The translations under genes and the position numbers were made by a program. The notes beneath the pieces are model-generated. The model made no database searches, was not told the DNA's origin, and saw nothing but the letters and a program-made list of their open reading frames with translations. This document shows positions 1 to 64,000 of a stretch of 64,000 nt of DNA, piece by piece. How positions within the stretch are numbered: position 1 is the first letter of the stretch; the number at the start of each line of letters is the position of its first letter. This DNA is from an uncultured Candidatus Berkelbacteria bacterium (GTDB lineage Bacteria > Patescibacteriota > UBA1384 > UBA12157 > JAENIV01). Location: NCBI GenBank assembly GCA_963698075.1, contig OY969116.1, forward strand, positions 313,010-377,009, in the 5' to 3' direction.

Positions 1-1382
1 AGAAAACCTAACTTTTGGATAACGCTTGAAATAATTTCTTTAGCAATGGTTTTTTCACTCTGTGAGAGTCCTCCAGATTGGGGTAAATTTTTAAAATAAT
101 TCTGGAGGCTGCCAATGTCCATCTCCGTTATCCCGACGATATTTTTGTTAGCCTGCGACGCACCAATGGTAATATTCAAAACTTCTGGCCGAAGACGTTT
201 ACCTTTACATGTCGGACAGATTCTTTCAACCATATATTTTTCAATTTCTGTCTTCAAATAATCTGAATCTGTTTCTTTATAACGTCTCTCTAAATTGGGA
301 ATTACTCCTTCAAATGTGCCGTCGCCGTAAAGAACAATCTGACGAACTTTCCGCGAAAGTTCTCCCACGGGCATATCTAGAGAAAATTTATGCCGATCCG
401 CCAAATCTTTAAGAGTTTTGTTATACCAGCTCGCATGGGAAGTAATTCTGGACCAAGGCCTAATTGCTCCTTCAGCTAAAGTTAATCGGGGATTTGGCAA
501 AACGAGACTCGGTTCAATCTCATATTTTCGTCCCAATCCTTGACAGGTCGGGCAGGCACCTTGCGGAGAATTGAAAGAAAACAATCTGGGATGCAATTCG
601 TCTAAAGTCGTTTGGCATTTAGGACAATTAAACATTTCCGAATATTTTTTCTCTTTGTTACTGACAGGATCGAGCACAATCAAGTTACCTTGCCCCATTC
701 TTAAAGTTTTTTCAACTGCCTTAATGACTTCCGCTTCTTCGAGATTATCATTCTCCAAAACAACGGCCTCGATTGAGTGTGGTTTGTTTTTATCCAGCGT
801 CAATAATTGAGCTTCGACCATATCCATCAAAACATCATCAATTCTAACTTTGGAAATTTTGAGGGCCTTCAGTTTCGCCAAAAGATATTTGTGTTCGCCC
901 CGCTGCAGTCTCACTTGTGGCGCCAAAAAGGCAATTTTTTTGGTCGACTTAAATTCAGCCATGATATTGGCGGCAATATCTTTGGCTTCCTGTTTGGTCA
1001 AAATACTCTTACAATTGGGACAATGTGGCCGGCCAATACGGGCAAAAAGAACTCTTAAATAGTCATAAATTTCGGTAACGGTTCCGACAGTTGAACGTGG
1101 GTTTTGTGAGGCGCTACGTTGATCAATCGAAATTGCTGGCGAAAGATTTTCAATCCAATCAACGTCAGGTTTTTCTAAATTACCAAAAAATTGTCTGGCA
1201 TACGTTGAAAGTGATTCCACATAGCGACGTTGACCCTCGGCATAAATCGTGTCAAAAGCCAATGATGATTTGCCCGACCCGGAAATACCGGTGATTACGA
1301 CGATCTTGTCACGGGGGATTTCTAAATTGATATTTTTGAGGTTGTGTTCGCGAGCGCCATGAACAATAATTTTGTCTCTCAT
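1..1382 (-). CDS. uvrA: Excinuclease ABC subunit A (UvrA), N-terminal ~460 aa; gene continues beyond window start
   Basis: Minus-strand translation from ATG at 1382-1380 gives [65 protein letters not shown] plus zinc-finger CxxC pairs, the classic UvrA N-terminus. Not in the ORF track because the ORF runs off the window. Confidence 0.85.
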
Positions 1383-1521
1383 TTTTTTCTTTCTGATTAA
1401 CTTTAGCTATTGTAACATAAATTAAAGTCTTTGACAATATCTAGAGACTATTTGACAATCTCTCAAATTTTCCTTAATTTTAAAATGAATAATATTTATC
1501 TTAATTAGAAATGGAGGTTAA

Positions 1522-1941
1522 ATGCTAGGAGGAAAAACTACCGGTCCCTCTGGTCCAGGGACGGTTGTTGGTGCCAACGTCAAACTCGTTGGCACCTTGC
1601 AAGATGCCAGTGACATTACCATTCATGGTCGGATTGAAGGGGAGGTCATTTCCTCCCAGGGAATTTCTGTCACTGAAACCGCCTACATCAAAGGGCCAGT
1701 TTCTGGCGAAATCATCACCATCGCCGGAAAAGTCAGGGGATCAATTACTTGTACCGGAAGAATGGAAATTTTGCCAACGGGAAAAGTGTTCGGATCGATT
1801 ACCAGTAAAGATCTTTCGATCAAATCTGGGGCCATCTTTGTCGGCAAATGCACCATGCCAGAAGGCGAGAAAGAAGAAGAGGAAGAAAAATTGCCCGAAA
1901 AGGAAATCTCAAAGGAGACAGCCGCCTACGAAGTCGAATAG
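1522..1941 (+). CDS. Bactofilin-like polymer-forming protein with acidic C-terminal tail
   Basis: Repeated beta-helix-like motifs (IHGRIEGEVIS, ITIAGKVRGSI, GKVFGSITS) typical of the bactofilin/DUF583 family; E-rich tail. Confidence 0.55.
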   Translation: MLGGKTTGPSGPGTVVGANVKLVGTLQDASDITIHGRIEGEVISSQGISVTETAYIKGPVSGEIITIAGKVRGSITCTGRMEILPTGKVFGSITSKDLSIKSGAIFVGKCTMPEGEKEEEEEKLPEKEISKETAAYEVE

Positions 1942-1946
1942 CATAA

Positions 1947-2696
1947 ATGTACTATTACATAATGGAGTCTCCGAAGGCAAAAATTGTCTCCCGACAGGAA
2001 AAAATTAAAGATATCTTGGGCGACTTGGGCATCGCTGGTGAGACAGTCTCACCTTCGGCGGCTCGCACAATTGAAGAACTGACCCATTTAGGAATCATTA
2101 AGGGATATTCCACTATCGTTGCTGTTGGTCCAGAAAGTCTGGCTAATAAAGTTATCACGGTGCTGGCGACTCAAAAAGAAGTTAAAGATGTTGTTTTGGG
2201 GATAATCCCTGATGATTTCACCTCCCAGATTGCTCGAAAAATCGGCACCAAAGATTTATACACTGCCTGTGAGGCTTTGAAAAACCGCAAACTAGAAACT
2301 ATTGATCTCTGTTTGCTGGAACCCAACAAATATTTCTTAACCGACGGCACAATCGAAACTTTCTTTAACCAGGAAATTTACTTCTCGATTGAAAATCTTA
2401 AAGGTAAAGCCATCGCTAATAAAGTTGTCATTAAACCAGGCTTAGAAGTTTTCTTTTATGATAAATCACTCCAGGGAACCCCTTTGTCTTCTTTTTGGCG
2501 ATGGCTTTTTGGGAAAAAACAAGATGATATTTATTCTAGCTACTTTCAAAGCAAACGCTTAAGAATTGAGTCACAAAATAGTCTTTCTTTAAAAGTCTCC
2601 GGTCAAACAATCGCTAAAACTCCTCTAACCTTACATAATCGTTCTCGGATCTTGAAAATTATTGTCGCCCGTGATAGAATCAAAAAAGAAAAGTAA
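1947..2696 (+). CDS. Diacylglycerol/lipid kinase catalytic-domain-like protein, degenerate (GGDGT motif replaced by GPESL)
   Basis: VLGIIPDDFTSQIARKIG resembles the DAGK_cat LGIIPxGTxNDFAR motif. The upstream VAVGPESLANKVITVL aligns to the (V)AxGGDGT(V)NEV region but lacks the GGDGT glycines. Confidence 0.35.
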   Translation: MYYYIMESPKAKIVSRQEKIKDILGDLGIAGETVSPSAARTIEELTHLGIIKGYSTIVAVGPESLANKVITVLATQKEVKDVVLGIIPDDFTSQIARKIGTKDLYTACEALKNRKLETIDLCLLEPNKYFLTDGTIETFFNQEIYFSIENLKGKAIANKVVIKPGLEVFFYDKSLQGTPLSSFWRWLFGKKQDDIYSSYFQSKRLRIESQNSLSLKVSGQTIAKTPLTLHNRSRILKIIVARDRIKKEK

Positions 2697-2706
2697 AAAT
2701 GACACT

Positions 2707-2790
2707 CCGTCGACGTAGTCGACGGTATCTTATCCTCCATTCCGGCGGAGTGGAAATCCGCCGAAGCCCCGCTTAGCGGGGCGAAGGAGG
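2707..2790 (+). promoter_or_regulatory. infC leader: three consecutive hairpins then SD GAAGGAGG
   Basis: Perfect inverted repeats ccgtcgac-gta-gtcgacgg (2707-2725), ggcgga-gtggaaa-tccgcc (2744-2762) and gccccgc-tta-gcggggc (2766-2782), then gaaggagg (2783-2790) and ATT. Confidence 0.4.
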
Positions 2791-3327
2791 ATTATCAAAG
2801 GGTTAACGATTAAAGAATTAAAAACAAACCAAGAAATTATTTCATCCGAGGTCGTTCTCATTGATGAGAACGGCAAATCCCAAGGAGTCACCAGTCTCGA
2901 CCAAGCGTTACTTCTTGCCTATGAAGCTGGTTTGGATCTGGTTGAAGTCAATATCCATTCCCGTCCACCGGTCGTAAAAATCATGGATTACGGCAAATAT
3001 CGTTACGCCCAAGAAAAGCAAGAATCCAAACAAAAATCGAAATCGAAGGGACCTGAGATAAAGGAAGTTCGCCTTAGTCTTAAGATATCTTCTCATGACT
3101 TGGAATTTAAAACCCGTCAAGCACAAAGGTTTTTAAATGAAGGAGATAAAGTTAAGGTAGCTGTCAAACTTATTGGCCGAGAAATGATGTTTCGTGAGAA
3201 AGCTCGAGAGATGATCGAAAATTTTCGTCGAAATACCAATACCGAATACGAAAGTCCGGTGGAAAGACTGGGTAACCAATTTTCTGCCGTCTTGATAGGA
3301 AAAAAATATGAAGCAAAAGACCGTTAA
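2791..3327 (+). CDS. infC: Translation initiation factor IF-3, ATT start codon
   Basis: In-frame translation from ATT 2791 gives IIKGLTIKELKTNQEIISSEVVLIDENGKSQGVTSLDQALLLAYEAGLDLVEVNIHSRPPVVKIMDYGKYRYAQEK..., a full IF-3. A non-AUG (AUU) start is characteristic of infC. SD is 7 nt upstream. The ORF track shows only the internal Met at 2932. Confidence 0.85.
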   Translation: MIKGLTIKELKTNQEIISSEVVLIDENGKSQGVTSLDQALLLAYEAGLDLVEVNIHSRPPVVKIMDYGKYRYAQEKQESKQKSKSKGPEIKEVRLSLKISSHDLEFKTRQAQRFLNEGDKVKVAVKLIGREMMFREKAREMIENFRRNTNTEYESPVERLGNQFSAVLIGKKYEAKDR

Positions 3328-3502
3328 ATCAGCCAAAAAAAGATTAATGACCACGGGAAGTGGGAAAATATTGCGCCGGAGACTCTCGGCGCAACATTTG
3401 GCTATGGGGAAATCAAAAAGGGTCCGTCGAGCGGCCGGCAAAAAGGTTTTAATTTCCTCGGTTGATTCGCGTAAGATTAAAAAATTAGTCCCCAATAGGT
3501 AA
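3308..3502 (+). CDS. rpmI: 50S ribosomal protein L35
   Basis: 64 aa, basic, MKQKTVKSAKKRLMTTGSGKILRRR; position in the infC-rpmI-rplT operon. Confidence 0.85.
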   Translation: MKQKTVKSAKKRLMTTGSGKILRRRLSAQHLAMGKSKRVRRAAGKKVLISSVDSRKIKKLVPNR

Positions 3503-3508
3503 TAAAAC

Positions 3509-3856
3509 ATGGCCAGAGTAAAACGTGGAGTTACAACCAAAGCAAAACATAAAAGATTATTGGCTAAGACTAAGGGTTTTCGTCATGGCCGCAAAAATTT
3601 AGTGCGGATGGCAAGACAGGCGGATTTGAAAGCTGGTCAATACGCTTATCGCGACCGCCGAGCCAAAAAGCGCGATTTCCGCCGCCTTTGGATTATTCAA
3701 ATCAACGCCGCCTGCCGGCAAAATGATATGAAATATTCGGCCTTTATTAAAGCGCTCAAAGAAAAAAAAATCGACCTTGACCGAAAAGTTCTCGCTGACA
3801 TTGCCGAGAACAATCCTGAAGAATTTACGAATTTAGTCGAAAAAGTCAAATCTTAA
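3509..3856 (+). CDS. rplT: 50S ribosomal protein L20
   Basis: MARVKRGVTTKAKHKRLLAKTKGFRHGRKNLVRMA... is the canonical L20 N-terminus. Confidence 0.9.
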   Translation: MARVKRGVTTKAKHKRLLAKTKGFRHGRKNLVRMARQADLKAGQYAYRDRRAKKRDFRRLWIIQINAACRQNDMKYSAFIKALKEKKIDLDRKVLADIAENNPEEFTNLVEKVKS

Positions 3857-3911
3857 TTAAAAGAAAGATGCCCCGGGGTTCCCAGGGCACCGATGAACTC
3901 GTTATAGTCTC

Positions 3912-5144
3912 TTAGGATGTGGCGATGCTAGCGTGCTCTTCGATACTAGCGTAAGGAAGGAAGGGCTCGACCCACTCCTCGACAGGTCTGGCGTCGAAGA
4001 TATTCCGGCGCAATAGCCGGTTGCCAACGGTTCCGATTGCCTGCTCCATCATCCAGACGGACTGGCGAGTGGCTTCCTCGATCTGCTGGTCAGTCACATA
4101 CTGGTTGATGTAATGGAGCCAGTCGTCCCCGTGGTCTCGCATTGCTGATTCCTTGGCCGCGTAGATCCCCTGTGCCCGGAAGACCGCGCGCTGGATCTCT
4201 TTATTCGCGGGAATCAGGTAATTGATATCACCTCGAGCGTAGGGAACTGCCAGGCGATTTTCATCGACCGTACAGGCGAAATCGCCGAAGCGTCCAGCGG
4301 CTTCCTCGACTTTGCCATCAATGTTGTCGATGCCCGCAGCCCGACAGAACGCGCGTTGATGATGGGCATTGCGCACTAACGTGGCCTGCCAGGCGGTGAA
4401 GGACAGATCGTCGAGATGCATGAAGCGCTGAGCTTCCTCGGGGGTGATGTCCTTATCGCCGGCCGGATCGTACTTTGCGTTGAAACTGATCGCCGGTTCA
4501 TCCATGAGGAATCCAGGGTTCGGAATCCGGTCGAGGTTGGCGTCGGCGAATACCTGCCGCATCTTGGGATCTTCCATGATTCCAGGAATCGCCCGAATCT
4601 CGTCGAGCCCGACGACCGTCTCGTCATAGGTCGCCAACTGCTCATAGCGATTCCCCATGCCCGCGGCGTTGAAGATCCGTTTGAATGTTGAGCTGCCGAG
4701 CGGGAAGCCGAACCGGAAGATGCATTCGGCGTCCGAGACGAAGGTCGTTATATGGCCGGCTGCGATGAGGCGGTGGTAGATGGCGCGGCTCTCGACAGTG
4801 AGAACGTCGCTGAGGATGTATGGGGTGGCCGCCAACCGCATAACCACCTTGTTGCTCTTCTCTCCTCGGTCAAGGAGAGTCCCGACGGTAACGACCTGGT
4901 CGCCATGATCCAGCATGCCGACGTAGGTGCTCCGGAACCCGGCCTTAGCCGCTTCTTCCCAGTAGTATGCCGCGGTCATCGCGAGGACATATCTCTTGCC
5001 ACGTATCTCCTGTGATGGAATCTTCTTCTTGAGATCGGCGACCGAGAAGCGCCCGCTGACGATCCACGGTCCGATGCCCAGGTACCAAAGCCCGGGCGCC
5101 ACGAATTGCGGCCAGGTTGGATCCAAGTCCTTGACGCTACCCAT
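3912..5144 (-). CDS. ATP-dependent purine-pathway-type ligase (PurP/FAICAR-synthetase-like or PurC-like); GC-rich, assignment uncertain
   Basis: 410 aa; segments YVLAMTAAYYWEEAAKAGFRSTYV and GMGNRYEQLATYDE resemble archaeal PurP (TIATLGSH..KGAKxEGFxTV; GARGGRGYFIA). Partial resemblance to SAICAR synthetase also noted. GC about 58% against the low-GC background. Confidence 0.3.
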   Translation of the reverse strand: MGSVKDLDPTWPQFVAPGLWYLGIGPWIVSGRFSVADLKKKIPSQEIRGKRYVLAMTAAYYWEEAAKAGFRSTYVGMLDHGDQVVTVGTLLDRGEKSNKVVMRLAATPYILSDVLTVESRAIYHRLIAAGHITTFVSDAECIFRFGFPLGSSTFKRIFNAAGMGNRYEQLATYDETVVGLDEIRAIPGIMEDPKMRQVFADANLDRIPNPGFLMDEPAISFNAKYDPAGDKDITPEEAQRFMHLDDLSFTAWQATLVRNAHHQRAFCRAAGIDNIDGKVEEAAGRFGDFACTVDENRLAVPYARGDINYLIPANKEIQRAVFRAQGIYAAKESAMRDHGDDWLHYINQYVTDQQIEEATRQSVWMMEQAIGTVGNRLLRRNIFDARPVEEWVEPFLPYASIEEHASIATS

Positions 5145-5163
5145 CGTTTCCTCCTTGCCTTTC

Positions 5164-5736
5164 CTAGCGTTGACCGGCTACCGCATTACCGGCCAAAACG
5201 ATGGCCTCATCCAAGAGTAGTACTTCGACCGGACGCGGCTTGGGAAGCTTGACCTCGGGGAGTTGTCCCTTGATGGCAAACCTGCAGGCACGCAAGAAAC
5301 CCTCGGATCCGACGAACGTGCGGATACCATCACCACTAACCACCTGGGTTCCTGGGACTTCCGTTATAGACAGCTTCGCTGCCAAGGTATGCTTGTTGTT
5401 GCTTGGATCTTCGAACGCTACTCCTACCACGATAATATGAGTGTCATTAAGAGAGTAGCGCAGATATGAATCGCATATCCCCGTGAGGTGATTTGCCCAT
5501 CCCGCCGCCGTTAACAGAACGTCGATTGGCGGCTTCATTTTGCTCAGAGACTCCAGATGAGCAAGCGTCTCCCGCGTTACACGATGGATGCTACTAGCCC
5601 GGATATCGATGAGCTCGATTTCCCCGTGCTTCTTGGCCGTTGCGAGCAACTGAAGGCCATCAAGGCACTGCTTGAGATCGGACTTTGAACCAACTATTAC
5701 AGCGATTCTTCTCATGCCGTGTTTTCCCTCCATCAC
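5164..5736 (-). CDS. PurE-like (AIR carboxylase / N5-CAIR mutase fold) protein, GC-rich
   Basis: IAVIVGSKSDL (GSxSD motif) and LLTAAGWANHLTG (AGxAAHLPG-like) match PurE-family signatures. Confidence 0.5.
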   Translation of the reverse strand: MMEGKHGMRRIAVIVGSKSDLKQCLDGLQLLATAKKHGEIELIDIRASSIHRVTRETLAHLESLSKMKPPIDVLLTAAGWANHLTGICDSYLRYSLNDTHIIVVGVAFEDPSNNKHTLAAKLSITEVPGTQVVSGDGIRTFVGSEGFLRACRFAIKGQLPEVKLPKPRPVEVLLLDEAIVLAGNAVAGQR

Positions 5737-5845
5737 GAAGGTTCATCCCGCCTTTGGCAGGAGCATTTTAAGAGTACAAATTCACCCTGATTTTGTCAAT
5801 CCATTCGACTTCGCTCAGGATTGATACTGAGTTAAAATCGAAGTG

Positions 5846-6514
5846 TCAAACTTTGATTTCTAAAGTATCGTAGGCCAAATTAAAACGCTTATCGCCTAAT
5901 TTTTGAACAATTGCCGTCATTTCTTTGTGGGTTTTTCGCGTATGGCCGTTATGGGTAAAATAGATCTTTTTTAAATTTTTATAGGGCTTGATTGTCGCGA
6001 TGATCTCGTTGATTGACAGATGTCCCCCAAAAGTTCTACCGAGCATCGAACCGTCAAGGATAGCAATTTTGACTTCTTGTAGATATTTCTCCGCTAAATT
6101 GAGTGATAAACTATCAGGAATATAGGCAACGTCGTTAACTATTAAACCGACGGTGGGGGCCATTTTAGAATGTTCAACTTTGAAAGCAAAAAAATCAATT
6201 CCCAGAAGTTTAAAATGTTGACCGGGCTTTGCCCGGATTAACCTGATATCGCGGTTAATTCTTAAGATAAATTTGAGACCACCGATATGATCCTCGTGCT
6301 CGTGAGTGACAATTAAAGTATCAATATTTCTTATTTGGGGAGTCCTCAACTGCTTTAAAATATCAGGGGAGGCATCGATTAAAATTTTTTTGTTAATCAA
6401 AATTGATGACCGTAATCTTTGGTCTTTTTTATCTTTTGATTGACATTGGGGACAATCGCAGCTTTCTCGCGGGATGGCTTTTTCACTTGAGGTACCCAAA
6501 AATTTTATCGTCAT
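5846..6514 (-). CDS. MBL-fold metallo-hydrolase (PhnP/ElaC-like)
   Basis: THEHEDHIGG metal-binding motif; additional His/Asp further downstream. Confidence 0.6.
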   Translation of the reverse strand: MTIKFLGTSSEKAIPRESCDCPQCQSKDKKDQRLRSSILINKKILIDASPDILKQLRTPQIRNIDTLIVTHEHEDHIGGLKFILRINRDIRLIRAKPGQHFKLLGIDFFAFKVEHSKMAPTVGLIVNDVAYIPDSLSLNLAEKYLQEVKIAILDGSMLGRTFGGHLSINEIIATIKPYKNLKKIYFTHNGHTRKTHKEMTAIVQKLGDKRFNLAYDTLEIKV

Positions 6515-6519
6515 AGTTT

Positions 6520-6879
6520 TTATCTTTGAAGCTTCCGCTGAAACTTCTTATTTGCACAAGTGACACAAAGGTCAGCTCCGGGATACGCTTTAAGTCTTCC
6601 TTGCTCTATTGACCCCTTGCACTGTTCGCAGAAACCATAACTGCCTTTTTCAATTTTGGTTAGGGCTTTCTTGGTATCTTGGATTAGATTGCGGATATTT
6701 TTCTGCAGACTTAAATTCTCCTGAAATTTCTCTAATTCTTGAACATTTTCATCTTCAGAAGTGCCATATTCAGGAAACTTTCGAGTTAACTTATACTGCT
6801 CTTCAAGATGGGCTAATTCCCTCTGAAGCAATTTTTTCTGTTTCCTCACAAAAAGGGTGTTGGAAATTTGTTCAAGCAT
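6520..6879 (-). CDS. DksA/TraR family C4-type zinc-finger protein with coiled-coil N-terminus
   Basis: C-terminal CEQCKGSIEQGRLKAYPGADLCVTC four-Cys finger; coiled-coil-rich N-terminal half. Confidence 0.6.
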   Translation of the reverse strand: MLEQISNTLFVRKQKKLLQRELAHLEEQYKLTRKFPEYGTSEDENVQELEKFQENLSLQKNIRNLIQDTKKALTKIEKGSYGFCEQCKGSIEQGRLKAYPGADLCVTCANKKFQRKLQR

Positions 6880-6983
6880 TGGGCTCCTTTCTCAAATCTA
6901 TCCCAACTTGATATTAAACCATAATTTAAGATTGTCAAATCATCATTGAAAATCAACCCATTTTCGAATAAAATAATCTAAGA

Positions 6984-7056
6984 GGGCGTTTAGCTCAGCA
7001 GTTAGAGCGCTACGTTCACATCGTAGAAGTCAGAGGTGCGAATCCTCTAACGCCCA
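6984..7056 (+). tRNA. tRNA-Val (anticodon CAC), no encoded CCA
   Basis: Cloverleaf built by hand: acceptor gggcgtt/aacgccc, D-arm gctc..gagc, anticodon arm ctacg-ttcacat-cgtag, T-arm agagg-tgcgaat-cctct. Confidence 0.9.
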
Positions 7057-7069
7057 CTATCAATATTTT

Positions 7070-7855
7070 TTGTATAAAAAAATGTTTTATTTAATCGTTG
7101 CTCTCATCAATGCAGTCTATGGAATAATGCTTTTAGTGAGCATCACCCGCGATACCCCGGGATTTTTGCTAATTTTATTTATTGGGCTTGTTTTATCAAT
7201 CTTGGGGTTGGTTGGCCTGGGACTTTGGCTATGGCAAATGATTGTCAATATTAAGGGAGGGTCGAAAAAGGCCGAGCTCGCTTTAAAGAATTGGTGGCAA
7301 ATTGCCAAGGGAATTGATGTTCTTTTAATTGTGGGATTACTTTTTAGATTTCTCGTTCTCGAGCCATTTGTCGTCGAGGGAAATTCTATGGAACCTAACT
7401 TTCATGACCATGAATATCTTTTAGTTAATCAACTGACCTATCGAATTCGTGCTCCCGAAAGAGGTGAGACTATCATTTTTCAATATCCGAAAGATCCCAA
7501 GGAAGATTTTATTAAAAGGATTATCGGTTTGCCGGGAGAAAAAGTGGAGATCAAAAATGGTCAAGTTTTTATCAACGATCACTTGTTAGAAGAAAAATAT
7601 CTTAATTTAGCTGAAGGTAGCGTGAGTTCCACTTCGGGTGAAAGTTTTCTAGTCCTTGGAAATGATGAATATTTTGTCATGGGCGATAATCGCAATCACT
7701 CTTCAGACTCGCGTGACTGGGGATCGCTCCCTCGTAAAAATATTATTGGCCGCGCCTGGCTTGACGTTTATCCATTTCGATATTGGGGCTTGGTTAAAAA
7801 TTACGAAAGTAGTTTTTTGACCTCATCATCACTTATTTGGGGAAATTCTTCATAA
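7070..7855 (+). CDS. lepB: Signal peptidase I with two N-terminal TM helices
   Basis: GNSMEPN (Ser box), KRIIGLPGE, GDNRNHSSDSR motifs. Confidence 0.8.
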   Translation: MYKKMFYLIVALINAVYGIMLLVSITRDTPGFLLILFIGLVLSILGLVGLGLWLWQMIVNIKGGSKKAELALKNWWQIAKGIDVLLIVGLLFRFLVLEPFVVEGNSMEPNFHDHEYLLVNQLTYRIRAPERGETIIFQYPKDPKEDFIKRIIGLPGEKVEIKNGQVFINDHLLEEKYLNLAEGSVSSTSGESFLVLGNDEYFVMGDNRNHSSDSRDWGSLPRKNIIGRAWLDVYPFRYWGLVKNYESSFLTSSSLIWGNSS

Positions 7856-8412
7856 AATTGACCGACGGCGAAAAACATTGGCTCAATATTGAGAACTATT
7901 ATTTCGTCAACTTTTGGCTTTAGATTTTCAACAGTTTCTGGTGGCGCCACCGGCACGGCAATAATAATTTTAGCCGGATTTTGTAATTTCACTTCCTTTA
8001 TTGCCACTTCCATCGTTAAACCGGTAGCCAATCCGTCATCAACAAGAATCGCCATTTTGTTTTTTAAATCAATCTCTGGTTTTGAGCCGCGATATTCTTT
8101 AAGACGTCTTTGGATTTCTTGGCGCTCTTTTCGTGCCTCGTCCTGGAGATATTCTGGATTAGGGTTTTCTCGCGGGCTGATGATCATTTCGTGGGCAGAA
8201 ACCGCCGCCACCGCGTATTCCGGATTCATGGGCGCGCCGATTTTGCGGGTGACAATAATATCTAATGGCGAGTTTAGAGTTTTGGCAACTTCAGCGCCGA
8301 TGATAATCCCACCGCGGGGCAAAGCTAAAATAATCCCCTTTTTAATCTCGGGAAATTTACTTCTTAATTTTTGAGAAAGCATCTGACCAGCCTCAACTCG
8401 ATTTCTAAACAT
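7801..8412 (-). CDS. Type I phosphoribosyltransferase-domain protein
   Basis: ILVDDGLATGLT PRPP-binding motif; about 200 aa. Confidence 0.55.
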   Translation of the reverse strand: MFRNRVEAGQMLSQKLRSKFPEIKKGIILALPRGGIIIGAEVAKTLNSPLDIIVTRKIGAPMNPEYAVAAVSAHEMIISPRENPNPEYLQDEARKERQEIQRRLKEYRGSKPEIDLKNKMAILVDDGLATGLTMEVAIKEVKLQNPAKIIIAVPVAPPETVENLKPKVDEIIVLNIEPMFFAVGQFYEEFPQISDDEVKKLLS

Positions 8413-8964
8413 TTAATCCCCCAAAGGCAAAGTCTTTATTAAAGTATGTTTCGGCCCATCGCTTAAGAGTTCAGATTCGAATAGGATAATTTCTTTTACC
8501 GGAAAACAAGGAAAATCTTTTTTGGATATCTTATTGACAATATTTTCAAGATTTCTGGATTTTTTTATTCTGGCAAAAGTGACATGTGGCTTGAATTTGC
8601 GTGAATCATCAAACTGGATATCAGCCGCCTTCAAAATTTTACTGATTTTTTCTTGAAAATGAATAATTTCTTCATTTTCCTTAAAGCCCACCCAAAGATT
8701 ATGAGGTTTTTCTAAATTCGGAAACCCGCCTAAATTCAAACAAGTTAGCTTTAGTTTTTCAGATCTAATTTTTCCCAAAGACTCCACAATTTTTGGAATC
8801 AAAGTATAGTCTGTATCACCTAAAAAAACCAAAGTCAAATGGATATTTTCCGGTTTAACCCATTTGGCGTCAACACCAGCTGATTTCAATTCTTCCTGAA
8901 TCACCCTGATTTTTTGTTGAATTTCGTCGGGGATTTCAATCGCCACGAACAATCTCTTTTTCAT
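8413..8964 (-). CDS. thpR: RNA 2',3'-cyclic phosphodiesterase (2H phosphoesterase, LigT/ThpR)
   Basis: Two HxT/S motifs: HLTLVFLG and HVTFAR. Confidence 0.7.
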   Translation of the reverse strand: MKKRLFVAIEIPDEIQQKIRVIQEELKSAGVDAKWVKPENIHLTLVFLGDTDYTLIPKIVESLGKIRSEKLKLTCLNLGGFPNLEKPHNLWVGFKENEEIIHFQEKISKILKAADIQFDDSRKFKPHVTFARIKKSRNLENIVNKISKKDFPCFPVKEIILFESELLSDGPKHTLIKTLPLGD

Positions 8965-9017
8965 GGCTTCATTTTACCATATCTGTTATAATGAATAAAG
9001 AAATCACAAATAAATTG

Positions 9018-9168
9018 GGAGCGAAGCCAAGTATCCTCAAAAGTGGCTATCGCAGGCCAAAAAGCATGGTTCCGAGGTAATCCGAGGATTTTTGGCCGAG
9101 ATCGCAGGCACCGATTGCGCGCTGGAGCAATCGTAGTGCCGGCATCTTTTGACGGATACTGGCGAGCG
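9018..9168. mobile_element. MITE-like element copy 1 (intergenic), imperfect terminal inverted repeats
   Basis: Ends GAGCGAAGCCAAGTATCCTCAAAAGT ... ACTTTTGACGGATACTGGCGAGCGA are shared with the copy at 16621-16749. Core is GC-rich with internal direct repeats (atcgcaggc x2, tccgagg x2). Confidence 0.5.
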
Positions 9169-9173
9169 ATATT

Positions 9174-10058
9174 ATGAAAGAATGCTACCTCTATCAAAAA
9201 TCAGGCGATTACACCGTTTGTGCTACTTGCAACCACCGCTGTCGGATTGCGCCTTATAAACGCGGTATTTGTGGAGTAAGAGAGAATCAGCAAGGAAAAT
9301 TACATCTTTTAGTCTATGGTCGAATTATTGCTGAAAATATTGACCCAATCGAAAAAAAGCCCTTGTATCATTTTATGCCCGGAACTTCCTCTCTTTCTAT
9401 CGCCACTGTTGGCTGTAATTTTCGTTGTCTTTGGTGCCAAAACTGGGATATCGCCCAATGCACTAAAGACAATGCCGACCGCACCGAAATTACCAGTAAA
9501 ATGGGCATTGAAATGGAACCGGAACAAATAGTTGAAGACGCCAAAAAATACGGCTGTCCCTCAATTTCTTATACTTATACTGAACCGACAATTTTTCTCG
9601 AATTTGCCTTAGATACCATGAAACTGGCAAAAAAAGCGGGTCTAAAAAATGTTTGGGTCTCCAACGGCTATATGACAACGGAGACACTTGATTTAATCAC
9701 GCCATATCTGGATGCGATTAATGTAGATTTAAAGGGATTTAGCGAAGAAAATTATTTAAAATATTCCGGGGCCAAGTTACAGCCGGTCCTAGATAATATC
9801 CGCGAGATCTATAAACGCAAGATCCATCTTGAAGTCACGACTTTGATCGTCCCAGGGGTTAATGATGACGAAAAACAACTAAATGATATCGCCCAATTTC
9901 TCGCCTCGATATCAAAAAACATTCCCTGGCATATTTCCCGGTTTTTCCCAGCCTACAAAATGCCCGATACACCGGTAACGCCCATTGAGACCTTAGAACT
10001 GGCCGAAAAACTTGGCAAAAAAGCTGGTTTAAAGTATATTCATTTAGGAAATATTTAA
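9174..10058 (+). CDS. AmmeMemoRadiSam system radical SAM enzyme
   Basis: CNFRCLWC CxxxCxxC motif; PFL-activase-like architecture; immediately followed by Memo-like and AMMECR1 genes. Confidence 0.7.
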   Translation: MKECYLYQKSGDYTVCATCNHRCRIAPYKRGICGVRENQQGKLHLLVYGRIIAENIDPIEKKPLYHFMPGTSSLSIATVGCNFRCLWCQNWDIAQCTKDNADRTEITSKMGIEMEPEQIVEDAKKYGCPSISYTYTEPTIFLEFALDTMKLAKKAGLKNVWVSNGYMTTETLDLITPYLDAINVDLKGFSEENYLKYSGAKLQPVLDNIREIYKRKIHLEVTTLIVPGVNDDEKQLNDIAQFLASISKNIPWHISRFFPAYKMPDTPVTPIETLELAEKLGKKAGLKYIHLGNI

Positions 10059-10066
10059 GGAATAAA

Positions 10067-10885
10067 ATGTCTCTTAATTTTGCTGCCATCACCCCTCATC
10101 CCCCAATAATTATCCCCGGAATCGGTTCTCCGAAAGATTTAGAAAAAGTTGCCTTAACCGTCCAGGCGATGCGTAAATTAGCCAATTCCTTCCGCGAAGC
10201 CGAAATTGAAACATTACTGGTTATATCCCCCCATACTTTAGTCTATCCCGACCGTTTCAATATCGGCGGCATGAAAAAACTTTTTGGCACTTTTGCCCCT
10301 TTCGGGGCACCCGATGTAATGCTGGAATTTCCGAACGACATTGACCTTGCCCGAGAAATTGACGCTCAGGCTAATCAACAAGACATTAAAACCCTACTCT
10401 ATGACAATAGCGGCGAATTTTTTGAACTTGACCATGGAATTATGGTGCCTTTGTATTATCTGACTATGCAACAGGAATCCGCTCTGAAGGTCATCCCTCT
10501 CGCCTATTCCAATTTAGACCGCGCCAAACATTTTGCTTTTGGCCAGATTATTGGCGAGGTTATCAAGAAAAACCCGACGAGGATTGGCATCGTTGCCTCC
10601 GGCGATCTTTCCCATCGTCTAATCCAAGGCGCACCAGGTGGATACTCCGAGGCCGGTAAAAAATTCGATCAGAAATTGGTCGACGATTTAAAAGCTGGCA
10701 ATATTCAAGAAGTCATGTTCTATGACGAAGAATTTGTTGATGATGCTGGCGAATGCGGCTACCGCTCAATCTTGATTTTGTTGGGTATTTTAGATGGACT
10801 TTCTCTTAAGCCCGAGATAGTATCTTATGAAGGTCCTTTTGGCGTCGGTTATTTAGTCGCCAATTACCCACTCAAAAATGACTAA
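10067..10885 (+). CDS. AmmeMemoRadiSam system protein B (Memo-like / class III extradiol dioxygenase fold)
   Basis: TPHPPIIIPG, ISPHT, DHGIMVPL, IVASGDLSHRL parallel Memo-family APHAGY..GPSHH..EHSIEM..SSDFCH positions. Confidence 0.6.
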   Translation: MSLNFAAITPHPPIIIPGIGSPKDLEKVALTVQAMRKLANSFREAEIETLLVISPHTLVYPDRFNIGGMKKLFGTFAPFGAPDVMLEFPNDIDLAREIDAQANQQDIKTLLYDNSGEFFELDHGIMVPLYYLTMQQESALKVIPLAYSNLDRAKHFAFGQIIGEVIKKNPTRIGIVASGDLSHRLIQGAPGGYSEAGKKFDQKLVDDLKAGNIQEVMFYDEEFVDDAGECGYRSILILLGILDGLSLKPEIVSYEGPFGVGYLVANYPLKND

Positions 10886-11408
10886 AATGAACGCTTGTGT
10901 TGATTTGGCTCAAAAAACAATCAAAGACTATTTAATAGATGGTCGAATTTTTGACGCCGATTTGGCCCCAGAGACTTTAAGAAAAAATCGCGCTGGTTGT
11001 TTCGTCTCTTTGCACTTAAAAGATAATAAGGAATTACGCGGATGTATTGGCACGATTTTGCCAACCTGCAAAAATCTCGCTGGTGAAATTATTAACAATG
11101 CTATTTCTGCCTGTCGGGATCCGAGATTTACGCCGGTAACTAAAGAAGAATTGGATAACTTGGATATTTCGGTCGATGTTTTAAGCGATCCAGAACCGAT
11201 TTCTTCGGTTAAATCCCTTGAACCAAAAAAATATGGCGTGATTGTCAAAGCCAAAGACGGCCGTACCGGATTGCTCCTTCCTGATTTAGAAGGAATAGAT
11301 GACGCCGCCTATCAAGTGGCCATTGCTAAACAGAAGGCTGGGATATTACCAGACGAATCGGTATATCTTTACCGTTTTACTGTCGAGAGACATAAGGAAA
11401 TAACTTAA
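10878..11408 (+). CDS. AmmeMemoRadiSam system protein A (AMMECR1 domain)
   Basis: AGCFVSLH...LRGCIGT hallmark of AMMECR1. Confidence 0.75.
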   Translation: MTKMNACVDLAQKTIKDYLIDGRIFDADLAPETLRKNRAGCFVSLHLKDNKELRGCIGTILPTCKNLAGEIINNAISACRDPRFTPVTKEELDNLDISVDVLSDPEPISSVKSLEPKKYGVIVKAKDGRTGLLLPDLEGIDDAAYQVAIAKQKAGILPDESVYLYRFTVERHKEIT

Positions 11409-11423
11409 TTCGAAAGGAGTCCT

Positions 11424-12389
11424 GTGGGAGAAAAACCTTCGTTTAGCCCTGAAGAAAATTATGCTCAATTTAAAGAAACTCAAAGAAAAAAACAAGAACT
11501 AGCTTTGAAAAAAGGTCAATTCGATGCTAGTAATTGGCTGGTTAAACTTTTTCACAAAAGATCATTTGCTAAAGAGTACCAACAAATAGCATCTAAGTCG
11601 GCTCAATTAGAAAAAGAAAGTGAAAGGATGATTGCGGATGCAAAATTTCATATGAGGCAAATACAACAAGAAGCACAGATCGAAGAAATTAAAAGAAATC
11701 CCCAAGTATTAAAAACTTTGGAAGATGATTATTCACGCCTAGACGACAGTGAAAGAGACCGTTTTTTTAATCAAAGAATTCCTATTGCGGTAGCCTTTGC
11801 TCGAGGATATGTTTTGCGAGGAAAAGATTTTTCCAGCGCAGGACTCTTACCAAGTGAGAAGACTAATGGTCATATTGAATTCACTAAGCCATGGAGACCG
11901 GAAGATTTTGAATTAGGTAGATATTCCGGTCCAGAAAGACAACCTGACCAGAACGTCGTCAAGTTGGACGAAAGTGGTAAACTTAGTACGTCAGCATTAA
12001 GAAATGCTCTACTCACATTATTTGAGCCAACGCAAGAACTAATTGCAAAAGACGAAGCTGCAGCCTCAATTAGTCCAACACTATGGAACAGAGAGCTTTT
12101 AAAAATTGTAAATTCTTTGTCTGAATTAAATCGATTTTTAACCTATCTTTCACCTCATTTAGTTGAGACTAGTATAAATTTAGAAGAAGTTTACGAAGGC
12201 AGTAGGCATCTACCAAAGGCGGATCTAGGGAGAATGAATGTTTTACCTTCTAGGTCTTATCAGAACGCAGCGCTTGGTGAATTCTATTATGTTAACACAG
12301 TTTCGGGTATATATACGCTTTATCCGCTTCTAATCGAAAAAATTAAAGAATCCCAAGAATCTAATCCTGACGTATTCTCAAACTCTTAG
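11424..12389 (+). CDS. Hypothetical protein (GTG start), coiled-coil N-terminus
   Basis: 321-aa ORF with no motif I can recognise; starts gtgggagaaaaacc. Confidence 0.3.
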   Translation: MGEKPSFSPEENYAQFKETQRKKQELALKKGQFDASNWLVKLFHKRSFAKEYQQIASKSAQLEKESERMIADAKFHMRQIQQEAQIEEIKRNPQVLKTLEDDYSRLDDSERDRFFNQRIPIAVAFARGYVLRGKDFSSAGLLPSEKTNGHIEFTKPWRPEDFELGRYSGPERQPDQNVVKLDESGKLSTSALRNALLTLFEPTQELIAKDEAAASISPTLWNRELLKIVNSLSELNRFLTYLSPHLVETSINLEEVYEGSRHLPKADLGRMNVLPSRSYQNAALGEFYYVNTVSGIYTLYPLLIEKIKESQESNPDVFSNS

Positions 12390-12398
12390 TATGTAACT

Positions 12399-12755
12399 AT
12401 GCAAATAGCTCAAATTGTTCCCAAAGTGAGAACTCAAGATGAGGGTGTTTTTGATTATGCGATACCACCGGCATTATTGCCAATGATAAAAGTTGGTCTC
12501 CTAACCGAAATCCCCTTTCACGGTCGAAAAATTGAAGGGATAATAGTTAAATTAAAATCCAAATCGCATGCGGTACAAATTTCAAATCTCAAATCTATTT
12601 CAAATATTATCGATCCAGTCCCTGCTGTTGATGATACCCATATCAAACTTGCCCAATGGATGACGAATTATTATTTGGAGCCGTTAGGAAAAACTCTCTT
12701 TGAATTTATCGTCCCGCCGGCCAAAAGAACCATTAAAAAACTGGCCCATGAATAA
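12399..12755 (+). CDS. priA: Primosomal protein N' N-terminal (3'-DNA-binding) domain, as a separate ORF
   Basis: 118 aa; stop TAA overlaps ATG of the next ORF (ATGAATAA at 12748-12755); PriA-type N-terminus. Confidence 0.55.
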   Translation: MQIAQIVPKVRTQDEGVFDYAIPPALLPMIKVGLLTEIPFHGRKIEGIIVKLKSKSHAVQISNLKSISNIIDPVPAVDDTHIKLAQWMTNYYLEPLGKTLFEFIVPPAKRTIKKLAHE

Positions 12756-14190
12756 AAAATATTTAATTATTGGCGACTTTCAAACGAGATTAAAGTTCTA
12801 TTTGGCGGCTATCCAAAAAACGCTGACTAAAAATCATTCAATAATTATTTTAGTCCCTGATTTATCGCTGATTTCATATTTTACTCGGTATTTCAAAAAT
12901 CCTTATTCAATTCTGCACGCCGGCCTAAAAAAAACCGAGCGTTGGCTCGAATGGAACCGTATTCGCGAAGGAAAAGTAAAAATTATCATTGGTTCACAAT
13001 CAGCTCTTTTTGCGCCGGTAAAAAATTTGGGCTTAATTATCATTGATCAAGAAGAAAATGAAACCTATAAAAACGACCGATCACCAAGATTCCACGCTGT
13101 CCGGGTGGCCGAAGAATTATCTCGCCTCGCCAGGACCAATTTAGTTCTGGGAAGCATCTTGCCGCGTGTCGAAACCTATCATCAAGCGATTAAAGGCAAA
13201 TATCAAATCCTCAAAAAATCGGCCTTAGCTTCCAAGAATATTACCATTGTCGATATGAATTCGGAAAAATATGTTATTTCAAATACCTTGGAAAAAGAAA
13301 TTGAAAATACATTAATTCAAAAACAAAAAATATTATTAGTTCTCAATCGCAAAGGCGAAGGGACAAAATTTTCTTGTACCGATTGCGGTTGGATTGCTCT
13401 TTGTGAAAAATGCGGCCTGCCCTTGATTCCTCAAAGAGCGGAAAATGTTTGTTATCGCTGTGAGAAATCATCTCCCCCGCCTTTATCCTGTCCAAAATGC
13501 CGCGGCGTTCATCTGAAACCAATGGGTTTGGGCACGGCCCGCTTAAAAAAATTTGTAACCGATTTATTCCCGAAGGCAAAAATCATCCAGGTCGAAAAGG
13601 AAAGCGACGGCCGTCTTGTTAGATACAACTGGGATATTGCCATCACGACAATTTACGGGCTCAAATTCAGCTGGCCGAAAATTGGTTTGGTTGGCATAAT
13701 CGACGCTGACCAAGGTTTGAATTTTCCTGATTTTTCGAGCCCTCAAAAAACTTTCCAAAATTTATATAAATTTTTACGAATAGGCGAGAGGGGAATAGTC
13801 CAAACTCATTTGCCAGAAAACTATTGTTTACGGGCTCTGGCAGGCTTAAACTATGAAAGATTTTTCTTAGATGAAATCACCCAAAGACGAAAATTTGCCT
13901 TTCCGCCGTTTAATCGCCTTGTTCGCCTTTTATTCAAAAATGCTGATGAAGAAAAAGCCAAAAAAGAAACAGTGAGAATATACCAATCACTAATCACCAA
14001 TCACTTTCCACTAACCACTATCTCCAGACCACATCCCGCTTTCATTTCCAAAGAACGCGGGAAATATCGCTATCAGATTGTAATAAAAATCTCAAGCCTA
14101 AGATCTAAGTTCTCAAATCAGTTAAAAGATACTTTACGAACTCTTCCCAAGGGCTGGATTATTGACGTCGATCCCGTGAATTTGCTATGA
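12748..14190 (+). CDS. priA: PriA helicase-core-like protein with degenerate motifs plus Cys4 zinc module
   Basis: LIIIDQEENETYKNDRSPRFHAVRVA aligns to E. coli PriA motif II region (IVIDEEHDSSYKQ..RYHARD) with DEEH changed to DQEE. No Walker A GKT near the start. CTDCGW..CEKCG..CYRCE..CPKCRG zinc-binding region retained. Confidence 0.65.
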   Translation: MNKKYLIIGDFQTRLKFYLAAIQKTLTKNHSIIILVPDLSLISYFTRYFKNPYSILHAGLKKTERWLEWNRIREGKVKIIIGSQSALFAPVKNLGLIIIDQEENETYKNDRSPRFHAVRVAEELSRLARTNLVLGSILPRVETYHQAIKGKYQILKKSALASKNITIVDMNSEKYVISNTLEKEIENTLIQKQKILLVLNRKGEGTKFSCTDCGWIALCEKCGLPLIPQRAENVCYRCEKSSPPPLSCPKCRGVHLKPMGLGTARLKKFVTDLFPKAKIIQVEKESDGRLVRYNWDIAITTIYGLKFSWPKIGLVGIIDADQGLNFPDFSSPQKTFQNLYKFLRIGERGIVQTHLPENYCLRALAGLNYERFFLDEITQRRKFAFPPFNRLVRLLFKNADEEKAKKETVRIYQSLITNHFPLTTISRPHPAFISKERGKYRYQIVIKISSLRSKFSNQLKDTLRTLPKGWIIDVDPVNLL

Positions 14191-14232
14191 TAGTGGCGAC
14201 GATACCCCGCCGAAAGGACGCCAACCACGACC

Positions 14233-14667
14233 ATGAGCAAAGAGTTAATGGTTTTTCTGGCCGGGCTTATTTTCTTACTCATAATCGCGGTTCTATCACT
14301 CCTTCATGGCTATCTGCATTATCGACGCCGAGAGCTTGAACGTCGAGAGTCACAACCAGTCGTCCAAGATGTAATTTCCAGGCTCGTCAACGCCTTATCC
14401 TTTTGGGCCAAGATCCAATTACTCCAACAAACGAAAAGCACCGTCTTCCTTGCCAAAGGTTCAAGTGTTATCTTTCGCTGCCCAAAATCAAGCTGTGATC
14501 ATTGGTGTGAGGGTTTCTACTCCTGTCCTGAGTGCCACCATTATCCTTCCTTTACTTCAAAGGAACGAGACCTTATTACGTTAATCCCCCACAAAACCGC
14601 CGAACTCTCTGCTTTGAAAGAAGCTGTCCACAGAATCAACGCACCCTCCTTAGACATCGGCCTTTAA
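14233..14667 (+). CDS. Hypothetical membrane-anchored Cys/His-rich protein
   Basis: N-terminal TM helix; CPKSSCDHWCEGFYSCPECHH cluster. Confidence 0.3.
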   Translation: MSKELMVFLAGLIFLLIIAVLSLLHGYLHYRRRELERRESQPVVQDVISRLVNALSFWAKIQLLQQTKSTVFLAKGSSVIFRCPKSSCDHWCEGFYSCPECHHYPSFTSKERDLITLIPHKTAELSALKEAVHRINAPSLDIGL

Positions 14668-14756
14668 AGCCATTTGTCGGATCATTCTACCGTAGCAAAA
14701 CGCTACGGTTTTCTGTTATCTTAGGATATGGTAGAATGAACTTAAAGGATGGGAAA

Positions 14757-15926
14757 ATGAGAAAATTAAAGATCGGCATTTTTACCGAATGTTATCATCC
14801 GGTACTCAATGGCGTGGTGGTTTCGATTGAAACTTTTCGTCAAGCCCTTGAAAAACGTGGGTTTGAGTTTTTCATTTTCACCACTCAATGTCCGGGTTAT
14901 CACGAAAAAAATGCCCGCGTCAGGCGATTTAACTCAATGATCCCCTTCCCGTCCAAAGGCGGACGTTATCCGATTGCCTGGCCGCAAATCGCCAGATTGC
15001 AAGCCCCACGCATCGCGCCATCAAATCTTGACCTCATTCACAGCCAGCATCTTTTGGGTATTGGTCATTTAGGTCTAAAAGTTGGCAGAATCCTAAAAAT
15101 TCCGACCATCCTCACTTACCACACCCTCTTGGCTGAATACACCCATTACGCGCCCGGAATAGGGGCAATTTTAAAATGGTATCTAATCCATGCCAGCCGA
15201 GAAATTTCCAACCAATACGATCGAATTGTCACCCCTTCACCATCGATGAAAAGGGTTTTACGTTCCTATGGCGTCAGACGTCCAATTGAACCCATCCCTA
15301 CCGGCGTTAATATTGCTGATTTTCAAAATCATTATTCAAAAGAGGAAATCAGAAAAAAATGGCAAATACCCGAGCACCAAAAAATCCTTCTTTACGTCAG
15401 CCGAATCGCCAAAGAAAAAAATCTTGACTTTCTCTTTGAATCTATTGAACGAATAGCTACCAAGCGTGATGATTTTCATCTTTTGATGGTTGGTGGCGGA
15501 CCAGAGCTTAAATACTATCAAGCAAAAATCCACGAGTGGCATCTGAAACCATTCGTCACTTTTACTGGAATGCAACCCAAAAAAGAAGCTAACCGTTTTT
15601 ATGGCGCGGCGGATATCTTTGTCTTCCCCTCAATCACCGAAACCCAAGGAATTGTGGTCACCGAAGCCATGGCTGCCGGTGTGCCGGCAGTGGCTGTCAA
15701 TCAAATGGGACCAAGCGATATTATCCAAGATGGGATTGACGGCTTTCTTGTGCCCTTGAAAACGGATGAATTTACTGCTAAAATAGAACTTCTGCTTGAC
15801 GATGATAACTTAAGAACCAGGATGGGCCGCGAAGCTCGCCAGAACGCTCGTAAGTTCTCAGTCGAAGCTTGCGCCCAGAAAATGGAAAAAATATATGAAA
15901 GAACCATCGATCATCACCGTTCCTAA
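14757..15926 (+). CDS. GT4 family glycosyltransferase
   Basis: ETQGIVVTEAMAAGVPAVAVN (EX7E-type motif) and GT-B layout; SD aaggatggg 5 nt before ATG 14757. Confidence 0.7.
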   Translation: MRKLKIGIFTECYHPVLNGVVVSIETFRQALEKRGFEFFIFTTQCPGYHEKNARVRRFNSMIPFPSKGGRYPIAWPQIARLQAPRIAPSNLDLIHSQHLLGIGHLGLKVGRILKIPTILTYHTLLAEYTHYAPGIGAILKWYLIHASREISNQYDRIVTPSPSMKRVLRSYGVRRPIEPIPTGVNIADFQNHYSKEEIRKKWQIPEHQKILLYVSRIAKEKNLDFLFESIERIATKRDDFHLLMVGGGPELKYYQAKIHEWHLKPFVTFTGMQPKKEANRFYGAADIFVFPSITETQGIVVTEAMAAGVPAVAVNQMGPSDIIQDGIDGFLVPLKTDEFTAKIELLLDDDNLRTRMGREARQNARKFSVEACAQKMEKIYERTIDHHRS

Positions 15927-17433
15927 TGAGAAACTTTCCGAGGCGACAAGTAAAGTCACCTCTTTTGTGCAAGATTCTAATGAGCTTAAAAAACAAATCC
16001 GAAATATGGTGGCAATCCTGCGCCAAGAAGGCGGTATTGGTCTGGCTGCTAACCAATTGGGTTATGATAATCAAGTCCTAGCTATTGAATTTAAGGAATC
16101 TGATCAAAAGTCTTCTAAAAAGTCCTCGAAAAAAAATGCGGAAAAGACGGAAATCCCTTTGACAATTTTTGTAAATCCCGAAATTGTCGAATACGGGAAA
16201 ACAATTGAATGCTTTGAAGAGGGATGTCTTTCGGTGCCTAAAATCGAACTTGAAGTTGAGCGGCCGACCCAAATTAAAATTAAATATCAAAACGAAAAAG
16301 GGAAAAAAATCAAAGCCGCCCCCAAAGGTTTGCTCGCCCGCATCCTTCAGCATGAAATTGATCATCTGGGTGGCATCATCTTTACCGAACGTGTCAGAGA
16401 GCAGTTTTTTCAAAAATACCCAGAGTTGAAAAAACTAAAAATCGCATTTTTCGGTAGCGGAGAGTTTGGGGCTATCATTTTAGAAGGTTTAATCTTACTT
16501 GGGCTGAATCTCGATATCTATACGGAAAAATCAAAACCGGCCGGCCGCAGCCAAGTAACTCGCGCGACGCCCGTGGCAGAAGTGGCTAAAAAGTTTGGAA
16601 AAGATTATTTTGAAGTAGAAGCGAGCCAAGTATCCTCAAAAGTAAATCGCGGAGGCGAGCCGCACGGACAAGGGCGAGCCGAGCGTTTAGACCCGATTTC
16701 CTCGCAGGGGAAATCGAGGTCGGTACTTTTGACGGATGCTGGCGAGCGACCATTTGATTCTCTCGTCTGTGTTGATTTTGGTCAAAAAATCCCCGAATCG
16801 ATATTAAAACAAGCCAAAATTGCCGCCCTCAATATTCATCCCTCGCTTTTACCAAAATATATCGGCCCGACACCAATTCAAACGGCGATACTTAATGGCG
16901 ATAAGAAAACTGGCGTGTCAATTATTCAAATGACCGATAAAATTGATCAAGGCCCGCTTTATTCCCAAATTGAAACGGAAATTCTCGAAAACGATACCAC
17001 ACCCCTTCTCCACGACCGCCTCGCCACTTTGGGTCTAAAATTATTAATCAAAACCTTACCCAAAATCGTCCGTGGCGAAATCGAAACTGTCAGTCAGGAT
17101 TTATCCAAAACGATAAGGACGCGCAAATTCACTAAAGCCAATGGTGAAATTGACTGGCGAAAATCCCCCAAAAAAATTGATGCCAAAATCCGCGCCTTTT
17201 CCCCTTGGCCGGGTTCGTATACCCGCCTGCCAGCGCCTGAAGCCGCAGGCAATGGCGGGCAGGCTTTCGTCGATAATAAACGCCTAATTATCCACAAAGC
17301 TCATATTAAAAAAGACAAATTAGTTCTCGACATAGTTCAGAGTGAGGGCAAAAAACCAATGAAATTTTCTGAATTTTTACGCGGCTTTCACGGTCCAAAA
17401 CCGGAGTGGTTTAGGAAAGTATTATTGACATAA
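15895..17433 (+). CDS. fmt: Peptide deformylase - methionyl-tRNA formyltransferase fusion (single 512-aa ORF)
   Basis: N-terminal GIGLAANQLG, EGCLSVP, QHEIDHLGG (PDF motifs). C-terminal IAFFGSGEFG ... NIHPSLLPKYIGPTPIQ ... WRK..FSPWPG (Fmt). No stop or start between the two parts. Overlaps the upstream GT4 gene by 32 nt. Confidence 0.75.
   Translation: MKEPSIITVPNEKLSEATSKVTSFVQDSNELKKQIRNMVAILRQEGGIGLAANQLGYDNQVLAIEFKESDQKSSKKSSKKNAEKTEIPLTIFVNPEIVEYGKTIECFEEGCLSVPKIELEVERPTQIKIKYQNEKGKKIKAAPKGLLARILQHEIDHLGGIIFTERVREQFFQKYPELKKLKIAFFGSGEFGAIILEGLILLGLNLDIYTEKSKPAGRSQVTRATPVAEVAKKFGKDYFEVEASQVSSKVNRGGEPHGQGRAERLDPISSQGKSRSVLLTDAGERPFDSLVCVDFGQKIPESILKQAKIAALNIHPSLLPKYIGPTPIQTAILNGDKKTGVSIIQMTDKIDQGPLYSQIETEILENDTTPLLHDRLATLGLKLLIKTLPKIVRGEIETVSQDLSKTIRTRKFTKANGEIDWRKSPKKIDAKIRAFSPWPGSYTRLPAPEAAGNGGQAFVDNKRLIIHKAHIKKDKLVLDIVQSEGKKPMKFSEFLRGFHGPKPEWFRKVLLT
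16621..16749. mobile_element. MITE-like element copy 2, 129 bp inserted in-frame within fmt
   Basis: GCGAGCCAAGTATCCTCAAAAGT ... ACTTTTGACGGATGCTGGCGAGCGA. Adds 43 codons (ASQVSSKVNRGGEPHGQGRAERLDPISSQGKSRSVLLTDAGER) between DYFEVE and PFDSLVCVDFG, the position where E. coli Fmt has a short linker. Confidence 0.5.
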
Positions 17434-17461
17434 GATAAAAAGTCCTGTAAAATTTAAATAT

Positions 17462-18019
17462 ATGTTAGCTATCAGACTTCGCCGGCAAGGCAAAAAGGGA
17501 CAACCAAGTTATCGCATTGTCGTGGCCGACCAAAAGGCCCCGATTTTGGGTAAATATATTGAAATGCTCGGCCATTACAATCCTTTCACCAAGGCCATCG
17601 TTTTGGATAACCAAAAAGCCCTGGGCTGGCTCAAAAAAGGTGCCAAACCCTCAAATACAGTGGCGAAATTAATGCAAAAGCAGGGGCTTAAACACAATTC
17701 AATTGTGATCAAAAAATTCCGCGCGGTTTCTAAAGCCGAACTGGAAAAACAAAAAGCCGCGGAAGAAACCAAAAGAGCCGAAGAAGCGGCCAAAAAAGAA
17801 GCTGCCAAGGCGGCCTTCGAAGAACAAGTTGAGAAAGAAAAAGCGGCTGAACCCAAGGAAGATAAACTCCAGGCAATGGCCGAAGAATCAATTAAAGAAG
17901 TGAAAGAAGAAGTCAAACCAGCTGAGAAAAGAAAAAGAAGCGAGCGAAGCGAAGTCCGTCGAAGCCGAAGGCGAAGTGCGGAAAAAGCCGAAAGAAGAAA
18001 AAGGATCTTGATTTATTGA
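17462..18019 (+). CDS. rpsP: 30S ribosomal protein S16 with ~100-aa K/A/E-rich C-terminal extension
   Basis: MLAIRLRRQGKKGQPSYRIVVAD..GHYNP is the S16 core; low-complexity tail. Confidence 0.8.
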   Translation: MLAIRLRRQGKKGQPSYRIVVADQKAPILGKYIEMLGHYNPFTKAIVLDNQKALGWLKKGAKPSNTVAKLMQKQGLKHNSIVIKKFRAVSKAELEKQKAAEETKRAEEAAKKEAAKAAFEEQVEKEKAAEPKEDKLQAMAEESIKEVKEEVKPAEKRKRSERSEVRRSRRRSAEKAERRKRILIY

Positions 18020-18109
18020 AAGATTTGTGATATATTGATACACTTAAATTGGTAAGTGATAGCAGTCACGGTCGAGCTGCTTAAAAGATACGATCCATCG
18101 GAGCAAATC

Positions 18110-18445
18110 ATGGCAGAACCAGACAAAGAGTTTGTGGAAAATGTTGTTAAAGCGATTGTTGATCATCCGGACGATGTCAAAACCAAAAGATCAGTTGATG
18201 AAATGGGAGTCTTGATTGAACTCACCGTTCATCCTGAAGACATGGGCAAAATCATCGGTAAGGAAGGTCGCACCGCTAAAAGTATCCGCACACTTCTTCG
18301 AGTTTTGGGGGCTAAGAACAATGCTCGCGTTAACCTCAAGATTGTTGAACCCGAGGGTGGACGCGAAGTCAAAGTCCCGGCTGAGGAAAAAAGCGAGAAA
18401 GCGGAAAAACCACTTGAGGAAGGCAAAGCGACCGAAGTGGTTTAA
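18110..18445 (+). CDS. KH-domain RNA-binding protein (YlqC/UPF0109-like)
   Basis: GKIIGKEGRTAKSIRTLLR KH GxxG loop; located between rpsP and trmD as in many bacteria. Confidence 0.6.
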   Translation: MAEPDKEFVENVVKAIVDHPDDVKTKRSVDEMGVLIELTVHPEDMGKIIGKEGRTAKSIRTLLRVLGAKNNARVNLKIVEPEGGREVKVPAEEKSEKAEKPLEEGKATEVV

Positions 18446-18532
18446 AACACCCGACTAAATTAAAAAGAAAAATATCGAAAGATCGCCACAATCTTTATAT
18501 TGCTAAATGGCGGTCTTTTGATAAATAATCGT

Positions 18533-19213
18533 ATGAATCGCATGATTTTCCATATAATCACAACCCAACCTTCAATTTATGACTCGTTTCTAAAAACGGG
18601 TCTGGTTGCGCGTGGAATTGATAAAAAGATTATCGATATCAAGATTCAAAATTTATATAAATTTGGTCTTGGTGTTCACAAATCGATTGATGACACCCCT
18701 TACGGCGGTGGCGCCGGGATGATCATTCGCGTCGACGTTATGGATAAGGTCCTGTCGACGCTCAAACGAAAAACGAAAAACGAAAAACGAAAAACTATAT
18801 TATTGACTCCACAGGGAAAGAAGCTCAATCAAAAAATAGCCAAAAGATTAGCTAAAGAAAAAGAGTTAATTTTAATTTCCGGCCGGTTTGAGGGTTATGA
18901 TGAACGAATCCGCCGGCTGGCGGATGAGGAAATTTCTATTGGTGATTATATCTTAACTTCCGGCGATCTACCGGCCATGGTTTTAATTGAGGCGATCTCT
19001 CGCCATGTTTCCGGTTTTATCGAAAAAAAAGAATCGCTCAAATCCGAATCTTTCGAAATGAATCTTTTAGAATATCCCCAATACACGAGACCATTGGAAT
19101 TTAAAGATAAAAGAGTCCCGGAAATTCTTCTTTCCGGTGATCATGCCAAGATTAATAGGTGGCGCGAGATCGAATCTTTGAAACGTACTCATAAAAGACG
19201 ACCTGATTTATAA
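18533..19213 (+). CDS. trmD: tRNA (guanine37-N1)-methyltransferase
   Basis: DDTPYGGGAGM, ISGRFEGYDERI, SIGDYILTSGDLPAM (SPOUT knot) motifs. Confidence 0.8.
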   Translation: MNRMIFHIITTQPSIYDSFLKTGLVARGIDKKIIDIKIQNLYKFGLGVHKSIDDTPYGGGAGMIIRVDVMDKVLSTLKRKTKNEKRKTILLTPQGKKLNQKIAKRLAKEKELILISGRFEGYDERIRRLADEEISIGDYILTSGDLPAMVLIEAISRHVSGFIEKKESLKSESFEMNLLEYPQYTRPLEFKDKRVPEILLSGDHAKINRWREIESLKRTHKRRPDL

Positions 19214-19283
19214 CTATTTGACAAAAATGGAAATCTGGCGTAAAATATTCATAAGGGACGCTATGCGTTCTTAAAGGAGAAAA

Positions 19284-19568
19284 ATGCCCAATTTGCACGA
19301 GATTATTGCCCAGATTCAAAAAGAGCTTTATTGTCCGGTCTGTGGCAAAAACTACGAAATTGGTGAGATTCACGTCAGGGGTCTCTTCGATCAAACCCTC
19401 ATCATTCAGACCGTCTGCGCCAACGGCCATATGACCCTCTTTATGACCACTCTTCGCGGCAAATCTCAGGCAAAAAATTCAATTTCTTCAGATGATATCC
19501 TTGACATCCATAATACCCTGAAGCAATTTGATGGAGATTTTCAAAGCTTATGGAACAACCAACCTTAA
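19284..19568 (+). CDS. Hypothetical small zinc-ribbon protein
   Basis: CPVCG ... CANGH; preceded by TTGACA-17-TAAAAT and aaaggag SD. Confidence 0.3.
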   Translation: MPNLHEIIAQIQKELYCPVCGKNYEIGEIHVRGLFDQTLIIQTVCANGHMTLFMTTLRGKSQAKNSISSDDILDIHNTLKQFDGDFQSLWNNQP

Positions 19569-20287
19569 AAGCAGAGCCCCGCGAGATCTTGGGTAAAAGA
19601 GTTAAAATTTTACGTGGGAAAGATCAAGTTCCCGCTATTTTATATGGTCGCAATTTCAAAAGCGTACCCCTTGTTCTTTCAATTGGTGAGGTCAGCAGGA
19701 TCACCCAAGAAGCAGGTGAGGCCACTTTAATTAATCTTGAAGTCCCGGGCCAGAAACCGATGAAAGTTCTCATCCGCCACCTGCAAAAAGATCCTGTAAG
19801 AGACAACCTAATTCATCTTGATCTTTATAAAGTTGACATGAGCAAAACTATCCAGACGGAAATACCCTTGGAATTTGTGGGTACTTCGGCAGCAGTTAAA
19901 GAACTCGAAGGCAATTTGATTACTAATAAAAATAGCGTCAAAGTCGAGTGTTTACCTGATAAACTCGTTCCTAAAATCGAAGTTGATATTAGCTCGCTTA
20001 AAACTTTCGACGACATTTTACTTGTCAAGGACTTGAAAATTTCCGAAGGTATTAAGGTCATCGATGAAGCGGAAGATGTTGTCGCTCAAGTTACTCCTCC
20101 TCGCTCTGAAGAAGAATTGGCCGCAATGGAAGAGGAGGCCAAAACCGCCGCCACCACCGAAAAAGAACAAATTGAGACGATGGAACAGGCGGCCCAAGCC
20201 GAGACCGCCGCCGAAAAGCCCGAGGAAGCAGCTACTGAAGAAATTGAAGAAAAGCCACCAGTGCCTGAAAAAGGTAAAGAAGAATAA
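19550..20287 (+). CDS. rplY: 50S ribosomal protein L25/general stress protein Ctc, acidic C-terminal tail
   Basis: PAILYGR, LINLEV, HLDLYKV typical of L25/Ctc. Confidence 0.75.
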   Translation: MEQPTLKAEPREILGKRVKILRGKDQVPAILYGRNFKSVPLVLSIGEVSRITQEAGEATLINLEVPGQKPMKVLIRHLQKDPVRDNLIHLDLYKVDMSKTIQTEIPLEFVGTSAAVKELEGNLITNKNSVKVECLPDKLVPKIEVDISSLKTFDDILLVKDLKISEGIKVIDEAEDVVAQVTPPRSEEELAAMEEEAKTAATTEKEQIETMEQAAQAETAAEKPEEAATEEIEEKPPVPEKGKEE

Positions 20288-20339
20288 AGAAACAAGAAGG
20301 GGCCCCGGAGGGGCTTCTTCTTTAAGATAATCAAGGGAG

Positions 20340-20636
20340 GTGAAGCCGACTATGGGCGCAGCCATGCGGACGAGGCGGCAAGAAACAACCATCCAAGAGT
20401 TCTGCGAGTCCGTTTATCGGGCCATTGTCTCACAGCTCGAAAACGCTGGCAGAACTAGCCAAGCACACGATCCCAACATAAGGAACGAAGTGCTTTGGCA
20501 CGCCTCGAAGCTTTGGGATGGAACTCATCCCCAGTATCGAGGCACGACCCGTAGGAGCAGGAAGCGGGTAACCGAGTTGGTCTACAAACTAGTAACCTCG
20601 GGCGAGGAAACCAATGCAGCAAAACAGGCGACATAA
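20340..20636 (+). CDS. Hypothetical GC-rich small ORF (could alternatively be a structured RNA)
   Basis: 98-aa ORF in a roughly 350-bp stretch of clearly elevated GC. No motif I can recognise. Confidence 0.2.
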   Translation: MKPTMGAAMRTRRQETTIQEFCESVYRAIVSQLENAGRTSQAHDPNIRNEVLWHASKLWDGTHPQYRGTTRRSRKRVTELVYKLVTSGEETNAAKQAT

Positions 20637-20650
20637 CCACCCCGCAGTTC

Positions 20651-20689
20651 GGCCCTGAGTTTTACCATCAAGCTCAGGGCCACCCTTTT
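20651..20689 (+). terminator. Hairpin ggccctgag-N13-ctcagggcc followed by accctttt
   Basis: Perfect 9-bp stem then T-run. Confidence 0.4.
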
Positions 20690-20697
20690 AAAAAACG

Positions 20698-21780
20698 ATG
20701 AAATATTTTATCTTTACACTCGGCTGCCAAATGAATGTGAGCGATTCAGAACGGATCGCCACCATTTTAGAAAAGCGGGGATACTCTCCGAACGCTGAGA
20801 AAGTGGCCGATTTAATTATCGTCAACGCTTGTTCGGTCCGCCAAAAGGCGGTTGACCGAATTTGGGGCAAAGTCAAAATTTGGCAACTGCACCATAAAAA
20901 AATTTTATTAACTGGCTGTGTTTTGCCTGCCGACCGCAAAAAATTTGCCGAAAAGGGGATTGGTTACTTAAACTTTTATGATGATAATTTTTTTGATATT
21001 GTCCCTAAAAACCTATCCCCTATAACCTATATACCGATCATGACTGGCTGTGATAATTTTTGCTCTTATTGTGCCGTCCCCTACACTCGCGGCCGCGAAA
21101 AATCCCGACCGGTAAAAGATATCTTGGACGATGTCAAACGTGCTCTCAAAGACAAATCTAAGGAAATATTATTGTTGGGCCAAAATGTCAATTCTTATGG
21201 AAAACTAAAAAGTAAAAACTCAAAAGTTAAAACTTCAACTAAAAAGTTAAAAGATAATAAAGAATTTATAAAACTATTAAAATCCATTGATAATCTGCCT
21301 GGAAATTTTAAGTTCAACTTTATTTCATCTAATCCCCATGATATGGACGATGAACTGATTAAAACTTTTGCTAAATTAAAAAAATGGCCCCGAGAACTTC
21401 ATCTGCCGCTCCAATCCGGTGATGACGAAATTCTACACAAAATGAATCGCAAATATACTAGCGCTCAATATCTTAAACTAATTGAAAATTTAAAATTTTC
21501 GCCGAAGGCAGGCATGCAAATTGAAAATTTATCTTTAACCACCGATATCATCGTCGGTTTTCCTGGTGAGACCAAAAAACAATTCGAAAATACTCTAAAA
21601 CTTTGTAAAAAAGTCAAGTTCGATAAAGCCTACATTGCCCAGTATTCCCCTCGCCCCGGCACCGCGGCAGCCGAATTTAGAGATGATGTTTTATCAACCG
21701 AGAAAAAAAGAAGATGGGAATTACTCGATAGCTTAATCAACAAAAAAACGACGGCTTGCCCCGTTAATGACGCACTGTGA
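20698..21780 (+). CDS. MiaB/RimO-family radical SAM methylthiotransferase (short form)
   Basis: N-terminal MTTase domain FTLGCQMN; radical SAM CDNFCSYCAVP. Confidence 0.7.
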   Translation: MKYFIFTLGCQMNVSDSERIATILEKRGYSPNAEKVADLIIVNACSVRQKAVDRIWGKVKIWQLHHKKILLTGCVLPADRKKFAEKGIGYLNFYDDNFFDIVPKNLSPITYIPIMTGCDNFCSYCAVPYTRGREKSRPVKDILDDVKRALKDKSKEILLLGQNVNSYGKLKSKNSKVKTSTKKLKDNKEFIKLLKSIDNLPGNFKFNFISSNPHDMDDELIKTFAKLKKWPRELHLPLQSGDDEILHKMNRKYTSAQYLKLIENLKFSPKAGMQIENLSLTTDIIVGFPGETKKQFENTLKLCKKVKFDKAYIAQYSPRPGTAAAEFRDDVLSTEKKRRWELLDSLINKKTTACPVNDAL

Positions 21781-21823
21781 TAACACTATGTAATAGGTTT
21801 CGCAGTAAGGAATTTTACGGGGT
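21759..21823. repeat. 65-bp repeat copy 1 (CCCCG...CGGGGT closed) overlapping the last 7 codons of the MiaB-like gene
   Basis: About 83% identical to 57850-57914: ccccgttaat..cgcact..ataa.actatg.aatag.ttt...agtaaggaatttt.cggggt. Confidence 0.4.
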
Positions 21824-21858
21824 GGCAGGTCTTAGAGAACTTGATTAATAAATAATAA

Positions 21859-22434
21859 TTAGTACTCTTCATATTTAACTTTTTTGGGAAAAAGCAAAAT
21901 GTACGGATAACCGTTGTAGTTTCGTATGATTTTACCAACTCCCAATTTTTTTAAAAATTGAATCATCTCGTTGGTAATTTCTACCGGCCTTTTAGTAGTT
22001 TTTCCCGCGAATTCGACCTCCACAAACTCACCCAATTTTTTTACTTGGGCGACTGAAATGATATAGGACTTGAATCTATAATCCAGACGTTTTTTATCGA
22101 CAACAACGATTGGTTTAAAATTGAGCGCTTTTAAAATCAATTTGAGTTGCTCCATATCATCTACAGCACTTTCATACTCATCCGAATAATGGCTTCTGTC
22201 ATCTTCGTCTACATGCCAATATTTATAATTAATTGAATTTCCTTTATCAGTCTGTCTTAATCGAAGCCATTCGACAGCCGGATATTTCTTGAGAAAATCC
22301 CGGTGAGTCGGTGTGTAATAATAATCAATTTGCCGGCTTTTACGCAACAATTTTGCCTTTTTGTTTAAAAAAGCTTTCAGGGGTCGAATATTTTCTAGCT
22401 GCACTTGGATTTCAATTTCAATAATTTTAGCCAT
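21859..22434 (-). CDS. CYTH-domain protein (class IV adenylate cyclase/thiamine triphosphatase-like)
   Basis: N-terminal IEIEIQV (ExExK-like) signature; about 190 aa. Confidence 0.55.
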   Translation of the reverse strand: MAKIIEIEIQVQLENIRPLKAFLNKKAKLLRKSRQIDYYYTPTHRDFLKKYPAVEWLRLRQTDKGNSINYKYWHVDEDDRSHYSDEYESAVDDMEQLKLILKALNFKPIVVVDKKRLDYRFKSYIISVAQVKKLGEFVEVEFAGKTTKRPVEITNEMIQFLKKLGVGKIIRNYNGYPYILLFPKKVKYEEY

Positions 22435-22499
22435 AGACAATTTTAAATTCATCATCAAAATATATCAAATTATGATTTTTGACAACTTAAGAGCAGGTC

Positions 22500-23642
22500 T
22501 TAGATTAGTTCATCTTGATCCGGACCTTGAATCCCCTTCTTCTTTCGATACCAGTTCCAAATAAGATAGGCAATGATGGTAATTAAAATTCCGGCCCCAA
22601 GAATGATTAAGGCTATTTTAGTCGACTGATTCAAGCCGGCAACTTGAACTTCGGGGCTGGCCGAAGGTATCGGTGAGCCAAATTCTTCTGGAGAGGTAAG
22701 GCCGGCTGACTCGGCGGCTGAAGGCGTGATTTGATTTGGTGTAGGCTCAACTTGGCCAATTATCGGTGGAGTTTCCGGTGATTGACTAACTGAAGTAGGA
22801 GTGGAAGTTGGCGTTGGTGTTGGTTGGGCCGCGGTTGGTGTATTTCCCTCTGGAGGAGGTGTCGACTGACACTCAGTGTTTTCAGAACATTGATTGGTTC
22901 CTTCACCCTCAATTGTATCGCAGGTTTGGCTATTGGAATTGCACACTCTATGGGTTTTTGGTTGGCAATCGGCATTAATCGCACATTCGTTGGTTCCAGC
23001 GCCGCTAATGGTTTCACAGACACGATTGGTAGTATTGCAAACCGTGTGGGTAGATTCTTCGGGGCCGGTGACATCATAAGTGCCGTTGACAACATTGGCC
23101 AAGATGCAGGTACCGTCGACCATCGAAATTATATTCGTATCATTTGTCGCCCCAGGAGTGAAATCAAAATATACCTGTGAAGCCGTTATCGGCTTTAAAG
23201 CTTTGAAGGTTGCGGTCGCAAAAATGCCGCTGCCAGTCCAGCCGGGAGAATTTTGTTCGGTTTTGACCATCCCCGAAAGGGCAATTTTTCCCGGATGGGA
23301 GTCAACTCGTTCGCCCATATAAATATCAAAAATAGTACCATTTTGAATTTGGACCCCGTCCTGATTTGGATCAGCGTCCTGAACTTCTAAAACTCCCGGA
23401 TCATAATTGAGATAAAAAAGATCTACCCCGACCACTGGCTGATTATCGGTATTAACTCTGATATTAACATTAAAAGTTTGGCCTTGAGCTACAATCAGCG
23501 AATTTGGTTGCAGCTCTAACGATGGGCCAGCCGCGGCCTCGGGTTTAATCTTACCTGTTTTCAATAGGTAGATTAAAGCTCCGATCAAAGCGATAACTAA
23601 AATAATGGCTAACCCAATAAAGATAAATTTCTTTTTGGCCAT
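22500..23642 (-). CDS. Membrane-anchored surface protein: cohesin-like domain, two Cys-rich repeats, P/T linker, C-terminal TM
   Basis: N-terminal TM then NVNIRVNTD...QVYFDFTPGATNDTN, a cohesin-like beta-sandwich paralogous to the next gene. VCNTTNRVCETISGAGTNECAINADCQ and VCNSNSQTCDTIEGEGTNQCSENTECQ repeats. Confidence 0.5.
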   Translation of the reverse strand: MAKKKFIFIGLAIILVIALIGALIYLLKTGKIKPEAAAGPSLELQPNSLIVAQGQTFNVNIRVNTDNQPVVGVDLFYLNYDPGVLEVQDADPNQDGVQIQNGTIFDIYMGERVDSHPGKIALSGMVKTEQNSPGWTGSGIFATATFKALKPITASQVYFDFTPGATNDTNIISMVDGTCILANVVNGTYDVTGPEESTHTVCNTTNRVCETISGAGTNECAINADCQPKTHRVCNSNSQTCDTIEGEGTNQCSENTECQSTPPPEGNTPTAAQPTPTPTSTPTSVSQSPETPPIIGQVEPTPNQITPSAAESAGLTSPEEFGSPIPSASPEVQVAGLNQSTKIALIILGAGILITIIAYLIWNWYRKKKGIQGPDQDELI

Positions 23643-23662
23643 CTATGCTCCTTTAATGATAT

Positions 23663-24700
23663 TTATTGATCTTGTAATAACCAGTTTAAACTTAACCAGG
23701 CAAAATCACTAGTGTTGACGATCCCATCCTTATTAATATCAGCCGAAGCCGTATTCTTAAACCAATTAACTAATAAAACTTGATAGTCGGCGGTGTTGAT
23801 AATATTATCGCCGTTGAGTTCTCCAGCTCTTAACTCGCCAAAATCAAGCGTTAAAGGATTGGTTAAAGGTTTATTAATCAGCGCATTGATTAGGTACATT
23901 CCCACTTTAATTCTAAAATCGTAGTTGCCGGCCGGTACACCGGTTAAAGTGAGACTGCCAACACCACTAGCATTGGTCGTCACATCTGTTTTTTCAAAAA
24001 TTTTAGTCGTCGTGCCGGTATTGTAGACTCTAAAGACCGTGCCACTAGTTGAAAAATCACTTCTCCCCTGAAGTTTTAAATTTATGGTGGTTGGTACGTC
24101 AGCGGGGACAAGGCTATAGCTTCCGTTAGTGACTGATAAAAGAATTTCCGCTGGCGGCACGTACGGCGACAAGGTTCCGGCTGACATCACGTTAGTATCG
24201 TTGGTCGCTCCTAAAGTAAAGTTAAAAGTCACCGGACTTGTTGCTGTCCGCAGAACTTTAAAGGTAATCGTGGCCAAAATCGCCGTCCCCGCACCGGTTG
24301 AATAACCTGTTGTACCGGGGTCAATCATGGCCGAATAATATATTTTTCCCAGTGTACTATCAACCGAATTGATCGCCACATTTTTATAAACCGTGGGGGT
24401 GTTGGCTTTAATCTGGACTCCGGCCGCGACGCTATCAGCGTCCTGAACTTCTAAATCTTGGGGATTATAATTTAACATTACATCCGTGCCTGAAGTTAAA
24501 CGCGAATTAGTATTGAGCAAAATATCGACATTGAAATTAGTGCCGATTATTTTGGTCCCGGAGTTTGGCGATAAAGCTAAAGTCGCCACTTCTCCCGCCG
24601 CAAAAGGTTTAATCTTACCGGTCCTGGCCATATAAATAATAAATCCGACTACAATAATCATCAGGACGATCAAAATCGCTAAAATAAATTTTTTCCTCAT
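23663..24700 (-). CDS. Cohesin-like + Ig-like + dockerin-domain surface protein
   Basis: C-terminal GELNGDNIINTADYQVLLVNWFK...ADINKDGIVNTSDFAWLSLNW are two dockerin-type Ca-binding repeats. N-terminal region paralogous to the upstream gene. Confidence 0.6.
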   Translation of the reverse strand: MRKKFILAILIVLMIIVVGFIIYMARTGKIKPFAAGEVATLALSPNSGTKIIGTNFNVDILLNTNSRLTSGTDVMLNYNPQDLEVQDADSVAAGVQIKANTPTVYKNVAINSVDSTLGKIYYSAMIDPGTTGYSTGAGTAILATITFKVLRTATSPVTFNFTLGATNDTNVMSAGTLSPYVPPAEILLSVTNGSYSLVPADVPTTINLKLQGRSDFSTSGTVFRVYNTGTTTKIFEKTDVTTNASGVGSLTLTGVPAGNYDFRIKVGMYLINALINKPLTNPLTLDFGELRAGELNGDNIINTADYQVLLVNWFKNTASADINKDGIVNTSDFAWLSLNWLLQDQ

Positions 24701-24717
24701 TTTTTACCTCCAATTAA

Positions 24718-25402
24718 TTATTGATCTTGTTGTAACCAATTTTGTGACAACCAAGCAAAATCGGCGGTATTAACGATTCCATCTTTATTAATATCGGCGG
24801 TTGCGTTGCTTGTAAACCAATTGACTAAAAGTATTTGATAATCAGCCGTATTAATAATATTGTCATTATTTAAAGCTCCGCCTCTTAATTCGCCGAAAGA
24901 AAAGCGTCATCGGATTCGAAAACGTTTTATTTGTTAAAGCGGTCACGAGATACATATTAACTTTTATTTTAAAATCGTAATTGCTGCCCACATTGAGTCC
25001 GGTGGGCACAACTGTCGCATTGCCTGAAGCATCAGTGGCGACGTTGTTTTGTTCGAAAACGAGCGTTGTTGTCCCAGGGATAAAAACTTTCAAATCGGTG
25101 TTGGTGGTCGAAAAATCAGTTCTTCCTTGAAGTTTAAGATTCAAATTTATAGTCGTGCCTGTCGGGCTGGGTGAAGGTGGGGGGGTCGTAACGGTCGTCG
25201 TCACCGTATTGCTTTGAGCTGATTTGTCCACGCCTCCTTCTTGATAATATATGGTCGCGGTGTTGGTAATATCATTTCCGGCGGCAAAAATGTTGAAAAA
25301 TTTATTCGCAATTAAAATTCCCGCAACAATAATAATTACTAATAGAATTATCCCAAGTTGGATTTTTCTTTTTCGAGGGATTTTTTTAAAAAAACGAATC
25401 AA
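24718..25402 (-). pseudogene. Dockerin-bearing paralog interrupted by a +1 frameshift near 24893-24905
   Basis: ORF 24866-25402 ends ...NPMTLFFRRIKRRSFK*. The -1 frame continues FGELRGGALNNDNIINTADYQILLVNWFTSNATADINKDGIVNTADFAWLSQNWLQQDQ* (dockerin), about 85% DNA identity to the 3' end of 23663-24700. Confidence 0.5.
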
Positions 25403-25478
25403 TACTCTAATATCCCCTCCTATTACTAGGGGATTTATCTAACATTATTGTCTAACTATCAGAAGAATATGTCAAGGT

Positions 25479-26975
25479 TTAATTTATTCTCACCTGAAAT
25501 GTTACCGTTCCCGAACCCCCGGCAGCCAAAGTTCCTAAGTTCCAGATGACTTTGGTACCATCAAAAGTCCCACCACTACTAGCCGAACCAGTAACGTAAG
25601 TCGTGCCATTGGGGATAAAATCTTCAAATCTAACATTGGTGTAAGGATTAGTTGACCCATTAGAATAATTTAACGTATAGGTTAATATTCCCCCTGTTTG
25701 CGCGGTAATCTTATCGACAGACTTGGTAACAACCAATGGCCCTACACAGGGATTGGGATAAGAATTAGGAGATATGGCGTTATTAATCTTGCCTCCGCCT
25801 GCCAAGGCATTCCATAAAGCCGTTTGTTCATCAGTGTCCCAGGTCCAAAAAAGCGCACCCTTAAAACCGAAGTTGCAAATGGCCGCTAAATGACTTCGGA
25901 GCATCGCCGCCGCTTGATCAAGATTAGGGTAGGAATATTTCAAAGCGCCAAACTCACCCACAAGACGGGGCTTATCTTTACCCAGTAGTCCAATCTCGGC
26001 TGAATTTAAATCAAGAGTAAGATCGTAACTCGTTCCAAGTGGATATTGGTGAATATCAATAAGATCGAGGTTCGAATCATACAGCGCTGTTGGCCTAAAA
26101 GGTGATCTAGGATCGGGATGTTCCGAATTAGTCGGTGCCACTCCGTCAAAGCCATCGCGTCCGACAGCTTTAGGAGTAAAAACACTGGTCTCTACTAAAA
26201 CATTTGGGTCCATACTTTTGATACCTTCTGTCATTTGGTTAACCCAATATTTAGCACTATTATCGGCGGCTAGCTGACGGCTAGTCGTGCTTGCCATATC
26301 ATAAGTACCTCCTTCTGCTGGTGTGACAAGTCCACTTGTCATCGAAAATGGCTCGACATTCGACTCAAAACGTCCCTCATTCCAAGGATCCCAAGAAAAT
26401 ATTGTCGAAAGTAAACTTGAATCAGTATTTTTTATATATTCAACCAGGTCAATCATCATCTCTTTATAGGCGACAACATATCTCTGACTCATAAAGATAG
26501 TATTTACCCCTCCGCCCTCGGCGTGAGGAGTCGGCGGTAAAGACCAGACAAAATAATAGTAATTCGAAGGTAACCATTCAGTTGTAATAATCACATAGAT
26601 TCCATGGGCGCGGGCACGCCTCATAAAATCAAGAAGATTGGTCATATAAGCTGGGTCAACTCCTGGCACTGTCAAGGCGCCGCCAAGGACTCTGGTATCG
26701 AGGAAAACACGCGTGATGTTATAGCCATTGTTTTGCATTTGTCCTAATGCCAGCTCTGATCTGGCTGCATCATAGCTTCCCGGATTAAACAAATTATGAT
26801 AGCCGTCGATCGCATCAAGCCGAATATAATTGTTGCCCCTTGGAGTAAAAGTGTTACCGGTCACGGTATCATAAAACTCTCCGTAATGATCAGCACCAAC
26901 TCTCGTGCCGATACGATGAGAAACTAAATCTTCGGCCAAAACTGCCTTAATATGGTATTTGGCCGGAAATATCAA
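25479..26975 (-). CDS. Glycoside hydrolase family 5-like enzyme with C-terminal Ig-like (DUF11-type) domain; apparent TTG start
   Basis: (beta/alpha)8-type motifs NEGR, GEFG. C-terminal TYTLNYSNGS...GSGTVTFQVRI domain shared with 27041-29287. No in-frame ATG between the upstream stop and TTG 26975. Confidence 0.6.
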   Translation of the reverse strand: MIFPAKYHIKAVLAEDLVSHRIGTRVGADHYGEFYDTVTGNTFTPRGNNYIRLDAIDGYHNLFNPGSYDAARSELALGQMQNNGYNITRVFLDTRVLGGALTVPGVDPAYMTNLLDFMRRARAHGIYVIITTEWLPSNYYYFVWSLPPTPHAEGGGVNTIFMSQRYVVAYKEMMIDLVEYIKNTDSSLLSTIFSWDPWNEGRFESNVEPFSMTSGLVTPAEGGTYDMASTTSRQLAADNSAKYWVNQMTEGIKSMDPNVLVETSVFTPKAVGRDGFDGVAPTNSEHPDPRSPFRPTALYDSNLDLIDIHQYPLGTSYDLTLDLNSAEIGLLGKDKPRLVGEFGALKYSYPNLDQAAAMLRSHLAAICNFGFKGALFWTWDTDEQTALWNALAGGGKINNAISPNSYPNPCVGPLVVTKSVDKITAQTGGILTYTLNYSNGSTNPYTNVRFEDFIPNGTTYVTGSASSGGTFDGTKVIWNLGTLAAGGSGTVTFQVRIN

Positions 26976-27040
26976 AAGAGTACCAATTAAATATATTGTC
27001 AGTAAAGATGTAGTAAATTGTTTTGTTTGAATAATTTTAC

Positions 27041-29287
27041 TTATTGTACTCTCACTTGAAATGTCATGTTTCCACTAGCGCCAGCAGCCAGATTTCCCAG
27101 ATTCCAAATCACTTTATTATTGGGCTGATCATAAGTGCCATTGTTGGTGGCCGAACCAATCACATAGGTGGTCCCCGTGGGAATTGGGTCTTCGATGCGC
27201 GTGTTGGTGACTGCTTGACTACCATTAGTATAGGATAAAGTGTAGGTTAAAGTATCGCCTGAAGCCGCTTGGGTTTTGTCAACGGATTTAGAGAGAGTTA
27301 TTGTTGGAGTTGTGCCACCAGGCAGAATAAAAATATGATCCGCGCCACCAGATTCTCCACTTGAATCTTTGGAAAAGACTCGGAAATGGTAGAGTGGAGC
27401 AACCAGCCCAGTCAACTGTAATGAATGATTGGTGGTGGAGGTTGCGTCAGTCTTTGTTTGACCATAATTAGTGGTTTCACCATAATCAACTTTCGAATCT
27501 GAAGCTTTATCAGTTTGCCAGATAATAGTGGCAGTTTTGGCGGCTGAATCAACCGCTGCGATTACATTGGAGATAATTGGCGCTTGATTGGTTGCGCCTA
27601 AAACTATGGTCATCTCTTTGGAATTTGTCATGTTAAGACTTGGTAATGTAAATGTTGGCAGACTCGATTTCGAAACCGTAATGTCGTGAGGTGTATAGCT
27701 GGTTTTGGTTGGCGTTGTACCGCCCAAAACATTGCCTTGTTGAAAATACTCGGTTAGCTCTAATCTCGCCCGGCCACTCGAATCTGTCGTTGCCGTGGGA
27801 CTTTCCGTGCCTCCTCCTTTGGCCACGGCCGAAACAGTTGCTCCGGAGACAGCGTTACCTGCATTATCTTTAACTAAAGTATCCAAATACCACTTAAAAT
27901 ATAAGCTGTATGTTCCACCGCCACTTTGTGAAGTTTGAACAATATCATGAACATCGGCTCCATTGAGAACTTTAGTATCAATAAAAATCTCATTTTTAGC
28001 AGCATAATTCGAGAAACCTTCGCCAATGGTGTGATAATTAATTGGACTATCGCCTTTAATTAGGGTATTGGAGCTAAAGACAAGGCCATCAGCTCCTTGA
28101 CCATCGTAGGTGCTGAATTGAATATTAATGTTGTTGCTGGTAATAGTATTATTATAGATTTTCGAACCGGTATTGGCAGCAACATAGCCGGCAACCGCTA
28201 TCCCATAGGCATATTTGGGTTTGGTTGAAGGAGTGATTATCGCTTTAATATTGTTGTTATAAAATTCATTATTGAGGTTTGATGGGCCATCATAAATCCC
28301 TATACCAGCTGCCTGATCGACTAAACCATCACCAGTTTGCGTCGTAATGTCATTGTCATGAACTTTTAAATTATAAGAATTTGTCCCCGGTGGAATTCGA
28401 CATTTAATTCCCCAGGCAAAATAGCCAGAGCCATATTCTGATTTTGGACCCATCTGAACATTAATTGTATTGGAATAAACCTCAACATCTTGGACTTCAT
28501 TATCAACCAAAATTCCCAAACCATCAGTCGTGTGAATATAATTTTCATAAACTTTGGTACTATGTGGCTTATATAAGGCAACACCGAAACCATTGCTGTC
28601 AACCGCTTTATGGTTAATGTCATTGCGGTAGACGCGGCTGTTAGGAGCAGTGGTATTAAAAGCAATGCCGCCATGGCCACCAATAATTTTATTATCATGA
28701 ATATCATAATTCTGACCTTGTTGGACTTGGAGGGCATAACCATCATAGGCCATCCGGTTGCCGATAGCGGCGACGCTGCTTCGAAAAATATTATCATGAA
28801 TGCTCAGATTGATTGTTCCTCTTTCGTTAACCGAGGTTGAAGAATTACCCCGGACTGAAACATCCAGACCACTGAGTTCAACATTCCTTGGATTAGTGTT
28901 GTAAATATAGATCGCATAGCTGTAAGTTGAAGTGCCTTGTTGAACAATTTTACCGTTTTTAAGCTTAAAGCCGTTATCATCCAAATTGACCCAGTGGCTG
29001 GCATCACCAATGGTCACTCCTGAAAGACCATTTGTGCCTGATGAGGCCGTATCAAAATTAATTGTCTTGCCATTCAAATCCAAAACAATCCCTGTGGCTG
29101 TAATCGTAAAACAGGTCCCGGTCGCTGAAACATCTTGATCTAAAATATAGGTCGTATTGGCTTGGGAAAGCAGTCCGCAAGCGGAAATGTGGACTTCGGC
29201 CGCTTGGGCTTTGGGAATCTTAAAACCCAAAGAAACAGCCAAAAGAACCATAAGCGCGATGATAAAAGTGAAAACATATTTCTTCAT
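27041..29287 (-). CDS. Secreted right-handed parallel beta-helix protein with the same C-terminal Ig-like domain
   Basis: Signal peptide, repeated PbH1-like HDN/NNTI turns, C-terminal TYTLSYTNGS...GNMTFQVRV. Confidence 0.55.
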   Translation of the reverse strand: MKKYVFTFIIALMVLLAVSLGFKIPKAQAAEVHISACGLLSQANTTYILDQDVSATGTCFTITATGIVLDLNGKTINFDTASSGTNGLSGVTIGDASHWVNLDDNGFKLKNGKIVQQGTSTYSYAIYIYNTNPRNVELSGLDVSVRGNSSTSVNERGTINLSIHDNIFRSSVAAIGNRMAYDGYALQVQQGQNYDIHDNKIIGGHGGIAFNTTAPNSRVYRNDINHKAVDSNGFGVALYKPHSTKVYENYIHTTDGLGILVDNEVQDVEVYSNTINVQMGPKSEYGSGYFAWGIKCRIPPGTNSYNLKVHDNDITTQTGDGLVDQAAGIGIYDGPSNLNNEFYNNNIKAIITPSTKPKYAYGIAVAGYVAANTGSKIYNNTITSNNINIQFSTYDGQGADGLVFSSNTLIKGDSPINYHTIGEGFSNYAAKNEIFIDTKVLNGADVHDIVQTSQSGGGTYSLYFKWYLDTLVKDNAGNAVSGATVSAVAKGGGTESPTATTDSSGRARLELTEYFQQGNVLGGTTPTKTSYTPHDITVSKSSLPTFTLPSLNMTNSKEMTIVLGATNQAPIISNVIAAVDSAAKTATIIWQTDKASDSKVDYGETTNYGQTKTDATSTTNHSLQLTGLVAPLYHFRVFSKDSSGESGGADHIFILPGGTTPTITLSKSVDKTQAASGDTLTYTLSYTNGSQAVTNTRIEDPIPTGTTYVIGSATNNGTYDQPNNKVIWNLGNLAAGASGNMTFQVRVQ

Positions 29288-29301
29288 TTTTCTCCTTTCA
29301 A

Positions 29302-29919
29302 TTATTTATTAACATAAAAAGAATAAGTACCGGTTGGTGGCGTTCTTAAGACATAACCAGTAGTGATTGCATAGTAAGTATGATCTCCTGCTCGCATTTT
29401 TTTGGTATAAACGCAAGAAGAAGCAGTACAAGTCTTGACTACCCTATTATCAAGGTAAATCTTGATTGTTTTCACCCAATGATTGGGATCATTAGCTACT
29501 TGGGCAGTCAGGCTAACATAAGTAAACCGGTTGGGATTAGTCGGCGACTCTGAAACAGAAAGTTGTGGCGGGGCTGTTGGCGAAACACTGGGCGAAGGCG
29601 TGGGAGTTGATGGACTTGGTGATTCGATTGGCTTGGAAGAGGACGTCGGACTGGTTATTGGCGACGGTGATGGGGATGGAGTAAAAATAGTCGTCAGAAT
29701 CGTATTGGAAGAAATTGAATGACTATTGCCAGATGAATCTTGATAACTCAATAGGGCCGTGTTGGAGATAGAATTAGTCAGAGCCAAAGGATTTATCCTA
29801 CCAATTACCGCTGCCAAAATAATTCCGGCACAAATTAAAATTATAAAGATAAGAAATAATTCATAAATTAATTTTTGTCTTTTTGGAAGAGTCCGAAGTT
29901 TTCTAAAAAAATTATTCAT
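29302..29919 (-). CDS. Membrane-anchored P/S-rich surface protein
   Basis: N-terminal TM; SPSPSP linker paralogous to the N-terminus of 24866-25402. Confidence 0.35.
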   Translation of the reverse strand: MNNFFRKLRTLPKRQKLIYELFLIFIILICAGIILAAVIGRINPLALTNSISNTALLSYQDSSGNSHSISSNTILTTIFTPSPSPSPITSPTSSSKPIESPSPSTPTPSPSVSPTAPPQLSVSESPTNPNRFTYVSLTAQVANDPNHWVKTIKIYLDNRVVKTCTASSCVYTKKMRAGDHTYYAITTGYVLRTPPTGTYSFYVNK

Positions 29920-29964
29920 CGCCCTCCTTGAGAGCTTAGATAATTTCTTGGTTCAAATTTAATA

Positions 29965-31164
29965 CTATTTCAGTTCATTGTCAAGATTTTTAATCCATGC
30001 TGAAATTTTTTGAGTTTTTAATTCCTTTGAACCGCGAATTCTTGCGGTGATATTTTCCGCTTTTTCCTCTTTATCACCAACAACAATAATATAGGGTATC
30101 TTTTGTAATTCGGCGTCGCGGATTTTTTTGTTGATCGATTCGTTGCGGTCATCAATTTCCAATCTTACCTCGCCCATTTCTTTGGCGACTTTTTTAGCAT
30201 AGTCAAGGTGCTTTTCCGATACCGGCAAAATTACCGTCTGTACTGGTGAAAGCCACGCCGGCAATGCACCGGCAGTATGTTCCAATAAAACCGCGATAAA
30301 CCGTTCCACTGATCCCAAAATCGCCCGATGGATAATTACAGGATGTTTTTTGGCGCCACTTTTGTCAATATAATTGGCATCCAATCTTTCAGCCGTGGCA
30401 AAATCAAGCTGGATCGTCCCCATCTGCCACGAACGACCAATTGAATCTTTGACATGGAAATCAATTTTCGGACCGTAAAAAGCCCCCTCGCCTTTATTTT
30501 CTTTATATTCAATTTTCGCATCTTTAAGAGCTTTAATTAAACCGGCTTCAGCCTTCCGCCACTGTTCGTCTGTGCCAATTGATTTTTCTGGCCGAGTGGA
30601 AAGCTCAATTTTCACATCTTCAAAGCCGTATCTTTTGTAAGTTTCATAGACAAAATCAATCATCCCCAAAATTTCCTCTTCCATTTTATCCTCGGTGCAA
30701 TAAACATGGGCATCATCGATCGTCAATGCCCGCGCCCGCAATAGTCCATTAACTTCCCCCGGTTGTTCATAACGATAAACTGTACCAATCTCAGAAAATT
30801 TCATTGGCAGATCTTTATAAGAACGCATTTCTTCATTGAAAATAATAATTGAACCAGGACAATTCATTGGCTTAAGACACCAGTTGACTTTTTTCCCGGC
30901 CATCTCCTTTTCATTGCCAACAAAAAAGAGCTTCTCACGATAATTATCGTAGTGACCGCTGGCTTTGAGAGTTTCTAAACTAATAATTGTCGGGGTAATG
31001 AGATCCCGGTATCCTTGCTCGGCCAATTTCTTCTTGAGATCATTCACAATTAAGTTAAAAAGTATCGTCCCTTTAGGCCACCAATAACAAGTCCCGGGCA
31101 CAGTTCGGGAAAAACTAAATAATCCTAATTTTCGGCCAATTTCTTTGTGATCGACTGCTGGCAT
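29965..31164 (-). CDS. thrS: Threonyl-tRNA synthetase, catalytic + anticodon-binding domains only
   Basis: Starts at the DHKEIGRKLGLF region (E. coli RDHRKIGKQLDLY, about residue 240). Class II motifs present. The approximately 240 N-terminal residues (N1/N2 editing domains) are absent. Confidence 0.8.
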   Translation of the reverse strand: MPAVDHKEIGRKLGLFSFSRTVPGTCYWWPKGTILFNLIVNDLKKKLAEQGYRDLITPTIISLETLKASGHYDNYREKLFFVGNEKEMAGKKVNWCLKPMNCPGSIIIFNEEMRSYKDLPMKFSEIGTVYRYEQPGEVNGLLRARALTIDDAHVYCTEDKMEEEILGMIDFVYETYKRYGFEDVKIELSTRPEKSIGTDEQWRKAEAGLIKALKDAKIEYKENKGEGAFYGPKIDFHVKDSIGRSWQMGTIQLDFATAERLDANYIDKSGAKKHPVIIHRAILGSVERFIAVLLEHTAGALPAWLSPVQTVILPVSEKHLDYAKKVAKEMGEVRLEIDDRNESINKKIRDAELQKIPYIIVVGDKEEKAENITARIRGSKELKTQKISAWIKNLDNELK

Positions 31165-31226
31165 AACTTCTCCTATAAATATTCTACTACAATAATTCTC
31201 TGGATACAAGGAGAAGTTAAGATAGT

Positions 31227-31886
31227 TCAGTCAAATTTGGGGTTGAGAACTTGCCAAATTTTTTCAGCGATCTCTCGACGCGAAAGAATCTGATTATTTT
31301 TGACGCAATTTATTCGGTGCCAAGTTTTTTTGGCTTGTGAAAGATGAAGGTATTCTAAGCGGGTTTTTTTTAAATAATCTAAATTTTCTTCATGAATATC
31401 TTTCTTTATGCCTCTGCCATCCACCAATTCGCGGCTAATCTCCACCGGCACATCTAAATAAATTACTTGATCAGCGCGTGGGATGGCAAAAACTTTAAAT
31501 TCCATCTCGTTAAGCCACTGAAGAAATTTTTTCCGCTCTGATGGCGATTTTATTTTGGCGCCCTGATGAGCCATATTCGATTCGGTATAACGATTGGCAA
31601 TAACGATATAGCCATCATTGAGATATTTTTCGATTTTCTCTTTGGCTCGCCAACGGTCAGCGGCATAAAGAATCGAGGCCAAATAGCCGCTGACTTCATC
31701 AACTCCCCCAAATTCGCCATCCAAATATCGCCGGATAACTTTGCCAAAAAAATCATTATATTGAGGAAAATTTATGAGTACTACTTTTTTCTTTAGTTTT
31801 TTAAGGCGTTTGATTAACATTTCGGCTTGCGTTTTTTTCCCCGAACCATCAACCCCATCAATTACGATAAGTTTTCCTTTATTCAA
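31227..31886 (-). CDS. tmk: Thymidylate kinase
   Basis: IVIDGVDGSGKKTQ P-loop; DRY-like motif. Confidence 0.85.
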   Translation of the reverse strand: MNKGKLIVIDGVDGSGKKTQAEMLIKRLKKLKKKVVLINFPQYNDFFGKVIRRYLDGEFGGVDEVSGYLASILYAADRWRAKEKIEKYLNDGYIVIANRYTESNMAHQGAKIKSPSERKKFLQWLNEMEFKVFAIPRADQVIYLDVPVEISRELVDGRGIKKDIHEENLDYLKKTRLEYLHLSQAKKTWHRINCVKNNQILSRREIAEKIWQVLNPKFD

Positions 31887-32537
31887 TTAATTCTCCTTTA
31901 TTTCTTTGTCCAATTCTTTGTAAAATTTCAACATAAAATTAGCGCGTTTCTTTGATATTTTTCTAGAAATAGAAAAGTTTAAATTTTCCCATTTTTTGAT
32001 ACCATCTCTGCGAAGCTGATCGAGCAAACTATGGTCAAGCCAGACTTCTTTTGTGTTAGGAACAGATGCCGGATTAAATATTGGAAAACCCATTTCGCCA
32101 AACCAATATGAGAATCTAGCCACGCCAATAGCGCCAATAGCCTCAATCCGATCTGCGTCCTGTATTATTTTTGTTTCAACATGGTCTGTTGGTTCATGAT
32201 CATGGCCCCAAGAAAAATTATCGTGCAAGCGAATAGTTTCGAGAACCTCAGCAATTTTATCTTTTGGAAAACCAACTTCATTAAGCCACTTTTTTGCCAA
32301 TTTCATTCCATAAACTGGGTGGTTCTTAGCATCCTGTTCGTGATTTTTATATCCAACATCATGCAAAAGTGCGCCCGCATAAACAACATCTTTATCGCAT
32401 TTAATATTTTTTGCTATTTTTAATGCGTTTTTTTGCGTGCGTAGATGGTGGTAAAAATCATGACAGGCGGTATATTCATTAAGATAGTTTTTCAGTTTTA
32501 ATGAGAGTTCTTTTTTCCAATGTTTGCTATTTGACAT
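31887..32537 (-). CDS. HD-domain phosphohydrolase
   Basis: H..GALLHDVG ... DAD metal ligands. Confidence 0.6.
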   Translation of the reverse strand: MSNSKHWKKELSLKLKNYLNEYTACHDFYHHLRTQKNALKIAKNIKCDKDVVYAGALLHDVGYKNHEQDAKNHPVYGMKLAKKWLNEVGFPKDKIAEVLETIRLHDNFSWGHDHEPTDHVETKIIQDADRIEAIGAIGVARFSYWFGEMGFPIFNPASVPNTKEVWLDHSLLDQLRRDGIKKWENLNFSISRKISKKRANFMLKFYKELDKEIKEN

Positions 32538-33225
32538 GAGACATTAATTTGATTGATTTATCTTTTTTAGGCAAGCCGCAATTTTTTTCGTCTTCCCAAC
32601 AAATTCCTTCGGTTTTGCAAGTTGGACCGGCATATTTGAAAATTGTCGGAGCAACTTTCATCAATTCTTTATGCATCAAATAAGCCATGCTGCGAATTTC
32701 CCACTGCGCTCGATTACACATTCTTCTTGCCAAAAAATTAAACAATGAACGGGCGTTCATAGTGATAACAATTTTGACATCTGTCGCATTTGGTAAAATA
32801 AAACGAGCGTCTTCTTTTGGAATACCTAAATTAATTAATCTTTCGTAAACCATTCCCAAATTGTAAATCGTATAGTCAAAAAGTTTAAAAGCTTCTTCGT
32901 TGGAACGAATGGTTGGAGGAATAACAAACCCGAAATTTTTTCCGTTGATGTAACGCTGTGATTGTTGCGAATAACTTGCAATTCTATGACGAACTAATTC
33001 ATGAGTTAATACGCGCGATACCTCTTCAACAGCAAAAGTAAAAGAAACGTGTTCAATGGTTGAAGTGTGACCGCCGGCAATAACCATTTTAATTAATTTG
33101 GTTCTTTCTGCTTCAGTTAATTTTTCTTTTATTTGTTCGGCTGAGTTAGGCGAATAACATTGACGAATCGCTGCGGCCACCACTTTTTCGGGATCTTTAG
33201 TGTAGGAAATTAATTTTACTTTCAT
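32527..33225 (-). CDS. thyX: Flavin-dependent thymidylate synthase
   Basis: HELVRHRIASYSQQSQRY (RHR...S.SxR ThyX motif). Confidence 0.85.
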   Translation of the reverse strand: MKVKLISYTKDPEKVVAAAIRQCYSPNSAEQIKEKLTEAERTKLIKMVIAGGHTSTIEHVSFTFAVEEVSRVLTHELVRHRIASYSQQSQRYINGKNFGFVIPPTIRSNEEAFKLFDYTIYNLGMVYERLINLGIPKEDARFILPNATDVKIVITMNARSLFNFLARRMCNRAQWEIRSMAYLMHKELMKVAPTIFKYAGPTCKTEGICWEDEKNCGLPKKDKSIKLMSHVK

Positions 33226-33227
33226 AA

Positions 33228-34466
33228 TTATTTTTTAATCGGAAATTTCTGACAAAGTCTCGAAACTTCTTTTTTGATTTTTTCTTTCGGCATTTCTTGC
33301 TTCAAAGTTACATAAATTAATTCTGCCACTTTTGCCATTTCTTTTTCTTTCATCCCCCGGGTGGTTAAAGTCGGCGTGCCAACTCGAATACCGGAACCAA
33401 TAAACGGCTTTTCCGGGTCGTTGGGAATGGTATTTTTATTAACGACAATCCCTACTTCTTCTAACATATTTTGGGCTTCTTTGCCCTTGATTTTAATGGA
33501 CCGTAGGTCTACGAGCATCAAATGATTATCCGTTCCGCCACTTACTATACGTAGCCCCAGTTTTTGCAAGGCTTTGGCCAACGCTTTGGCATTTTTAACA
33601 ATTTGTCTTGTATAAACTTTAAAATCCGGATCCATGGCTTCGGCGAAACATACCGCCTTTGACGCGATTTGATGTTCATGCGGACCGCCTTGAGAGCCGG
33701 GGAACACCGCCCGATCAACTTGCTCAGCGAATTCCTTGCGAGTAATGATAATGCCCCCACGTGGCCCTCGCAGGGTTTTATGAGTAGTTGTAGTGACAAC
33801 GTCAGCATACGGGAAACACGAAGGATGGACTCCGCCCACAATCAAACCGGCAATGTGAGCGATATCAGCGAATAGAAGCGCGCCAACTGATTTCGCAATT
33901 TCGCCGAACTTTTTAAAATCAATAATTCGCGAATAAGCGGTTGCTCCGCAAACAATCATTTTTGGTTTTTCCCGCTTCGCAATTTTTGCTATCTCATCAT
34001 AGTCCAGTGTTTCTGACTCGGGATCAACACCATAGGCAACAAAATTGTACGCTTTGCCAACTAAACTAATTGGCAGACCGTGTGAAATATGCCCACCTTG
34101 GTCAAGTCGCATTCCCATTATTTTATCGCCGAATTCTAAAAAAGCAAAATAAACCGCAATATTGGCAGGTGTGCCGGAATAGGGCTGAACATTGGCATGC
34201 CATTTTGCGGGCGTTAGTTTAAAAATTTTTAAAACACGTTCTATTGCCAAATCCTCGATTTTGTCAATAATTTTGTTACCGCCATAATATCGGGCGTGTG
34301 GTTTACCTTCGGCATATTTATCGTTAAAAACCGAACCCAGCGCTTCTCGGACTTCGGCGCTGGTAATATTTTCAGAAGGAATTAATTCCAAAACATTTTC
34401 TTGGCGATCCTCTTCGGCCGCAATCAGCTTGGCCACCTTTGGGTCATTTGATTTTAAGCTCATCAT
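33228..34466 (-). CDS. glyA: Serine hydroxymethyltransferase
   Basis: TTTTHKTLRGPRGG PLP-lysine motif; full-length SHMT. Confidence 0.9.
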   Translation of the reverse strand: MMSLKSNDPKVAKLIAAEEDRQENVLELIPSENITSAEVREALGSVFNDKYAEGKPHARYYGGNKIIDKIEDLAIERVLKIFKLTPAKWHANVQPYSGTPANIAVYFAFLEFGDKIMGMRLDQGGHISHGLPISLVGKAYNFVAYGVDPESETLDYDEIAKIAKREKPKMIVCGATAYSRIIDFKKFGEIAKSVGALLFADIAHIAGLIVGGVHPSCFPYADVVTTTTHKTLRGPRGGIIITRKEFAEQVDRAVFPGSQGGPHEHQIASKAVCFAEAMDPDFKVYTRQIVKNAKALAKALQKLGLRIVSGGTDNHLMLVDLRSIKIKGKEAQNMLEEVGIVVNKNTIPNDPEKPFIGSGIRVGTPTLTTRGMKEKEMAKVAELIYVTLKQEMPKEKIKKEVSRLCQKFPIKK

Positions 34467-34990
34467 TGCCTTTCATACTTTTCGATCTTGTCTTCTAAAA
34501 CTCTTAATTTAACTTTGGCCTTTTTAAAAATTCTTCTGGTTTCTTGTCCCGCGTGATACTTTCTTAATGCCACAACTTCTTTAATACCACTATTGACAAT
34601 CATTTTAGCACAGGTTGAACATGGCTCCATCTTAATATAAATTGTTGCGCCCTCTATTGAAGTACCAAATTTAGCCGCTTGACAAATGGCATTTTGTTCG
34701 GCATGAATTGTCCGAACGCAATGTTCGGAAATTTTTCCCTCTTCATCAATGACTTTCCTCATGTCATGACCAACGTCGTCGCAATGGGGTTGACCAATTG
34801 CTGAGCCAACGTAACCGGTTGATAAAATGCGTCGGTCTTTGACAATCACCGCCGCCGATCTACCTCTGTCACAAGTTGACCGGTTGGCAACTGTCTGCAT
34901 CACCGAAATAAAATATTCATCCCAACTCGGCCGTTTGTATTTGACCTTTTTGTCTATTTTCCTTTTTGTCTTTTTATCTCTATTTGGCAT
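34463..34990 (-). CDS. comEB: dCMP deaminase
   Basis: HAEQNAI and PCSTCAK zinc-binding motifs. Confidence 0.8.
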   Translation of the reverse strand: MPNRDKKTKRKIDKKVKYKRPSWDEYFISVMQTVANRSTCDRGRSAAVIVKDRRILSTGYVGSAIGQPHCDDVGHDMRKVIDEEGKISEHCVRTIHAEQNAICQAAKFGTSIEGATIYIKMEPCSTCAKMIVNSGIKEVVALRKYHAGQETRRIFKKAKVKLRVLEDKIEKYERQ

Positions 34991-35561
34991 TGATTTTTCT
35001 CCAAAGTTTTTCCAAATTATCGGCTAATTCTTTTTTTGTTTCTTCATTCACAATCGTATAATCAGCCATGGCGATCGGACCGCCTTTGTTCAAATTTTCC
35101 AGTTCGGCTCGGTCGCGCGCTCTTGCCTCATCTAAACTAAATGAACGATATTTCATCAAAGGATCAGCCCCGTGTTTTCGCGAACGTCCACCAAGTCTTT
35201 TATAGCGCGTTTCCGGGCTCGAGTAAACTGCCAGGCAAATAAAATTTTTGTAGCGTTTTTTAAAGGCTAAATATTCTTCCCACGAATAAAGACCATCAAC
35301 AATAATATCTCCTTTAAGTTTATCAATTTTCGGAAAATTTAAAGTGGCAAACGCAGCCATTCCATATTTTTTTCGGAAACCTTCGCGGATTGGCCGTTCA
35401 TTTTTTTCCGTCGGTTCCAGTCCCCGTCGCTTAACTTCATCTAAAGTGATTTGCCCAAGCCGAATATAACCAAAACCCTTGCGGACAAAAAAATCCGCCA
35501 CTTCACTTTTACCTGCCCCCGGCATGCCGACAATCGCAATAATTTTTCGCATGCTGTTCAT
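34980..35561 (-). CDS. P-loop nucleotide kinase (dephospho-CoA-kinase/adenylate-kinase-like)
   Basis: IVGMPGAGKS Walker A; about 190 aa; embedded in the dNMP metabolism cluster. Confidence 0.4.
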   Translation of the reverse strand: MNSMRKIIAIVGMPGAGKSEVADFFVRKGFGYIRLGQITLDEVKRRGLEPTEKNERPIREGFRKKYGMAAFATLNFPKIDKLKGDIIVDGLYSWEEYLAFKKRYKNFICLAVYSSPETRYKRLGGRSRKHGADPLMKYRSFSLDEARARDRAELENLNKGGPIAMADYTIVNEETKKELADNLEKLWRKINAK

Positions 35562-35983
35562 CTTCTCCCCGTGCTTCCAAAACCTCTTTGCCCTCGCCTA
35601 GAATCGGACAAACTTTTAACTTCTTTTATTTTTGCTCGGATGATTGGTTGGATTAATAATTGAGCAATGCGTTCGCCCTTGCTAATTTTAACTCTTTTTT
35701 TGGATAAATTCCAAAGAGCAATTCCAATCTCTCCACGATAGCCAGCATCAATGACGCCGCCCAAGGAAATTAAACCCTCTTTTGTTGCTAAACCACTTCG
35801 TTCCCAAATTAAGCCGGCGAATTTTTTTGGAATTTCTACAGCTAATCCAGAGCTAAATGTATACCGTTCCCCGGGCTTGAGAATTTTATCTTCGATACTA
35901 TATATATCCATGCCGGCGTCGCCGGCGTGAGAATATTTCGGTAAAATCGCTTTAGATAATAATTTCTTGAATTTGATTAACAC
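35558..35983 (-). CDS. dut: dUTP diphosphatase
   Basis: AGMDIY, GLIWERSGLA, GVIDAGYRGEI, FGSTG dUTPase motifs. Confidence 0.85.
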   Translation of the reverse strand: MLIKFKKLLSKAILPKYSHAGDAGMDIYSIEDKILKPGERYTFSSGLAVEIPKKFAGLIWERSGLATKEGLISLGGVIDAGYRGEIGIALWNLSKKRVKISKGERIAQLLIQPIIRAKIKEVKSLSDSRRGQRGFGSTGRR

Positions 35984-36043
35984 AACTGCCTTTATAGTAT
36001 TTAGGGACTAAAATTTTGTCAAATAATCAGGTATAATAGATTT

Positions 36044-36463
36044 ATGAGACCCATTGCTTTTAATCGTCGCGCCTTGCACGACTATCATATTTTGGAAAAA
36101 TTTGAAGCAGGAATCGTTCTCACTGGTGAGGAAATTAAAGCCATCCGCGCCCATCGTGCCAATTTAGCCGGCGCCTTTTGTCGAATCCAACAAAATGAAG
36201 CCTGGATATTAAATCTGCATATTGCCAATACCAAAGAACCAGAACGAACACGAAAACTTTTATTACATAAAAACGAAATCCAATCTCTAATCGGCAAAAC
36301 CCAACAAAAAGGCTTATCGCTAATAGCGCTCTCGCTCTATATCAAAAAAAATCATGCCAAATTAGAACTCGCTCTTGCTCGCGGCAAAAAACTCCACGAC
36401 CGCCGCGAAGAACTCAAAAAACGTGATATCTCGCGCCAGACGGAAAGAGAATTAAAAGAATAG
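36044..36463 (+). CDS. smpB: SsrA-binding protein
   Basis: NRRALHDYHILEKFEAGIVLTGEEIK...HKNEI typical SmpB. Confidence 0.85.
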   Translation: MRPIAFNRRALHDYHILEKFEAGIVLTGEEIKAIRAHRANLAGAFCRIQQNEAWILNLHIANTKEPERTRKLLLHKNEIQSLIGKTQQKGLSLIALSLYIKKNHAKLELALARGKKLHDRREELKKRDISRQTERELKE

Positions 36464-36537
36464 CGTTGTTATCTGACTATTTTTCGTTTAAGAAAACACT
36501 CCGATATTCTGCAGAATATCGGAATATCTGTTATGAA

Positions 36538-37053
36538 CTATAACTTGTAAATGAATACTTTTCTGCTATTTATATGGTATTCAGTGCCATTTTGCAGAGC
36601 TTTAATCGGGAATCCTACCGAAATCAGACGGCTTCCGGCTTTGAGCTCGCTTTTGAATTTCGGGGCCAATTTCGAAAGCATTTCTGGCATTAAATAGCAG
36701 TAAACCACATCAGCCTTGGAAAAATCTAACTTGAAGATATTTTGATAGCGAATCTCAATGTTTTGGAATTTGGCCGTACGGATTTTAGTTAATATATAAT
36801 AGTAGGGGGAAATTTCTATTCCCCGTCCTTTTGCTCCCATTTTCGCCGCCTCAATTAACACATCGCCATTACCGCAACCGAGATCATAGAAAATTTCACC
36901 TTTTGCGAGGCCGGCTAATTTAAGCGCCTGGCGAATAACAATTTTATTTGCCATCACATAGGGACTGCCAAAAATCACTGAAATAAGATTAGACGCTTGC
37001 CAAAACAATAAACCGAACGATACTATCGCTAAAATTATTAAGAGAACTATCAT
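36538..37053 (-). CDS. Class I SAM-dependent methyltransferase with N-terminal TM
   Basis: DLGCGNGDVL motif I. Confidence 0.55.
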   Translation of the reverse strand: MIVLLIILAIVSFGLLFWQASNLISVIFGSPYVMANKIVIRQALKLAGLAKGEIFYDLGCGNGDVLIEAAKMGAKGRGIEISPYYYILTKIRTAKFQNIEIRYQNIFKLDFSKADVVYCYLMPEMLSKLAPKFKSELKAGSRLISVGFPIKALQNGTEYHINSRKVFIYKL

Positions 37054-37093
37054 ATCTCTATTGTAGTTTAGAAATTAGAAATTAGAAATTTCT

Positions 37094-37699
37094 TTAGTAG
37101 ATGTATCCCTTAATCGCGCCGTATGAGTATGAGATGGAAATCGTTCTTGAGGTAATTTTGGCAAAACCGCTATAATTCATTTCCGAAATCGTAATTGTCC
37201 CATCGTTATTAACCGCTTCGACAATCCCAACATGTCCAAAACGGCTTTCCGAGGTGACAATAATGGCGCCAACTTGGGGAACATTGCCGGTCGCAAAACC
37301 GGCGGCTCTTGCCCCAGAAAGCCATGTGCCGGCATTGCCAAACCACGGAATGTTGCGGCGCGAGGCAACATAATAAGTACAATAGCCGTAGGCGAAATGA
37401 TTGCGACCATCATTGGCTAATTTTACCGTGGGTTTAACCGTTTTGGCTGAGACCGAAGATTTTGGTAAGAGTTTGGCTGGAGTCACTTTTTCAGTAATTT
37501 GAGTCTCGGCGACCAATGGTTTTGAGAGAAAGCCATCGGGTGATAAAACTACCGGCTCTTCGCCAGCATCGGTCTTATTTAGTGACCCTGGAGTGACATT
37601 TTTAATCGCCTCTTTGGCCAAACCAAGATTGGCATCCAAAGGGCTGGCTGCGTGGGCGCGAGGAATTTCAAATGAACCAACTAGAATTCCCAGAATCAT
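37094..37699 (-). CDS. Secreted CHAP-domain peptidoglycan hydrolase-like protein
   Basis: GYCTYYVA (Cys) ... FGHVGIV (His) CHAP arrangement. An open frame continues upstream with a signal-peptide-like YLRLLGVGALMILGILVGSFEIPRAHA but no ATG/GTG/TTG (possible ATT start). Confidence 0.55.
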   Translation of the reverse strand: MILGILVGSFEIPRAHAASPLDANLGLAKEAIKNVTPGSLNKTDAGEEPVVLSPDGFLSKPLVAETQITEKVTPAKLLPKSSVSAKTVKPTVKLANDGRNHFAYGYCTYYVASRRNIPWFGNAGTWLSGARAAGFATGNVPQVGAIIVTSESRFGHVGIVEAVNNDGTITISEMNYSGFAKITSRTISISYSYGAIKGYIY

Positions 37700-38023
37700 T
37701 AAAGCCCCTACCCCAAGTAATCTGAGGTAAATTTGAGAACGATTTAATTGTGATATTGGTAAATTGTAATTTTCTTTTTGTTTGAGGCTAATTTTGGCTG
37801 ACTGCTTTTCCCCTTTAACCGCGCTGGCGGATATACAAATAATATACCTCCCAAAATCGAAGAAATAACTGGTTTCCCGTCCTTGTGAAGGTGCTCTGAA
37901 ACAACTATTCTCTCCGATATGTGCCTTTACGACAACACGTTTTCCATTCTATCAAAGGAGTCAATTTTGTCAAGGGTCAAGATCCCTCCTGTTAAAAAAG
38001 GCAACCAGTAGACTGTGGATAAC

Positions 38024-38052
38024 TTGACTAGCTATCAAAAAAGTGCTATAAT
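38024..38052 (+). promoter_or_regulatory. Consensus sigma70-like promoter TTGACT-17 bp-TATAAT for ssrA
   Basis: TTGACT 38024-38029, 17-bp spacer, TATAAT 38047-38052, 10 nt upstream of tmRNA 5' end. Confidence 0.5.
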
Positions 38053-38062
38053 TTTAAGCGAT

Positions 38063-38365
38063 GGGGCTATCAAGCTTCGACGGGAAACAATTTGACAATT
38101 TCAAGTCGAGAAGGCTACGAACCTCGCAAAATCCGTGGCAAACACTAAACGCTAACAAGCAATTAGTACCTGCCTTAGCCTAATAGGCTAATGCACGTCG
38201 TTCCATTTGTTGGTTGACCGAATGGAAACGGCGCCAACCGTCAACCTCTGGGGATGGAAGATCGTCCTGGTACTATCCTTGAAACAAACGAGGGCAAATG
38301 CTAAGCTTGTCAACGATTATCAAAGAGTTTTTCGGACGGGAGTGCGATTCTCCCTAGCTCCACCA
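38063..38365 (+). ncRNA. ssrA: tmRNA (ssrA), short form with encoded CCA
   Basis: 5' GGGGCUAUCAAGCUUCGACGGG and 3' GGACGGGAGUGCGAUUCUCCCUAGCUCCACCA match tmRNA tRNA-like-domain consensus. Internal frame gct aac aag caa tta gta cct gcc tta gcc TAA TAG (tag ANKQLVPALA). Confidence 0.8.
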
Positions 38366-38374
38366 TCAAAAAAT

Positions 38375-38398
38375 CACCCTTAAAACGGGTGGTTTTTT
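38375..38398 (+). terminator. Rho-independent terminator after ssrA
   Basis: caccc-ttaaaac-gggtg then gttttttg. Confidence 0.5.
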
Positions 38399-38432
38399 GT
38401 TAAGAAAGAAGGCCCGCCAACATCAGCGAGCC

Positions 38433-38720
38433 CTACTCGATTAGGTCAGCCCTTTTGAGAGCTTCAATCACCTCATCTTTGAGTGACTCGCCCCGGGGAA
38501 GCCCGAAGCTCTTGACTCTGATTGGGCCGTTAGCCCCTTCCTCGTGGAGGATGACTACCTCAAAACCATCGCACAAGACAATGATACTGCCAGGAGTTGG
38601 GGAATGATATTTGCGGCCCCAACAACGACCGACGAAACCGGTGAGATTGCACTTATTCCAGATGCCGTCTAAGGCCTTTCTTGCCTCAACGAGTCGTTCG
38701 CCATCGCGTTGTCTGGCCAC
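38433..38720 (-). CDS. Hypothetical small protein, moderately GC-rich
   Basis: 95-aa ORF directly downstream of ssrA; no recognised motif. Confidence 0.2.
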   Translation of the reverse strand: MARQRDGERLVEARKALDGIWNKCNLTGFVGRCWGRKYHSPTPGSIIVLCDGFEVVILHEEGANGPIRVKSFGLPRGESLKDEVIEALKRADLIE

Positions 38721-38826
38721 CTTTGACCTCCAAGAGAAGGTTTGCTATATCATAGTAATATAAAGCTTGAGTGTCAACCCTTGACAAAATGTAAAGTTGA
38801 CTTTACAATGTAGGTGGAGAGGAAAT

Positions 38827-39492
38827 ATGAAAATTTACATTCAACGTATCTCCCGTAGGTTAAGAAGTCTAAGGGAAGAGAAAGATCTCACTCAAGAAGA
38901 GCTTGCCGATCGACTGGGAATATCGAGACAATCGATAATCTCGGTTGAAAAAGGCAAATGTTTACCTTCTCTTCCCTTAGCCCTACGTATTTCGGAAATT
39001 TTTGAAAAATCTTTAGAAGACTTGTTTTTTGGTAATCAAAAAGAGAAAGGAGGTGATAATATGCCACGTTTCCTTATGCCCTGGTCGCCTTTCCGCAGAT
39101 TGGATAATTTTTTCGAGGATGAGGATTCATCGGCTTCCCCGCGATGGCGAGGATTCCAGTTCCCGATGGTTAACGTCAAACAATCTGACAAAGATATCGT
39201 TGTAACGGCTGACATTCCGGGGATCAAAGAAGAGGATGTCAATATTGAGGTTGGCGATACTTTTGTTGATATCTCTGGTGAGCGAAAAGAGGAAACCAAG
39301 AAAGAAGACGAAGGTTATTTCCACCAGGAAGTACGCTACGGTTCCTTTGCCCGACGCATTCCACTCCCGACTGAAGTCAAAGCAGATAAAGCCGACGCCA
39401 CAATCAAAGATGGACAACTGCGAATCACAATTCCCAAGCTCGAACCCGAAAAACCCAAAGTGACCAAAATCAAGGTCAAAAAAGCAAGCTAA
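38827..39492 (+). CDS. XRE-family HTH domain fused in-frame to an Hsp20/alpha-crystallin domain; internal RBS+ATG at 39061
   Basis: LTQEELADRLGISRQSIISVEKG (HTH_XRE) then MPRFLMPWSPFRRLD...VNVKQSDKDIVVTADIPGIKEEDVNIEV...GQLRITIPK (sHSP). AAGGAGGTGA 4 nt before the internal ATG. Upstream TTGACA-17-TACAAT. Confidence 0.6.
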   Translation: MKIYIQRISRRLRSLREEKDLTQEELADRLGISRQSIISVEKGKCLPSLPLALRISEIFEKSLEDLFFGNQKEKGGDNMPRFLMPWSPFRRLDNFFEDEDSSASPRWRGFQFPMVNVKQSDKDIVVTADIPGIKEEDVNIEVGDTFVDISGERKEETKKEDEGYFHQEVRYGSFARRIPLPTEVKADKADATIKDGQLRITIPKLEPEKPKVTKIKVKKAS

Positions 39493-39559
39493 AAATTTTG
39501 TTTGAAAGTCATTTTACCCTTGTTTTAAGATTTAATCTTTGATAATATACAAGATAGAT

Positions 39560-40204
39560 ATGACACCCCAAAAAGAAAGTAAAAAACCCTACATTATCGG
39601 CATTACCGGTGGTACAGCATCAGGAAAAACTTTCGTCATTGAGGCCTTAAAAGATGCTTTCAACGGCAAGATTTTAGTCATTTCCCAAGATCAATATTAC
39701 AAAGGCGAAAGAGTCAAAAGATTTGATCGTTGGGAAAGGGCTAATTTAGACCAACCAAGCGCTTTTGATAATGAGTTGTTAGAAAAGCATCTCCATGATT
39801 TGATTGCCGGAAAAACAGTCCTCGCACCGGTTTATAATTATCAACTTCATCAACAAACCAAAGCCAAAGTGCCGCTTGAGCCCAAACCAGTGATAATCCT
39901 CGAGGGAATCATGATTTTCAATGACGAAAGATTAAGAAATCTCATGGATTGGAAGGTTTATCTTGAAGCCGCCCCGGACATTCGTCTGGCCCGCCGTTTA
40001 CTGCGCGATATTGAAGAGCGGGGCGTTACCATTCAAAACATCCGTTCAACCATTGAATGGTACGTCCAAAACGTCAAACCGATGCATGATAAATATATCC
40101 ATCCGATGAAACAATATGCTGACGCCCGCCTTAACACTGACAAAGGCTCGCTCGAGGCCGCCAACACGGTCAAAGAAAAGGTTAAGGAAATTTTGCGCGC
40201 TTAG
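39560..40204 (+). CDS. udk: Uridine kinase
   Basis: IIGITGGTASGKT P-loop, Udk-like length. Stop TAG 40202-40204 lies inside the tRNA-Val 5' acceptor stem. Confidence 0.8.
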   Translation: MTPQKESKKPYIIGITGGTASGKTFVIEALKDAFNGKILVISQDQYYKGERVKRFDRWERANLDQPSAFDNELLEKHLHDLIAGKTVLAPVYNYQLHQQTKAKVPLEPKPVIILEGIMIFNDERLRNLMDWKVYLEAAPDIRLARRLLRDIEERGVTIQNIRSTIEWYVQNVKPMHDKYIHPMKQYADARLNTDKGSLEAANTVKEKVKEILRA

Positions 40205-40269
40205 CTCAGTGGCAGAGCGTCTCTTTGACGTAGAGAAGGTCACTGGTTCAAGTCCAGTAGCGCGCACCA
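40195..40269 (+). tRNA. tRNA-Val (anticodon GAC) with encoded CCA
   Basis: Hand-folded cloverleaf: acceptor gcgcgct/agcgcgc, anticodon arm tctct-ttgacgt-agaga, T-arm actgg-ttcaagt-ccagt. Confidence 0.9.
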
Positions 40270-40296
40270 TTGGTAAGGGGGCTTTTTTATGAAGAA

Positions 40297-40317
40297 GCGG
40301 TCGCCTATGGCGACCGC
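40297..40317. terminator. Perfect palindrome gcggtcgcc-tat-ggcgaccgc between convergent tRNA-Val and GC-rich gene
   Basis: 9-bp perfect inverted repeat, preceded by gggggctttttt. Confidence 0.4.
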
Positions 40318-40335
40318 CTTGAACTCGACTTTGAT

Positions 40336-41403
40336 CTATTCTTCGAACTCGATTTCGCGGACCGCCTTTCCCGAGGCCTTGACGATACCAAGACCATGCG
40401 TTTCCCCATAGCCACCTTTCTTGACGACGACGGTGTGGATGCTTGAACCAGCAATGAGCTTAGCGCAACTCAGACAGGGTATGGAGTTGACGTAAATGGT
40501 GGTGCCGGCGACCGGGATCCCGACATTGGCCGCCGTCAGAAACGCCATTTCTTCAGCATGAATCGCTCGACAAACCTCAAGCATTTGTCCCGACGGGATG
40601 CCTCTTTCATCCCTTTCGCAGCCCACGTCGGCACAAAGTTCCGAACCGGGATATTGGCCATTGAAACCTGTCGCAATCACCCTCAGCTCCTCGGGGATGG
40701 CAATCACGCAGCCGTATCGCCGGGTCTGACCCACGAGATATCCCTGTTCGTCTCGAGGGAAACTACCATCAGCAGCACGCTGACAACCCCTAACGCAATT
40801 AGAAAGCCGAGAGGTGGCCACGACAATCCCCATGAAGTAGCGATCCCGGCGAGCAATCTCTCTTTGGTATTCTTCAGTACCGAGACCAACGCCTGTCAAA
40901 CCCGTCGAACCAAATCCACCTATCCCCCTCATTGTTGGTGGTAACTCCTCTGCTGTCGCCACCTCAAGCAGATCAGGAATTTCCACCTGTGAAAAGATAA
41001 GCTGAGCAACACGCATCTCAGGCTCGATGGTAAACGGCTGACGGCCACGGTTAACCAAGAGACACCCCGCCTCGCCGCGGAAGTCCGGATCAATCGTTCC
41101 AGGACTGTTTCCCAGTTCAATTCGGTGCTTGGTTGCCAAACCGCTTCGCGGTCGCACTTCAACCTGGTGACCCCAGGGAAGAGCCATCGCAAAGCCAACA
41201 CCAATCAAAATGGCATCGTCAGGAAGAATTGTTACTGGTAGTTCCTCTCTCACTTCTCGTGTGTTTGGATCAAGAACTCGAGAGGCAAAGACATCATAGC
41301 CGATAGCCCCGGGGCTTGCCCTCACTGGCAACCGAGCATCAGGACGAACCTTCCAAACTCGAATACTTCCCAGCACTTCCGGCATCTTCCTTCCTCCACT
41401 CAA
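40336..41403 (-). CDS. Bifunctional dUTPase - dCMP deaminase fusion, GC-rich
   Basis: N-terminal GAIGYDV ... RSGLA ... GTIDPDFRGE ... GFGSTG (dUTPase). C-terminal HAEEMAF ... PCLSCAKL (cytidine/dCMP deaminase zinc motifs). GC far above background. Confidence 0.7.
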   Translation of the reverse strand: MSGGRKMPEVLGSIRVWKVRPDARLPVRASPGAIGYDVFASRVLDPNTREVREELPVTILPDDAILIGVGFAMALPWGHQVEVRPRSGLATKHRIELGNSPGTIDPDFRGEAGCLLVNRGRQPFTIEPEMRVAQLIFSQVEIPDLLEVATAEELPPTMRGIGGFGSTGLTGVGLGTEEYQREIARRDRYFMGIVVATSRLSNCVRGCQRAADGSFPRDEQGYLVGQTRRYGCVIAIPEELRVIATGFNGQYPGSELCADVGCERDERGIPSGQMLEVCRAIHAEEMAFLTAANVGIPVAGTTIYVNSIPCLSCAKLIAGSSIHTVVVKKGGYGETHGLGIVKASGKAVREIEFEE

Positions 41404-41472
41404 AGGTGCTCTCCAACCGCCTTTAATATAGCAAAGACAAATTTTAAAGCAACAGAAAAATATTGAGTTCTT

Positions 41473-42222
41473 TTAATTAGAGCTTTTTTCAATTACAATC
41501 GTCATTTTCCCGGAGCTGCTACCAAGATGGGCAATTCGTTGGCGCCAATCATAGTCACGATGATATTTCTTGATTTTAATATTATTGCTGCAAATATTTT
41601 TTATCATCGACTCTAACTTTTTTGGCGTCAAAAAAAACACTATTGAATTAGGTGTGACTTCCAATGACTTTATTCTTAATCCAATTCTAGCGTTAATTTT
41701 AGATAAATAATAAATTAATTTCGATCCCAGGGACGATTCATCAACTAACTCTTCGATAAAAATTGCTCCGTCCGGTTTCAAAGGCCGCCAAAGCTCTTTA
41801 AGAGCTTTTTCTTGATTATTGAGTGTTTCTTGATAATTTTTACCGATAAGATGATGGAGAATATCACGAATAATTAAACAATCGAAAGATTTATCAGCCA
41901 ATTTCGAATCCAGGATCGATCCATGAACAAAATTAATTTTTTTTAAAATTTGGCGGTTTCGATAGCTGGCGATTAGTTCGATATTCGTTAACTCACTTTG
42001 AGGAAAAGAATGATGAATTTGGGCCAATAATTGACCCGCGGCCCCTCCAAACTCAGCTATCTTAATTTTTTTTCCGCCAGAGGCGGATCGGCCTTTGGCC
42101 GACTTTTTTCTCGCCCAAGCTAAAAAAAGCGGAATAATTGGCGAGGTTGCCGCCGATTGATCTTTCTTCGCATAGTAATCAAGCTGTTCTTCAAAGAGCT
42201 TTGCCACCGAGGGATCTTGCAT
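41473..42222 (-). CDS. Class I SAM-dependent methyltransferase
   Basis: IAEFGGAAGQL motif I-like; DILHH. Confidence 0.5.
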   Translation of the reverse strand: MQDPSVAKLFEEQLDYYAKKDQSAATSPIIPLFLAWARKKSAKGRSASGGKKIKIAEFGGAAGQLLAQIHHSFPQSELTNIELIASYRNRQILKKINFVHGSILDSKLADKSFDCLIIRDILHHLIGKNYQETLNNQEKALKELWRPLKPDGAIFIEELVDESSLGSKLIYYLSKINARIGLRIKSLEVTPNSIVFFLTPKKLESMIKNICSNNIKIKKYHRDYDWRQRIAHLGSSSGKMTIVIEKSSN

Positions 42223-42223
42223 T

Positions 42224-43243
42224 CTAACTTCTCAATTTCCTAATTTCCGGCCACTCTTGAATTAAAACCGATATTGCCGCCGCAATTGGCACGGCAATCA
42301 AAACGCCCAAGATGCCCATAAGTTTAGCGCCCACCAGTAAAGCTAAAATAATGATCACTGGCGAAAGTCCCACCGCCTTACCCATTACTTTCGGGGCTAA
42401 AAACTGAGCTTCCAATTGTTGAATGACCAAATAAGCAATAAAAATCAATAAAGCTTTTAGGGGCGAAACCGTTAAGGCAACCAAAAAAGCCGGTATCAAC
42501 CCTAACCAAGGTCCAATATAAGGGATGACCTCAGTAATCGCTCCCCAAACAGCTAGAACTAAAGCATAAGGAATTCCCAAAGCGAGTAAGGCAACTGCAT
42601 CTAAAACTCCGATGATGACCATCAGTATGGCTTGACCTCTGAGCCATCCTCCCATTTTGCCGCCGATTTTTCTTAAAATTTCAAAAATTTTTTCTTTTTG
42701 GGTAAAAGGAAGAGTCTGCTCTAAAAATTTCTTTAAAGATTCTTGTTCCAAAAGCATATAAAAAGCCAAGACTAAAATTGTCAAAAAAGCCACGACCCCG
42801 GTAATAAAACCGACGGTCGTCGAATAAATTCCTGAGCCCAAACGACCCAATTGCGAGGAAATATTAAATAATCCTTCTTGGTAATTGCTGATCGAATTTT
42901 GAATCGTCTGATAAAAGGGTCCCAATTTAGATAAAATCGTCGGTAAATTGATGGCCAATAATTGAAGCTGGTGGACAATCGGCGGGATGATTAAATAACC
43001 TATGCCCCCCAAAACGCTCAAGAAAACCAAAGAAAATATAATCACTGCCAAGACCCGAGGCATTAATTTGGCCAGCCAATCAACAATTGGACCAAAAGCG
43101 GCGACAATGACCAAGACAATAAAGAAGAGGACGACAATATCACGGATGGCATATATAAACCAAACGGCAAAAACCGCCAAAATTAGCTTGATAATTGTTG
43201 ACGTCGAAATTTCAAATTTTATCCGGTCAGCATGCTTTTCCAT
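42224..43243 (-). CDS. AI-2E family transporter (PerM/YdiK-like)
   Basis: About 8 TM helices with the characteristic conserved loop ...LRGQAILMVIIGVLDAV... of the UPF0118/AI-2E family. Confidence 0.7.
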   Translation of the reverse strand: MEKHADRIKFEISTSTIIKLILAVFAVWFIYAIRDIVVLFFIVLVIVAAFGPIVDWLAKLMPRVLAVIIFSLVFLSVLGGIGYLIIPPIVHQLQLLAINLPTILSKLGPFYQTIQNSISNYQEGLFNISSQLGRLGSGIYSTTVGFITGVVAFLTILVLAFYMLLEQESLKKFLEQTLPFTQKEKIFEILRKIGGKMGGWLRGQAILMVIIGVLDAVALLALGIPYALVLAVWGAITEVIPYIGPWLGLIPAFLVALTVSPLKALLIFIAYLVIQQLEAQFLAPKVMGKAVGLSPVIIILALLVGAKLMGILGVLIAVPIAAAISVLIQEWPEIRKLRS

Positions 43244-43304
43244 CTTTAGTTCTACTTTATTCTAACAGGTAAAAGGTGAAAAAACAAGATTTTTAAGCTC
43301 GAGG

Positions 43305-43333
43305 TTGACTTTTGGGTCATTTTATGGTATAAT
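43305..43333 (+). promoter_or_regulatory. Consensus TTGACT-17 bp-TATAAT promoter upstream of the GC-rich beta-propeller gene
   Basis: TTGACT 43305-43310, TATAAT 43328-43333, then an 80-nt GC-rich hairpin-containing leader and ggaaagg SD. Confidence 0.45.
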
Positions 43334-43415
43334 CTCTAGGTTGTACCTGAAAAACCGGGTGTATCCCGGATAAAGCCTTGCGCCCCGAGGGGACAAGGCG
43401 GAAAGGCATTGAGCG

Positions 43416-44411
43416 ATGAAGCACAGCTCGGTCGTACTGATGGTTCTGGCGTTGGTCTTGTTGTGTATGATGGCCTGCAGCGCGGTGATGGCGTACGTTC
43501 CAGACTACCCCCCTATCTCTGAATCGCTGGCAGGAAGAACCCTCGCCCTCGCGGCGGTGCCCGCGGGCTCGATCGCACCCGTGCCGCAGGTCTTCGTCTG
43601 GCAGTATGGACGCCAGCCGGTCCAGATCACCAACTCCCGATGGGCCGTTACCCATCCGCGCTGGTCACCCAACGGCCACCTCCTTGCCGTCAACGACGGC
43701 AACCAGGTGGCGACGATCAACCTCGCCAACGGCAGAGAGACCATCGTCGTACCCGGTCCCCGCAAGTTCCTGGGAGACTGGTCATCGGATGGCCGTTTCC
43801 TCTGCTACACGGCGTTGACGTGGGTCCCGGAGTGGGACGACTTCTTCTTCCCGCGCGTCTGGTACGTGGACGTTCACACCAAGAAGAACTTCCAGATCCC
43901 GGACCATGGTGTGGACCAGCGCAATCCCACCTGGGGGGCCGACGGCACCATCGCCTACGAAGAGTGGGAGGGGGTCCCGCCGGTGATCAAGGGCTACAAC
44001 CCTTACACCGGCGAAGAGAAGCCCCTGGTGCCGATCGATGAGAAGTTTCATGGAGCGGAGAATCCGGTCTGGACCCCCGAGGGCGATCTTTACTACAACA
44101 ACTGGCCGCCCTACACCGACACCAACAAGATCTTCTTGGTTACAAACGAGGAGATCCCGGGCCGCGGCGACCCCGTCACCCACAACCTATGGGAATGGGG
44201 TGAGGACACGCCGGAACTGGCGACTGCCGAGGGTGACCTGTTCTACTACTCCCTGGGTCAGAACCAGTACACCACCTACCACTTCTTCCGCGACCGTTTC
44301 GGCACGCTGTGGGGCCTTGATCACATCATCGGCCTCGACTACTGGTGCGGATCAATCACCATCACCCAGAGCCAACCGATCCACCGCCGTTACTGGCGAT
44401 GGCGCCGATAA
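43416..44411 (+). CDS. Secreted (possible lipoprotein) TolB-like beta-propeller protein, GC-rich
   Basis: Signal peptide with LLCMMAC. Repeated PD40/WD40-like blades (PRWSPNGHLLA, DWSSDGRFLCY, PTWGADGTIAYEE, PVWTPEGDLYY). GC about 60%. Confidence 0.5.
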   Translation: MKHSSVVLMVLALVLLCMMACSAVMAYVPDYPPISESLAGRTLALAAVPAGSIAPVPQVFVWQYGRQPVQITNSRWAVTHPRWSPNGHLLAVNDGNQVATINLANGRETIVVPGPRKFLGDWSSDGRFLCYTALTWVPEWDDFFFPRVWYVDVHTKKNFQIPDHGVDQRNPTWGADGTIAYEEWEGVPPVIKGYNPYTGEEKPLVPIDEKFHGAENPVWTPEGDLYYNNWPPYTDTNKIFLVTNEEIPGRGDPVTHNLWEWGEDTPELATAEGDLFYYSLGQNQYTTYHFFRDRFGTLWGLDHIIGLDYWCGSITITQSQPIHRRYWRWRR

Positions 44412-44435
44412 CTATCACCGCACACTCAGACATGA

Positions 44436-44466
44436 ACGGCGGTCCACCCGGACCGCCGTTTCTTTA
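44436..44466 (+). terminator. Rho-independent terminator
   Basis: acggcggtcc-accc-ggaccgccgt then ttctttat. Confidence 0.5.
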
Positions 44467-44486
44467 TATCTAAAAAGAGATCCTTT

Positions 44487-45569
44487 TTATTCATCCGCCA
44501 AACGAAATCTTAAGACCGAAATCACTAACGTCACCACAATCCATACGAGTACTATTATTATATTAACTGGATTAGTAAAAGGTGATGAATTTTCTAAGCC
44601 GACCTGACGAATCATACGAAGTAAGGGTGCTAAGGGTAAATATTGGACAATACTGAAAAGCCATTTTGGTAATTGATCAATCGGAAAAAATACGCCGGCC
44701 AAAAACATCATCGGAATACTAATCGCTACTGACATTCCTTGAGCGGCGTCAACGGTTTTGGAAGCCGACGCCACGGCAAAACCAATTGATTGAAAAAGCA
44801 AACCGCCAAGCAAGGAGATTAGAACAATTAGCCAGAGGCTGCCCACAATGTGAGCATTAAAACCCCAAATACCGATGGCCAGAATCAGTGATATTTGGAT
44901 AATATTAACCACTAATCTCGACATCACCTCAGCGAAGACAAACTTCCATGGCTTGAGAGGCGTTGTTGTAATTCTTTTTAGGATTTTATCTTGACGATAG
45001 CGAGCCATGGTAATGGCGATTCCCTGAATCGAACCATTCATCAGCGCCAAACCAATAATCCCAATAAGAACAAAATCAAAATAAGTCAAATTTTTATCAG
45101 TCAGGGTTTCATTTTTTACCGAATAAATTGGTCGGGCATTTTGGATTTGAAAATTAACATTATTTAAAAATTTATCCAAAAATCCGGCAACCGCTAAATT
45201 AGCTTGAGCGTTAGAGGGATCGTTGATAAAAATTATTTGGGTGGGTGCACCAGGTTTAGGATTACCAAAATCTCGAGGAATTTCCACCACTGCTGTCACT
45301 TTATTTTTCTTTAAGAGATCTTTGCCAGCATTAACATCTTGTTCTTTTTGAATCTTAAAAATACCCGAATCAGTCATTGTTTTTTCGATTGTCGCCGCCA
45401 GCTCACTGTTGGAATTATTAATTAAGGCGACGGTCCCCACATTAGTATTATTGCCGCCGAAAAAAAGCCCAAAAATAATCGTGAACATCAAGGGGAAAAA
45501 CAAGCTCCAAAAAAGCGCCTGTCGGCCGCGAACTAACATTTTTAGGTTGGCGATAAATAGTCGAAACAT
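44487..45569 (-). CDS. ABC-2 type transporter permease
   Basis: N-terminal TM, large extracytoplasmic loop, then 5 TM helices. Confidence 0.6.
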   Translation of the reverse strand: MFRLFIANLKMLVRGRQALFWSLFFPLMFTIIFGLFFGGNNTNVGTVALINNSNSELAATIEKTMTDSGIFKIQKEQDVNAGKDLLKKNKVTAVVEIPRDFGNPKPGAPTQIIFINDPSNAQANLAVAGFLDKFLNNVNFQIQNARPIYSVKNETLTDKNLTYFDFVLIGIIGLALMNGSIQGIAITMARYRQDKILKRITTTPLKPWKFVFAEVMSRLVVNIIQISLILAIGIWGFNAHIVGSLWLIVLISLLGGLLFQSIGFAVASASKTVDAAQGMSVAISIPMMFLAGVFFPIDQLPKWLFSIVQYLPLAPLLRMIRQVGLENSSPFTNPVNIIIVLVWIVVTLVISVLRFRLADE

Positions 45570-45582
45570 TTTAATTTAAAAA

Positions 45583-46548
45583 TTATTTATTACTATTTTC
45601 TTCGTCAGTAATTGTTTTACCGGTCAATTCGATAAATACATCTTCGAGGGTCGCCGAGCCAACATTGATGCTTTCTGGTCTTTCTTTTTGGACTAAGTCT
45701 AAAGCATCATTCAAAGCAGTCTGGGATTTTAATTTAATTTCGTAATGGGCCGTTTTTCCGGGAAAAGTCTTAATGTCACAGTCTTCAACATGACAATTAG
45801 CCCTTAATTTATCAATTAATTGGGGATTCTCATAAGACAAAATAAACTCAATTTTATAAGGACTATCTGTTTTCTCAATCAACCGGTGGGGTTTATCCAA
45901 AACAATAATTTTGCCTTTATCCATAATCGCCACTCGGTCGCAGAGAATTTCCGCTTCCTCCATGTAGTGAGTTGTCAAAACGATCGTTTTCCCCTGCTTT
46001 TTTATCTCGGAAATTATTTCCCACAAATTACGACGACCGATCGGATCAAGACCGGTCGTGGGTTCGTCCAAAAAGACAATTTGAGGATCATTAATCAATG
46101 AAGCGATAATCGAAAAACGCTGTTTTTGCCCGCCAGAAAGATCTCTAATATATTGATTAGCTTTGCTCTCCAGGCCAACCATTTTCAAAAGCCGTGCTGG
46201 ATAAAGATGCATTTTATAAAAACCGCCGAATAATTCAAGAATTTCTTTGAGCTTCAGATCGTCAAAATAGGCGCTTGATTGCAGTTGGACGCCAATTTTT
46301 TCCTTGATAGTTCCGAGTTCTTTTTTGACATCTTTGCCCAAAACTAAAATCTCGCCGTGGGTTGGCTTTCTCAAACCTTCAATCATTTCTAAAGTCGTGG
46401 TTTTACCGGCACCATTTTCGCCCAAAAGACCAAAAATCTCGCCCTTTTGAACTTCAAAAGAGATATCGTTAACCGCTAAGAGTCCATTATCCCCCGCATG
46501 ATATCTTTTGGATAAATTCTTAACTTCAATGACTTTTCCGTTCATCAT
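45583..46548 (-). CDS. ABC transporter ATP-binding protein
   Basis: GLLGENGAGKTTT, LSGGQKQR, VFLDEPTTGLD. Confidence 0.8.
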   Translation of the reverse strand: MMNGKVIEVKNLSKRYHAGDNGLLAVNDISFEVQKGEIFGLLGENGAGKTTTLEMIEGLRKPTHGEILVLGKDVKKELGTIKEKIGVQLQSSAYFDDLKLKEILELFGGFYKMHLYPARLLKMVGLESKANQYIRDLSGGQKQRFSIIASLINDPQIVFLDEPTTGLDPIGRRNLWEIISEIKKQGKTIVLTTHYMEEAEILCDRVAIMDKGKIIVLDKPHRLIEKTDSPYKIEFILSYENPQLIDKLRANCHVEDCDIKTFPGKTAHYEIKLKSQTALNDALDLVQKERPESINVGSATLEDVFIELTGKTITDEENSNK

Positions 46549-47747
46549 CTTGTAATCACCCGTTTAAAAACTGGCACCGAGATTGCTAAAGTGACCACTC
46601 CGAAGATTAAAAGAATCAAAAATTCGGTTCTCACGGCCGTAAAACCTGCACCCAAAACCATCACTTTTCGTATCGCATTAATGGCGTACGTCAGAGGAAT
46701 GACATGGGCAATTTTCTGCATGAAGTTGGGCATCAAGGCGATGGGGAAGAAAACACCAGATAAAAATAGCATTGGGAATTGGAACATAAAGAGAAGCTGA
46801 GTGGCGGTTTCCTGCTCCGTGGCAATCGCTGAAACCAAAATGCCCAAACCAACAAAGGAAAAAATTCCTAAAACTAAAAGCAGCGCTACCAATAAAATAT
46901 TGCCATGAACAGTGACGCCAAAAAGCAGAAATGCGAGCAATAAAACAATCGCTCCTTGAACCAAGCCTCGAATTGATTGTGATAAAGCCTTGCCAAGAAC
47001 TATTGCCAAGCGGTTAATCGGTGAAATTAAAATTCCGTCTAAAGTGCCTTGTTCCTTTTCTCTTGATATCGAGGCCGCCAATCCCGTCAATACGGCGGTC
47101 ATCACAATCATCGCCATAATACCCGGGGCGACAAATTCAAAATAGTTCGGATTGCCGGGAATAATCCCTTCGATTTTTGCTTGGATTGGCGCGATAATGG
47201 ATTGAACCGAAATACTGGAAACCGGATTAGTGGCGGGGACGGCGGTTAGAAGTTGATTGATTTTTTGGGCGCCCACTTGGGTACTGAAACCCGAGACGAC
47301 TTGCGCCAAAATTTGGTCAACCATCTGCGAAATCTGCGGGTTGGATTGGTCTTGGACGATGGTCACTTGCGCTTGTTCGTTAGAAGTGATTTTTTGATCA
47401 AAATCGGCTGGGATATCAATTCCGCCACTAATTTGCTGCGATTTAATTGCGTTCTTAATTGCATCGATACTATCGTAAGTTTTGACTTCAAAAGCTAAAT
47501 CGGGTTTGTCGGGTGATAATTTTAAGTTGGTAATAGTGGTTACCAATTGCTGACTGATCGTTTCGCCATCTTGATTGGCGATGCCGATCGGGACATTTTT
47601 TAAAGTATTTTGGTTGGGAAAAATAAACCCGACCATAATCATCATAAACATCGGCATAATAAAGAATGTCACTAAACGCAATCGGTCGCGCGTAAATTCC
47701 AATAAATCTTTTTTAGCAATTTGCCATAAATCTAAAAGTGTTCCCAT
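46545..47747 (-). CDS. ABC-2 type transporter permease (second)
   Basis: Same topology as 44487-45569; 4-nt overlap with the upstream ATPase gene. Confidence 0.6.
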   Translation of the reverse strand: MGTLLDLWQIAKKDLLEFTRDRLRLVTFFIMPMFMMIMVGFIFPNQNTLKNVPIGIANQDGETISQQLVTTITNLKLSPDKPDLAFEVKTYDSIDAIKNAIKSQQISGGIDIPADFDQKITSNEQAQVTIVQDQSNPQISQMVDQILAQVVSGFSTQVGAQKINQLLTAVPATNPVSSISVQSIIAPIQAKIEGIIPGNPNYFEFVAPGIMAMIVMTAVLTGLAASISREKEQGTLDGILISPINRLAIVLGKALSQSIRGLVQGAIVLLLAFLLFGVTVHGNILLVALLLVLGIFSFVGLGILVSAIATEQETATQLLFMFQFPMLFLSGVFFPIALMPNFMQKIAHVIPLTYAINAIRKVMVLGAGFTAVRTEFLILLIFGVVTLAISVPVFKRVITR

Positions 47748-47749
47748 TT

Positions 47750-48571
47750 TTACCTCACCCTGCTAGTTGGCTGACCGCCGAAACGATGACCGTGACCGAC
47801 TGTGCTTTTGATTTTTTCCGTGGCCGCATCGCGAATTTCTTTGCCAGTGATGGCCAAAAAGACATCTTCCATCGTTGGATTAACTTTTCCGGGAACTTGT
47901 TTTTTTAGATTTTGCACCGTATCTAAGGCCACAATTTTACCATGATCAATAATCGCAATTCGGTCCGAAAGCTCCTCGGCTTCGAGCATATCGTGGGTGG
48001 TCAGTAAGACCGTGACACCTTGGTCATTTAATTCTTGAATAAATGTGCGAATTAAATGGGTCGTTTGCGGATCAAGCCCCAAAGTCGGCTCATCCAAAAA
48101 CAAAACGTCTGGCTCGGTCAAAAGCGCTCGGACGATATTAATTCTCTGTTTCATGCCGGTCGAAAAAGTCTCGACTCGAGAATCCATCCATTCGGTCATA
48201 TGCAACCGCTCAACCCATTTTTCTGAGCGTTCCTTGATTTGTTCCTTGGTCAAATGGAAAAGTCGGCCGAAGAAATTTAAATTTTCTCGCGCCGTCAAGT
48301 GCGGATACAGGATGATTTTTTCCGCCACAAGACCGATGTGTTTTCTGACCTCGTCCTGGTCGCGTTCGATATCGTAGCCGGCCAACTTTGCCTCGCCGAA
48401 AGTGGGTCGAAGCAGGGTGGTCAACATTCGGATAGTTGTCGATTTACCGGCACCATTTGGACCCAAAAAACCAAAAATTTCCCCCTTGTGAATTTCAAAA
48501 TTAATGTTATCGACTGCCACAAAATCACGAAATTTTTTGGTGAGGTCTTTTACCTCGATAATATTTTCCAT
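47750..48571 (-). CDS. ABC transporter ATP-binding protein (second)
   Basis: GFLGPNGAGKSTT, FSTGMKQR, LFLDEPTLGLD. Confidence 0.8.
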   Translation of the reverse strand: MENIIEVKDLTKKFRDFVAVDNINFEIHKGEIFGFLGPNGAGKSTTIRMLTTLLRPTFGEAKLAGYDIERDQDEVRKHIGLVAEKIILYPHLTARENLNFFGRLFHLTKEQIKERSEKWVERLHMTEWMDSRVETFSTGMKQRINIVRALLTEPDVLFLDEPTLGLDPQTTHLIRTFIQELNDQGVTVLLTTHDMLEAEELSDRIAIIDHGKIVALDTVQNLKKQVPGKVNPTMEDVFLAITGKEIRDAATEKIKSTVGHGHRFGGQPTSRVR

Positions 48572-48843
48572 TACTCTCGCTCTCCTTCTATTTTTGAGAG
48601 AATTCTTTTCAAAAATCCAGACATTTCGTCGATCTTGATTAAACCGATAAATCGATCGTGTCTGGCAAAGACAAACAATTTTTCTCCTTTTTTTAATTTG
48701 AGATCTTTGCGAATTTCAGCGGGAATAACAATTTGACCCCGTTCCCCCACCGAAGTCACACCCGTAAGTTTATTTTCAACAAAGTGTTCAAAGATATGTT
48801 TTTTCATACATTTCATATTACTATTGTATTTATCATTTGTCAA
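48571..48843 (-). CDS. AbrB/MazE/SpoVT-type swapped-hairpin DNA-binding protein
   Basis: GERGQIVIPAEIRKDLKLKKGEKLFV resembles the AbrB-N/MazE looped-hinge helix fold. Stop overlaps the start of the downstream ABC ATPase. Confidence 0.5.
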   Translation of the reverse strand: MTNDKYNSNMKCMKKHIFEHFVENKLTGVTSVGERGQIVIPAEIRKDLKLKKGEKLFVFARHDRFIGLIKIDEMSGFLKRILSKIEGERE

Positions 48844-48853
48844 GCCCCGCCTG

Positions 48854-49906
48854 TCAATATTTATCTAAAACCATCTGCCAAATTGCAGCAGCGACATTAC
48901 GCGGCTTTCCTTGACAGGGATAATGGTGCATATCAATAAAAGGCAAGGAATTAATTTCAATAACATAAACAGAATTCTTCCGACTAGGACTTTTTGCAAT
49001 GTCTGGCACTAGAATGTCTAAACCCAGAATCCTCGCATCGAAGATTTGAGTAACCCTAAGACAAAGCTCTGCAATTTTAGGATTAATTTTTTCTGTCACA
49101 TCAATGATATCTGCCCCTGAACCAAGGTTGATTTTTTGATTTAAAACTACCACTCGATTTTTGGCTGGTATAGTCTCGGTATTCAAATTCTGCTCTCTTA
49201 ATAATCCTAAATCGATTTTTATTGGACAAATGGTAGGAGCAACGCGCCGGGGATCTCGATTTTTGATTTTAACCAACTGAGAAATCTTATGGGCCCCATC
49301 ACCAATAACTTCTGGTGGTTTTCGTAAACAGACAGCAACAATATGATTATTGACAATTGTCACTCGGTAATTTTGACCAATTAAAAATTCTTCGATTAAA
49401 AATTTTCTGCCGTATTCTCTAACATCTTTAACTGCCTGAATAAGCTCTTTTTTATTTCTAATATTAATTGTCACTCCCAAACAACGTGATTCATTGATCG
49501 GCTTAATAACAACTGGATAATTCTTGGTCGCAATGTAGCGCAAGGCTTCCTCGACGCTAGAAACTAATTGACCATCAGCGGTAGGGATTCTTTTCTGCCA
49601 CAAAATTTTTTTGACAAACCATTTATTATCGACTGACTCTTGATAAAAACGGTTGTAGGCGTTGCCTAAAGGCATGGTTTCATAAAAATAGTACTTGCAG
49701 TTTTTATGAACTTGGTAAAAACGAGTCGGCTTGCCTTTTAGTGAAAGATTTTCAATTTTTAGGCAGCGCTTTTTTGCCTCTTCAATTAAAACTAAATCAC
49801 GGCCGTTTATTTTATGATTTATTTCTTGGGTCCATTTAGCGATGCCAAAGATTTCTAAAGTTTTAATTAAAGTTTTTAGGAAACATTCAAAAATCTTATT
49901 TTTCAT
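48854..49906 (-). CDS. ATP-grasp ligase (cyanophycin-synthetase/RimK-like N-domain type)
   Basis: YPVVIKPINESRCLGV, EEFLIGQNYRVTIV, VIGDGAHKISQLV, VIEINSLP ATP-grasp elements. The track ORF's first 38 residues read through two tRNA genes and are artifactual. Confidence 0.6.
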   Translation of the reverse strand: MKNKIFECFLKTLIKTLEIFGIAKWTQEINHKINGRDLVLIEEAKKRCLKIENLSLKGKPTRFYQVHKNCKYYFYETMPLGNAYNRFYQESVDNKWFVKKILWQKRIPTADGQLVSSVEEALRYIATKNYPVVIKPINESRCLGVTINIRNKKELIQAVKDVREYGRKFLIEEFLIGQNYRVTIVNNHIVAVCLRKPPEVIGDGAHKISQLVKIKNRDPRRVAPTICPIKIDLGLLREQNLNTETIPAKNRVVVLNQKINLGSGADIIDVTEKINPKIAELCLRVTQIFDARILGLDILVPDIAKSPSRKNSVYVIEINSLPFIDMHHYPCQGKPRNVAAAIWQMVLDKY

Positions 49907-49913
49907 AATTTTC

Positions 49914-49989
49914 TGGTGCCCTCGGCAGGATTTGAACCCGCGACCTCTGGCACCGGAGGCCAGCGTTCTGTCCACTGAACTACGAGGGC
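49914..49989 (-). tRNA. tRNA-Arg (anticodon CCG) with CCA
   Basis: rc gccctcgtagttcagtggacagaacg-ctggc-ctccggt-gccag-aggtc-gcggg-ttcaaat-cctgc-cgagggc-a-cca. Confidence 0.85.
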
Positions 49990-49990
49990 C

Positions 49991-50066
49991 TGGCGCCCTC
50001 GGGCCGAGTCGAACGGCCAACCTCTCCCTTAGGACGGGATCGCTCTATCCATTGAGCTACGAGGGC
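49991..50066 (-). tRNA. tRNA-Arg (anticodon CCT) with CCA
   Basis: rc gccctcgtagctcaatggatagagcg-atccc-gtcctaa-gggag-...-ggccg-ttcgact-cggcc-cgagggc-g-cca; 1-nt spacer to the previous tRNA. Confidence 0.8.
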
Positions 50067-50171
50067 TTTAGATAGATTTTATCATTTTTGTAAGATATAA
50101 TAAACTTGTTTAAAGAATCACTCCTTAGGGAGAAGTTTTTTTCAAAGAGTAAATTTGAAAATAAAGTTACT

Positions 50172-50246
50172 CGGGGACTGGCCTAATGGTAAGGCGCAGC
50201 GTTCGGGACGCTGAGATTCCGGGTTCGACTCCCGGGTCCCCGACCA
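50172..50246 (+). tRNA. tRNA-Pro (anticodon CGG) with CCA
   Basis: cggggac-tg-gcct-aatggta-aggc-g-cagcg-ttcggga-cgctg-agat-tccgg-gttcgac-cccgg-gtccccg-a-cca. Confidence 0.85.
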
Positions 50247-50369
50247 ATCTACTCTTCTCTTGACCTAATAAACCTATGATGTTAAGATGTTTATCGGCAG
50301 CAATATGGAAGTTATGCTTTCAGCTTGCTGCCTGTAAGCAGTGCATCAACGCCAGGAGGTAGCGAGACA

Positions 50370-50795
50370 ATGGCTGTCGCGTCCATCGAACTCCGAGATC
50401 TTGAATGTCCCAAATGCCAACAGGTCTTCCTTGAAAGCGATTTCATCTATTGTCCGTATTGCGAAGACGATGAAGTCCTCCATAATGCCGTTCTTGTCCC
50501 CAAAGGACCCGATCCAGCTGAACTCGCGGTCTTCGACGAAACCCAGATTTGGCTAATTGCCTCCCAACTCGGTGACGCCATTCTCCAAGAGATCCAGAAA
50601 CCGATTGATCGCCCCTCAGGCAATTGCTTTCACGAATATGGCTACTACCGAGGGTTAGCTATGCTTATTGCCAGCACCTTTGATCTTCCAGAAATCCCTC
50701 CTTACCACCTTGAATATCGCGTTGACGACTTCAGGCAACTTTGTTGCTACATTCTCTGGGCTAAAGACCACAAGGAGCATCTGCAAATTGACTAA
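50370..50795 (+). CDS. Hypothetical zinc-ribbon protein (moderate GC)
   Basis: CPKCQQ ... CPYCED motifs. A possible small Cys4 ORF (CPWC...CPKCG) follows at about 50785-50955 in another frame. Confidence 0.25.
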   Translation: MAVASIELRDLECPKCQQVFLESDFIYCPYCEDDEVLHNAVLVPKGPDPAELAVFDETQIWLIASQLGDAILQEIQKPIDRPSGNCFHEYGYYRGLAMLIASTFDLPEIPPYHLEYRVDDFRQLCCYILWAKDHKEHLQID

Positions 50796-51124
50796 AGTTG
50801 CCCTACTCAAAGGATTGAAATTATCGTATCGCAACGCCTGTCCTTGGTGCCACCGACCGGTGCAGGGTAAGAAACCAGTTGACCGGTGTCCAAAATGCGG
50901 CCAAACCTTCTATCGAGTCCGCAAGACCAAACCTGTCTTATCACCTCCCGCCTAACGGCGGGAGCTTCGTATCTTGACTTTTATTAATAAATATGCTATG
51001 CTATATTTAGAAGTTTGAAAGTACTCGTGTGTATTGAACGTAAGTGAAATACCCCGAGAAACGCAAACGGGGTCCCGCTAAACGGGATCGGGGTCGATAA
51101 AAATTAAGTTTTCGAAAGTGAAAA

Positions 51125-51394
51125 ATGGAAGAACAAAAGAATAAGCTCTACGTGGGCAATTTGCCCTATTCTGTCAATGATGATAGCTTAAAGGAAACCT
51201 TCGCCGCTTCCGGGGAAGTAACCGAAGCCAAAGTAATCCTCGATAAATTTTCTGGACGATCAAAAGGTTTTGGCTTTGTAACGATGAAAGATGACAAAGC
51301 CGCCGAAAAAGCCATTGCTGATTTAGACGGTAAAGAAGTTGAAGGCCGTCCAATCAAGGTCAATGTCGCTCGTCCAATGAGACCCAGAGAATAA
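51125..51394 (+). CDS. RRM-type RNA-binding protein
   Basis: RNP-2 LYVGNL and RNP-1 KGFGFVTM. Confidence 0.8.
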   Translation: MEEQKNKLYVGNLPYSVNDDSLKETFAASGEVTEAKVILDKFSGRSKGFGFVTMKDDKAAEKAIADLDGKEVEGRPIKVNVARPMRPRE

Positions 51395-51511
51395 ATAGAG
51401 CAAAATACCTGCCCCCGCAGGCAGGCAAAAATCCGCCGATGAGCAATCTGAGGCGGATTTTTGTTTCTTGAAAATGTTATTTATGTTAAAATAATACTAT
51501 AGAAGAAAAAA

Positions 51512-52099
51512 ATGAAAAAAACTTATTGGATTATTATTCTAATCGTTTTGGCCTTAATTGCGGGTGTCTTTGGCTATCTCTTTTTTACCAAACCCAGCCG
51601 ACCAACACCTTCAGCCAGTCCATCCAATCAGCCTAGCTCCACTTTAACTAATACGCCTTCAGCCACAACTTCAACTGCCACCCCTATCGGCACCACTAAA
51701 ATCAAAATCTTTATGATTGCCGTGGATGACAATGGCGCCTCCGGTAAACTAATTGGTTGCGGCGACAGCGCCGTTGCCGTTGAGCGCGAAGTCCCCCAAA
51801 CCCAAGCAGTACTCAAGGCAGCAATGGAGCAGTTGATTTCTGTAAAAGACTCGACCTACGGCGGGTCTGGACTGACTAATCCACTCTCTCAATCCAGCCT
51901 CAATTTTGTCAGCGCCACAATCGACAATGGCAAAGCCACGGTTAAATTTACCGGCAATCTGAGTTTGCCTGGTGAATGCGGCGATGCCCGCATCCAAGCT
52001 CAATTCGAACAAACCGCCTTGCAATTTCCGAACGTCGAAAGCGTTGACATTTTTATTAATGATCAAAACTTGCGTGATTTAATATCTCAAGAAGGATGA
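51512..52099 (+). CDS. Membrane-anchored GerMN-domain-like protein
   Basis: TM, S/T/P linker, then GerM-N-like motifs (KIFMIAVDDNG...LIGCGDS). Confidence 0.45.
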   Translation: MKKTYWIIILIVLALIAGVFGYLFFTKPSRPTPSASPSNQPSSTLTNTPSATTSTATPIGTTKIKIFMIAVDDNGASGKLIGCGDSAVAVEREVPQTQAVLKAAMEQLISVKDSTYGGSGLTNPLSQSSLNFVSATIDNGKATVKFTGNLSLPGECGDARIQAQFEQTALQFPNVESVDIFINDQNLRDLISQEG

Positions 52100-52368
52100 A
52101 AAGAGTTCATGTTTTTTACTCCGGCAATATTCAAGGAATCGGATTTCGCTTCGCCACCCTGGATTTTGCCCAAAAACTTAGCATTAATGGTTGGGTAAAA
52201 AATTTAGCCGATGGTCGAGTGGAAATAGTCGTTGAAGGTCAAGAAAAAATCCTCCAAGTTTTTTTGGATAAAGTCGGAAAACAGTTTCAAAACTATATCA
52301 AAGATGTTAAGCTCGAATGGCAAAAGCCAATTGAAGAATTTAAAAATTTTGAAATAAAATTTGATTAG
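52096..52368 (+). CDS. acyP: Acylphosphatase
   Basis: VQGIGFR-like (NIQGIGFR) and GWVKNLADGRVE motifs; 90 aa. Confidence 0.75.
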   Translation: MKRVHVFYSGNIQGIGFRFATLDFAQKLSINGWVKNLADGRVEIVVEGQEKILQVFLDKVGKQFQNYIKDVKLEWQKPIEEFKNFEIKFD

Positions 52369-52376
52369 GAGGTTAG

Positions 52377-52820
52377 ATGAGAATTTTAAGTTCTGCATTC
52401 CAAAACAATCAAAAGATTCCAGCCAAATACACCTGTGATGGCCAAAATATCAATCCACCGCTGGAGTTTGTCGAGGTTCCTGGCAATGCCCAAAGTTTGG
52501 CTCTTATTTGTGATGACCCTGATGCCGTCGTCGGCACCTGGACCCATTGGTTAGTCTGGAATATTGATCCCAAAACTGCCCAAATCGCCGAAAACAATGT
52601 CCCGACTGGAGCCATTCAAGGTAAGACCAGTTCTGGGGGAAATATCTATCATGGCCCTTGTCCACCCTCTGGTACTCATCGTTATTTCTTTAAAGTCTAC
52701 GCCCTTGATCTAAAACTAGATCCGGCACCAGACGCCGATAAAACTAGTCTTGAGGAAGCTTTGAAAGGTCACATTATTGAAGAAGCGGAATTAATAGGTC
52801 TCTATATGCGAGAACCATGA
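52377..52820 (+). CDS. YbhB/YbcL (PEBP) family protein
   Basis: DPDAVVGTWTHWLVWNI ... GPCPPSGTHRYFFKVYALD. Confidence 0.7.
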   Translation: MRILSSAFQNNQKIPAKYTCDGQNINPPLEFVEVPGNAQSLALICDDPDAVVGTWTHWLVWNIDPKTAQIAENNVPTGAIQGKTSSGGNIYHGPCPPSGTHRYFFKVYALDLKLDPAPDADKTSLEEALKGHIIEEAELIGLYMREP

Positions 52821-52842
52821 AGGATTATCTGGCGATAGAGTC

Positions 52843-53106
52843 CTATTTTTTTAATCCCATTTTTGCTTTAAAAAAAGGTAAAAATTTAGCTGGGATATTA
52901 TGAATTTGTTTTGTCCGAGGGTTAATAAATTCCCGTGCCTTTCTTTGGGCTAAGGAAAAAGTTCCAAAACCAGAAATGGTCACTTTTTCACCACGGCTTA
53001 AGCCTTCTTTAATAGTGCTGACGAAACAATCCAGAATTTTTGTCGCCTCCTCCTCTGATATCCCAGACTCTTGAGAAACAACCTTAATCAATTCACTTTT
53101 TTCCAT
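52843..53106 (-). CDS. hup: HU family DNA-binding protein
   Basis: GFGTFSLAQRKAREFINPRT arm motif. Confidence 0.8.
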   Translation of the reverse strand: MEKSELIKVVSQESGISEEEATKILDCFVSTIKEGLSRGEKVTISGFGTFSLAQRKAREFINPRTKQIHNIPAKFLPFFKAKMGLKK

Positions 53107-53235
53107 AAGCCCTCCGCTCCTGAATTCCGCTCCCGCGAAAGCGGGAAGGAAGTTCAGGAAGCCCCGCAGATGACGCTCCTGTGTGATTGAACGTAGTTCA
53201 ATAAACAGGAAGGAATTGTGCGGGGCATATTTTTA

Positions 53236-54726
53236 CTATTTAGCAAACTCTATCGCCCTGGTCTCACGAATGACATTAACTTTAATTGTCCCCGGATACT
53301 GCAGATCTTCTTCAATTTTTTTGGCAATATTTTTCGATAGTTTGATCGCTTCCAAATCACCAATTTCCTCAGGCTTGACAATAATCCTTACTTCGCGGCC
53401 AGCTTGAATGGCGTATGATTTTTCTACTCCGGGAAAAGAATTAGCAATATTTTCAAGTTCCTCTAAACGTTTGACATAGTTTTCCAGGGTTTCCCGTCTG
53501 GCACCGGGTCTCGAGCCAGAAATGGCATCAGCCGCTTTGACAATAATTGCCTCAACTGTTTTGGCTTCAACGTCATCATGGTGAGCGACGATGGCGTGAG
53601 TGATATCCTCGGAAAGACCGTATTTTTTAGCAATGTCGACACTAATGTGATGATGGGGCCCGGGAATATCGTGGTCAACGGCTTTGCCGATGTCGTGCAA
53701 CAGGGCCGCCTTTTTGGCTAAGTTAACGTCAGCCCCAAGTTCCGAGGCCAACATTCCCGCAATGTGGGCCGCCTCGATTGAATGGGCTAAAACATTTTGA
53801 CCGTAGGATGTTCGAAATTTAAGTCTCCCTAAAATTTTTAATAAATCAGGGTGAAGACCAGCGACGCCCACCTCATAAGCCGCCTGCTCGCCCGCCTCGC
53901 GAATCTCTTGACCGATTTCTTCGCGTGCTTTTTTAACTTGTTCTTCGATCCTTGTCGGATGAATCCGACCATCAGCGATTAATTTCTCTAAGGCAACTTT
54001 GGCTATTTGCCGACGGATGGGATCAAACGCAGAAATCACGACCGTGTCTGGGGTATCATCAATAATTAAATCCGTTCCGGTCTCTTTCTCAAAAATTTGA
54101 ATGTTGCGGCCCTCGCGACCAATAATTCTTCCCTTCATTTCATCAGAAGGTAAACTGACAGCCGTAGTTGTTGTTTCGGCAGTATGTTCTGAAGCCAAGC
54201 GTTGAATCACGGTTGACAAAATTTCTCGAGCAATATTTTGGGCCTCTTCTCGAGCAATTTCTTTTTGTTCCTTAATTTTTTTAATTAAGTCGTCTTTGTA
54301 TTCTTTTTCAACTGAAGCCAAGAGTAATTCACGAGCTTCCTCTTTTTTAATGTTGGCAATTTTTTCCAGAGTCTCTACCTGCTTAACTTTTACTTGAGCG
54401 ATTTCATTCTTGATTGAATTAATCTCTTTTTCTCTCTCAACAACCTTTTCTTTTTCGGTATCAACTGATTCGAGTCGACGATCAATCATTTCTTCGCGAC
54501 GACGAAGATTTTTCTCAAGCTCTTGGAGATCGCGCCTGAGTCTTTCTTCTTCTTTTTTAGCTTCCTCTTTAATTTTTAGAGCTTCATCTTTGGCCTGAAG
54601 TAAAAGTTCTTTTTGTTTTTGTGATGACTGATCCTTTTCCCTTTTGGCGAGGTAAATTCTTCCAAAATAGCCCGCGGCCCCACCGCCCACAACCGCGGCA
54701 ATTAAATACCATATTAAATTGTTCAT
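53236..54726 (-). CDS. rny: Ribonuclease Y
   Basis: N-terminal TM, long coiled coil, KH ([12 protein letters not shown]), HD (LLHDIGKA ... HH). Confidence 0.85.
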
Positions 54727-54796
54727 TTGAAACTCCGTATAAAAAGTCTTTCATCTTAAATTCTCAAATATATTGTACAATATTTTCGCGGAAAAG

Positions 54797-55555
54797 TCAA
54801 AGTAAAATCAGCATTGCCTTACCGCCTTGTTCGATGGAATCCGGAGAGTCGTTCCAATCATGAATGGCATTAAAGAGGACCTTTTGATTGTATTGATAGT
54901 GTTCACCCCGTTTAGTGCCAATGTCCTGAACAATAATATTATTTCCCGAATAACCAATGACGACTAACATGTGGTAGATCGGTCCGGGTTGGCGAAAATA
55001 AGGATTGCCCAACAAACGACCAGCGGTCGGCACGATCACCGGATGGTCTTGTGAGACTTCTTTTTTGATATTATCAATCGTGATATCATATTTCGCCGTT
55101 AAAGTTAGATTATAAAAACCTTTTGCCATTTCAGCCGTCTCTTTAACCGTCAGGTCCTTATGCGAACCCCAATTTTTAATCTCCCAATCCACCATCTTTA
55201 AAATTTCATCATCCATAGTTTGGGCCGAAATTGAGCTTTTTCCTTCTTGCCACCACTGAACCAAAATCACCGCTGCCTCTTCGCAGGCCTCATCGTGCAA
55301 TTGATCCCAATTAGCGAACGGCGCTTGGGGTTGGAAAGGGAAGTTTTTGATTAAATAAGAGTTGGGTAAGCTTTGAGCTGTTGGTGCTGGCGACTCTTTT
55401 GGAGTTGGAGAGGGGGTTGATAGGATCGCCGATGGAGATATCTCTGGCGAAGAAGCTGTATGAGAAGTTGAATAATATTTTTTATTAATAAAATAACCAA
55501 CCGCGATAACGATTATTAAAGTCCCAATTAATATATATAAATTTCTTTTTTTCAT
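54797..55555 (-). CDS. Membrane-anchored C39-like (papain-fold) peptidase domain protein
   Basis: DEACEEAAVIL (Cys) ... YHMLVVIGY (His) in peptidase_C39_2-like spacing; P/S-rich linker. Confidence 0.4.
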   Translation of the reverse strand: MKKRNLYILIGTLIIVIAVGYFINKKYYSTSHTASSPEISPSAILSTPSPTPKESPAPTAQSLPNSYLIKNFPFQPQAPFANWDQLHDEACEEAAVILVQWWQEGKSSISAQTMDDEILKMVDWEIKNWGSHKDLTVKETAEMAKGFYNLTLTAKYDITIDNIKKEVSQDHPVIVPTAGRLLGNPYFRQPGPIYHMLVVIGYSGNNIIVQDIGTKRGEHYQYNQKVLFNAIHDWNDSPDSIEQGGKAMLILL

Positions 55556-55655
55556 TTGGTAGTCAATCGTGGACGACGTTAGAACTATCATAACAAGTTC
55601 AGAGAGTAATATCTATATACCAAAGTTAGTTTGATAGTGTTCTTAATTTCCAATG

Positions 55656-56066
55656 CTACCTATTAACTAAATCTTGCCAATGCTCTTCCAAAAATTGTTT
55701 TTCCTGTGTGAAACCCAAGTCTCTCATTGCTTCTTCGTAGGTAAACCAGTCGTAGTCTTCGTCTGCAGCTTGGTGTTTATAATCATCAGTTTCCAACAAA
55801 AAGAGGTGTATTACTTTTTCTACAACTTCGCCAGTGTCTTCCTTAGATTGCCTTGTTATAGTTCCTAATTTCTTTATCGCTCTCAATCCTTCTAAACCAG
55901 TTTCTTCTTTAACTTCTCTAAGAGCGGTCTGTTCTTCCGTCTCGGCTTTTTGTATATGACCTTTCGGAAACACAAGAAACCCATCCTTGTGTCTAACGAG
56001 AAGCAAGAGTGCGTTTTTGCCATCTCTTTTTAAGACTAAACCGCCAGAAGAATAAGTTTTTTTCAT
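55656..56066 (-). CDS. NUDIX hydrolase
   Basis: GHIQKAETEEQTALREVKEETG Nudix box. Confidence 0.7.
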   Translation of the reverse strand: MKKTYSSGGLVLKRDGKNALLLLVRHKDGFLVFPKGHIQKAETEEQTALREVKEETGLEGLRAIKKLGTITRQSKEDTGEVVEKVIHLFLLETDDYKHQAADEDYDWFTYEEAMRDLGFTQEKQFLEEHWQDLVNR

Positions 56067-56184
56067 CCTATTTCTAACTTAGCAGATAAGCACTTGTCAA
56101 ACAATAAAAAATAGGTCATCACCCCAACGGGATTAGAACCTATTTTCTCCTGTTACTATAATTTCTTAATTTTGTTAACAGGTT

Positions 56185-56225
56185 TGGTAGCGCCGACGGG
56201 ATTCGAAGGTCGGTGTCCAACCGAC
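56185..56225 (-). repeat. Duplicated 3' end (23 nt) of tRNA-Glu fused to shared hairpin motif GGTCGGTGTCCAACCGAC
   Basis: tggtagcgccgacgggattcgaa is identical to tRNA-Glu 56364-56386, but the T-stem partner is absent so it is not a tRNA. Same 18-nt motif follows the tRNA-Lys fragment at 57523-57540. Confidence 0.5.
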
Positions 56226-56363
56226 ATTCCTATCGCGCTCGTATTGATTATCTGATATTTTTTCTGATACTGCAATAAAAATCATTCTAAAAGGTCACGT
56301 CCATCATTCCGGGTTCTACCGCGACATTACCAAACACAAAAAGACCACCAGGGTCTTTGTGTT

Positions 56364-56441
56364 TGGTAGCGCCGACGGGATTCGAACCCGTGATCTCCAG
56401 GATGAAAACCTGGTATCCTAAACCAACTAGACGACGGCGCC
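56364..56441 (-). tRNA. tRNA-Glu (anticodon TTC) with CCA
   Basis: rc ggcgccg...ccagg-ttttcat-cctgg...acggg-ttcgaat-cccgt-cggcgct-a-cca. Its 5' 25 nt are duplicated at 56516-56540. Confidence 0.85.
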
Positions 56442-56861
56442 ATAATGCTTATTTGTCAACTAACGATATATTTCTGGAGCTTTGTTCCAGTGGATGAAAA
56501 CCGCCGTGTACGGCCCTAAACCAACTAGACGACGGCGCCATATTACCATTTTATATGACAATAAGCCTGAAGTAAAGGAGAAACGGTTTTGCTGCAACAA
56601 AAATAACCCCTCGCATAAAGCTGTGGGTTACACCCTTACTTCCTTGTCGCTTCTGGCTTGCCACCCGAAGCTCCAAAGGAACGAAAGGTGGAGAGACATT
56701 CGGGTCTAGAACCTTTTGGCTCTTTTTTATTAATGAAGCAATTTCCTTTTTTCATAAAGGGGTTTAATTTCTTCAGTTAATTGGTTAGTCACTGCATTCC
56801 CTTCATTCTTTTCTCTGTGGTCTCGATCTACAGCCGTGTATGAGATTTGCCACTGTATTCG

Positions 56862-57422
56862 TTATTTAGTCTGATTTAGCGCATCTTTAATATTGCCCCA
56901 GTATTCTTTGGTCGTATCGAAGAACGGTACATTCAGCTTCTTGCAAACCTCCTCTAAACGTTTACTTTCTGATATCAAAAACTCGAACTCCTCAAGTAAT
57001 TCCTCGTTGCTCATTTCATTAGTCCAGTTGGTTACGTCAAATTCGCGGCATTTTGCCAGTCGTTCTTGTGGTGTTGTATTTGGATAACCAAATACAAAAT
57101 ATTGTAAGTGAGGATACTTCGCATACAAATCCTCAAGCGGCAGAAGGAAGCCTTCAATCACAAAGCCATCTACATCCATTCCGTCGATCATTCGGAAGAC
57201 AAAAGGTCTAAACTTTTGACACACCTCGATGTGTTCTTTGAGGTTGGGCGCTCTATGTGTAATACCTAGCTGCGGAAACACATCCTCAAATCCCTCGATA
57301 ATCGGGTCAATACAAATATGCTGAACAAAATATTTCTTCACCAATTCGTGAGAAAAAGTAGACTTACCGGCAGTGGGTACGCCAGTGACTATAAATTGAT
57401 GAAATTTCTGTTCTTGTCCCAT
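56862..57422 (-). CDS. P-loop NTPase/kinase-like protein
   Basis: IVTGVPTAGKST Walker A; 186 aa; sits between the two tRNA-fragment scars. Confidence 0.4.
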   Translation of the reverse strand: MGQEQKFHQFIVTGVPTAGKSTFSHELVKKYFVQHICIDPIIEGFEDVFPQLGITHRAPNLKEHIEVCQKFRPFVFRMIDGMDVDGFVIEGFLLPLEDLYAKYPHLQYFVFGYPNTTPQERLAKCREFDVTNWTNEMSNEELLEEFEFLISESKRLEEVCKKLNVPFFDTTKEYWGNIKDALNQTK

Positions 57423-57498
57423 AACTTGAATCCCTTTGTTCTTGTATCTTAGAGTCTTTTTTGCTTCTCCTACCTTTTACGCGGTCCCAAGCTTCTAA

Positions 57499-57540
57499 TT
57501 GGAGGGCTCGGTGGGATTCGAAGGTCGGTGTCCAACCGAC
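57499..57540 (-). repeat. Duplicated 3' end (24 nt) of tRNA-Lys fused to GGTCGGTGTCCAACCGAC motif
   Basis: ttggagggctcggtgggattcgaa is identical to 57685-57708 of tRNA-Lys, followed by the 18-nt hairpin motif instead of the T-stem. Confidence 0.5.
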
Positions 57541-57685
57541 GTCTCGATTCGTGCTTGTATTGGTTTATCTTAATTTAATGGCTCAATCCATCTGAGCCGT
57601 TCAATTTCTATCTCGTCGGCTATCATTGTGGGTTCTCACCCAACCGACCCAAGCCAGAAACCCCGATAAACCAGGGGTTCTGGCT

Positions 57686-57760
57686 TGGAGGGCTCGGTGG
57701 GATTCGAACCCACGACAAGTTGCTTAAGAGGCAACTGCTCTGCCACTGAGCTACGAGCCC
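57686..57760 (-). tRNA. tRNA-Lys (anticodon CTT) with CCA
   Basis: rc gggctcg-ta-gctc-agtggca-gagc-a-gttgc-ctcttaa-gcaac-ttgtc-gtggg-ttcgaat-cccac-cgagccc-t-cca. Confidence 0.85.
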
Positions 57761-57761
57761 A

Positions 57762-57834
57762 CGCCCTCGGCGTGATTCGAACACGCAACCTAAGGGTTAG
57801 AAACCCTTCGCTCTATCCATTAAGCTACGAGGGC
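57762..57834 (-). tRNA. tRNA-Arg (anticodon TCT), no CCA
   Basis: rc gccctcg-ta-gctt-aatggata-gagc-g-aaggg-tttctaa-ccctt-aggtt-gcgtg-ttcgaat-cacgc-cgagggc-g. Confidence 0.8.
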
Positions 57835-57849
57835 AAAATGCTCTACTCA

Positions 57850-57914
57850 CCCCGTTAATTCCGCACTATCATAATACTATGGAATAGATTTGATAGTAAG
57901 GAATTTTGCGGGGT
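57850..57914. repeat. 65-bp repeat copy 2, adjacent to a tRNA 5'-fragment-like sequence
   Basis: About 83% identical to 21759-21823. Followed by ccactgagctacaggggc (rc gcccctgtagctcagtgg, a tRNA acceptor+D-arm-like 5' fragment). Confidence 0.4.
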
Positions 57915-58024
57915 CCACTGAGCTACAGGGGCATCAAGTAAATTATACCAGATAACCATTTGATGAAAAAGAGACCCAGCCCCCCCCAAGTGGGGGCTGG
58001 GTCTTCGGCAGGCCGCGATTGAAA

Positions 58025-58756
58025 CTACCACCAGTCGACGGCCTGGGATACTTCGACCTCCTCCCCCTCATCGATACTAAAATGGACCGGCAGGGTAAGG
58101 GCTGCGTAGGGCCCCCATCCCAGCGACACCGTATAGCTGCCGGCAAAGAGCTCGGGCCAAACGGCCTGGCCCGAGGAGTTGGTGTAATGATACTCCTCCA
58201 CATGGAGGAGTCCCCCTAGTGTCAATCCATCCAACCAAACCAGGACGCCCGGCGCGGGAGCGCCAGACTCATCGGTCACTGTTGCGGTCACCCTCGAGTA
58301 CTCGCACACATCGAGGGCAACGACGTGGATTTCGCCGGGGGTGCCGGCGAAGTCGATGGTCGCCGTATCTCCATCCTGGCGAAGTCCATCGACCTGCATA
58401 AAGGTCCACCAGTCAGAGGGAAGCTGGAAGATAACCCTCCATTTCCCTCTCGACGCCCTTACCTCAACCGGCGTCGAATACCTCTTGGTCTTTCCGTCGG
58501 GGTTGATGACCCACACCCGCCAGGCGAGCCATTGCTCGCCTAGATCTAGATCCAGGACGAAGTCCAGGTCCTTGTCATCCAAGACTCGGACCTGAAGCTG
58601 AGGCCAAGACGGTCCTCCCTTCTTGAGGGGAACCGCCGGCCCTGCCATCGCACTTGAGGCGATGGCGCAGAGCAACATCGACACTACCAGGAACTGCAAT
58701 ACAGCACCAACCCTTCGTCTCGACATCTTCGGACCCCTCCGTGCCAGTATCCCCAA
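58025..58756 (-). CDS. Secreted GC-rich protein with Ig/prealbumin-like (CarboxypepD_reg-like) C-terminal domain
   Basis: Signal peptide (AVLQFLVVSMLLCAIASSAMA). SGAPAPGVLVWLDG...TNSSGQAVWPELFAGSYTVSL. GC about 65%. Confidence 0.4.
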   Translation of the reverse strand: MGILARRGPKMSRRRVGAVLQFLVVSMLLCAIASSAMAGPAVPLKKGGPSWPQLQVRVLDDKDLDFVLDLDLGEQWLAWRVWVINPDGKTKRYSTPVEVRASRGKWRVIFQLPSDWWTFMQVDGLRQDGDTATIDFAGTPGEIHVVALDVCEYSRVTATVTDESGAPAPGVLVWLDGLTLGGLLHVEEYHYTNSSGQAVWPELFAGSYTVSLGWGPYAALTLPVHFSIDEGEEVEVSQAVDWW

Positions 58757-58892
58757 AACTTCTCTCGGGGGTGGAACTCAGCCTAAATGCCCCTCATCTC
58801 TCCTTTCTCCCTCCTCACCAAATTGTAAAAATCCCAAACCTGGCCACATTATATCGAGAATTTATATAAAAGTCAAGAGTAAGATACCTTAT

Positions 58893-59696
58893 CTACGTCG
58901 CGATATCTCTTTTGGCAAAAATTACGAGTCCTAAAATAAATAAAACCAAAGCCGTCCCCAAAAATACTATATAAGACCAGTGATCAATTTCATTGTAAAC
59001 CAAGGCTTTTTGCGGATTAAAATAATAGAAAAAAGAGGCATATTTAAGATTCATTAGACTTTCTTTAAGACTCGATAAAATATTGAGAACATACATAATG
59101 ACTAAAACAACCCCAGAGATAAAAAAGACCTTGCCCTTATCAGAAAAAATACTTGAAAGAAAATAAGCGATACTAAAAATACTCAAGGCAAACATAAAAG
59201 CTAATATCACTAACGTCGTAAAATTCGGGGCTTTAAAACTAATATTATAAGCCGCGCTCAATGGCGTGGCGGCATAAACCGAGAAAAAGGTAAAGATAAC
59301 CAGCATGAAAATTCCTGCTAAATAACGACTGACAAAAAGTTTGGCCCGCGAAATCGGTTGAGAAAGTAAGACTTCGATTGTCCCCCTCTCAATTTCACCC
59401 GCCAAAGCCGCCCCGGCGTACCCGATCATCATAAAAATCGTAATTATTGGCCAGACAAAAGAAAATTGTTCAGTCGCCAGGTACCCTTCCACCGTGGTAA
59501 AACTTTTAATGTCAAAATTAAAAGCTTTCATAAAACTCTGAGGATAACCTTTGATTAACTGCTCTAAATTGGCCGACTGATCCTTAAATGAAGGAAATAA
59601 AGCAATATACATCCATAAAAGAAGAATCGCGGCCAGACAATAAATCAGGATTAAATTTCTTCGATCTTTAATTGTCCGCCAAAAAATTGTCCACAT
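58893..59696 (-). CDS. ABC-2 type transporter permease
   Basis: 6 predicted TM helices; immediately downstream of the ATPase gene. Confidence 0.55.
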   Translation of the reverse strand: MWTIFWRTIKDRRNLILIYCLAAILLLWMYIALFPSFKDQSANLEQLIKGYPQSFMKAFNFDIKSFTTVEGYLATEQFSFVWPIITIFMMIGYAGAALAGEIERGTIEVLLSQPISRAKLFVSRYLAGIFMLVIFTFFSVYAATPLSAAYNISFKAPNFTTLVILAFMFALSIFSIAYFLSSIFSDKGKVFFISGVVLVIMYVLNILSSLKESLMNLKYASFFYYFNPQKALVYNEIDHWSYIVFLGTALVLFILGLVIFAKRDIAT

Positions 59697-59699
59697 TCT

Positions 59700-60632
59700 T
59701 TAAAGTTTAGGAATTTCATTTAAATCGCTAGAAACATCAGAAGGCATTGTCAAATGATCTGATCTTCCATAAAACTCCAAAAAAATCTCTTCCAAAGACG
59801 CATGAGAAATTTCTAACTCTTTCAAATTGTAATTGGCCAGCATTCTAATTAGAGGATTAATATCGCCTTTAACACCCAAAACCAACCCTTCAGGCAATTC
59901 CTGCTGGATTTCAACCCCGGAAAGGTTAAAAATATTTCTGTCATATGATCCGTTAAAACTAACAGTCACCACGTGCATTCTTTTCTCTTTGAGCTCTCTA
60001 ATGCCCTCAACATCAACAATTTTGCCTTCTTTGATAATTGCCACTCGACTACAAATCCGATCAACTTCGGCTAAATTATGAGACGACATAAAAATTGTTG
60101 TCCCGCGTTTTTGAAGATCTTTTAAAATTCCGTAAATGGTGTTTTGTAGCAGAGGATCTAAGCCCAAAGTTGGTTCGTCCATAATCAATAACTCCGGTTC
60201 AAACATTAAGGCAAGAATCAAACCCAACTTTTGTTTGTTGCCAGATGAAAGCGTTTTAAATTTAATATTTGGATTTAAGTTGAGTTTTTCGATCAAATCC
60301 CGGGCAATTGATTTCCGATGTCTTAGATTTTCTAAAAATAAAATGTGGTCCTTGCCGGTCCAACCGTCATACAGACGAACGTCGCCAGAAAGATAACCGA
60401 TTTTATTTTTGATTGCGGTGGAGTCTTTTAGAGAATCGTATCCTAAAATATTAATGGCGCCACCATCGGGTCGCAAAAAATCTAAGAGACATCGGATGGT
60501 GGTAGTTTTACCGGCGCCGTTGGGCCCCAAAAATCCAAAAACTTCACCCTTTTCAACACTAAAAGAAATATCGTCAACCGCTCGCGTTTTCCCAAAATAT
60601 TTTTTTAAATTTTGAACTTGAATAGCGCTCAT
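59700..60632 (-). CDS. ABC transporter ATP-binding protein
   Basis: GFLGPNGAGKTTT, LSSGNKQKL, LIMDEPTLGLD. Confidence 0.8.
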   Translation of the reverse strand: MSAIQVQNLKKYFGKTRAVDDISFSVEKGEVFGFLGPNGAGKTTTIRCLLDFLRPDGGAINILGYDSLKDSTAIKNKIGYLSGDVRLYDGWTGKDHILFLENLRHRKSIARDLIEKLNLNPNIKFKTLSSGNKQKLGLILALMFEPELLIMDEPTLGLDPLLQNTIYGILKDLQKRGTTIFMSSHNLAEVDRICSRVAIIKEGKIVDVEGIRELKEKRMHVVTVSFNGSYDRNIFNLSGVEIQQELPEGLVLGVKGDINPLIRMLANYNLKELEISHASLEEIFLEFYGRSDHLTMPSDVSSDLNEIPKL

Positions 60633-60743
60633 ATAATTATCCTTAGTCAGATTATATCAAGATTTCACTGATTAGACCATCTTATAAAAAGACAAAGCAC
60701 CGCAAGGTTTTGCGGTGCTTAAGTATGCGCCAGACGCCGGTTC

Positions 60744-61820
60744 TTATCCGACGCTTCCCAGATCGGCGTTGCGCAAGTCTTCGGCGGCATGCTCAGGTGT
60801 GCGGGGATTGATGTAGGCGCCCGAGCCCTTCTCGAGGGCCGCCAGAATTGCTTCGGTGATTGGTTCGATCTGACAATGCCAATGATAGGTCTCTAGCTCA
60901 GTGTCGGTGGGAGGGGCAGTGTGGAAGTAGAGGTTGTAGTCAGGGTCGTTGAGTGTTACCCGAATCCTCTTCAGCGTCTCCTGTAGCAACAAGGCGAATT
61001 CCGTCAGAAGGTCGGCTCCTTGAGGATGGGTCGAGATGTTGGCAAAGTAGCTCTGGTGATACCGCGGTCCCACAATAACCTGATAAGGCGTCCTTGAGGT
61101 GAAGGGACACCAAGCCATGAAGTTTTCGGTGACATTGATCAACCGTTCCTTGGCAAGCAGTTCCCAATCTCTCTCCTCACAGTAGAAACAGGAGCGATTC
61201 AGGTCATAATAGTGCCGGGCGCCTGCCAACTCATGGTAGATCCGCGCTGGCAATGTCGGTAGCGCCACCAACTGGCTGTGGGGATGGGGTTGGCTGGCGC
61301 CAGCGAGCGGTCCATAATTCTTGAAGAGAAAGATGCAGTGGATGTTCCGTTTACTTCCGATTGCCAAGGTCATCTCCCGCCACATGTGCAAGACTTCGCG
61401 GAAGTAGAAGGGGTCGAGAGTCTCAAGAGCAACATCGTGTCGAGGTGATTCGATGATGACATAGTGGAAGCCGAAAGCCGGCAATACCGTAAACGGTCCA
61501 CGCTTCTCCACCACCAGAATCTCTGAAGGAATCGAGGCGTTCACTGCCGGCGCTAGGTTCGGTACGACTCTCACCCACCAGCCAGGATTGTCTGCCTTCG
61601 TCTCTTTAGCACGATAGGAACTTACTTCCTTCGGGGTCTGGCTCTCCCGACCCTCTTCGAAAGAACACTCTTCGCCGCTGACGAGGCGCGGGTTGAACCT
61701 GGACCAATCGCGCTCTTTCTGCCGCCGTAACTTCTCCAACGGCTTCTCCCGGTCTGAACCGATGATCACCAGCGTCCCCGAAATCGGGTTCCTTCTTAGC
61801 TCTTCCACACGACCTGGCAT
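60744..61820 (-). CDS. galT: Galactose-1-phosphate uridylyltransferase-like (GalT/HIT superfamily) protein, GC-rich
   Basis: SQPHPHSQL matches the GalT HPH active-site motif. CFYCE..C/H zinc-site-like residues. ATG 61820 with aggagg SD. The track ORF's upstream 71 residues read through tRNA-His and are artifactual. Confidence 0.55.
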   Translation of the reverse strand: MPGRVEELRRNPISGTLVIIGSDREKPLEKLRRQKERDWSRFNPRLVSGEECSFEEGRESQTPKEVSSYRAKETKADNPGWWVRVVPNLAPAVNASIPSEILVVEKRGPFTVLPAFGFHYVIIESPRHDVALETLDPFYFREVLHMWREMTLAIGSKRNIHCIFLFKNYGPLAGASQPHPHSQLVALPTLPARIYHELAGARHYYDLNRSCFYCEERDWELLAKERLINVTENFMAWCPFTSRTPYQVIVGPRYHQSYFANISTHPQGADLLTEFALLLQETLKRIRVTLNDPDYNLYFHTAPPTDTELETYHWHCQIEPITEAILAALEKGSGAYINPRTPEHAAEDLRNADLGSVG

Positions 61821-61924
61821 CACAGGCCTCCTTGTACCAAAAAGAACCAGTCCTTCTGGTCCTCGTGGTTTTGTCAAAGGTCTACGATAACCACAATAGA
61901 CCTTATACTTTAGTTTGTCAAGAT

Positions 61925-62000
61925 TGGGGTGGCTGACGCGATTCGAACGCGCGACCGCTCGGGCCACATCCGAGTGCTCTACCACTGAGCTACAGCCACC
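61925..62000 (-). tRNA. tRNA-His (anticodon GTG) with encoded G-1 and CCA
   Basis: rc g-gtggctg-ta-gctc-agtggta-gagc-a-ctcgg-atgtggc-ccgag-cggtc-gcgcg-ttcgaat-cgcgt-cagccac-c-cca. Confidence 0.85.
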
Positions 62001-62186
62001 ATATATAAAATGAATCTGCCTTTTGAAGGCCAAATCTCAAATTCTTGCTGATAAATCAATAAATCCCTAAACTACTACTTTTTACGGGACGCCAACCACC
62101 AAATCAGGGCAACGACGACGACGGCAATGACTACCCACCAATACCAAACCATTAAAATCTCCTTTCATTATCATTATACCATTAAT

Positions 62187-62261
62187 TGGTGCCCCCGGGT
62201 GGATTCGAACCACCAACTCTAGGTCCGAAGCCTAGTGTTTTATCCGTTATACTACGGGGGC
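62187..62261 (-). tRNA. tRNA-Arg (anticodon TCG) with CCA
   Basis: rc gcccccg-ta-gtat-aacggata-aaac-a-ctagg-cttcgga-cctag-agtt-ggtgg-ttcgaat-ccacc-cgggggc-a-cca. Confidence 0.8.
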
Positions 62262-62518
62262 AGATTGAACTTTAAACTATTTTTTAATTGCTCTTTCAAT
62301 CTTACTCGACCTGGTCCACTTTTTAAATATCTTTCTCTTCCCTTGGCATCATCTCGATTTAGGTAAGCTTCAAAATAGAGTAACTTATATGGTCTATGTT
62401 GATTGGTATATCTTGAAAATCCTTTATTATGGTCGGAGAATCTCCTCTTTATGTCAGATGTTTCACCGATATACCAACTTTTGTCTTTTAAACTTATTAA
62501 AAGATAAACGTAATGCAT
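62252..62518 (-). CDS. GIY-YIG nuclease-domain protein (YhbQ/UPF0213-like)
   Basis: YVYLLISLKDKSWYIGETSDIKRRFSDHN. Last 3 codons and stop overlap the tRNA-Arg(TCG) 5' end. Confidence 0.55.
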   Translation of the reverse strand: MHYVYLLISLKDKSWYIGETSDIKRRFSDHNKGFSRYTNQHRPYKLLYFEAYLNRDDAKGRERYLKSGPGRVRLKEQLKNSLKFNLPP

Positions 62519-62601
62519 TATTGGCCTCGTATATCCTCTTTGCTTCGCAAATTAGGAAACGCGGCTCATCCCGTTTCCTGTCATAGACAGGATATACGGG
62601 A

Positions 62602-62675
62602 TGGAGCGGGTAGCGGGAGTCGAACCCGCATCTTCACCTTGGAAGGGTGACATAATGCCGCTATACGATACCCGC
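62602..62675 (-). tRNA. tRNA-Gly (anticodon TCC) with CCA
   Basis: rc gcgggtatcgtatagcggcattatg-tcacc-cttccaa-ggtga-agat-gcggg-ttcgact-cccgc-tacccgc-t-cca, near-identical in layout to E. coli tRNA-Gly(UCC). Confidence 0.85.
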
Positions 62676-62707
62676 AAAATTATAAATTTACTCTCCAAGA
62701 ATTCCCA

Positions 62708-63238
62708 TTAATTTCTACTATATAATATGTTCCTTTCCTGAATATAATTCTTATCTAAATCTTTCCATCGGCCAGTAATGTATCCAATGGCTCCCATTAT
62801 CGGATCTCCATGCGACACAACCACGGCATTTTCATTCTTTTTTGCAATTTTTTTTAAAAAATCAAAAACTCTTTTGCCTGAATCTTTTCTTCCCTCCATG
62901 TCTGAAGTTATAAAGGGATTTTTCATATATTCTGAATTTTTCTTAAAATCATCTTTCTTTCTGCCTTGCCAGTATGAACTTTCTACTTCAATAATCTGAT
63001 TGTTGATTTCGATATTCTTTGGATCAATATCTAAGATTTTCGCAGTTATTTCAGCAGTCTCAAGTGTCCTTTCCAATGGCGATGTATATATTCTTTGAAT
63101 ATTTTCCTTTTTTAAATTTCCTGCCGACTCAACTACCTTTCGCCGGCCTTCATTACTTAAATGATAACCCGGTAACCGACCAGGAAAAACATCTTTGGGA
63201 TTATTAATTTGTCCATGACGAAACAAAAATATCTTCAT
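62708..63238 (-). CDS. Histidine phosphatase family protein (phosphoglycerate-mutase-like)
   Basis: LFRHGQ catalytic RHG motif; second His in VVSHGD. Confidence 0.65.
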   Translation of the reverse strand: MKIFLFRHGQINNPKDVFPGRLPGYHLSNEGRRKVVESAGNLKKENIQRIYTSPLERTLETAEITAKILDIDPKNIEINNQIIEVESSYWQGRKKDDFKKNSEYMKNPFITSDMEGRKDSGKRVFDFLKKIAKKNENAVVVSHGDPIMGAIGYITGRWKDLDKNYIQERNILYSRN

Positions 63239-63242
63239 TTAT

Positions 63243-63318
63243 TGGTCGGGGACCCGAGGCTCGAACTCGGAACCTCCGCCTCCCAAAGGCGGCGCTCTAC
63301 CAATTGAGCCAGTCCCCG
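63243..63318 (-). tRNA. tRNA-Pro (anticodon TGG) with CCA
   Basis: rc cggggac-tg-gctc-aattggta-gagc-g-ccgcc-tttggga-ggcgg-aggtt-ccgag-ttcgagc-ctcgg-gtccccg-a-cca. Confidence 0.85.
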
Positions 63319-63371
63319 AGACTATCTATAGTATAGCATTCTACCTGATTTTTCACCAAAAATCAATCCGT

Positions 63372-64000
63372 CTATCTAAGATCGAAAATGAATACACCCG
63401 GCGTAATTTGCTCACGAGGGAAATCTTCAAGCCATTTGAGTTCGGCTAATTGAAAATAGGTAGCTGAAACGATAACATATCCTTTAATGGTTCTATCTTC
63501 CCAAGGGAAGGGTTTAAGATTAATTCCATAATACCGCAAGGCCTCATTACCATCCCAAGGATAGAGAATATAACCATCATTAATTTGATGTTCGTCAAGA
63601 TATTTTTTAATTCGGAAAATGTCTTGTCCCCAGTCTAAATTCGAATCGCCTAAAATTTTATAGCCACCCCTTGGTCCACCGGAAGATTCATTAAAGTAAG
63701 CTAGATAGTTGGGATAGCTTGAAATTGATGACAATAAATACCACAAGATCAACAATATAAATAACAACGCTGGAATAAGTTTTTTAACATCAGCTCTAAT
63801 AATTTTCGTTGCTCTAAAATCAACTAAATTTATCGATTTCGACGCATAAACCGCTAAAAATGGAAAAATTGGCAGAATGTGACGGACGCCTAAATCGGCT
63901 TTCGAAAACATGCTGATGGCTAAAAAGATTATTGGTGCGGTCAACAACACCAACTCATCGAAAGATTCCTTTGCTTTCAATTTCTTCCAGAAAATTATTC
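63372..64000 (-). CDS. C-terminal part of a large polytopic membrane protein (possibly GT39/ArnT-like glycosyltransferase); continues past window end
   Basis: TM helices plus C-terminal soluble region. Open frame runs to position 64000 without a start. Confidence 0.3.
   Translation of the reverse strand, partial: IIFWKKLKAKESFDELVLLTAPIIFLAISMFSKADLGVRHILPIFPFLAVYASKSINLVDFRATKIIRADVKKLIPALLFILLILWYLLSSISSYPNYLAYFNESSGGPRGGYKILGDSNLDWGQDIFRIKKYLDEHQINDGYILYPWDGNEALRYYGINLKPFPWEDRTIKGYVIVSATYFQLAELKWLEDFPREQITPGVFIFDLR

Follow-up and report, generated by a model that had tools for sequence, protein, structure and literature searches.

The closest described systems are the standard one-piece tmRNAs of Rfam family RF00023, exemplified by the 363-nt SsrA of Escherichia coli. 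They combine an acceptor stem carrying a G3-U70 pair and a terminal ACCA with a stemless D-loop followed by UCGAC, a long helix 2 and a T arm, and they have SmpB as their protein partner. PK1 lies just 5' of the resume codon, the ten-codon tag starts with Ala-Asn, the stop codon sits in the loop of helix 5, and PK2, PK3 and a large PK4 complete the E. coli molecule. G3-U70 is the identity pair for alanine, and in E. coli the resume codon GCA is preceded by the context U-A-G-U-C. In tRNA, the elbow is held by the contacts G18-Psi55 and G19-C56. The ssrA tags of Mesoplasma and Mycoplasma end in ...A-F-A and are degraded by Lon, not by ClpXP.

Departures from this plan are documented. Functional tmRNAs range from 250 to 425 nt and vary in pseudoknot number (PMC1168896). 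Burks et al. (2005) described Rickettsia-group tmRNAs without pk2, cyanobacterial forms without pseudoknots, and alphaproteobacterial tmRNAs in which pk4 is reduced to one helix (PMC1168896). The same work records a G at the second T-loop position for Caulobacter crescentus and for a mitochondrial tmRNA (PMC1168896). The 2025 tmRNA database holds 97,179 sequences (PMC11915505); our search of the literature on tmRNA in CPR bacteria returned nothing specific.

The ssrA gene analyzed here lies in a 64-kb stretch of DNA (64,000 nt, hereafter the window), which is cellular DNA of Candidatus Berkelbacteria (Patescibacteria/CPR) and not viral. The gene follows the E. coli plan from the acceptor stem to PK3. 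Unlike E. coli SsrA, it has 10 nt in place of the large PK4 and a tag ending in ...PALA instead of ...ALAA, and it departs from standard tmRNAs in its T-loop (UGCGAUU versus UUCRANU) and D-loop (AG versus GG). Like the reduced tmRNAs of Burks et al., it has fewer pseudoknots and keeps the tRNA-like domain, PK1 and the tag frame. However, the reduced forms of alphaproteobacteria and some of those of cyanobacteria are two-piece (permuted), whereas the window tmRNA is one-piece, and it has lost PK4 altogether, where alphaproteobacteria keep one helix of it. The tmRNA of Caulobacter crescentus shares the U-to-G change at the second T-loop position but is two-piece. The tags of Mesoplasma and Mycoplasma share the C-terminal A-x-A with the window tag but are much longer (about 27 residues).

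Identification of ssrA, its partner gene and its expression signals

A first-pass annotation, made from the sequence alone, had proposed a 303-nt tmRNA with perfect tRNA-like-domain ends. The same gene was called by ARAGORN (38063-38365 on the plus strand, 303 nt, tag ANKQLVPALA followed by two stops, coding part at gene positions 89-124) and by the Rfam model RF00023, which aligned over identical limits from model position 1 to 374, not truncated, and scored 114.5 bits (E = 5.4e-44), the gathering score being 47 bits (Table 1). The ends were reproduced as a 7-bp acceptor stem with G3-U70, then ACCA. In all 16 sequences compared, namely the window gene and 15 relatives, the third pair of this stem is G-U, and the seventh pair shows compensatory G-C/A-U changes among them. 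The CCA is encoded in the window gene and is not encoded in two relatives (L201 and L204). Apart from the T-loop, which departs from the consensus at one position, and a count of four pseudoknots, which is typical of the family and not required, the testable defining features of a tmRNA are present. We put at roughly 95% the probability that 38063-38365 is a genuine, functional one-piece tmRNA gene, whose product would work in trans-translation with the SmpB encoded 1.6 kb upstream; no finding spoke against this reading. The gene is of a known kind, and routine annotation would find it.

The position of smpB 1.6 kb upstream, also proposed earlier, was borne out by the PF01668 match, smpB ending exactly 1,600 nt ahead of the first base of ssrA. 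The encoded protein aligns over residues 3-137 with solved SmpB structures (E = 8e-36), the basic C-terminal tail included. A 929-kb NCBI contig encodes a protein of identical sequence (100%), and the named relatives of this SmpB come from Candidatus Berkelbacteria or Patescibacteria group bacteria.

The TTGACT-17-TATAAT promoter of the first-pass annotation was recovered by a consensus scan with a match at 11 of 12 positions and a TG preceding the -10 element; the -10 hexamer (TATAAT, 38047-38052) ends 10 nt before the mature 5' end. With 3.9 promoter-like sites expected in 2.5 kb, the scan yielded seven, so the match carries little weight by itself. The position recurs, however: in approximately 14 of the 16 related genes, a TTGA-type -35 and a TAnAAT-type -10 element, often with TG, end about 9-11 nt upstream of the mature 5' G. 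The sequence between the two elements is unconserved among the relatives. The intrinsic terminator noted after ssrA was likewise confirmed, with a fold of 38367-38399 at -16.5 kcal/mol (z = -6.3) that none of 200 shuffles equaled in stability. It was also picked up on the minus strand by the scan, and the A-tract at 38368-38373 could let it act in both directions. By eye, a hairpin followed by a T-run is present downstream of ssrA in most relatives.

Table 1 Coordinates of smpB, ssrA and the elements of the tmRNA in the window. Helix limits in brackets are gene positions.
Feature	Position	Strand	Details
smpB, SsrA-binding protein	36044-36463	+	139 aa; PF01668, E 6.2e-51, full profile
Putative sigma-70-type promoter	38024-38052	+	-35 TTGACT 38024-38029, 17-nt spacer, extended -10 TGcTATAAT
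ssrA, one-piece tmRNA	38063-38365	+	303 nt, CCA encoded; ARAGORN, RF00023, covariation with relatives
Acceptor stem, 5' strand GGGGCUA	38063-38069	+	pairs with UAGCUCC 38355-38361; 7 pairs
D-loop AG for usual GG	38073-38074	+	A11 and G12 invariant in 16/16
PK1	38107-38139	+	helix 3 (45-48 / 61-64), helix 4 (52-57 / 72-77)
Tag frame	38151-38186	+	resume codon GCU 38151-38153, ANKQLVPALA, then UAA UAG; ARAGORN, CM alignment
Helix 5 hairpin	38171-38195	+	loop UAAUA with stop codon; CM alignment, MFE fold
PK2	38196-38246	+	helix 6 (134-145 / 159-171), helix 7 (150-156 / 178-184)
PK3	38251-38295	+	helix 8 (189-195 / 211-217), helix 9 (202-206 / 229-233)
T arm	38338-38354	+	5-bp stem (276-280 / 288-292), loop UGCGAUU 38343-38349
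Discriminator A and CCA	38362-38365	+	ACCA after acceptor stem
Intrinsic terminator	38367-38399	+	core CACCC/GGGUG 38375-38391, U6 38393-38398, A-tract 38368-38373

Tag reading frame and resume codon

The internal reading frame is short, has no start codon and runs from the resume codon to the stop presented in helix 5. It reads GCU AAC AAG CAA UUA GUA CCU GCC UUA GCC UAA UAG, with UAA at 38181-38183 and UAG at 38184-38186. The consensus resume codon GCa of RF00023 is aligned on GCU 38151-38153, and the covariance model thereby comes out in favor of the first-pass annotation and does not place the resume codon elsewhere. The upstream context UAAAC stands at a spacing from GCU equal to that of UAGUC in E. 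coli, and the A at -4, the A at -3 and the C at -1 of the resume codon are invariant in all 16 sequences. As the alanine carried by the tmRNA precedes the alanine encoded by GCU, the full appendage would be AANKQLVPALA. The earlier rendering of the tag as (A)NKQLVPALA therefore holds only if the bracketed A denotes the GCU-encoded alanine, the encoded tag being ANKQLVPALA. The TAA TAG reported after the tag is present as a double stop in both the ARAGORN call and the CM alignment; it is not conserved, as the closest relative, L201, has UAA UCG.

Close relatives differ little in the tag. L201 and L204, whose SmpB proteins are 96% and 88% identical to that of the window, encode the same tag with a synonymous GUA/GUU change, and L002 and L010 differ at four synonymous and no non-synonymous sites across 10 shared codons. 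Such synonymous-only change points to coding constraint on the tag. Across the 16 Berkelbacteria-type tmRNAs, every tag has 10 or 12 residues and ends in A-[L/F/V/Y/T]-A; examples from relatives are AKPNLAPALA, AKANLAPAFA and AKPNLAPALALA. At the place of the resume codon, the alignment has AAC in L004 and GAA in L116 and L168. Among the ORFs scanned within the window, no Clp, Lon or FtsH gene and no tag-specific protease gene was found.

Secondary structure and absence of PK4

The secondary structure of the window gene was drawn up from the model alignment together with inspection, and base pairs were counted on the 16-sequence alignment A3. Standard pairs occupy 89.3% of cells versus 76.7% in shuffles, and pairing falls to 39-50% when the partner columns are slid. 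In total, 44 of the 83 pairs show changes on both sides. The long-range helix 2 (2a-2d), which links the tRNA-like domain with the ring of pseudoknots, is 77-100% paired; 2a and 2b show compensatory changes, and 2d is invariant. In PK1, which adjoins the resume codon on its 5' side, helix 3 is invariant, and helix 4 has changed on both sides in four of six pairs with 94.8% of cells paired. Both-side changes are found in 10 of 12 pairs of helix 6 and six of seven pairs of helix 7 in PK2 (about 91% of cells paired), and in all seven pairs of helix 8 and three of five pairs of helix 9 in PK3. The T-arm stem is compensatory in all five pairs. The columns of helix 5 in A3 (helices 7-8 of the count) are misaligned by indels in tag length. 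Covariation thus supports the acceptor stem, helix 2, PK1, PK2, PK3 and the T arm.

The pseudoknot complement, flagged earlier as a point to check, consists of the covariation-supported PK1-PK3, and PK4 is absent, which leaves the set of four incomplete. Between helix 9 and the 3' strand of helix 2d there are just 10 nt, and in the RF00023 alignment 51 model positions after PK3 are replaced by 3 nt. The compactness of the molecule is therefore the absence of PK4.

Coupled variation of the T-loop and D-loop

The T-loop UGCGAUU keeps the 7-nt size of the consensus UUCRANU and has G for the second U. This G lies at 38344, the position of U55 in tRNA and of U342 in E. coli tmRNA, where most tmRNAs also have U, and both it (G282 of the gene) and the following C283 are invariant in all 16 sequences. 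Within the genome sample, the UGC T-loop occurs together with D-loop AG in 10 of 10 cases (nine Berkelbacteria tmRNAs and L064 from another CPR lineage), and the UUC T-loop together with D-loop GG in 17 of 17 (15 tmRNAs of other phyla and the other CPR sequences L029 and L078). A metagenome scan conditioned on the UGC T-loop returned at least 120 contigs, and 83 complete tmRNAs were delimited among the matches listed. D-loop GG is lacking in 81 of these 83 listed tmRNAs, which comprise the compact Berkelbacteria types, long CPR types (380-416 nt, with tags of 20-30 residues) and a soil group of 58-63% GC with classic ...LALAA tags.

Taken alone, the AG/UGC pair could suggest a damaged tRNA-like domain, yet it is fixed in all 16 sequences and in many other tmRNAs. 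Judged by analogy with tRNA, it looks like a coupled swap in which an A-G contact takes the place of the G18-Psi55-type contact and the G19-C56-type pair is kept. We considered the T-loop G as a novelty of Berkelbacteria and rejected this, with UGC found in at least 120 metagenome contigs that include the soil and long CPR types. Because such a G has already been recorded (PMC1168896), we treat it as a known variant and not as a discovery. AG and UGC change together in several unrelated groups, a covariation that may so far be undescribed; nothing specific was found in the literature on T-loop/D-loop contacts in tmRNA. As a clean natural example of covariation in what looks like a tertiary contact, it might be of use to structural RNA workers. 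In L205 the T-loop reads AGCAUUA, apparently with the usual U54 and A58 exchanged for A and U, possibly a second compensated tertiary pair.

Comparison with related tmRNAs

The 15 related tmRNAs were collected by a scan of a genome collection with an SmpB alignment, by contig look-ups for close SmpB homologues and by the metagenome scan; ARAGORN, Rfam and an nhmmer profile built from alignment A2 served to locate them. Most of them lie within a few kilobases of smpB. Their lengths are 302-329 nt in 13 of 15; the other two measure 349 and 359 nt and contain an extra inserted hairpin. For comparison, tmRNAs of other phyla in the same scan span 342-376 nt (n = 15), and those of other CPR lineages 388-423 nt (n = 3). 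The first-pass annotation had remarked on the shortness of the gene and on a tag ending in LA instead of LAA. Both observations stand, the gene being about 50-60 nt below the usual length, but neither marks a peculiarity: compact size is common to all 16 Berkelbacteria-type tmRNAs, and A-x-A closes the tags of all 16, the window included. Both are hence traits of the lineage and not oddities of the window gene.

The loci L205 (8705-9063) and L006 (3974-4322) carry a similar hairpin insert of about 36 nt with the core GCTCAGGRTTAYCCTGAG, but not at the same site: that of L205 lies within PK1, and that of L006 directly follows the stop codon. This core was found neither in any other of the 207 loci fetched nor in the window, and the insert may be a small mobile hairpin. 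ARAGORN missed or mis-read three of nine Berkelbacteria tmRNAs, all of which the Rfam model found: it missed L004 (12179-12493) and L009 (13066-13372) and gave an implausible tag for L008 (2746-3067), and RF00023 scored these three at 114-120 bits.

Genomic context

The window encodes PriA, a deformylase-formyltransferase fusion, a class II aminoacyl-tRNA synthetase, RNase Y and ribosomal protein S16 (Pfam/NCBIfam), as well as signal peptidase I, ABC transporters and 12 tRNAs. The gene order smpB, methyltransferase, CHAP-domain protein, ssrA, HTH-Hsp20 fusion is common to close relatives, and the orientation of ssrA relative to smpB differs among relatives. No repeat of the ssrA 3' end was found anywhere in the window with three mismatches allowed, and no integrase was seen adjoining ssrA; the locus therefore gives no sign of an island inserted at ssrA.

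Discussion

Several features of the gene could be read differently. Its 303 nt against 342-376 nt in the 15 tmRNAs of other phyla, the 51 missing model positions and the G at the U55 position might reflect erosion, with PK4 lost and the T- and D-loops altered in a decaying or non-functional ssrA relic of a reduced genome. This is very improbable, given that 16 diverged relatives preserve the architecture and show compensatory changes in each helix that could be tested, that the tag is under coding constraint, and that the promoter, the terminator and an intact smpB are retained. Close relatives show no frame-breaking or stem-breaking changes, and lineages naturally without some pseudoknots are documented (PMC1168896). 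The choice of GCU as resume codon also deserves scrutiny: L004 has AAC aligned with GCU, giving NKSAYTPALALA, and an Asn-first frame thus exists in the lineage. If translation in the window tmRNA resumed at AAC, one codon later, the alanine carried by the tmRNA would be the sole leading alanine. We consider such a resume point unlikely, as both ARAGORN and the CM alignment select GCU, the spacing between U-A-A-A-C and GCU matches that of E. coli, and positions -4, -3 and -1 are invariant in all 16 sequences.

Mobile elements commonly integrate at tmRNA genes, and there are phages with a tmRNA of their own. At first glance, the 12 tRNAs together with ThyX, SHMT, dCMP deaminase and dUTPase in the window recall large phages, and 2 kb downstream, where GC is higher, there is a second dUTPase-deaminase fusion, as might be expected if the ssrA copy had been carried or duplicated by an integrated mobile element or phage. 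The locus nevertheless stands amid housekeeping genes, the smpB-methyltransferase-CHAP-ssrA-HTH/Hsp20 synteny is found in relatives too, and the ssrA 3' end has neither a repeat in the window nor a neighboring integrase. Housekeeping genes, synteny and the absence of a 3'-end repeat in the window led us to reject a phage or mobile-element origin of ssrA, to which we give next to no probability.

With a functional cellular tmRNA gene as the preferred reading, a course of action can be proposed; the sequence, structure, covariation, tag constraint and partner gene were established here, and the activity steps follow from knowledge of the family. Transcription would start from the gene's own sigma-70-type promoter, which has an extended -10 element. 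RNase P would remove a leader of a few nucleotides, and the 3' trailer would be trimmed to the encoded CCA. AlaRS would then charge the tmRNA with alanine by way of G3-U70, and SmpB and EF-Tu would bring it to the vacant A site of a ribosome that has stalled where a broken mRNA ends. After transfer of the nascent chain onto the alanine, the ribosome would switch template to GCU 38151, add ANKQLVPALA and terminate at UAA, with UAG as an in-frame backup stop. The ribosome would be freed, and the protein ending in AANKQLVPALA would be passed to a protease.

A CPR bacterium thus keeps the tmRNA-SmpB rescue system, which beyond correct annotation matters little. The Berkelbacteria tmRNAs are among the more compact one-piece forms, with about 302-329 nt, three pseudoknots and A-x-A tags. 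A bolder and doubtful proposal is that Berkelbacteria have minimized trans-translation by combining a three-pseudoknot tmRNA, an A-G elbow contact and a ...P-A-[LFV]-A tag read by a protease other than ClpXP. If so, the A-G elbow would replace the near-universal G18-Psi55 contact, with no TruB pseudouridine at that place and a UGNRA-type T-loop, and the tag protease could be, for example, Lon or FtsH. The literature on Clp and Lon in Patescibacteria yielded nothing specific on this point.

Further features of the window

Downstream of ssrA, an XRE-type helix-turn-helix is fused to an Hsp20/alpha-crystallin domain (38797-39492, plus strand), and the same fusion lies near ssrA in L201, L204 and L205. 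The ORF of a uridine kinase (PRK family, 39539-40204) overlaps the start of tRNA-Val(gac) (40195-40269) by 10 nt. Past this tRNA, a stretch of 47-48% GC contains a 355-aa dUTPase-dCMP deaminase fusion (40336-41403, minus strand). A separate dUTPase (35558-35983) and dCMP deaminase (34463-34990) are encoded upstream of smpB, and the fusion may be a horizontally acquired second copy. A 410-aa ORF (3912-5144, minus strand) with no Pfam match lies in a segment of 54% GC, in a window that is mostly 38-44% GC. The peptide deformylase is fused to methionyl-tRNA formyltransferase, with N- and C-terminal formyltransferase domains, in a 512-aa product (15895-17433, plus strand). The 12 tRNA genes of the 64 kb are mostly clustered at 49.9-63.3 kb. 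The type of thymidylate synthase encoded at one and the same position varies among close relatives: it is ThyX in the window (32527-33225), L203, L205 and L207, in L201 ThyX is contained in a longer 537-aa product, and L204 (3346-4819) and L206 (3457-4912) have ThyA plus DHFR instead.

Follow-up and report, generated by a model that had tools for sequence, protein, structure and literature searches.

Background

Heat-shock control in bacteria is usually explained by a separate chaperone that governs how active a regulator is (sigma-32/DnaK, HrcA/GroEL, HspR/DnaK), or by a small heat-shock protein (sHSP) that acts on its own mRNA (IbpA). HspR-DnaK and HrcA-GroEL are chaperone-titration repressor systems, in which unfolded proteins draw the chaperone away. 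The sHSPs themselves are driven into oligomers by their N-terminal region together with an I/V-X-I/V motif in the C-terminal tail. Among small DNA-binding proteins, CylR2 of Enterococcus faecalis and the PbsX-family regulators are repressors that sit as dimers on inverted repeats. In-frame dual starts are known from ClpB-93/79, IF2 alpha/beta, CheA-L/S and the Tn5 transposase/inhibitor; in Tn5, the long form is modulated by a short form from which the DNA-binding part is missing.

Escherichia coli IbpA represses the translation of its own mRNA and of rpoH, and is titrated by aggregates (bioRxiv 10.1101/2020.04.20.050740; PMC10474464; PMC10410725). RheA of Streptomyces albus is described in PMC11754652, which cites Servant et al. 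2000, as a dedicated and autoregulated repressor of the sHSP gene hsp18. In-frame internal starts that yield second proteoforms have been surveyed genome-wide (bioRxiv 10.1101/520783).

Here we analyze a locus of an uncultured Candidatus Berkelbacteria bacterium (Patescibacteria/CPR, ultra-small) where a helix-turn-helix (HTH) domain of the XRE type and a complete sHSP are joined in a single reading frame. The window refers throughout to the whole stretch of DNA that was analyzed (64,000 nucleotides). As in IbpA, an sHSP would sense its own demand: the free sHSP would stop its own synthesis and clients would relieve this. IbpA acts on mRNA, however, and has no DNA-binding domain, whereas control by the fusion is predicted to be transcriptional, through the fused XRE HTH and an operator, with an HTH-less isoform in addition. 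The likeness to RheA/hsp18 lies in a predicted one-target repressor governing a single sHSP gene and its own synthesis from an operator that overlaps the promoter. According to PMC11754652, RheA and HSP18 come from separate, divergent genes and RheA is the thermosensor, whereas repressor and sHSP are here one polypeptide from one transcription unit.

Repressor activity would be tied to chaperone availability much as in HspR-DnaK and HrcA-GroEL, but those are separate, non-covalently interacting proteins that employ ATP-dependent chaperones, and the fusion is one chain. As in ClpB, IF2, CheA and Tn5, the short product is predicted to lack the N-terminal domain and to have the assembly domain in common with the long one. 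In none of them is an sHSP fused to a transcription factor. In the present gene, moreover, the short form represents the ancestral, full-size state of the protein, and it is the long form that is derived. CylR2 and the PbsX-family proteins have the same small five-helix XRE-type HTH (about 65 aa in their case), but they consist of the HTH domain alone.

The fusion gene and its protein

The features of the locus are as follows.

38063-38365, + strand: ssrA (tmRNA), tag ANKQLVPALA (ARAGORN; Rfam RF00023, 114.5 bits)
38433-38720, - strand: ORF95, open reading frame of 95 aa with GTG start (ORF list)
38781-38809, + strand: promoter of the fusion gene, with -35 TTGACA (38781-38786), 17-nt spacer and -10 TACAAT (38804-38809) (consensus scan, 11/12)
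38790-38807, + strand: candidate operator, perfect palindrome TGTAAAG-TTGA-CTTTACA that takes up the spacer and overlaps the -10
38816-38822, + strand: weak, short Shine-Dalgarno (SD) sequence GGAGAGG of the long isoform (from the sequence; -7.0 kcal/mol)
38827-39492, + strand: coding sequence of the long isoform, 221 aa, XRE HTH, linker and complete sHSP (Pfam)
38860-39024, + strand: HTH of the XRE/Cro-C1 type, aa 12-66 (Pfam HTH_3, E 6.7e-14)
38869-38882 pairing with 38967-38980, + strand: perfect 14-bp inverted repeat in the HTH coding sequence, possible mRNA stem (repeat search)
39047-39056, + strand: internal SD AAGGAGGTGA, within linker codons (from the sequence; -16.2 kcal/mol)
39061-39492, + strand: predicted coding sequence of the short isoform, 143 aa, Met79-Ser221, with N-terminal region, alpha-crystallin domain and C-terminal tail (conserved Met79)
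39175-39477, + strand: alpha-crystallin (Hsp20) domain, aa 117-217 (Pfam HSP20, E 2.1e-23)

All features named in the initial annotation were found where it had placed them. They include the TTGACA-17-TACAAT promoter, which the consensus scan recovered with 11/12 matches, the perfect SD-N4-ATG at the start of the sHSP part (AAGGAGGTGA, four nucleotides and an in-frame ATG at 39061), and the succession of an N-terminal XRE HTH (HTH_3, aa 12-66) and a C-terminal sHSP (HSP20, aa 117-217) with no stop between them. The start of the gene was set at ATG 38827, because the TTG at 38797 given by the ORF tool falls inside the promoter.

Both domains score well above their Pfam cut-offs: 52.1 bits against 23 for HTH_3 (PF01381) and 82.8 bits against 20.8 for Hsp20 (PF00011). 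The AlphaFold2 model consists of two folded domains with a disordered stretch (aa 71-110) between them. Its HTH has five helices at a pLDDT of about 85-92. The HTH stretch GISRQSIISVE is nearly invariant in alignments of homologues, and residues 10-68 find their best solved matches in a PbsX-family regulator (9k3w) and CylR2 (1utx), at E 4e-9 to 1e-11. The alpha-crystallin domain is modeled as a beta-sandwich with its strands within aa 115-204, and the sHSP part matches the solved sHSPs HspA (6ewn) and Hsp16.9 (1gme) at 5e-18 to 1e-14 (phmmer). The N-terminal region of the sHSP (aa 79-112) is predicted by AlphaFold2 to be disordered and carries a conserved PWSPF. The Hsp20 domain ends with the tail motif I215-K-V217 (I/V-X-I/V; 39469-39477), and the tail KIKVKK is conserved in alignment A1. 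With a beta-sandwich, a variable N-terminal region and an I/V-X-I/V tail, the protein has the structural features of the sHSP class, and would be expected to form oligomers and act as a holdase. A PDB search found no solved chain covering both domains of the fusion protein.

The same two-domain architecture is present in more than 110 homologous clusters at 90% identity (about 70 representatives at 50% identity). A homology search for similar fusions yielded about 80 independent related loci with the same arrangement, from Patescibacteria/Berkelbacteria and with 37-90% identity, where one alignment segment spans both domains. The initial annotation had pointed to the danger of a sequencing error that hides a stop codon between HTH and sHSP. 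Between the two starts, frame 0 is open in 79/79 loci (in-frame stops in 0/79) and frames +1 and +2 are each interrupted in 79/79; the fusion is therefore not a sequencing error.

Among the 'Hsp20-only' database hits of 142-143 aa (P0076, P0086 and P0083, the last on an 810-nt contig), P0076 and P0086 were checked as seemingly unfused relatives. P0076 was rejected as an unfused gene because it begins 15 nt from the edge of a contig with coverage 1. The P0086 loci were rejected likewise: either an intact in-frame HTH lies upstream and the gene caller took the internal start, or the contig end cuts the gene.

Proposed mechanism

The fusion, a conserved internal SD with its ATG, a weak or leaderless upstream start and a conserved, unique candidate operator are established at the level of the DNA. 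We consider it likely that together they form a self-contained, autorepressed sHSP gene, with two proteins made from one frame: little repressor-sHSP and much free sHSP. We infer that both proteins are in fact translated, that the long form represses and does not activate, and how stress is sensed. That a fusion and a free sHSP come from one message in an autoregulated unit had been put forward in the initial annotation. The open frame, the near-invariant Met79 with its SD and the palindrome in the promoter, all of them conserved, lend this idea strong comparative support, whereas its framing as an ssrA island is unsupported (see below).

Transcription would proceed from the near-consensus sigma-70-type promoter, of which the palindrome occupies the spacer and the -10. 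The 221-aa long product would be made inefficiently, in the window from a 4-nt GGAG within a leader some 10 nt long (in roughly half of the relatives the mRNA is predicted to be leaderless), and the 143-aa short product, an ordinary sHSP, would start at Met79 behind the strongest SD of the region. As a dimer, held together by the alpha-crystallin domain and/or by the HTH as in CylR2, the long form is proposed to bind the palindrome and to block RNA polymerase there, so that the gene would repress itself. The isoforms share the N-terminal region, the alpha-crystallin domain and the I-X-V tail, and should therefore co-assemble; the tail and the N-terminal PWSPF, which are common to both, are conserved.

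Under stress, unfolded proteins or a temperature-shifted balance between oligomers and dimers would engage or rearrange the sHSP moiety, the repressor would be pulled off the DNA and the gene would be induced. Once free sHSP has accumulated, it would take over the substrates and repression would return. We infer this relief of repression under stress, whether through sequestration or through an oligomer change. In long/short heterodimers, which carry a single HTH, the short form could also be an anti-repressor (positive feedback) and not a buffer. Tentatively, and at somewhat below an even chance, the unit may be a heat-shock switch within one polypeptide: the sHSP moiety would be the sensor of proteotoxic stress, client binding or heat de-oligomerization would free the HTH from the operator, and the proportion of sensor (long form) to effector (short form) would be hard-wired by the two starts, the upstream one leaderless or weak and the internal one very strong. 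In some Patescibacteria with reduced genomes, the unit may serve as the main heat-shock circuit, in minimal form.

The signal might also be temperature itself rather than unfolded protein, perceived through a conformational change like that of RheA or through an mRNA thermometer on the internal start. We regard this as unlikely, although it has precedents: the hsp18 repressor RheA doubles as the thermosensor (PMC11754652), and RNA thermometers are present in many bacterial sHSP genes (PMC8155344). The 5' part of the fusion mRNA moreover folds more stably than shuffled sequences (z = -2.9) and includes the 14-bp stem, which forms in the minimum-free-energy fold and is kept in the clade of the window and also, through compensatory changes, in L124, L143 and L144. 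This stem lies in the HTH coding part, however, and over neither start, and it is lost in most distant loci. No RNA thermometer family of Rfam matches at the gathering score in 36000-42000. Nor is a hairpin predicted to sequester the internal SD, which in the ensembles modeled for 15 or 37 C shows no more pairing than the mRNA around it (predicted unpaired probability 0.49 versus 0.42 for the rest of the mRNA); on these two counts the RNA thermometer was rejected. A possible protein thermosensor is a variant of the sensing step in the preferred model of an autorepressed sHSP gene, rather than a true alternative to it.

Two predicted starts in one frame

The internal start is formed by AAGGAGGTGA-N4-ATG (39047-39063), with the in-frame ATG at 39061 encoding Met79. 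The short isoform is predicted to begin with Met-Pro-Arg-Phe-Leu, MPRFLMPWSPFR... The arrangement goes beyond chance. Pairing of the internal SD with the anti-SD amounts to -16.2 kcal/mol, against a minimum of -11.7 for the best candidate SD among 58 long ORFs of the window. The mean over the related loci is -12.05 kcal/mol at the internal ATG, compared to -2.4 at annotated starts, -2.9 at other in-frame Met codons and -2.8 at all codons. A strong internal SD (-8 kcal/mol or below) is present in 95% of 79 loci, with 2-12 nt separating the end of GGAG and the ATG. Met79 is kept in 79/84 aligned fusion proteins (loci), and is invariant in alignments A1 (26 sequences, down to 46% identity) and A2. 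The site therefore has the features of an internal start, namely an SD at working distance and a conservation beyond the needs of the protein sequence. Stand-alone sHSPs align their own residues 1-5 with query residues 79-84, and at one locus (L162) the gene callers took the internal start despite an intact in-frame HTH upstream.

These data also bear on the possibility that only the full-length fusion is made, and that the internal SD and ATG are left over from the junction of two once-separate genes or have another role, such as slowing ribosomes for HTH folding. An HTH gene with an hsp20 gene behind it is the presumed origin of the fusion, and the site would at first have been a normal start. 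A relic would decay, though, whereas Met and SD persist in about 95% of the 79 loci down to 37% identity. They stay while the linker around them has fully diverged in length and sequence (7 to 46 aa, with 65 different pentapeptides ahead of Met79). GGAG is found at the internal site in 73/79 loci and in two codon registers (39 + 34 loci); register and spacing shift, but a working distance to the ATG is always kept. Codon choice points the same way, since the observed SD pairs better than synonymous recodings (-11.95 versus -7.18). Near the stand-alone hsp20 genes of L005-L080, an unfused pair of HTH and hsp20 genes was not found. The accessibility of the internal SD is only weakly raised and initiation at 39061 is predicted from sequence only, but on balance we think it improbable that only the full-length fusion is made; initiation at Met79, and with it the dual translation of the preferred model, would better fit the comparative data. 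The dual-start design is not universal, because two relatives (L127 and L097) are without the internal Met and some loci have long leaders.

A TGA-TAA in the -1 frame (39054-39059) was considered as what is left of the stop codon of a gene that once lay upstream. It was rejected, as the TGA is the 3' part of an extended SD, GGAGGTGA, that recurs in relatives with other bases downstream.

The upstream start is of a different kind. In the window, GGAG lies 7 nt from ATG 38827 and the SD of the long isoform pairs at -7.0 kcal/mol against -16.2 for the internal one; GGAG at this position is conserved in the clade of the window. The gap between the -10 and the start is 5-10 nt in 40 related loci, 36 of which have an ATG start codon. 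It is exactly 6 nt in 19-20 of the 40, and the transcription start is therefore predicted to fall on the ATG. Another 21 loci, including the window, have a gap of 11-30 nt and GGAG alone, at about -6 kcal/mol. In leaderless mRNAs the start codon, preferably AUG, coincides with the transcription start some 6-7 nt behind the -10 and has no SD. By their sequence the 40 loci qualify as leaderless, whereas the window, with its 17-nt gap and GGAG, does not. The long form would accordingly start either from a leaderless message, as in about half of the relatives, or from a weak GGAG, and the ratio at which the isoforms are translated is predicted from SD strength and leader type.

Promoter and candidate operator

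In 72 distinct related promoter segments the promoter of the fusion gene is retained, with the consensus TTGACAaAATGTAAAGtttaCTTTACAaT. The operator palindrome TGTAAAG-N4-CTTTACA (7-4-7) is found with at most one mismatch upstream of the gene in 75/79 related loci, or in 77/79 if two loci with mis-set starts are included. No second operator is present in the 64-kb window at up to two mismatches, none was found elsewhere in 284 kb of locus sequence, and the window contains no CIRCE element. The -35 region of the CHAP-gene promoter (37964-37977) resembles that of the fusion promoter, but it was rejected as a further site since only ACCCTTGACAAAAT is common to both and the operator half-sites are absent. 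The conserved palindrome between -35 and -10 supports autoregulation, and binding by a dimer is predicted.

Sequence alone does not give the direction of regulation. The candidate site lies in the spacer, where MerR-type activators bind too, and the long isoform might activate the promoter by remodeling its spacer under stress, or might regulate other genes, instead of being a self-repressor. MerR-type activation depends on an over-long spacer of 19-20 bp, however, and here the spacer has the optimal 17 bp between a consensus -35 and a near-consensus -10. Such a promoter should therefore be strong unaided and need repression. The right half-site moreover overlaps the -10 itself, and the 284 kb of locus sequence yielded no second site. 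Repression is also the mode of action of small XRE-type HTH proteins like CylR2, which among solved structures is the closest relative. We thus see little room for an activator or a regulator of other genes, and prefer repression of the gene by its own long product.

Novelty and significance

No paper on an HTH-sHSP fusion was found in the literature searched, and within that literature the arrangement is indeed undescribed, as had been suspected. Homologous proteins are present in public databases under automatic names only, such as 'Hsp20 family protein'. Compared with the usual pairing of a regulator and a separate chaperone, comparative genomics points to a simpler wiring, with chaperone and DNA-binding domain in one chain. 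The circuit measures about 700 bp and has a single operator, and the free chaperone is predicted to come from a second start in the same frame. If the sHSP moiety is indeed the stress sensor, this would be the first transcription factor that carries an ATP-independent chaperone covalently as its signal-input domain.

Once confirmed, the unit would offer a small, portable and easily reconstituted model of how the oligomer state or client load of an sHSP is turned into a transcriptional signal. It would also be a clear and deeply conserved addition to the few functional in-frame dual-start genes. To our knowledge little regulatory biology is known for Patescibacteria/CPR, and the fusion with its operator motif would, if confirmed, be the first candidate stress regulator and operator motif for this group that we know of. 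For synthetic biology, confirmation would provide a compact, stress-inducible promoter-repressor cassette. There is a consequence for annotation as well: gene callers already disagree on which of the two starts to use, and the name given to the protein in databases is simply 'Hsp20'.

Neighboring genes and ssrA

ORF95 is divergent from the fusion gene, and the two promoters stand back-to-back. It has a promoter (38777-38749) and a terminator (38434-38409) of its own, as well as an SD (GGAGG, 38731-38727) located 6 nt ahead of the GTG start. Homologues with 50-63% identity occupy the same divergent position in L165, L087 and L081. ORF95 is a real gene, restricted to the clade of the closest relatives of the window and without an assigned function. 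It has no family match in Pfam, NCBIfam or PHROG, and its AlphaFold2 model (pLDDT 73) gave no Foldseek match in the PDB better than E 0.3. Weak tblastn matches to its aa 1-40, located 3' of stand-alone hsp20 genes, were rejected as spurious because they are DnaK N-termini. A type II toxin-antitoxin pair with ORF95 was rejected too, as ORF95 is divergent, is not co-transcribed and matches no toxin family; as a toxin partner it is furthermore missing from most fusion-carrying loci. The initial annotation had drawn attention to a 95-aa ORF of elevated GC. The ORF is present and its GC is elevated (53.5% versus a window mean of 42.4%), but the value is not extreme, since 7.7% of 288-nt windows get that high.

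The fusion block adjoins ssrA, which is a neighbor of the fusion unit and lies outside the unit itself. The 3' flank of ssrA had been taken for an insertion point with the block as its cargo. It is extremely unlikely that the block is a mobile island inserted at ssrA, in which the HTH protein would be a repressor of the phage or antitoxin type, partnered by ORF95. Besides the position next to ssrA, this reading could draw on an ORF95 of raised GC and no known family that diverges from back-to-back promoters, and on weak NCBIfam resemblances between the HTH and the RstR and antitoxin families, all of them below cut-offs. But no direct repeat of the tmRNA 3' end occurs in 37900-46000, and the four flanking ORFs scanned with Pfam, for a CHAP protein, ORF95, a uridine kinase and a dUTPase/deaminase, include no integrase or mobility gene. 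ORF95 is absent from most loci that have the fusion and its operator, and GC similar to that of ORF95 is common in the window (for example about 54% in 40250-41400).

The order ORF95, fusion gene, uridine kinase, tRNA-Val and dUTPase-deaminase is syntenic in relatives. Many of these syntenic relatives have ssrA on the other strand, and in L165 the distance to it is about 2 kb; the gene order is kept regardless of the orientation or distance of ssrA. In the window, ssrA has its own promoter at 38024-38052 (promoter scan) and a terminator hairpin at 38375-38391 that is followed by a T-run, as read from the sequence.

The fusion gene and its homologues

The initial annotation described a gene beside ssrA (the tmRNA gene) in which an XRE-type helix-turn-helix (HTH) and a small heat-shock protein (sHSP) domain are joined without a stop. 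It also placed a promoter ahead of this gene and a Shine-Dalgarno (SD) sequence four nucleotides before an ATG within it. Both sites lie exactly where claimed, the internal ATG is in frame, and the two domains are confirmed by Pfam. The region comprises:

38063-38365, plus strand: ssrA (tmRNA prediction and Rfam)
38433-38720, minus strand: ORF95, a 95-aa ORF with its own promoter, GGAGG 6 nt before a GTG start, and a terminator
38781-38809, plus strand: fusion-gene promoter TTGACA-17-TACAAT (promoter scan)
38816-38822, plus strand: weak upstream SD GGAGAGG (-7.0 kcal/mol)
38827-39492, plus strand: fusion gene, ATG start, 221 aa, with HTH_3 at residues 12-66 (Pfam, E 6.7e-14) and HSP20 at residues 117-217 (Pfam, E 2.1e-23)
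39047-39056, plus strand: internal SD AAGGAGGTGA, then 4 nt and the in-frame ATG 39061 (Met79)

The start chosen by the ORF tool, TTG 38797, is implausible as it lies inside the promoter. The AlphaFold2 model has a five-helix domain at residues 1-68 (pLDDT about 85-92), a disordered stretch at residues 71-110 and then a beta-sandwich. Among solved structures the HTH half matches CylR2/PbsX and the sHSP half HspA/Hsp16.9/Hsp16.5, and no chain among these matches spans both domains. The short form starting at Met79 (143 aa) comprises an N-terminal region, the alpha-crystallin domain and the I215-K-V217 tail.

The homology search proposed in the initial annotation yielded more than 110 clusters at 39-92% identity, nearly all with both Pfam domains. 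Where database entries are named, the names are automatic only ('Hsp20 family protein' or 'helix-turn-helix domain-containing protein') and the entries belong to Patescibacteria or Berkelbacteria, as do the closest named matches; an example is AKM82553.1 / UniProt A0A0G4B563. An exhaustive search of 50%-identity representatives gave 44 clusters at E <= 1e-30; among the best 150 representatives, about 70 are full-length two-domain proteins.

Homologue DNA was collected from genomes (4 loci) and metagenomes (80 loci), and in nearly all of these a single alignment segment covers both domains. Frame and SD tests used the 79 non-identical loci. In the stretch from the long start to the internal ATG, 0/79 loci have a stop in frame 0, whereas frames +1 and +2 are each interrupted in 79/79. 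The linker C-terminal to the HTH ranges from 7 to 46 aa with the frame kept open, so all indels are multiples of three. This pattern across loci excludes a sequencing error that hides a stop, the weak point named in the initial annotation, and indicates selection on the long frame.

Of three short 'Hsp20-only' matches, two were examined (the third, P0083, lies on an 810-nt contig), and neither of them proved to be an unfused gene: in P0076 the gene begins 15 nt from a coverage-1 contig's end, and P0086 was called from the internal start with an intact in-frame HTH upstream, so both are artefacts. Automatic gene callers sometimes follow the strong internal SD and annotate the short isoform alone (P0076, P0083, P0086 and locus L162, 408-839), even where the HTH is complete and in frame; the family is consequently annotated inconsistently in public databases. 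In locus L112 (16-630) the HTH, linker and SD plus ATG are followed by low-complexity sequence, not an sHSP, which could reflect a rearrangement, a frameshift or an assembly chimera.

The internal start

Although it lies where the protein is least conserved, Met79 belongs to the mere 12 columns that are invariant in an alignment of 26 sequences (down to 46% identity). The internal Met is present in 79 of the 84 fetched loci, the exceptions being alignment slips, truncated contigs and two real losses. One of these losses, L097, has the linker and sHSP N-terminal region deleted, internal Met included. The other, L127, carries GGGAG in the 24-nt leader of its long start (-7.9 kcal/mol), about as strong as other short-leader starts.

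Expressed as anti-Shine-Dalgarno pairing energy of the 18 nt upstream of each site, SD strength averages -12.05 kcal/mol at the internal ATG (<= -8 in 95% of the 79 loci), -2.4 at the annotated long start, -2.9 at 348 other in-frame Met codons and -2.8 at all codons. The internal SD of the window reaches -16.2 kcal/mol and is stronger than the best candidate SD of 58 long ORFs (minimum -11.7). GGAG occurs within 18 nt upstream of the internal ATG in 73 of the 79 loci, 2-12 nt away and in two codon registers (39 and 34 loci). As many as 65 different pentapeptides precede the Met, so it is not the peptide that is conserved and the constraint lies on the RNA. Replacing the six upstream codons by synonymous ones changes the mean pairing energy from -11.95 to a weaker -7.18 kcal/mol; codon choice evidently favours the internal SD.

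Stand-alone sHSPs of many phyla align their own residues 1-5 to residues 79-84 of the query, so the short product would be a normal, complete sHSP; by this alignment Met79 corresponds to the natural sHSP N-terminus. The internal site very probably initiates translation. If it were merely a relic of an ancient gene junction, it would have been lost over such divergence.

The upstream start and leader

Averaged over the 79 loci, the upstream starts lack an SD signal, for which the promoter alignment gives the reason. The -10 hexamer lies 5-10 nt before the start codon in 40 loci (exactly 6 nt in 19-20 of them; ATG in 36 of the 40), so transcription is expected to start on the ATG and the mRNAs to be leaderless or nearly so. 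Another 21 loci, including the window and its clade, have a gap of 11-30 nt with only a 4-nt GGAG within, and 15 have longer leaders. We infer that the long start is weak by design, and predict little long form and much short form.

In L089, L095 and L153 the usual MKIHI start reads IKIHI (ATA), preceded by GGAGGTGA, and the sole canonical start codon, GTG, follows the -10 by 5 nt; either the ATA may serve as a non-canonical start or the GTG as a leaderless one. L097 shares this start region (ATA, GGAGGTGA).

The HTH coding sequence contains a perfect 14-bp inverted repeat (38869-38882 with 38967-38980), in which LREEK codons pair with PSLPLA codons; the predicted mRNA fold includes this stem. 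Within the window's clade (62-90% identity), most members retain 12-14 pairs. L124, L143 and L144 also keep the stem, where a G-C pair has become A-T through two changes that replace both amino acids (E to K, P to S). In most of the distant relatives the two arms pair no better than expected by chance. The stem could be an mRNA stability or translation element.

A candidate operator within the promoter

The palindrome TGTAAAG-N4-CTTTACA lies upstream of the gene at <=1 mismatch in 75 of the 79 loci, or 77 with two re-set starts. In the promoter/operator consensus of 72 distinct segments, TTGACAaAATGTAAAGtttaCTTTACAaT, the left half-site fills the spacer directly after the -35, and the right one overlaps the -10 because CTTTACAAT contains TACAAT. 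Flanking promoter positions, which were unused in site selection, are 89-100% conserved. At <=2 mismatches the candidate operator is single in the 64-kb window, and the 284 kb of locus sequence hold none outside this position. Matching the invariant candidate operator, the HTH carries a stretch, GISRQSIISVE, that hardly varies in the family.

A consensus promoter with an optimal 17-bp spacer and a palindrome inside has the classic layout for repression by occlusion, and the fusion gene likely encodes a dedicated autorepressor. Activation of its own promoter by the long form is unlikely, because MerR-type activation requires an over-long spacer.

The promoter of a CHAP-domain gene, 37964-37977(-), shares an identical 14-nt stretch around the -35, ACCCTTGACAAAAT, with the fusion promoter, 38777-38790(+), and lacks the operator half-sites. 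The stretch may represent a common extended -35/UP context in this organism.

Proposed stress sensing

The initial annotation proposed an autoregulated unit giving both a regulator-chaperone fusion and free sHSP, and the conserved Met, SD and operator argue for it. At this level, two isoforms plus autorepression, we regard the explanation as probable. Every sHSP assembly element appears in both isoforms, so mixed oligomers are expected. On heating, sHSP storage oligomers give way to dimers that bind clients, and sHSPs are taken up by aggregates (PMC8155344). In the simplest sensing model, titration, clients would tie up the long form through its sHSP moiety, the HTH would leave the operator and the gene would be induced; surplus short form would then take over the clients and repression would return. 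This specific mechanism is put forward tentatively, its chances being at best even. It has parallels in the HspR-DnaK and HrcA-GroEL circuits, and in IbpA, which keeps its own translation repressed until it is drawn off by aggregates (bioRxiv 10.1101/2020.04.20.050740; PMC10474464).

By sequence, two alternatives are inseparable from titration. The short form might be an anti-repressor through heterodimers with one HTH, a role resembling that of the Tn5 inhibitor protein. The protein might also itself be a thermosensor of the RheA type (PMC11754652). For an RNA thermometer there is no support: Rfam gives no match, and predicted folding leaves the internal SD unsequestered at 15 or 37 C.

The ingredients are already known: XRE repressors, sHSPs, promoter-occluding autorepression, chaperone-titration feedback, in-frame dual starts and leaderless mRNAs. 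Their combination (an sHSP-fused repressor, a conserved internal start re-creating the free chaperone, and a hard-wired start asymmetry) appears undescribed, as the initial annotation had supposed; a full-text literature search found no paper on an HTH-sHSP fusion, and NCBIfam has no model for one. Specialists in sHSPs and heat shock would find the unit moderately surprising, and as a very small system it allows direct tests of how chaperone state is coupled to transcription. At present the whole case comes from comparing sequences of uncultured organisms.

Gene neighbourhood

The ssrA 3' flank had been viewed as an island insertion point, an idea that the neighbourhood does not support. No repeat of the tmRNA 3' end occurs within 37900-46000, and no mobility gene was found among four flanking ORFs scanned. 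The order fusion / uridine kinase / tRNA-Val(GAC) is shared by relatives, and L165 has retained the dUTPase-dCMP deaminase gene as well. ssrA often adjoins the fusion but on the opposite strand (L001, L084, L091, L096, L095, L089), with the fusion at its 5' side, not the 3' attachment end; in L165 the two are about 2 kb apart, with a two-component system between them. Gene order across relatives thus indicates vertical synteny, not an island.

In L165, L087 and L081 a homologue with 50-63% identity to ORF95 occupies the same divergent position, and the gene is confined to the window's nearest relatives. Family profile searches and structure comparison found no family or fold assignment. With its expression signals and homologues it is a real gene, and it falls outside the conserved fusion unit. 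Its GC is elevated as claimed (53.5%, in a window with a low GC of 42%), but 7.7% of equal-size windows reach this level and other parts are richer still. Weak ORF95 matches beside hsp20 are spurious, being to DnaK N-termini. In Patescibacteria and some other phyla, dnaK directly follows many stand-alone hsp20 genes on the same strand (including L010, L021, L024, L042, L043, L055, L056, L061 and L063).

Further along the window, a 355-aa ORF, 40336-41403(-), joins a dUTPase/dCTP-deaminase-like domain to a dCMP/cytidine deaminase domain at a GC of about 54% (window 42%), and the same fusion is syntenic in L165. The segment 43400-44000, within ORF 43416-44411(+), reaches 63-65% GC, far above the window mean.

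Follow-up and report, generated by a model that had tools for sequence, protein, structure and literature searches.

The described propellers closest to the protein considered here are the C-terminal propeller domains of TolB (E. coli 1c5k, 2hqs and 2w8b; A. baumannii 7mx5), to which it is about 16-18% identical. TolB, however, has a TolB_N domain and a tol-pal operon, whereas the present protein has neither, belongs to a CPR host and carries a family-specific C-terminal third. Atu1656 of Agrobacterium tumefaciens (PDB 2ojh) is also a stand-alone 'putative TolB' propeller, but it is only 15% identical, comes from a diderm proteobacterium and has no functional annotation to carry over. In S9 peptidases/DPP-IV, the tricorn protease and LpqB (Pfam Gmad1), the propeller is joined to catalytic or other domains, whereas here it stands alone. 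At the level of the locus, a second point of comparison is offered by S-layer genes. Strong promoters and stabilising leaders are typical of these genes, and their cassettes are swapped between strains, as for slpA of Clostridioides difficile.

The gene lies in a contig of an uncultured Candidatus Berkelbacteria bacterium; we refer to the whole 64,000-nucleotide stretch of DNA that was analysed as the window. Its features are as follows.

42224-43243, minus strand: left flank, AI-2E family transporter gene (PF01594, from Pfam on the orthologous neighbours), divergent from the propeller gene
43305-43333, plus strand: sigma-70-type promoter, with -35 element TTGACT (43305-43310), 17-nt spacer and TG-extended -10 element TGGTATAAT (43325-43333)
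43340-43415, plus strand: 5' untranslated leader of about 76 nt from an inferred transcription start, with hairpins at 43355-43369 and 43375-43399
43416-44411, plus strand: propeller open reading frame, 331-aa precursor
43416-43493, plus strand: signal peptide, aa 1-26, MKHSSVVLMVLALVLLCMMACSAVMA, with predicted cleavage after VMA
43494-44411, plus strand: mature protein (305 aa, about 35 kDa, pI 5.2) and stop codon
44434-44466, plus strand: intrinsic terminator, a 12-bp stem (8 GC pairs) with a 4-nt loop and T-rich tail; the hairpin spans 44434-44461
44487-45569, minus strand: right flank, ABC-2 type permease gene, the last of an ABC transporter operon

Our reading of this locus, to which we assign a probability of about 0.6, is that it holds a monocistronic gene for an exported, stand-alone propeller, an old and dispensable resident of one chromosomal slot whose GC-rich composition appears to be maintained.

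A preliminary description of this DNA had proposed a GC-rich gene of 331 codons, and the composition agrees: the open reading frame has a GC content of 0.615 and a GC3 of 0.822, compared to 0.424 for GC in the window and 0.39 for the median gene GC3, and its GC3 is the highest among the 57 large open reading frames of the window. GC1 and GC2 are elevated as well, G/(G+A) at purine-ending codons is 0.83, and lysine is encoded by AAA and AAG in a ratio of 0/8. The encoded protein contains few lysines and many arginines, prolines and tryptophans, and thus resembles proteins of high-GC organisms; the mature form is acidic, free of methionine and poor in cysteine. The switch in composition falls just 3' of the AT-rich promoter. 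Several further GC-rich genes in the window appear acquired. The start codon is fixed, because an in-frame TGA stands 6 nt upstream of the ATG, and the ribosome-binding site of the window gene is weak relative to those of its orthologs. Non-coding frames are poor in stops (4-17 in the propeller gene vs 11-28 in an AT-rich neighbouring gene), and the two antisense open reading frames at 43505-43765 and 43782-44183 are, as first suggested, artefacts of GC content.

Three simpler accounts of the region were tried and rejected. A GC-rich non-coding RNA in place of a gene is ruled out by a dN well below dS, by homology to the PD40 profile and by a conserved signal peptide. Translational selection for C-ending codons fails too, since codon usage of ribosomal protein L20 is host-like and purine-ending codons are shifted equally. 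Finally, the arrangement is identical in at least seven independent assemblies, which excludes an assembly chimera.

The N-terminus of the protein has the three regions of a signal peptide, as had been claimed. In a rule-based test, all seven positional homologs had a positively charged n-region, a hydrophobic core (mean hydropathy 2.7-3.7; mean Kyte-Doolittle 3.5 in the window protein) and an A-x-A-type site, satisfying the rules for Sec export and signal peptidase I (charged n-region, h-region of at least about 12 residues, small residues at -3 and -1). The signals of the orthologs end in AYA, AFA, ALA, AFA, LMA and FAA. In structural models the signal region forms an N-terminal helix, spanning residues 2-26 in a first model and 3-26 in a second. 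We infer that Sec secretes the protein and that signal peptidase I cleaves it behind an A-x-A motif, at about residue 26, so that the mature form would begin at Tyr27 (YVPDYPP...).

The preliminary description had also pointed to a possible lipobox, LLCMMAC, which would make the protein a membrane-anchored lipoprotein. The signal of the window protein does contain two cysteines, Cys 17 and Cys 21, but the motif is non-canonical: [LVI][ASTVI][GAS]C is matched by none of the seven homologs, a signal-region cysteine is missing from four of them and misplaced in the rest, and the cysteine columns are not conserved, whereas the A-x-A site for signal peptidase I is retained in all. We therefore consider lipid anchoring highly improbable.

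A model of the protein has six blades, with propeller strands starting at residue 41, some 15 residues beyond the end of the signal; together with homology to the PD40 profile, this bears out the original call of four or more PD40/WD40-like blades. The Pfam PD40 model (PF07676) scores 20.0 bits against the window protein, just under its cutoff of 20.9, and matches faintly in all four type-A homologs, as we call the closest relatives; a more divergent protein at the same position in other genomes (type B) passes with 52.6 bits. Alignment of the type-A family to this PD40-bearing type-B protein by hhalign gave a probability of 97%. A profile of the family retrieved 15,615 PD40-type proteins at E<=1e-3, of which 504 also reached E<=1e-10, with the matches forming multi-stretch repeats over about positions 50-230. 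The C-terminal third is family-specific, with a basic Trp/Arg-rich tail, HRRYWRWRR; residues 235-288 within it were modelled with low confidence.

The family is small. Full-length type-A homologs numbered four among 5.8 billion clusters, and full-length matches to the family came to one cluster among 1.84 billion representatives. The type-A alignment found no match among GTDB representative genomes, and the propeller none in plasmid and phage collections; a viral fold library returned generic propellers only. The exact sequence was absent from the large protein collection searched, but its AI-2E neighbour is likewise absent, and little can be read from this about the calling of the gene. We conclude that the protein is a stand-alone six-bladed propeller of the PD40/TolB type and represents a narrow new family of a known fold. 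A secreted enzyme on such a scaffold (glycosidase/sialidase-like, lactonase-like or peptidase-associated), as opposed to a passive binder, seems improbable to us.

The best structural matches of the model are TolB, with weak sequence matches over two blades, and a six-bladed PD40 propeller is what TolB would require. Nevertheless, membership in TolB, the periplasmic part of the Tol-Pal system, is ruled out. The TolB model TIGR02800, whose cutoff is 343.15 bits, gave 22.6 bits, and NF002183 gave 12 bits against 405; PF04052 (TolB_N) had no match even at E 10; the strands begin at residue 41 of a protein that totals 331 aa, compared to about 400-440 in TolB entries; and tolQ, tolR, tolA, pal and cpoB are absent from the neighbours at all loci examined. 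The host, moreover, is a Berkelbacteria-like CPR bacterium, and no outer membrane is known from that group. The chance that this is an ordinary TolB is thus close to negligible. The preliminary description had named as the contrary outcome an ordinary periplasmic TolB without signal peptide; a signal peptide is present and the TolB assignment failed.

The promoter had been described as TTGACT-17-TATAAT, and it does agree with consensus at 11 of 12 positions and has a TG extension. The pattern TTGAC-N18-TATAAT occurs three times in the window vs 0.10 expected, a count reached in none of 100 shuffles; the other two copies lie upstream of tmRNA and of a second GC-rich secreted-protein gene. TTGAC, TATGgTAtAAT and the subsequent AGGTTGTACCTGA are kept in all seven positional homologs, type A and type B. 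Given that this rare promoter class is shared with tmRNA, expression of the propeller gene is probably high. At the 3' end, the terminator hairpin has a folding energy of -23 kcal/mol (z -6.1), and all orthologs tested have equivalent 3' hairpins with other stem sequences (z -4.6 to -7.6). The terminator is thus as strong as first reported and, with the consensus promoter, makes the gene a self-contained monocistronic unit. The leader, called hairpin-rich, does contain two hairpins, but its folding is unremarkable (MFE -30.5 kcal/mol, z -1.5; orthologs -1.2, +0.4, +0.1 and -2.3) and the positions of the hairpins vary among orthologs. Rfam scans by gathering threshold and by E-value gave no credible match, only one sub-threshold sRNA match overlapping the terminator. 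A riboswitch or structured leader is ruled out by the empty Rfam result, the ordinary z-scores and the unconserved hairpin positions.

The neighbouring genes place the locus in its lineage. The best GTDB matches of the AI-2E neighbour are MAGs of Candidatus Berkelbacteria and Patescibacteria, and a GTDB scan with this protein gave the host lineage, an empty version of the site and the slot with type B. Across loci, the neighbours are the AI-2E transporter (57-86% identical across relatives), a methyltransferase, ABC-2 transporters and a dUTPase-deaminase. The arrangement of AI-2E permease, propeller and ABC-2 permease is found in five type-A and two type-B assemblies (at least seven independent assemblies), and all four other type-A members occupy the identical slot with a conserved promoter. 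Communities that yielded carriers include ERR6862848 and SRR31719926.

The type-B genes (L009:4859-5854, P0154; L027:6001-6987, P0155) share with type A the slot, the orientation, the signal peptide, the PD40 fold and a high GC content (GC3 0.66-0.70). Their promoters, and the first stretch of transcribed sequence, are homologous to those of type A. Their products have 319-331 aa, close to the type-A length, according to which start codon is chosen. However, type B is only about 22% identical to type A overall, or 34% where the two align best locally; its PD40 repeats are canonical and exceed the Pfam threshold, its C-terminus differs and lacks the Trp/Arg tail, and it forms its own tiny family of two members. 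The flanking proteins of carriers are 62-80% identical, and those of L001, a type-A carrier, are equally close to type-B and type-A carriers. Types A and B could be independent replacements instead of products of divergence in place.

Type A also shows intragenic mosaicism, the apparent mosaic segment lying in alignment columns 190-260, near residues 186-255 of the window protein. Further, in one relative (L008) the AI-2E gene lies about 110 bp from the ABC-2 permease gene and the propeller is absent. Because L008 is sister to the carrier L006 in a tree of the flanks, loss is favoured for this empty site. With divergent types, mosaicism in type A and an empty version, the slot behaves as a locus for a variable surface or interface protein. 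There is no integrase or transposase at the slot, no tRNA flank and no mobility genes; the single direct repeat, of 11 nt (43269 / 44575), is at about chance level and is not conserved in L005. A mobile element is ruled out by the lack of plasmid or phage matches, mobility genes and convincing flanking repeats.

The preliminary description had spoken of foreign composition, implying recent import from a high-GC donor, with the unameliorated gene landing beside or capturing a host promoter. The atypical base composition and codon usage stand, and they favour import: GC3 reaches 0.82 where the median for the window is 0.39, both GC1 and GC2 are raised, the protein is poor in lysine and rich in Arg, Pro and Trp, and the boundary lies immediately downstream of the AT-rich promoter. 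The empty site in L008 and the acquired look of other GC-rich genes in the window point the same way. A recent arrival is not supported. The same gene, promoter and slot recur in five type-A and two type-B assemblies whose flanks are only 62-80% identical; at synonymous sites the orthologs are close to random with respect to one another, and retention there is as low in the gene as in the flanks; no donor lineage was found in the databases searched, and no full-length homolog outside these genomes among 1.84 billion representatives; the slot lacks an integrase, a tRNA flank and a convincing direct repeat; and loss is favoured for L008. Recent import is thus unlikely.

GC at four-fold sites (GC4) is 0.55-0.82 for the gene in carriers, compared to 0.36-0.55 in neighbouring genes. 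Neutral decay from an ancestor of 100% GC would need 0.21-0.32 of ancestral bases to be retained, whereas the retention observed is 0.03-0.17 in the gene and 0.04-0.18 in the flanks. This test, made on four-fold sites under a simple F81 model with about 100-115 sites per pair, has modest power: the gene's own four-fold-site identity alone is compatible with neutral decay from a 100%-GC ancestor, and the case against decay holds only when calibrated on flank retention. For L001 and L007, the two orthologs lowest in GC (GC4 0.55-0.65), neutral decay is a borderline fit. Because the GC shift extends to all codon classes and persists despite near-randomised synonymous sites, the composition appears to be kept by a gene-specific force. 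It looks old and, as far as these sequence comparisons go, is probably maintained rather than freshly imported. A literature search on GC-rich genes in Berkelbacteria and Patescibacteria returned nothing specific.

Under the reading we favour, transcription would start from the near-consensus, TG-extended sigma-70 promoter, probably at a high level, and would end at the strong intrinsic terminator. The 331-aa precursor would leave the cell through Sec and, as judged by rule, lose its signal to signal peptidase I behind the A-x-A site near residue 26. The product would be an acidic, stand-alone propeller of 35 kDa with six PD40 blades, of the type seen in the C-terminal domain of TolB, with no catalytic or TolB N-terminal domain. 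Outside the cell it would, by analogy with TolB-type propellers, most likely act as a platform to which a peptide, a protein or an envelope ligand binds, and its basic Trp/Arg tail may retain it on the anionic cell surface. The gene would be a long-term yet dispensable resident of one chromosomal slot. Taken together, the sequences suggest an abundant, variable extracellular binding protein.

Alternatively, the protein may be a major structural protein of the envelope, an S-layer-like or otherwise abundant coat, changed by allelic cassette replacement, with its GC content stabilising an abundant, long-lived mRNA. The consensus promoter class shared with tmRNA, the monocistronic unit with hairpins near the 5' end of the leader and a strong terminator, and the acidic, Met-free, Cys-poor mature protein would all suit such a role, as would two deeply divergent types behind one promoter and the mosaicism of type A. 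The likeness to the swapped cassettes, strong promoters and stabilising leaders of slpA, a comparison from general knowledge, extends to a single promoter and locus, divergent alleles that do not track their flanks and intragenic mosaicism. However, slpA makes an S-layer, whereas a surface layer of the propeller protein would be conjecture. The propeller gene is dispensable, being absent from L008, and its anomalous composition has no counterpart in slpA. Further, at 35 kDa the protein would be a small S-layer subunit, Pfam and family-model scans revealed no known anchoring domain in it, and a literature search on CPR S-layer propellers and on PD40 in Patescibacteria found nothing specific, and no link between a PD40 propeller and a CPR surface layer. 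We consider a coat protein unlikely, and retain the binding protein as our reading.

A broader interpretation is more speculative, and we offer it tentatively, as something that may be so though we would not expect it. The Berkelbacteria clade may possess a class of monocistronic genes with consensus promoters and strong terminators that encode abundant, fast-changing surface proteins for contact with a host or partner. Their extreme GC-richness would be actively maintained against an AT-biased equilibrium, by mRNA selection or by GC-biased conversion at a recombining locus that swaps alleles, and would not be a scar of import. Examples of the class would be the propeller, an ORFan at 58025-58756 and a second gene in the L009 slot. 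If true, these particular genes would be a clear bacterial exception to amelioration theory, and the class would be a candidate for the envelope and attachment proteins of CPR bacteria.

Atypical composition is usually read as a sign of recent transfer, to be followed by decay. The propeller gene challenges that equation, its GC4 being kept although synonymous sites have almost fully turned over, and it may serve as a compact and workable test of whether single genes can be kept away from the genomic composition by selection or by biased gene conversion. A life attached to other cells is assumed for CPR bacteria, or Patescibacteria, few of whose surface and attachment proteins are known. A propeller that is exported, restricted to one lineage, probably strongly expressed and present at a single locus in deeply divergent forms makes a concrete candidate for an interface protein of this kind.

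The propeller gene is a self-contained transcription unit, as the preliminary description had proposed, with its own host-type promoter and a strong terminator, and it occupies a slot between two permease genes.

42224-43243, minus strand: AI-2E permease gene, left flank
43305-43333, plus strand: propeller promoter, TTGACT-17 nt-TATAAT with a TG extension
43416-44411, plus strand: propeller ORF, 331 aa
44434-44461, plus strand: propeller terminator, 12-bp stem, -23 kcal/mol, z -6.1
44487-45569, minus strand: ABC-2 permease gene, right flank

An in-frame TGA 6 nt upstream of the ATG makes the start codon unambiguous. Across the 64 kb, TTGAC-N18-TATAAT has three copies where 0.10 are expected. 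Besides the propeller, the genes that follow one are a second GC-rich secreted-protein gene and the tmRNA gene (38024-38365, plus strand; tag ANKQLVPALA), against which the propeller promoter's likely strength can be gauged. The leader, earlier described as 80 nt long and hairpin-rich, is ~76 nt and does contain two hairpins, but its folding stability is ordinary (z -1.5), the leaders of orthologs fold differently, and an Rfam scan of it gave no credible match. On the minus strand, a TTTTT run comes after the first leader hairpin (43355-43369), giving a terminator-like score, and an equivalent hairpin and T-run is present in L005, a related locus; this site could block antisense read-through from the ABC operon ahead of the AI-2E promoter (TTGTTT-16-TAGAAT, ~43262-43289, minus strand).

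With a GC content of 61.5% and a GC3 of 0.822, the propeller gene has the most extreme composition among 57 tabulated window ORFs (window GC 42.4%, median GC3 of large ORFs 0.39). All codon classes are shifted: C/(C+T) is 0.85 at two-fold pyrimidine codons, G/(G+A) is 0.83 at purine ones, and the AAA/AAG count for lysine is 0/8. GC1 and GC2 are elevated as well, and the mature protein has few Lys and many Pro, Gly and Trp residues. In the ribosomal protein L20 gene and the genes neighboring the propeller the same ratios are 0.13–0.39 and 0.19–0.27, and ordinary translational selection is an unlikely cause of the GC-richness. The non-coding frames of the propeller gene hold 4–17 stops, versus 11–28 in the adjoining AI-2E gene, and the two antisense ORFs overlying it are the expected product of stop-poor GC-rich DNA, the artifacts they had been taken for. 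The window carries tRNA genes at 6984, 49914, 49991, 50172 and 57686, and this small genome retains C34 tRNAs for G-ending codons (Val-CAC, Arg-CCG, Arg-CCT, Pro-CGG and Lys-CTT in the window), so that the GC-rich genes, with for example their exclusive use of AAG for Lys, can be decoded without wobble.

The propeller opens with a positively charged n-region, then a core of strong hydrophobicity and, at residues 24–26, a V-M-A site. All seven positional homologs share this signal layout with its A-x-A-type ending, which bears out the predicted secretion. A canonical lipobox is missing from all seven, and conservation does not extend to the window protein's two Cys residues. On these grounds a rule-based call makes the propeller a Sec substrate probably cut by signal peptidase I, rather than the lipoprotein once suspected. 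The protein has a PD40/TolB-type fold, with the blades that had been proposed. Its Pfam PD40 score is near threshold (20.0 bits versus a cutoff of 20.9), and a profile of its family matches 15,615 PD40-type proteins as repeated blade matches, only over profile positions ~50–230. An AlphaFold2 model built with a 38-sequence alignment (pLDDT 75, pTM 0.73; confidence ~90 at residues 40–230, <50 at residues 235–288) predicts six blades, an N-terminal one plus five PD40-like motifs. The C-terminal third carries motifs that are invariant and specific to the family, as well as a basic tail rich in Trp and Arg (HRRYWRWRR); for these, the family profile search and alignment found no counterparts elsewhere. 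Purifying selection acts on the protein.

We also considered whether homology would place the protein as an ordinary periplasmic TolB, which it is not. The TolB equivalog model gives it 22.6 bits where the cutoff is 343, it lacks the TolB_N domain that TolB has, and tol and pal genes are absent from every propeller locus examined. That the host is a Berkelbacteria-like CPR bacterium also counts against TolB; in GTDB, the AI-2E transporter best matches MAGs of Candidatus Berkelbacteria and Patescibacteria, at 57–74% identity, plus a partial match at 79%.

A word-indexed search of 5.8 billion clusters returned four propeller homologs (54–68% identity), and 1.84 billion representatives, scanned exhaustively with HMMER, returned one full-length cluster; searches of GTDB representative genomes, of plasmids and of phages yielded no relatives. 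All four homologs, which we call type A together with the window gene, lie in the arrangement AI-2E permease (minus), propeller (plus), ABC-2 permease (minus), share a TTGAC-17-TATGgTAtAAT promoter, and are followed by a strong terminator whose stem sequence differs in each. Their GC content is 0.56–0.64 in loci of 0.39–0.41, except on the short L007 contig. In the type-A carrier L006, an additional ORF of 218 aa (GC 0.45) separates the propeller gene from the ABC-2 gene. In a related MAG, L008, the flanking genes are ~110 bp apart with no propeller between them; since the flanking-protein tree makes L008 sister to L006, loss is the simpler reading.

Two further genomes, L009 and L027, hold a different GC-rich secreted PD40 propeller in the slot (type B; 319–331 aa by the start codon chosen, GC3 0.66–0.70). 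The two types share ~22% identity overall and 34% in the best local alignment (hhalign probability 97%), and their promoters and initial transcribed sequences align (TTGACttt...TATGgTAtAAT.tC.AGGTTGTACCTGA). Flanking proteins are 62–80% identical across all seven genomes, those of the type-A carrier L001 being as close to type-B carriers (0.70–0.71) as to other type-A carriers (0.64–0.70). The type-A proteins are mosaic: at alignment columns 30–110 the window protein is closest to L005 (0.78), matching the flanks, and at columns 190–260 its best match is L001 (0.68), L005 being distant (0.43); there L005, L006 and L007 share 0.78–0.85. From these comparisons, the slot looks like a dispensable, recombining locus with deeply divergent alleles, a pattern known for surface-exposed proteins. 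In L027, ~4 kb separate the slot from a gene for a serine recombinase (Resolvase), which lies beside a GC-rich nucleoside-diphosphate kinase gene (GC 0.60, GC3 0.74; the two at L027:330-1877 and 2382-2834).

The composition had been called foreign, which stands for its atypical GC and codon usage but misleads if read as recent, given near-random synonymous sites and no donor found. Type-A orthologs have pS values of 0.61–0.74, similar to the flanks, and use the same codon at identical amino acids at 0.40–0.52, versus 0.35–0.48 expected under full synonymous randomization. We then modeled neutral decay toward a host equilibrium four-fold GC of ~0.38–0.52, defining retention as the fraction of four-fold sites still carrying the ancestral base in both lineages, in six pairs also compared with their flanks; with ~100–115 sites per pair and a simple model, this test has modest power. 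Even from a 100% G/C ancestor, the observed GC4 requires a retention of 0.21–0.32, versus 0.03–0.17 observed in the propeller and 0.04–0.18 in the flanks (upper 97.5% bounds 0.11–0.24). Thus, the propeller genes of the window, L005 and L006 (GC4 0.72–0.81) have more GC than neutral amelioration would permit; those of L001 and L007 (GC4 0.55–0.65) are borderline. Taken with the GC-richness of the type-B alleles and the failure to find a donor, this suggests that the acquisition was old and that its composition is being maintained. Possible maintaining causes are mRNA selection, GC-biased conversion as the locus recombines, or repeated import out of a pool not yet sampled.

The propeller is not the only such gene.

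57972-58876, minus strand: second GC-rich unit, same architecture as the propeller unit
58876-58848, minus strand: its promoter, TTGACT-17-TATAAT; leader ~90–120 nt
58025-58756, minus strand: its ORF, GC 0.60, GC3 0.71
58004-57972, minus strand: its terminator, 13-bp stem
L009:3793-4686, minus strand: second slot gene in type-B genome SPRUCE_560, GC 0.55, 297 aa, signal peptide
3912-5736, minus strand: divergent purC-like 410-aa protein and purE/AIRC-like protein, GC3 0.73 and 0.59
40336-41403, minus strand: dUTPase-dCMP deaminase fusion, GC 0.54
60744-62033, minus strand: GalT-like protein, GC3 0.62

The second unit directly follows an ABC-2 transporter operon and encodes an ORFan with a signal peptide and a weak CarboxypepD_reg-like domain, whose sole database match is itself (P0274, on a 929-kb contig). 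That record is 100% identical, and the exact products of the propeller ORF and the AI-2E gene have no record in the protein and contig collection; either the source record called the two differently or left them uncalled, or the matching entry is from a different strain. The L009 gene, whose product matched nothing in Pfam or NCBIfam, has its own TTGACG-17-TATAAT promoter and terminator and is a third instance of the architecture. The last three entries are cytoplasmic enzymes whose genes each end at a strong hairpin terminator. Elevated GC in the dUTPase-deaminase gene recurs in L001 and in the propeller-less L008, so that ~10% of the window consists of persistently GC-rich genes. Elsewhere in the window, a single 512-aa ORF (15895-17433, plus strand) is a def-fmt fusion of peptide deformylase (PF01327) and methionyl-tRNA formyltransferase (PF00551, PF02911), and two large ORFs of 498 and 748 aa (25479-29287, minus strand; GC3 0.37–0.38, host-like) end in DUF11 repeats, one with Big_1/CarboxypepD_reg-like segments; these are likely further surface proteins.

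We propose that the propeller would be highly expressed from its consensus promoter, exported by Sec and cleaved by signal peptidase I, leaving the mature protein extracellular or on the cell surface, where its basic tail may retain it. Its function is predicted by analogy: like TolB-type propellers, it may bind a ligand or protein. Its orientation differs from that of its neighbors and it is missing from L008 with both neighbors intact, so nothing indicates joint work with the ABC-2 or AI-2E transporters. By sequence comparison, the propeller represents a very narrow new family of the well-known PD40 superfamily of propellers, and what is unusual about it is evolutionary: its slot is fixed, two deep alleles share one promoter, and its anomalous composition has long persisted in a CPR genome.
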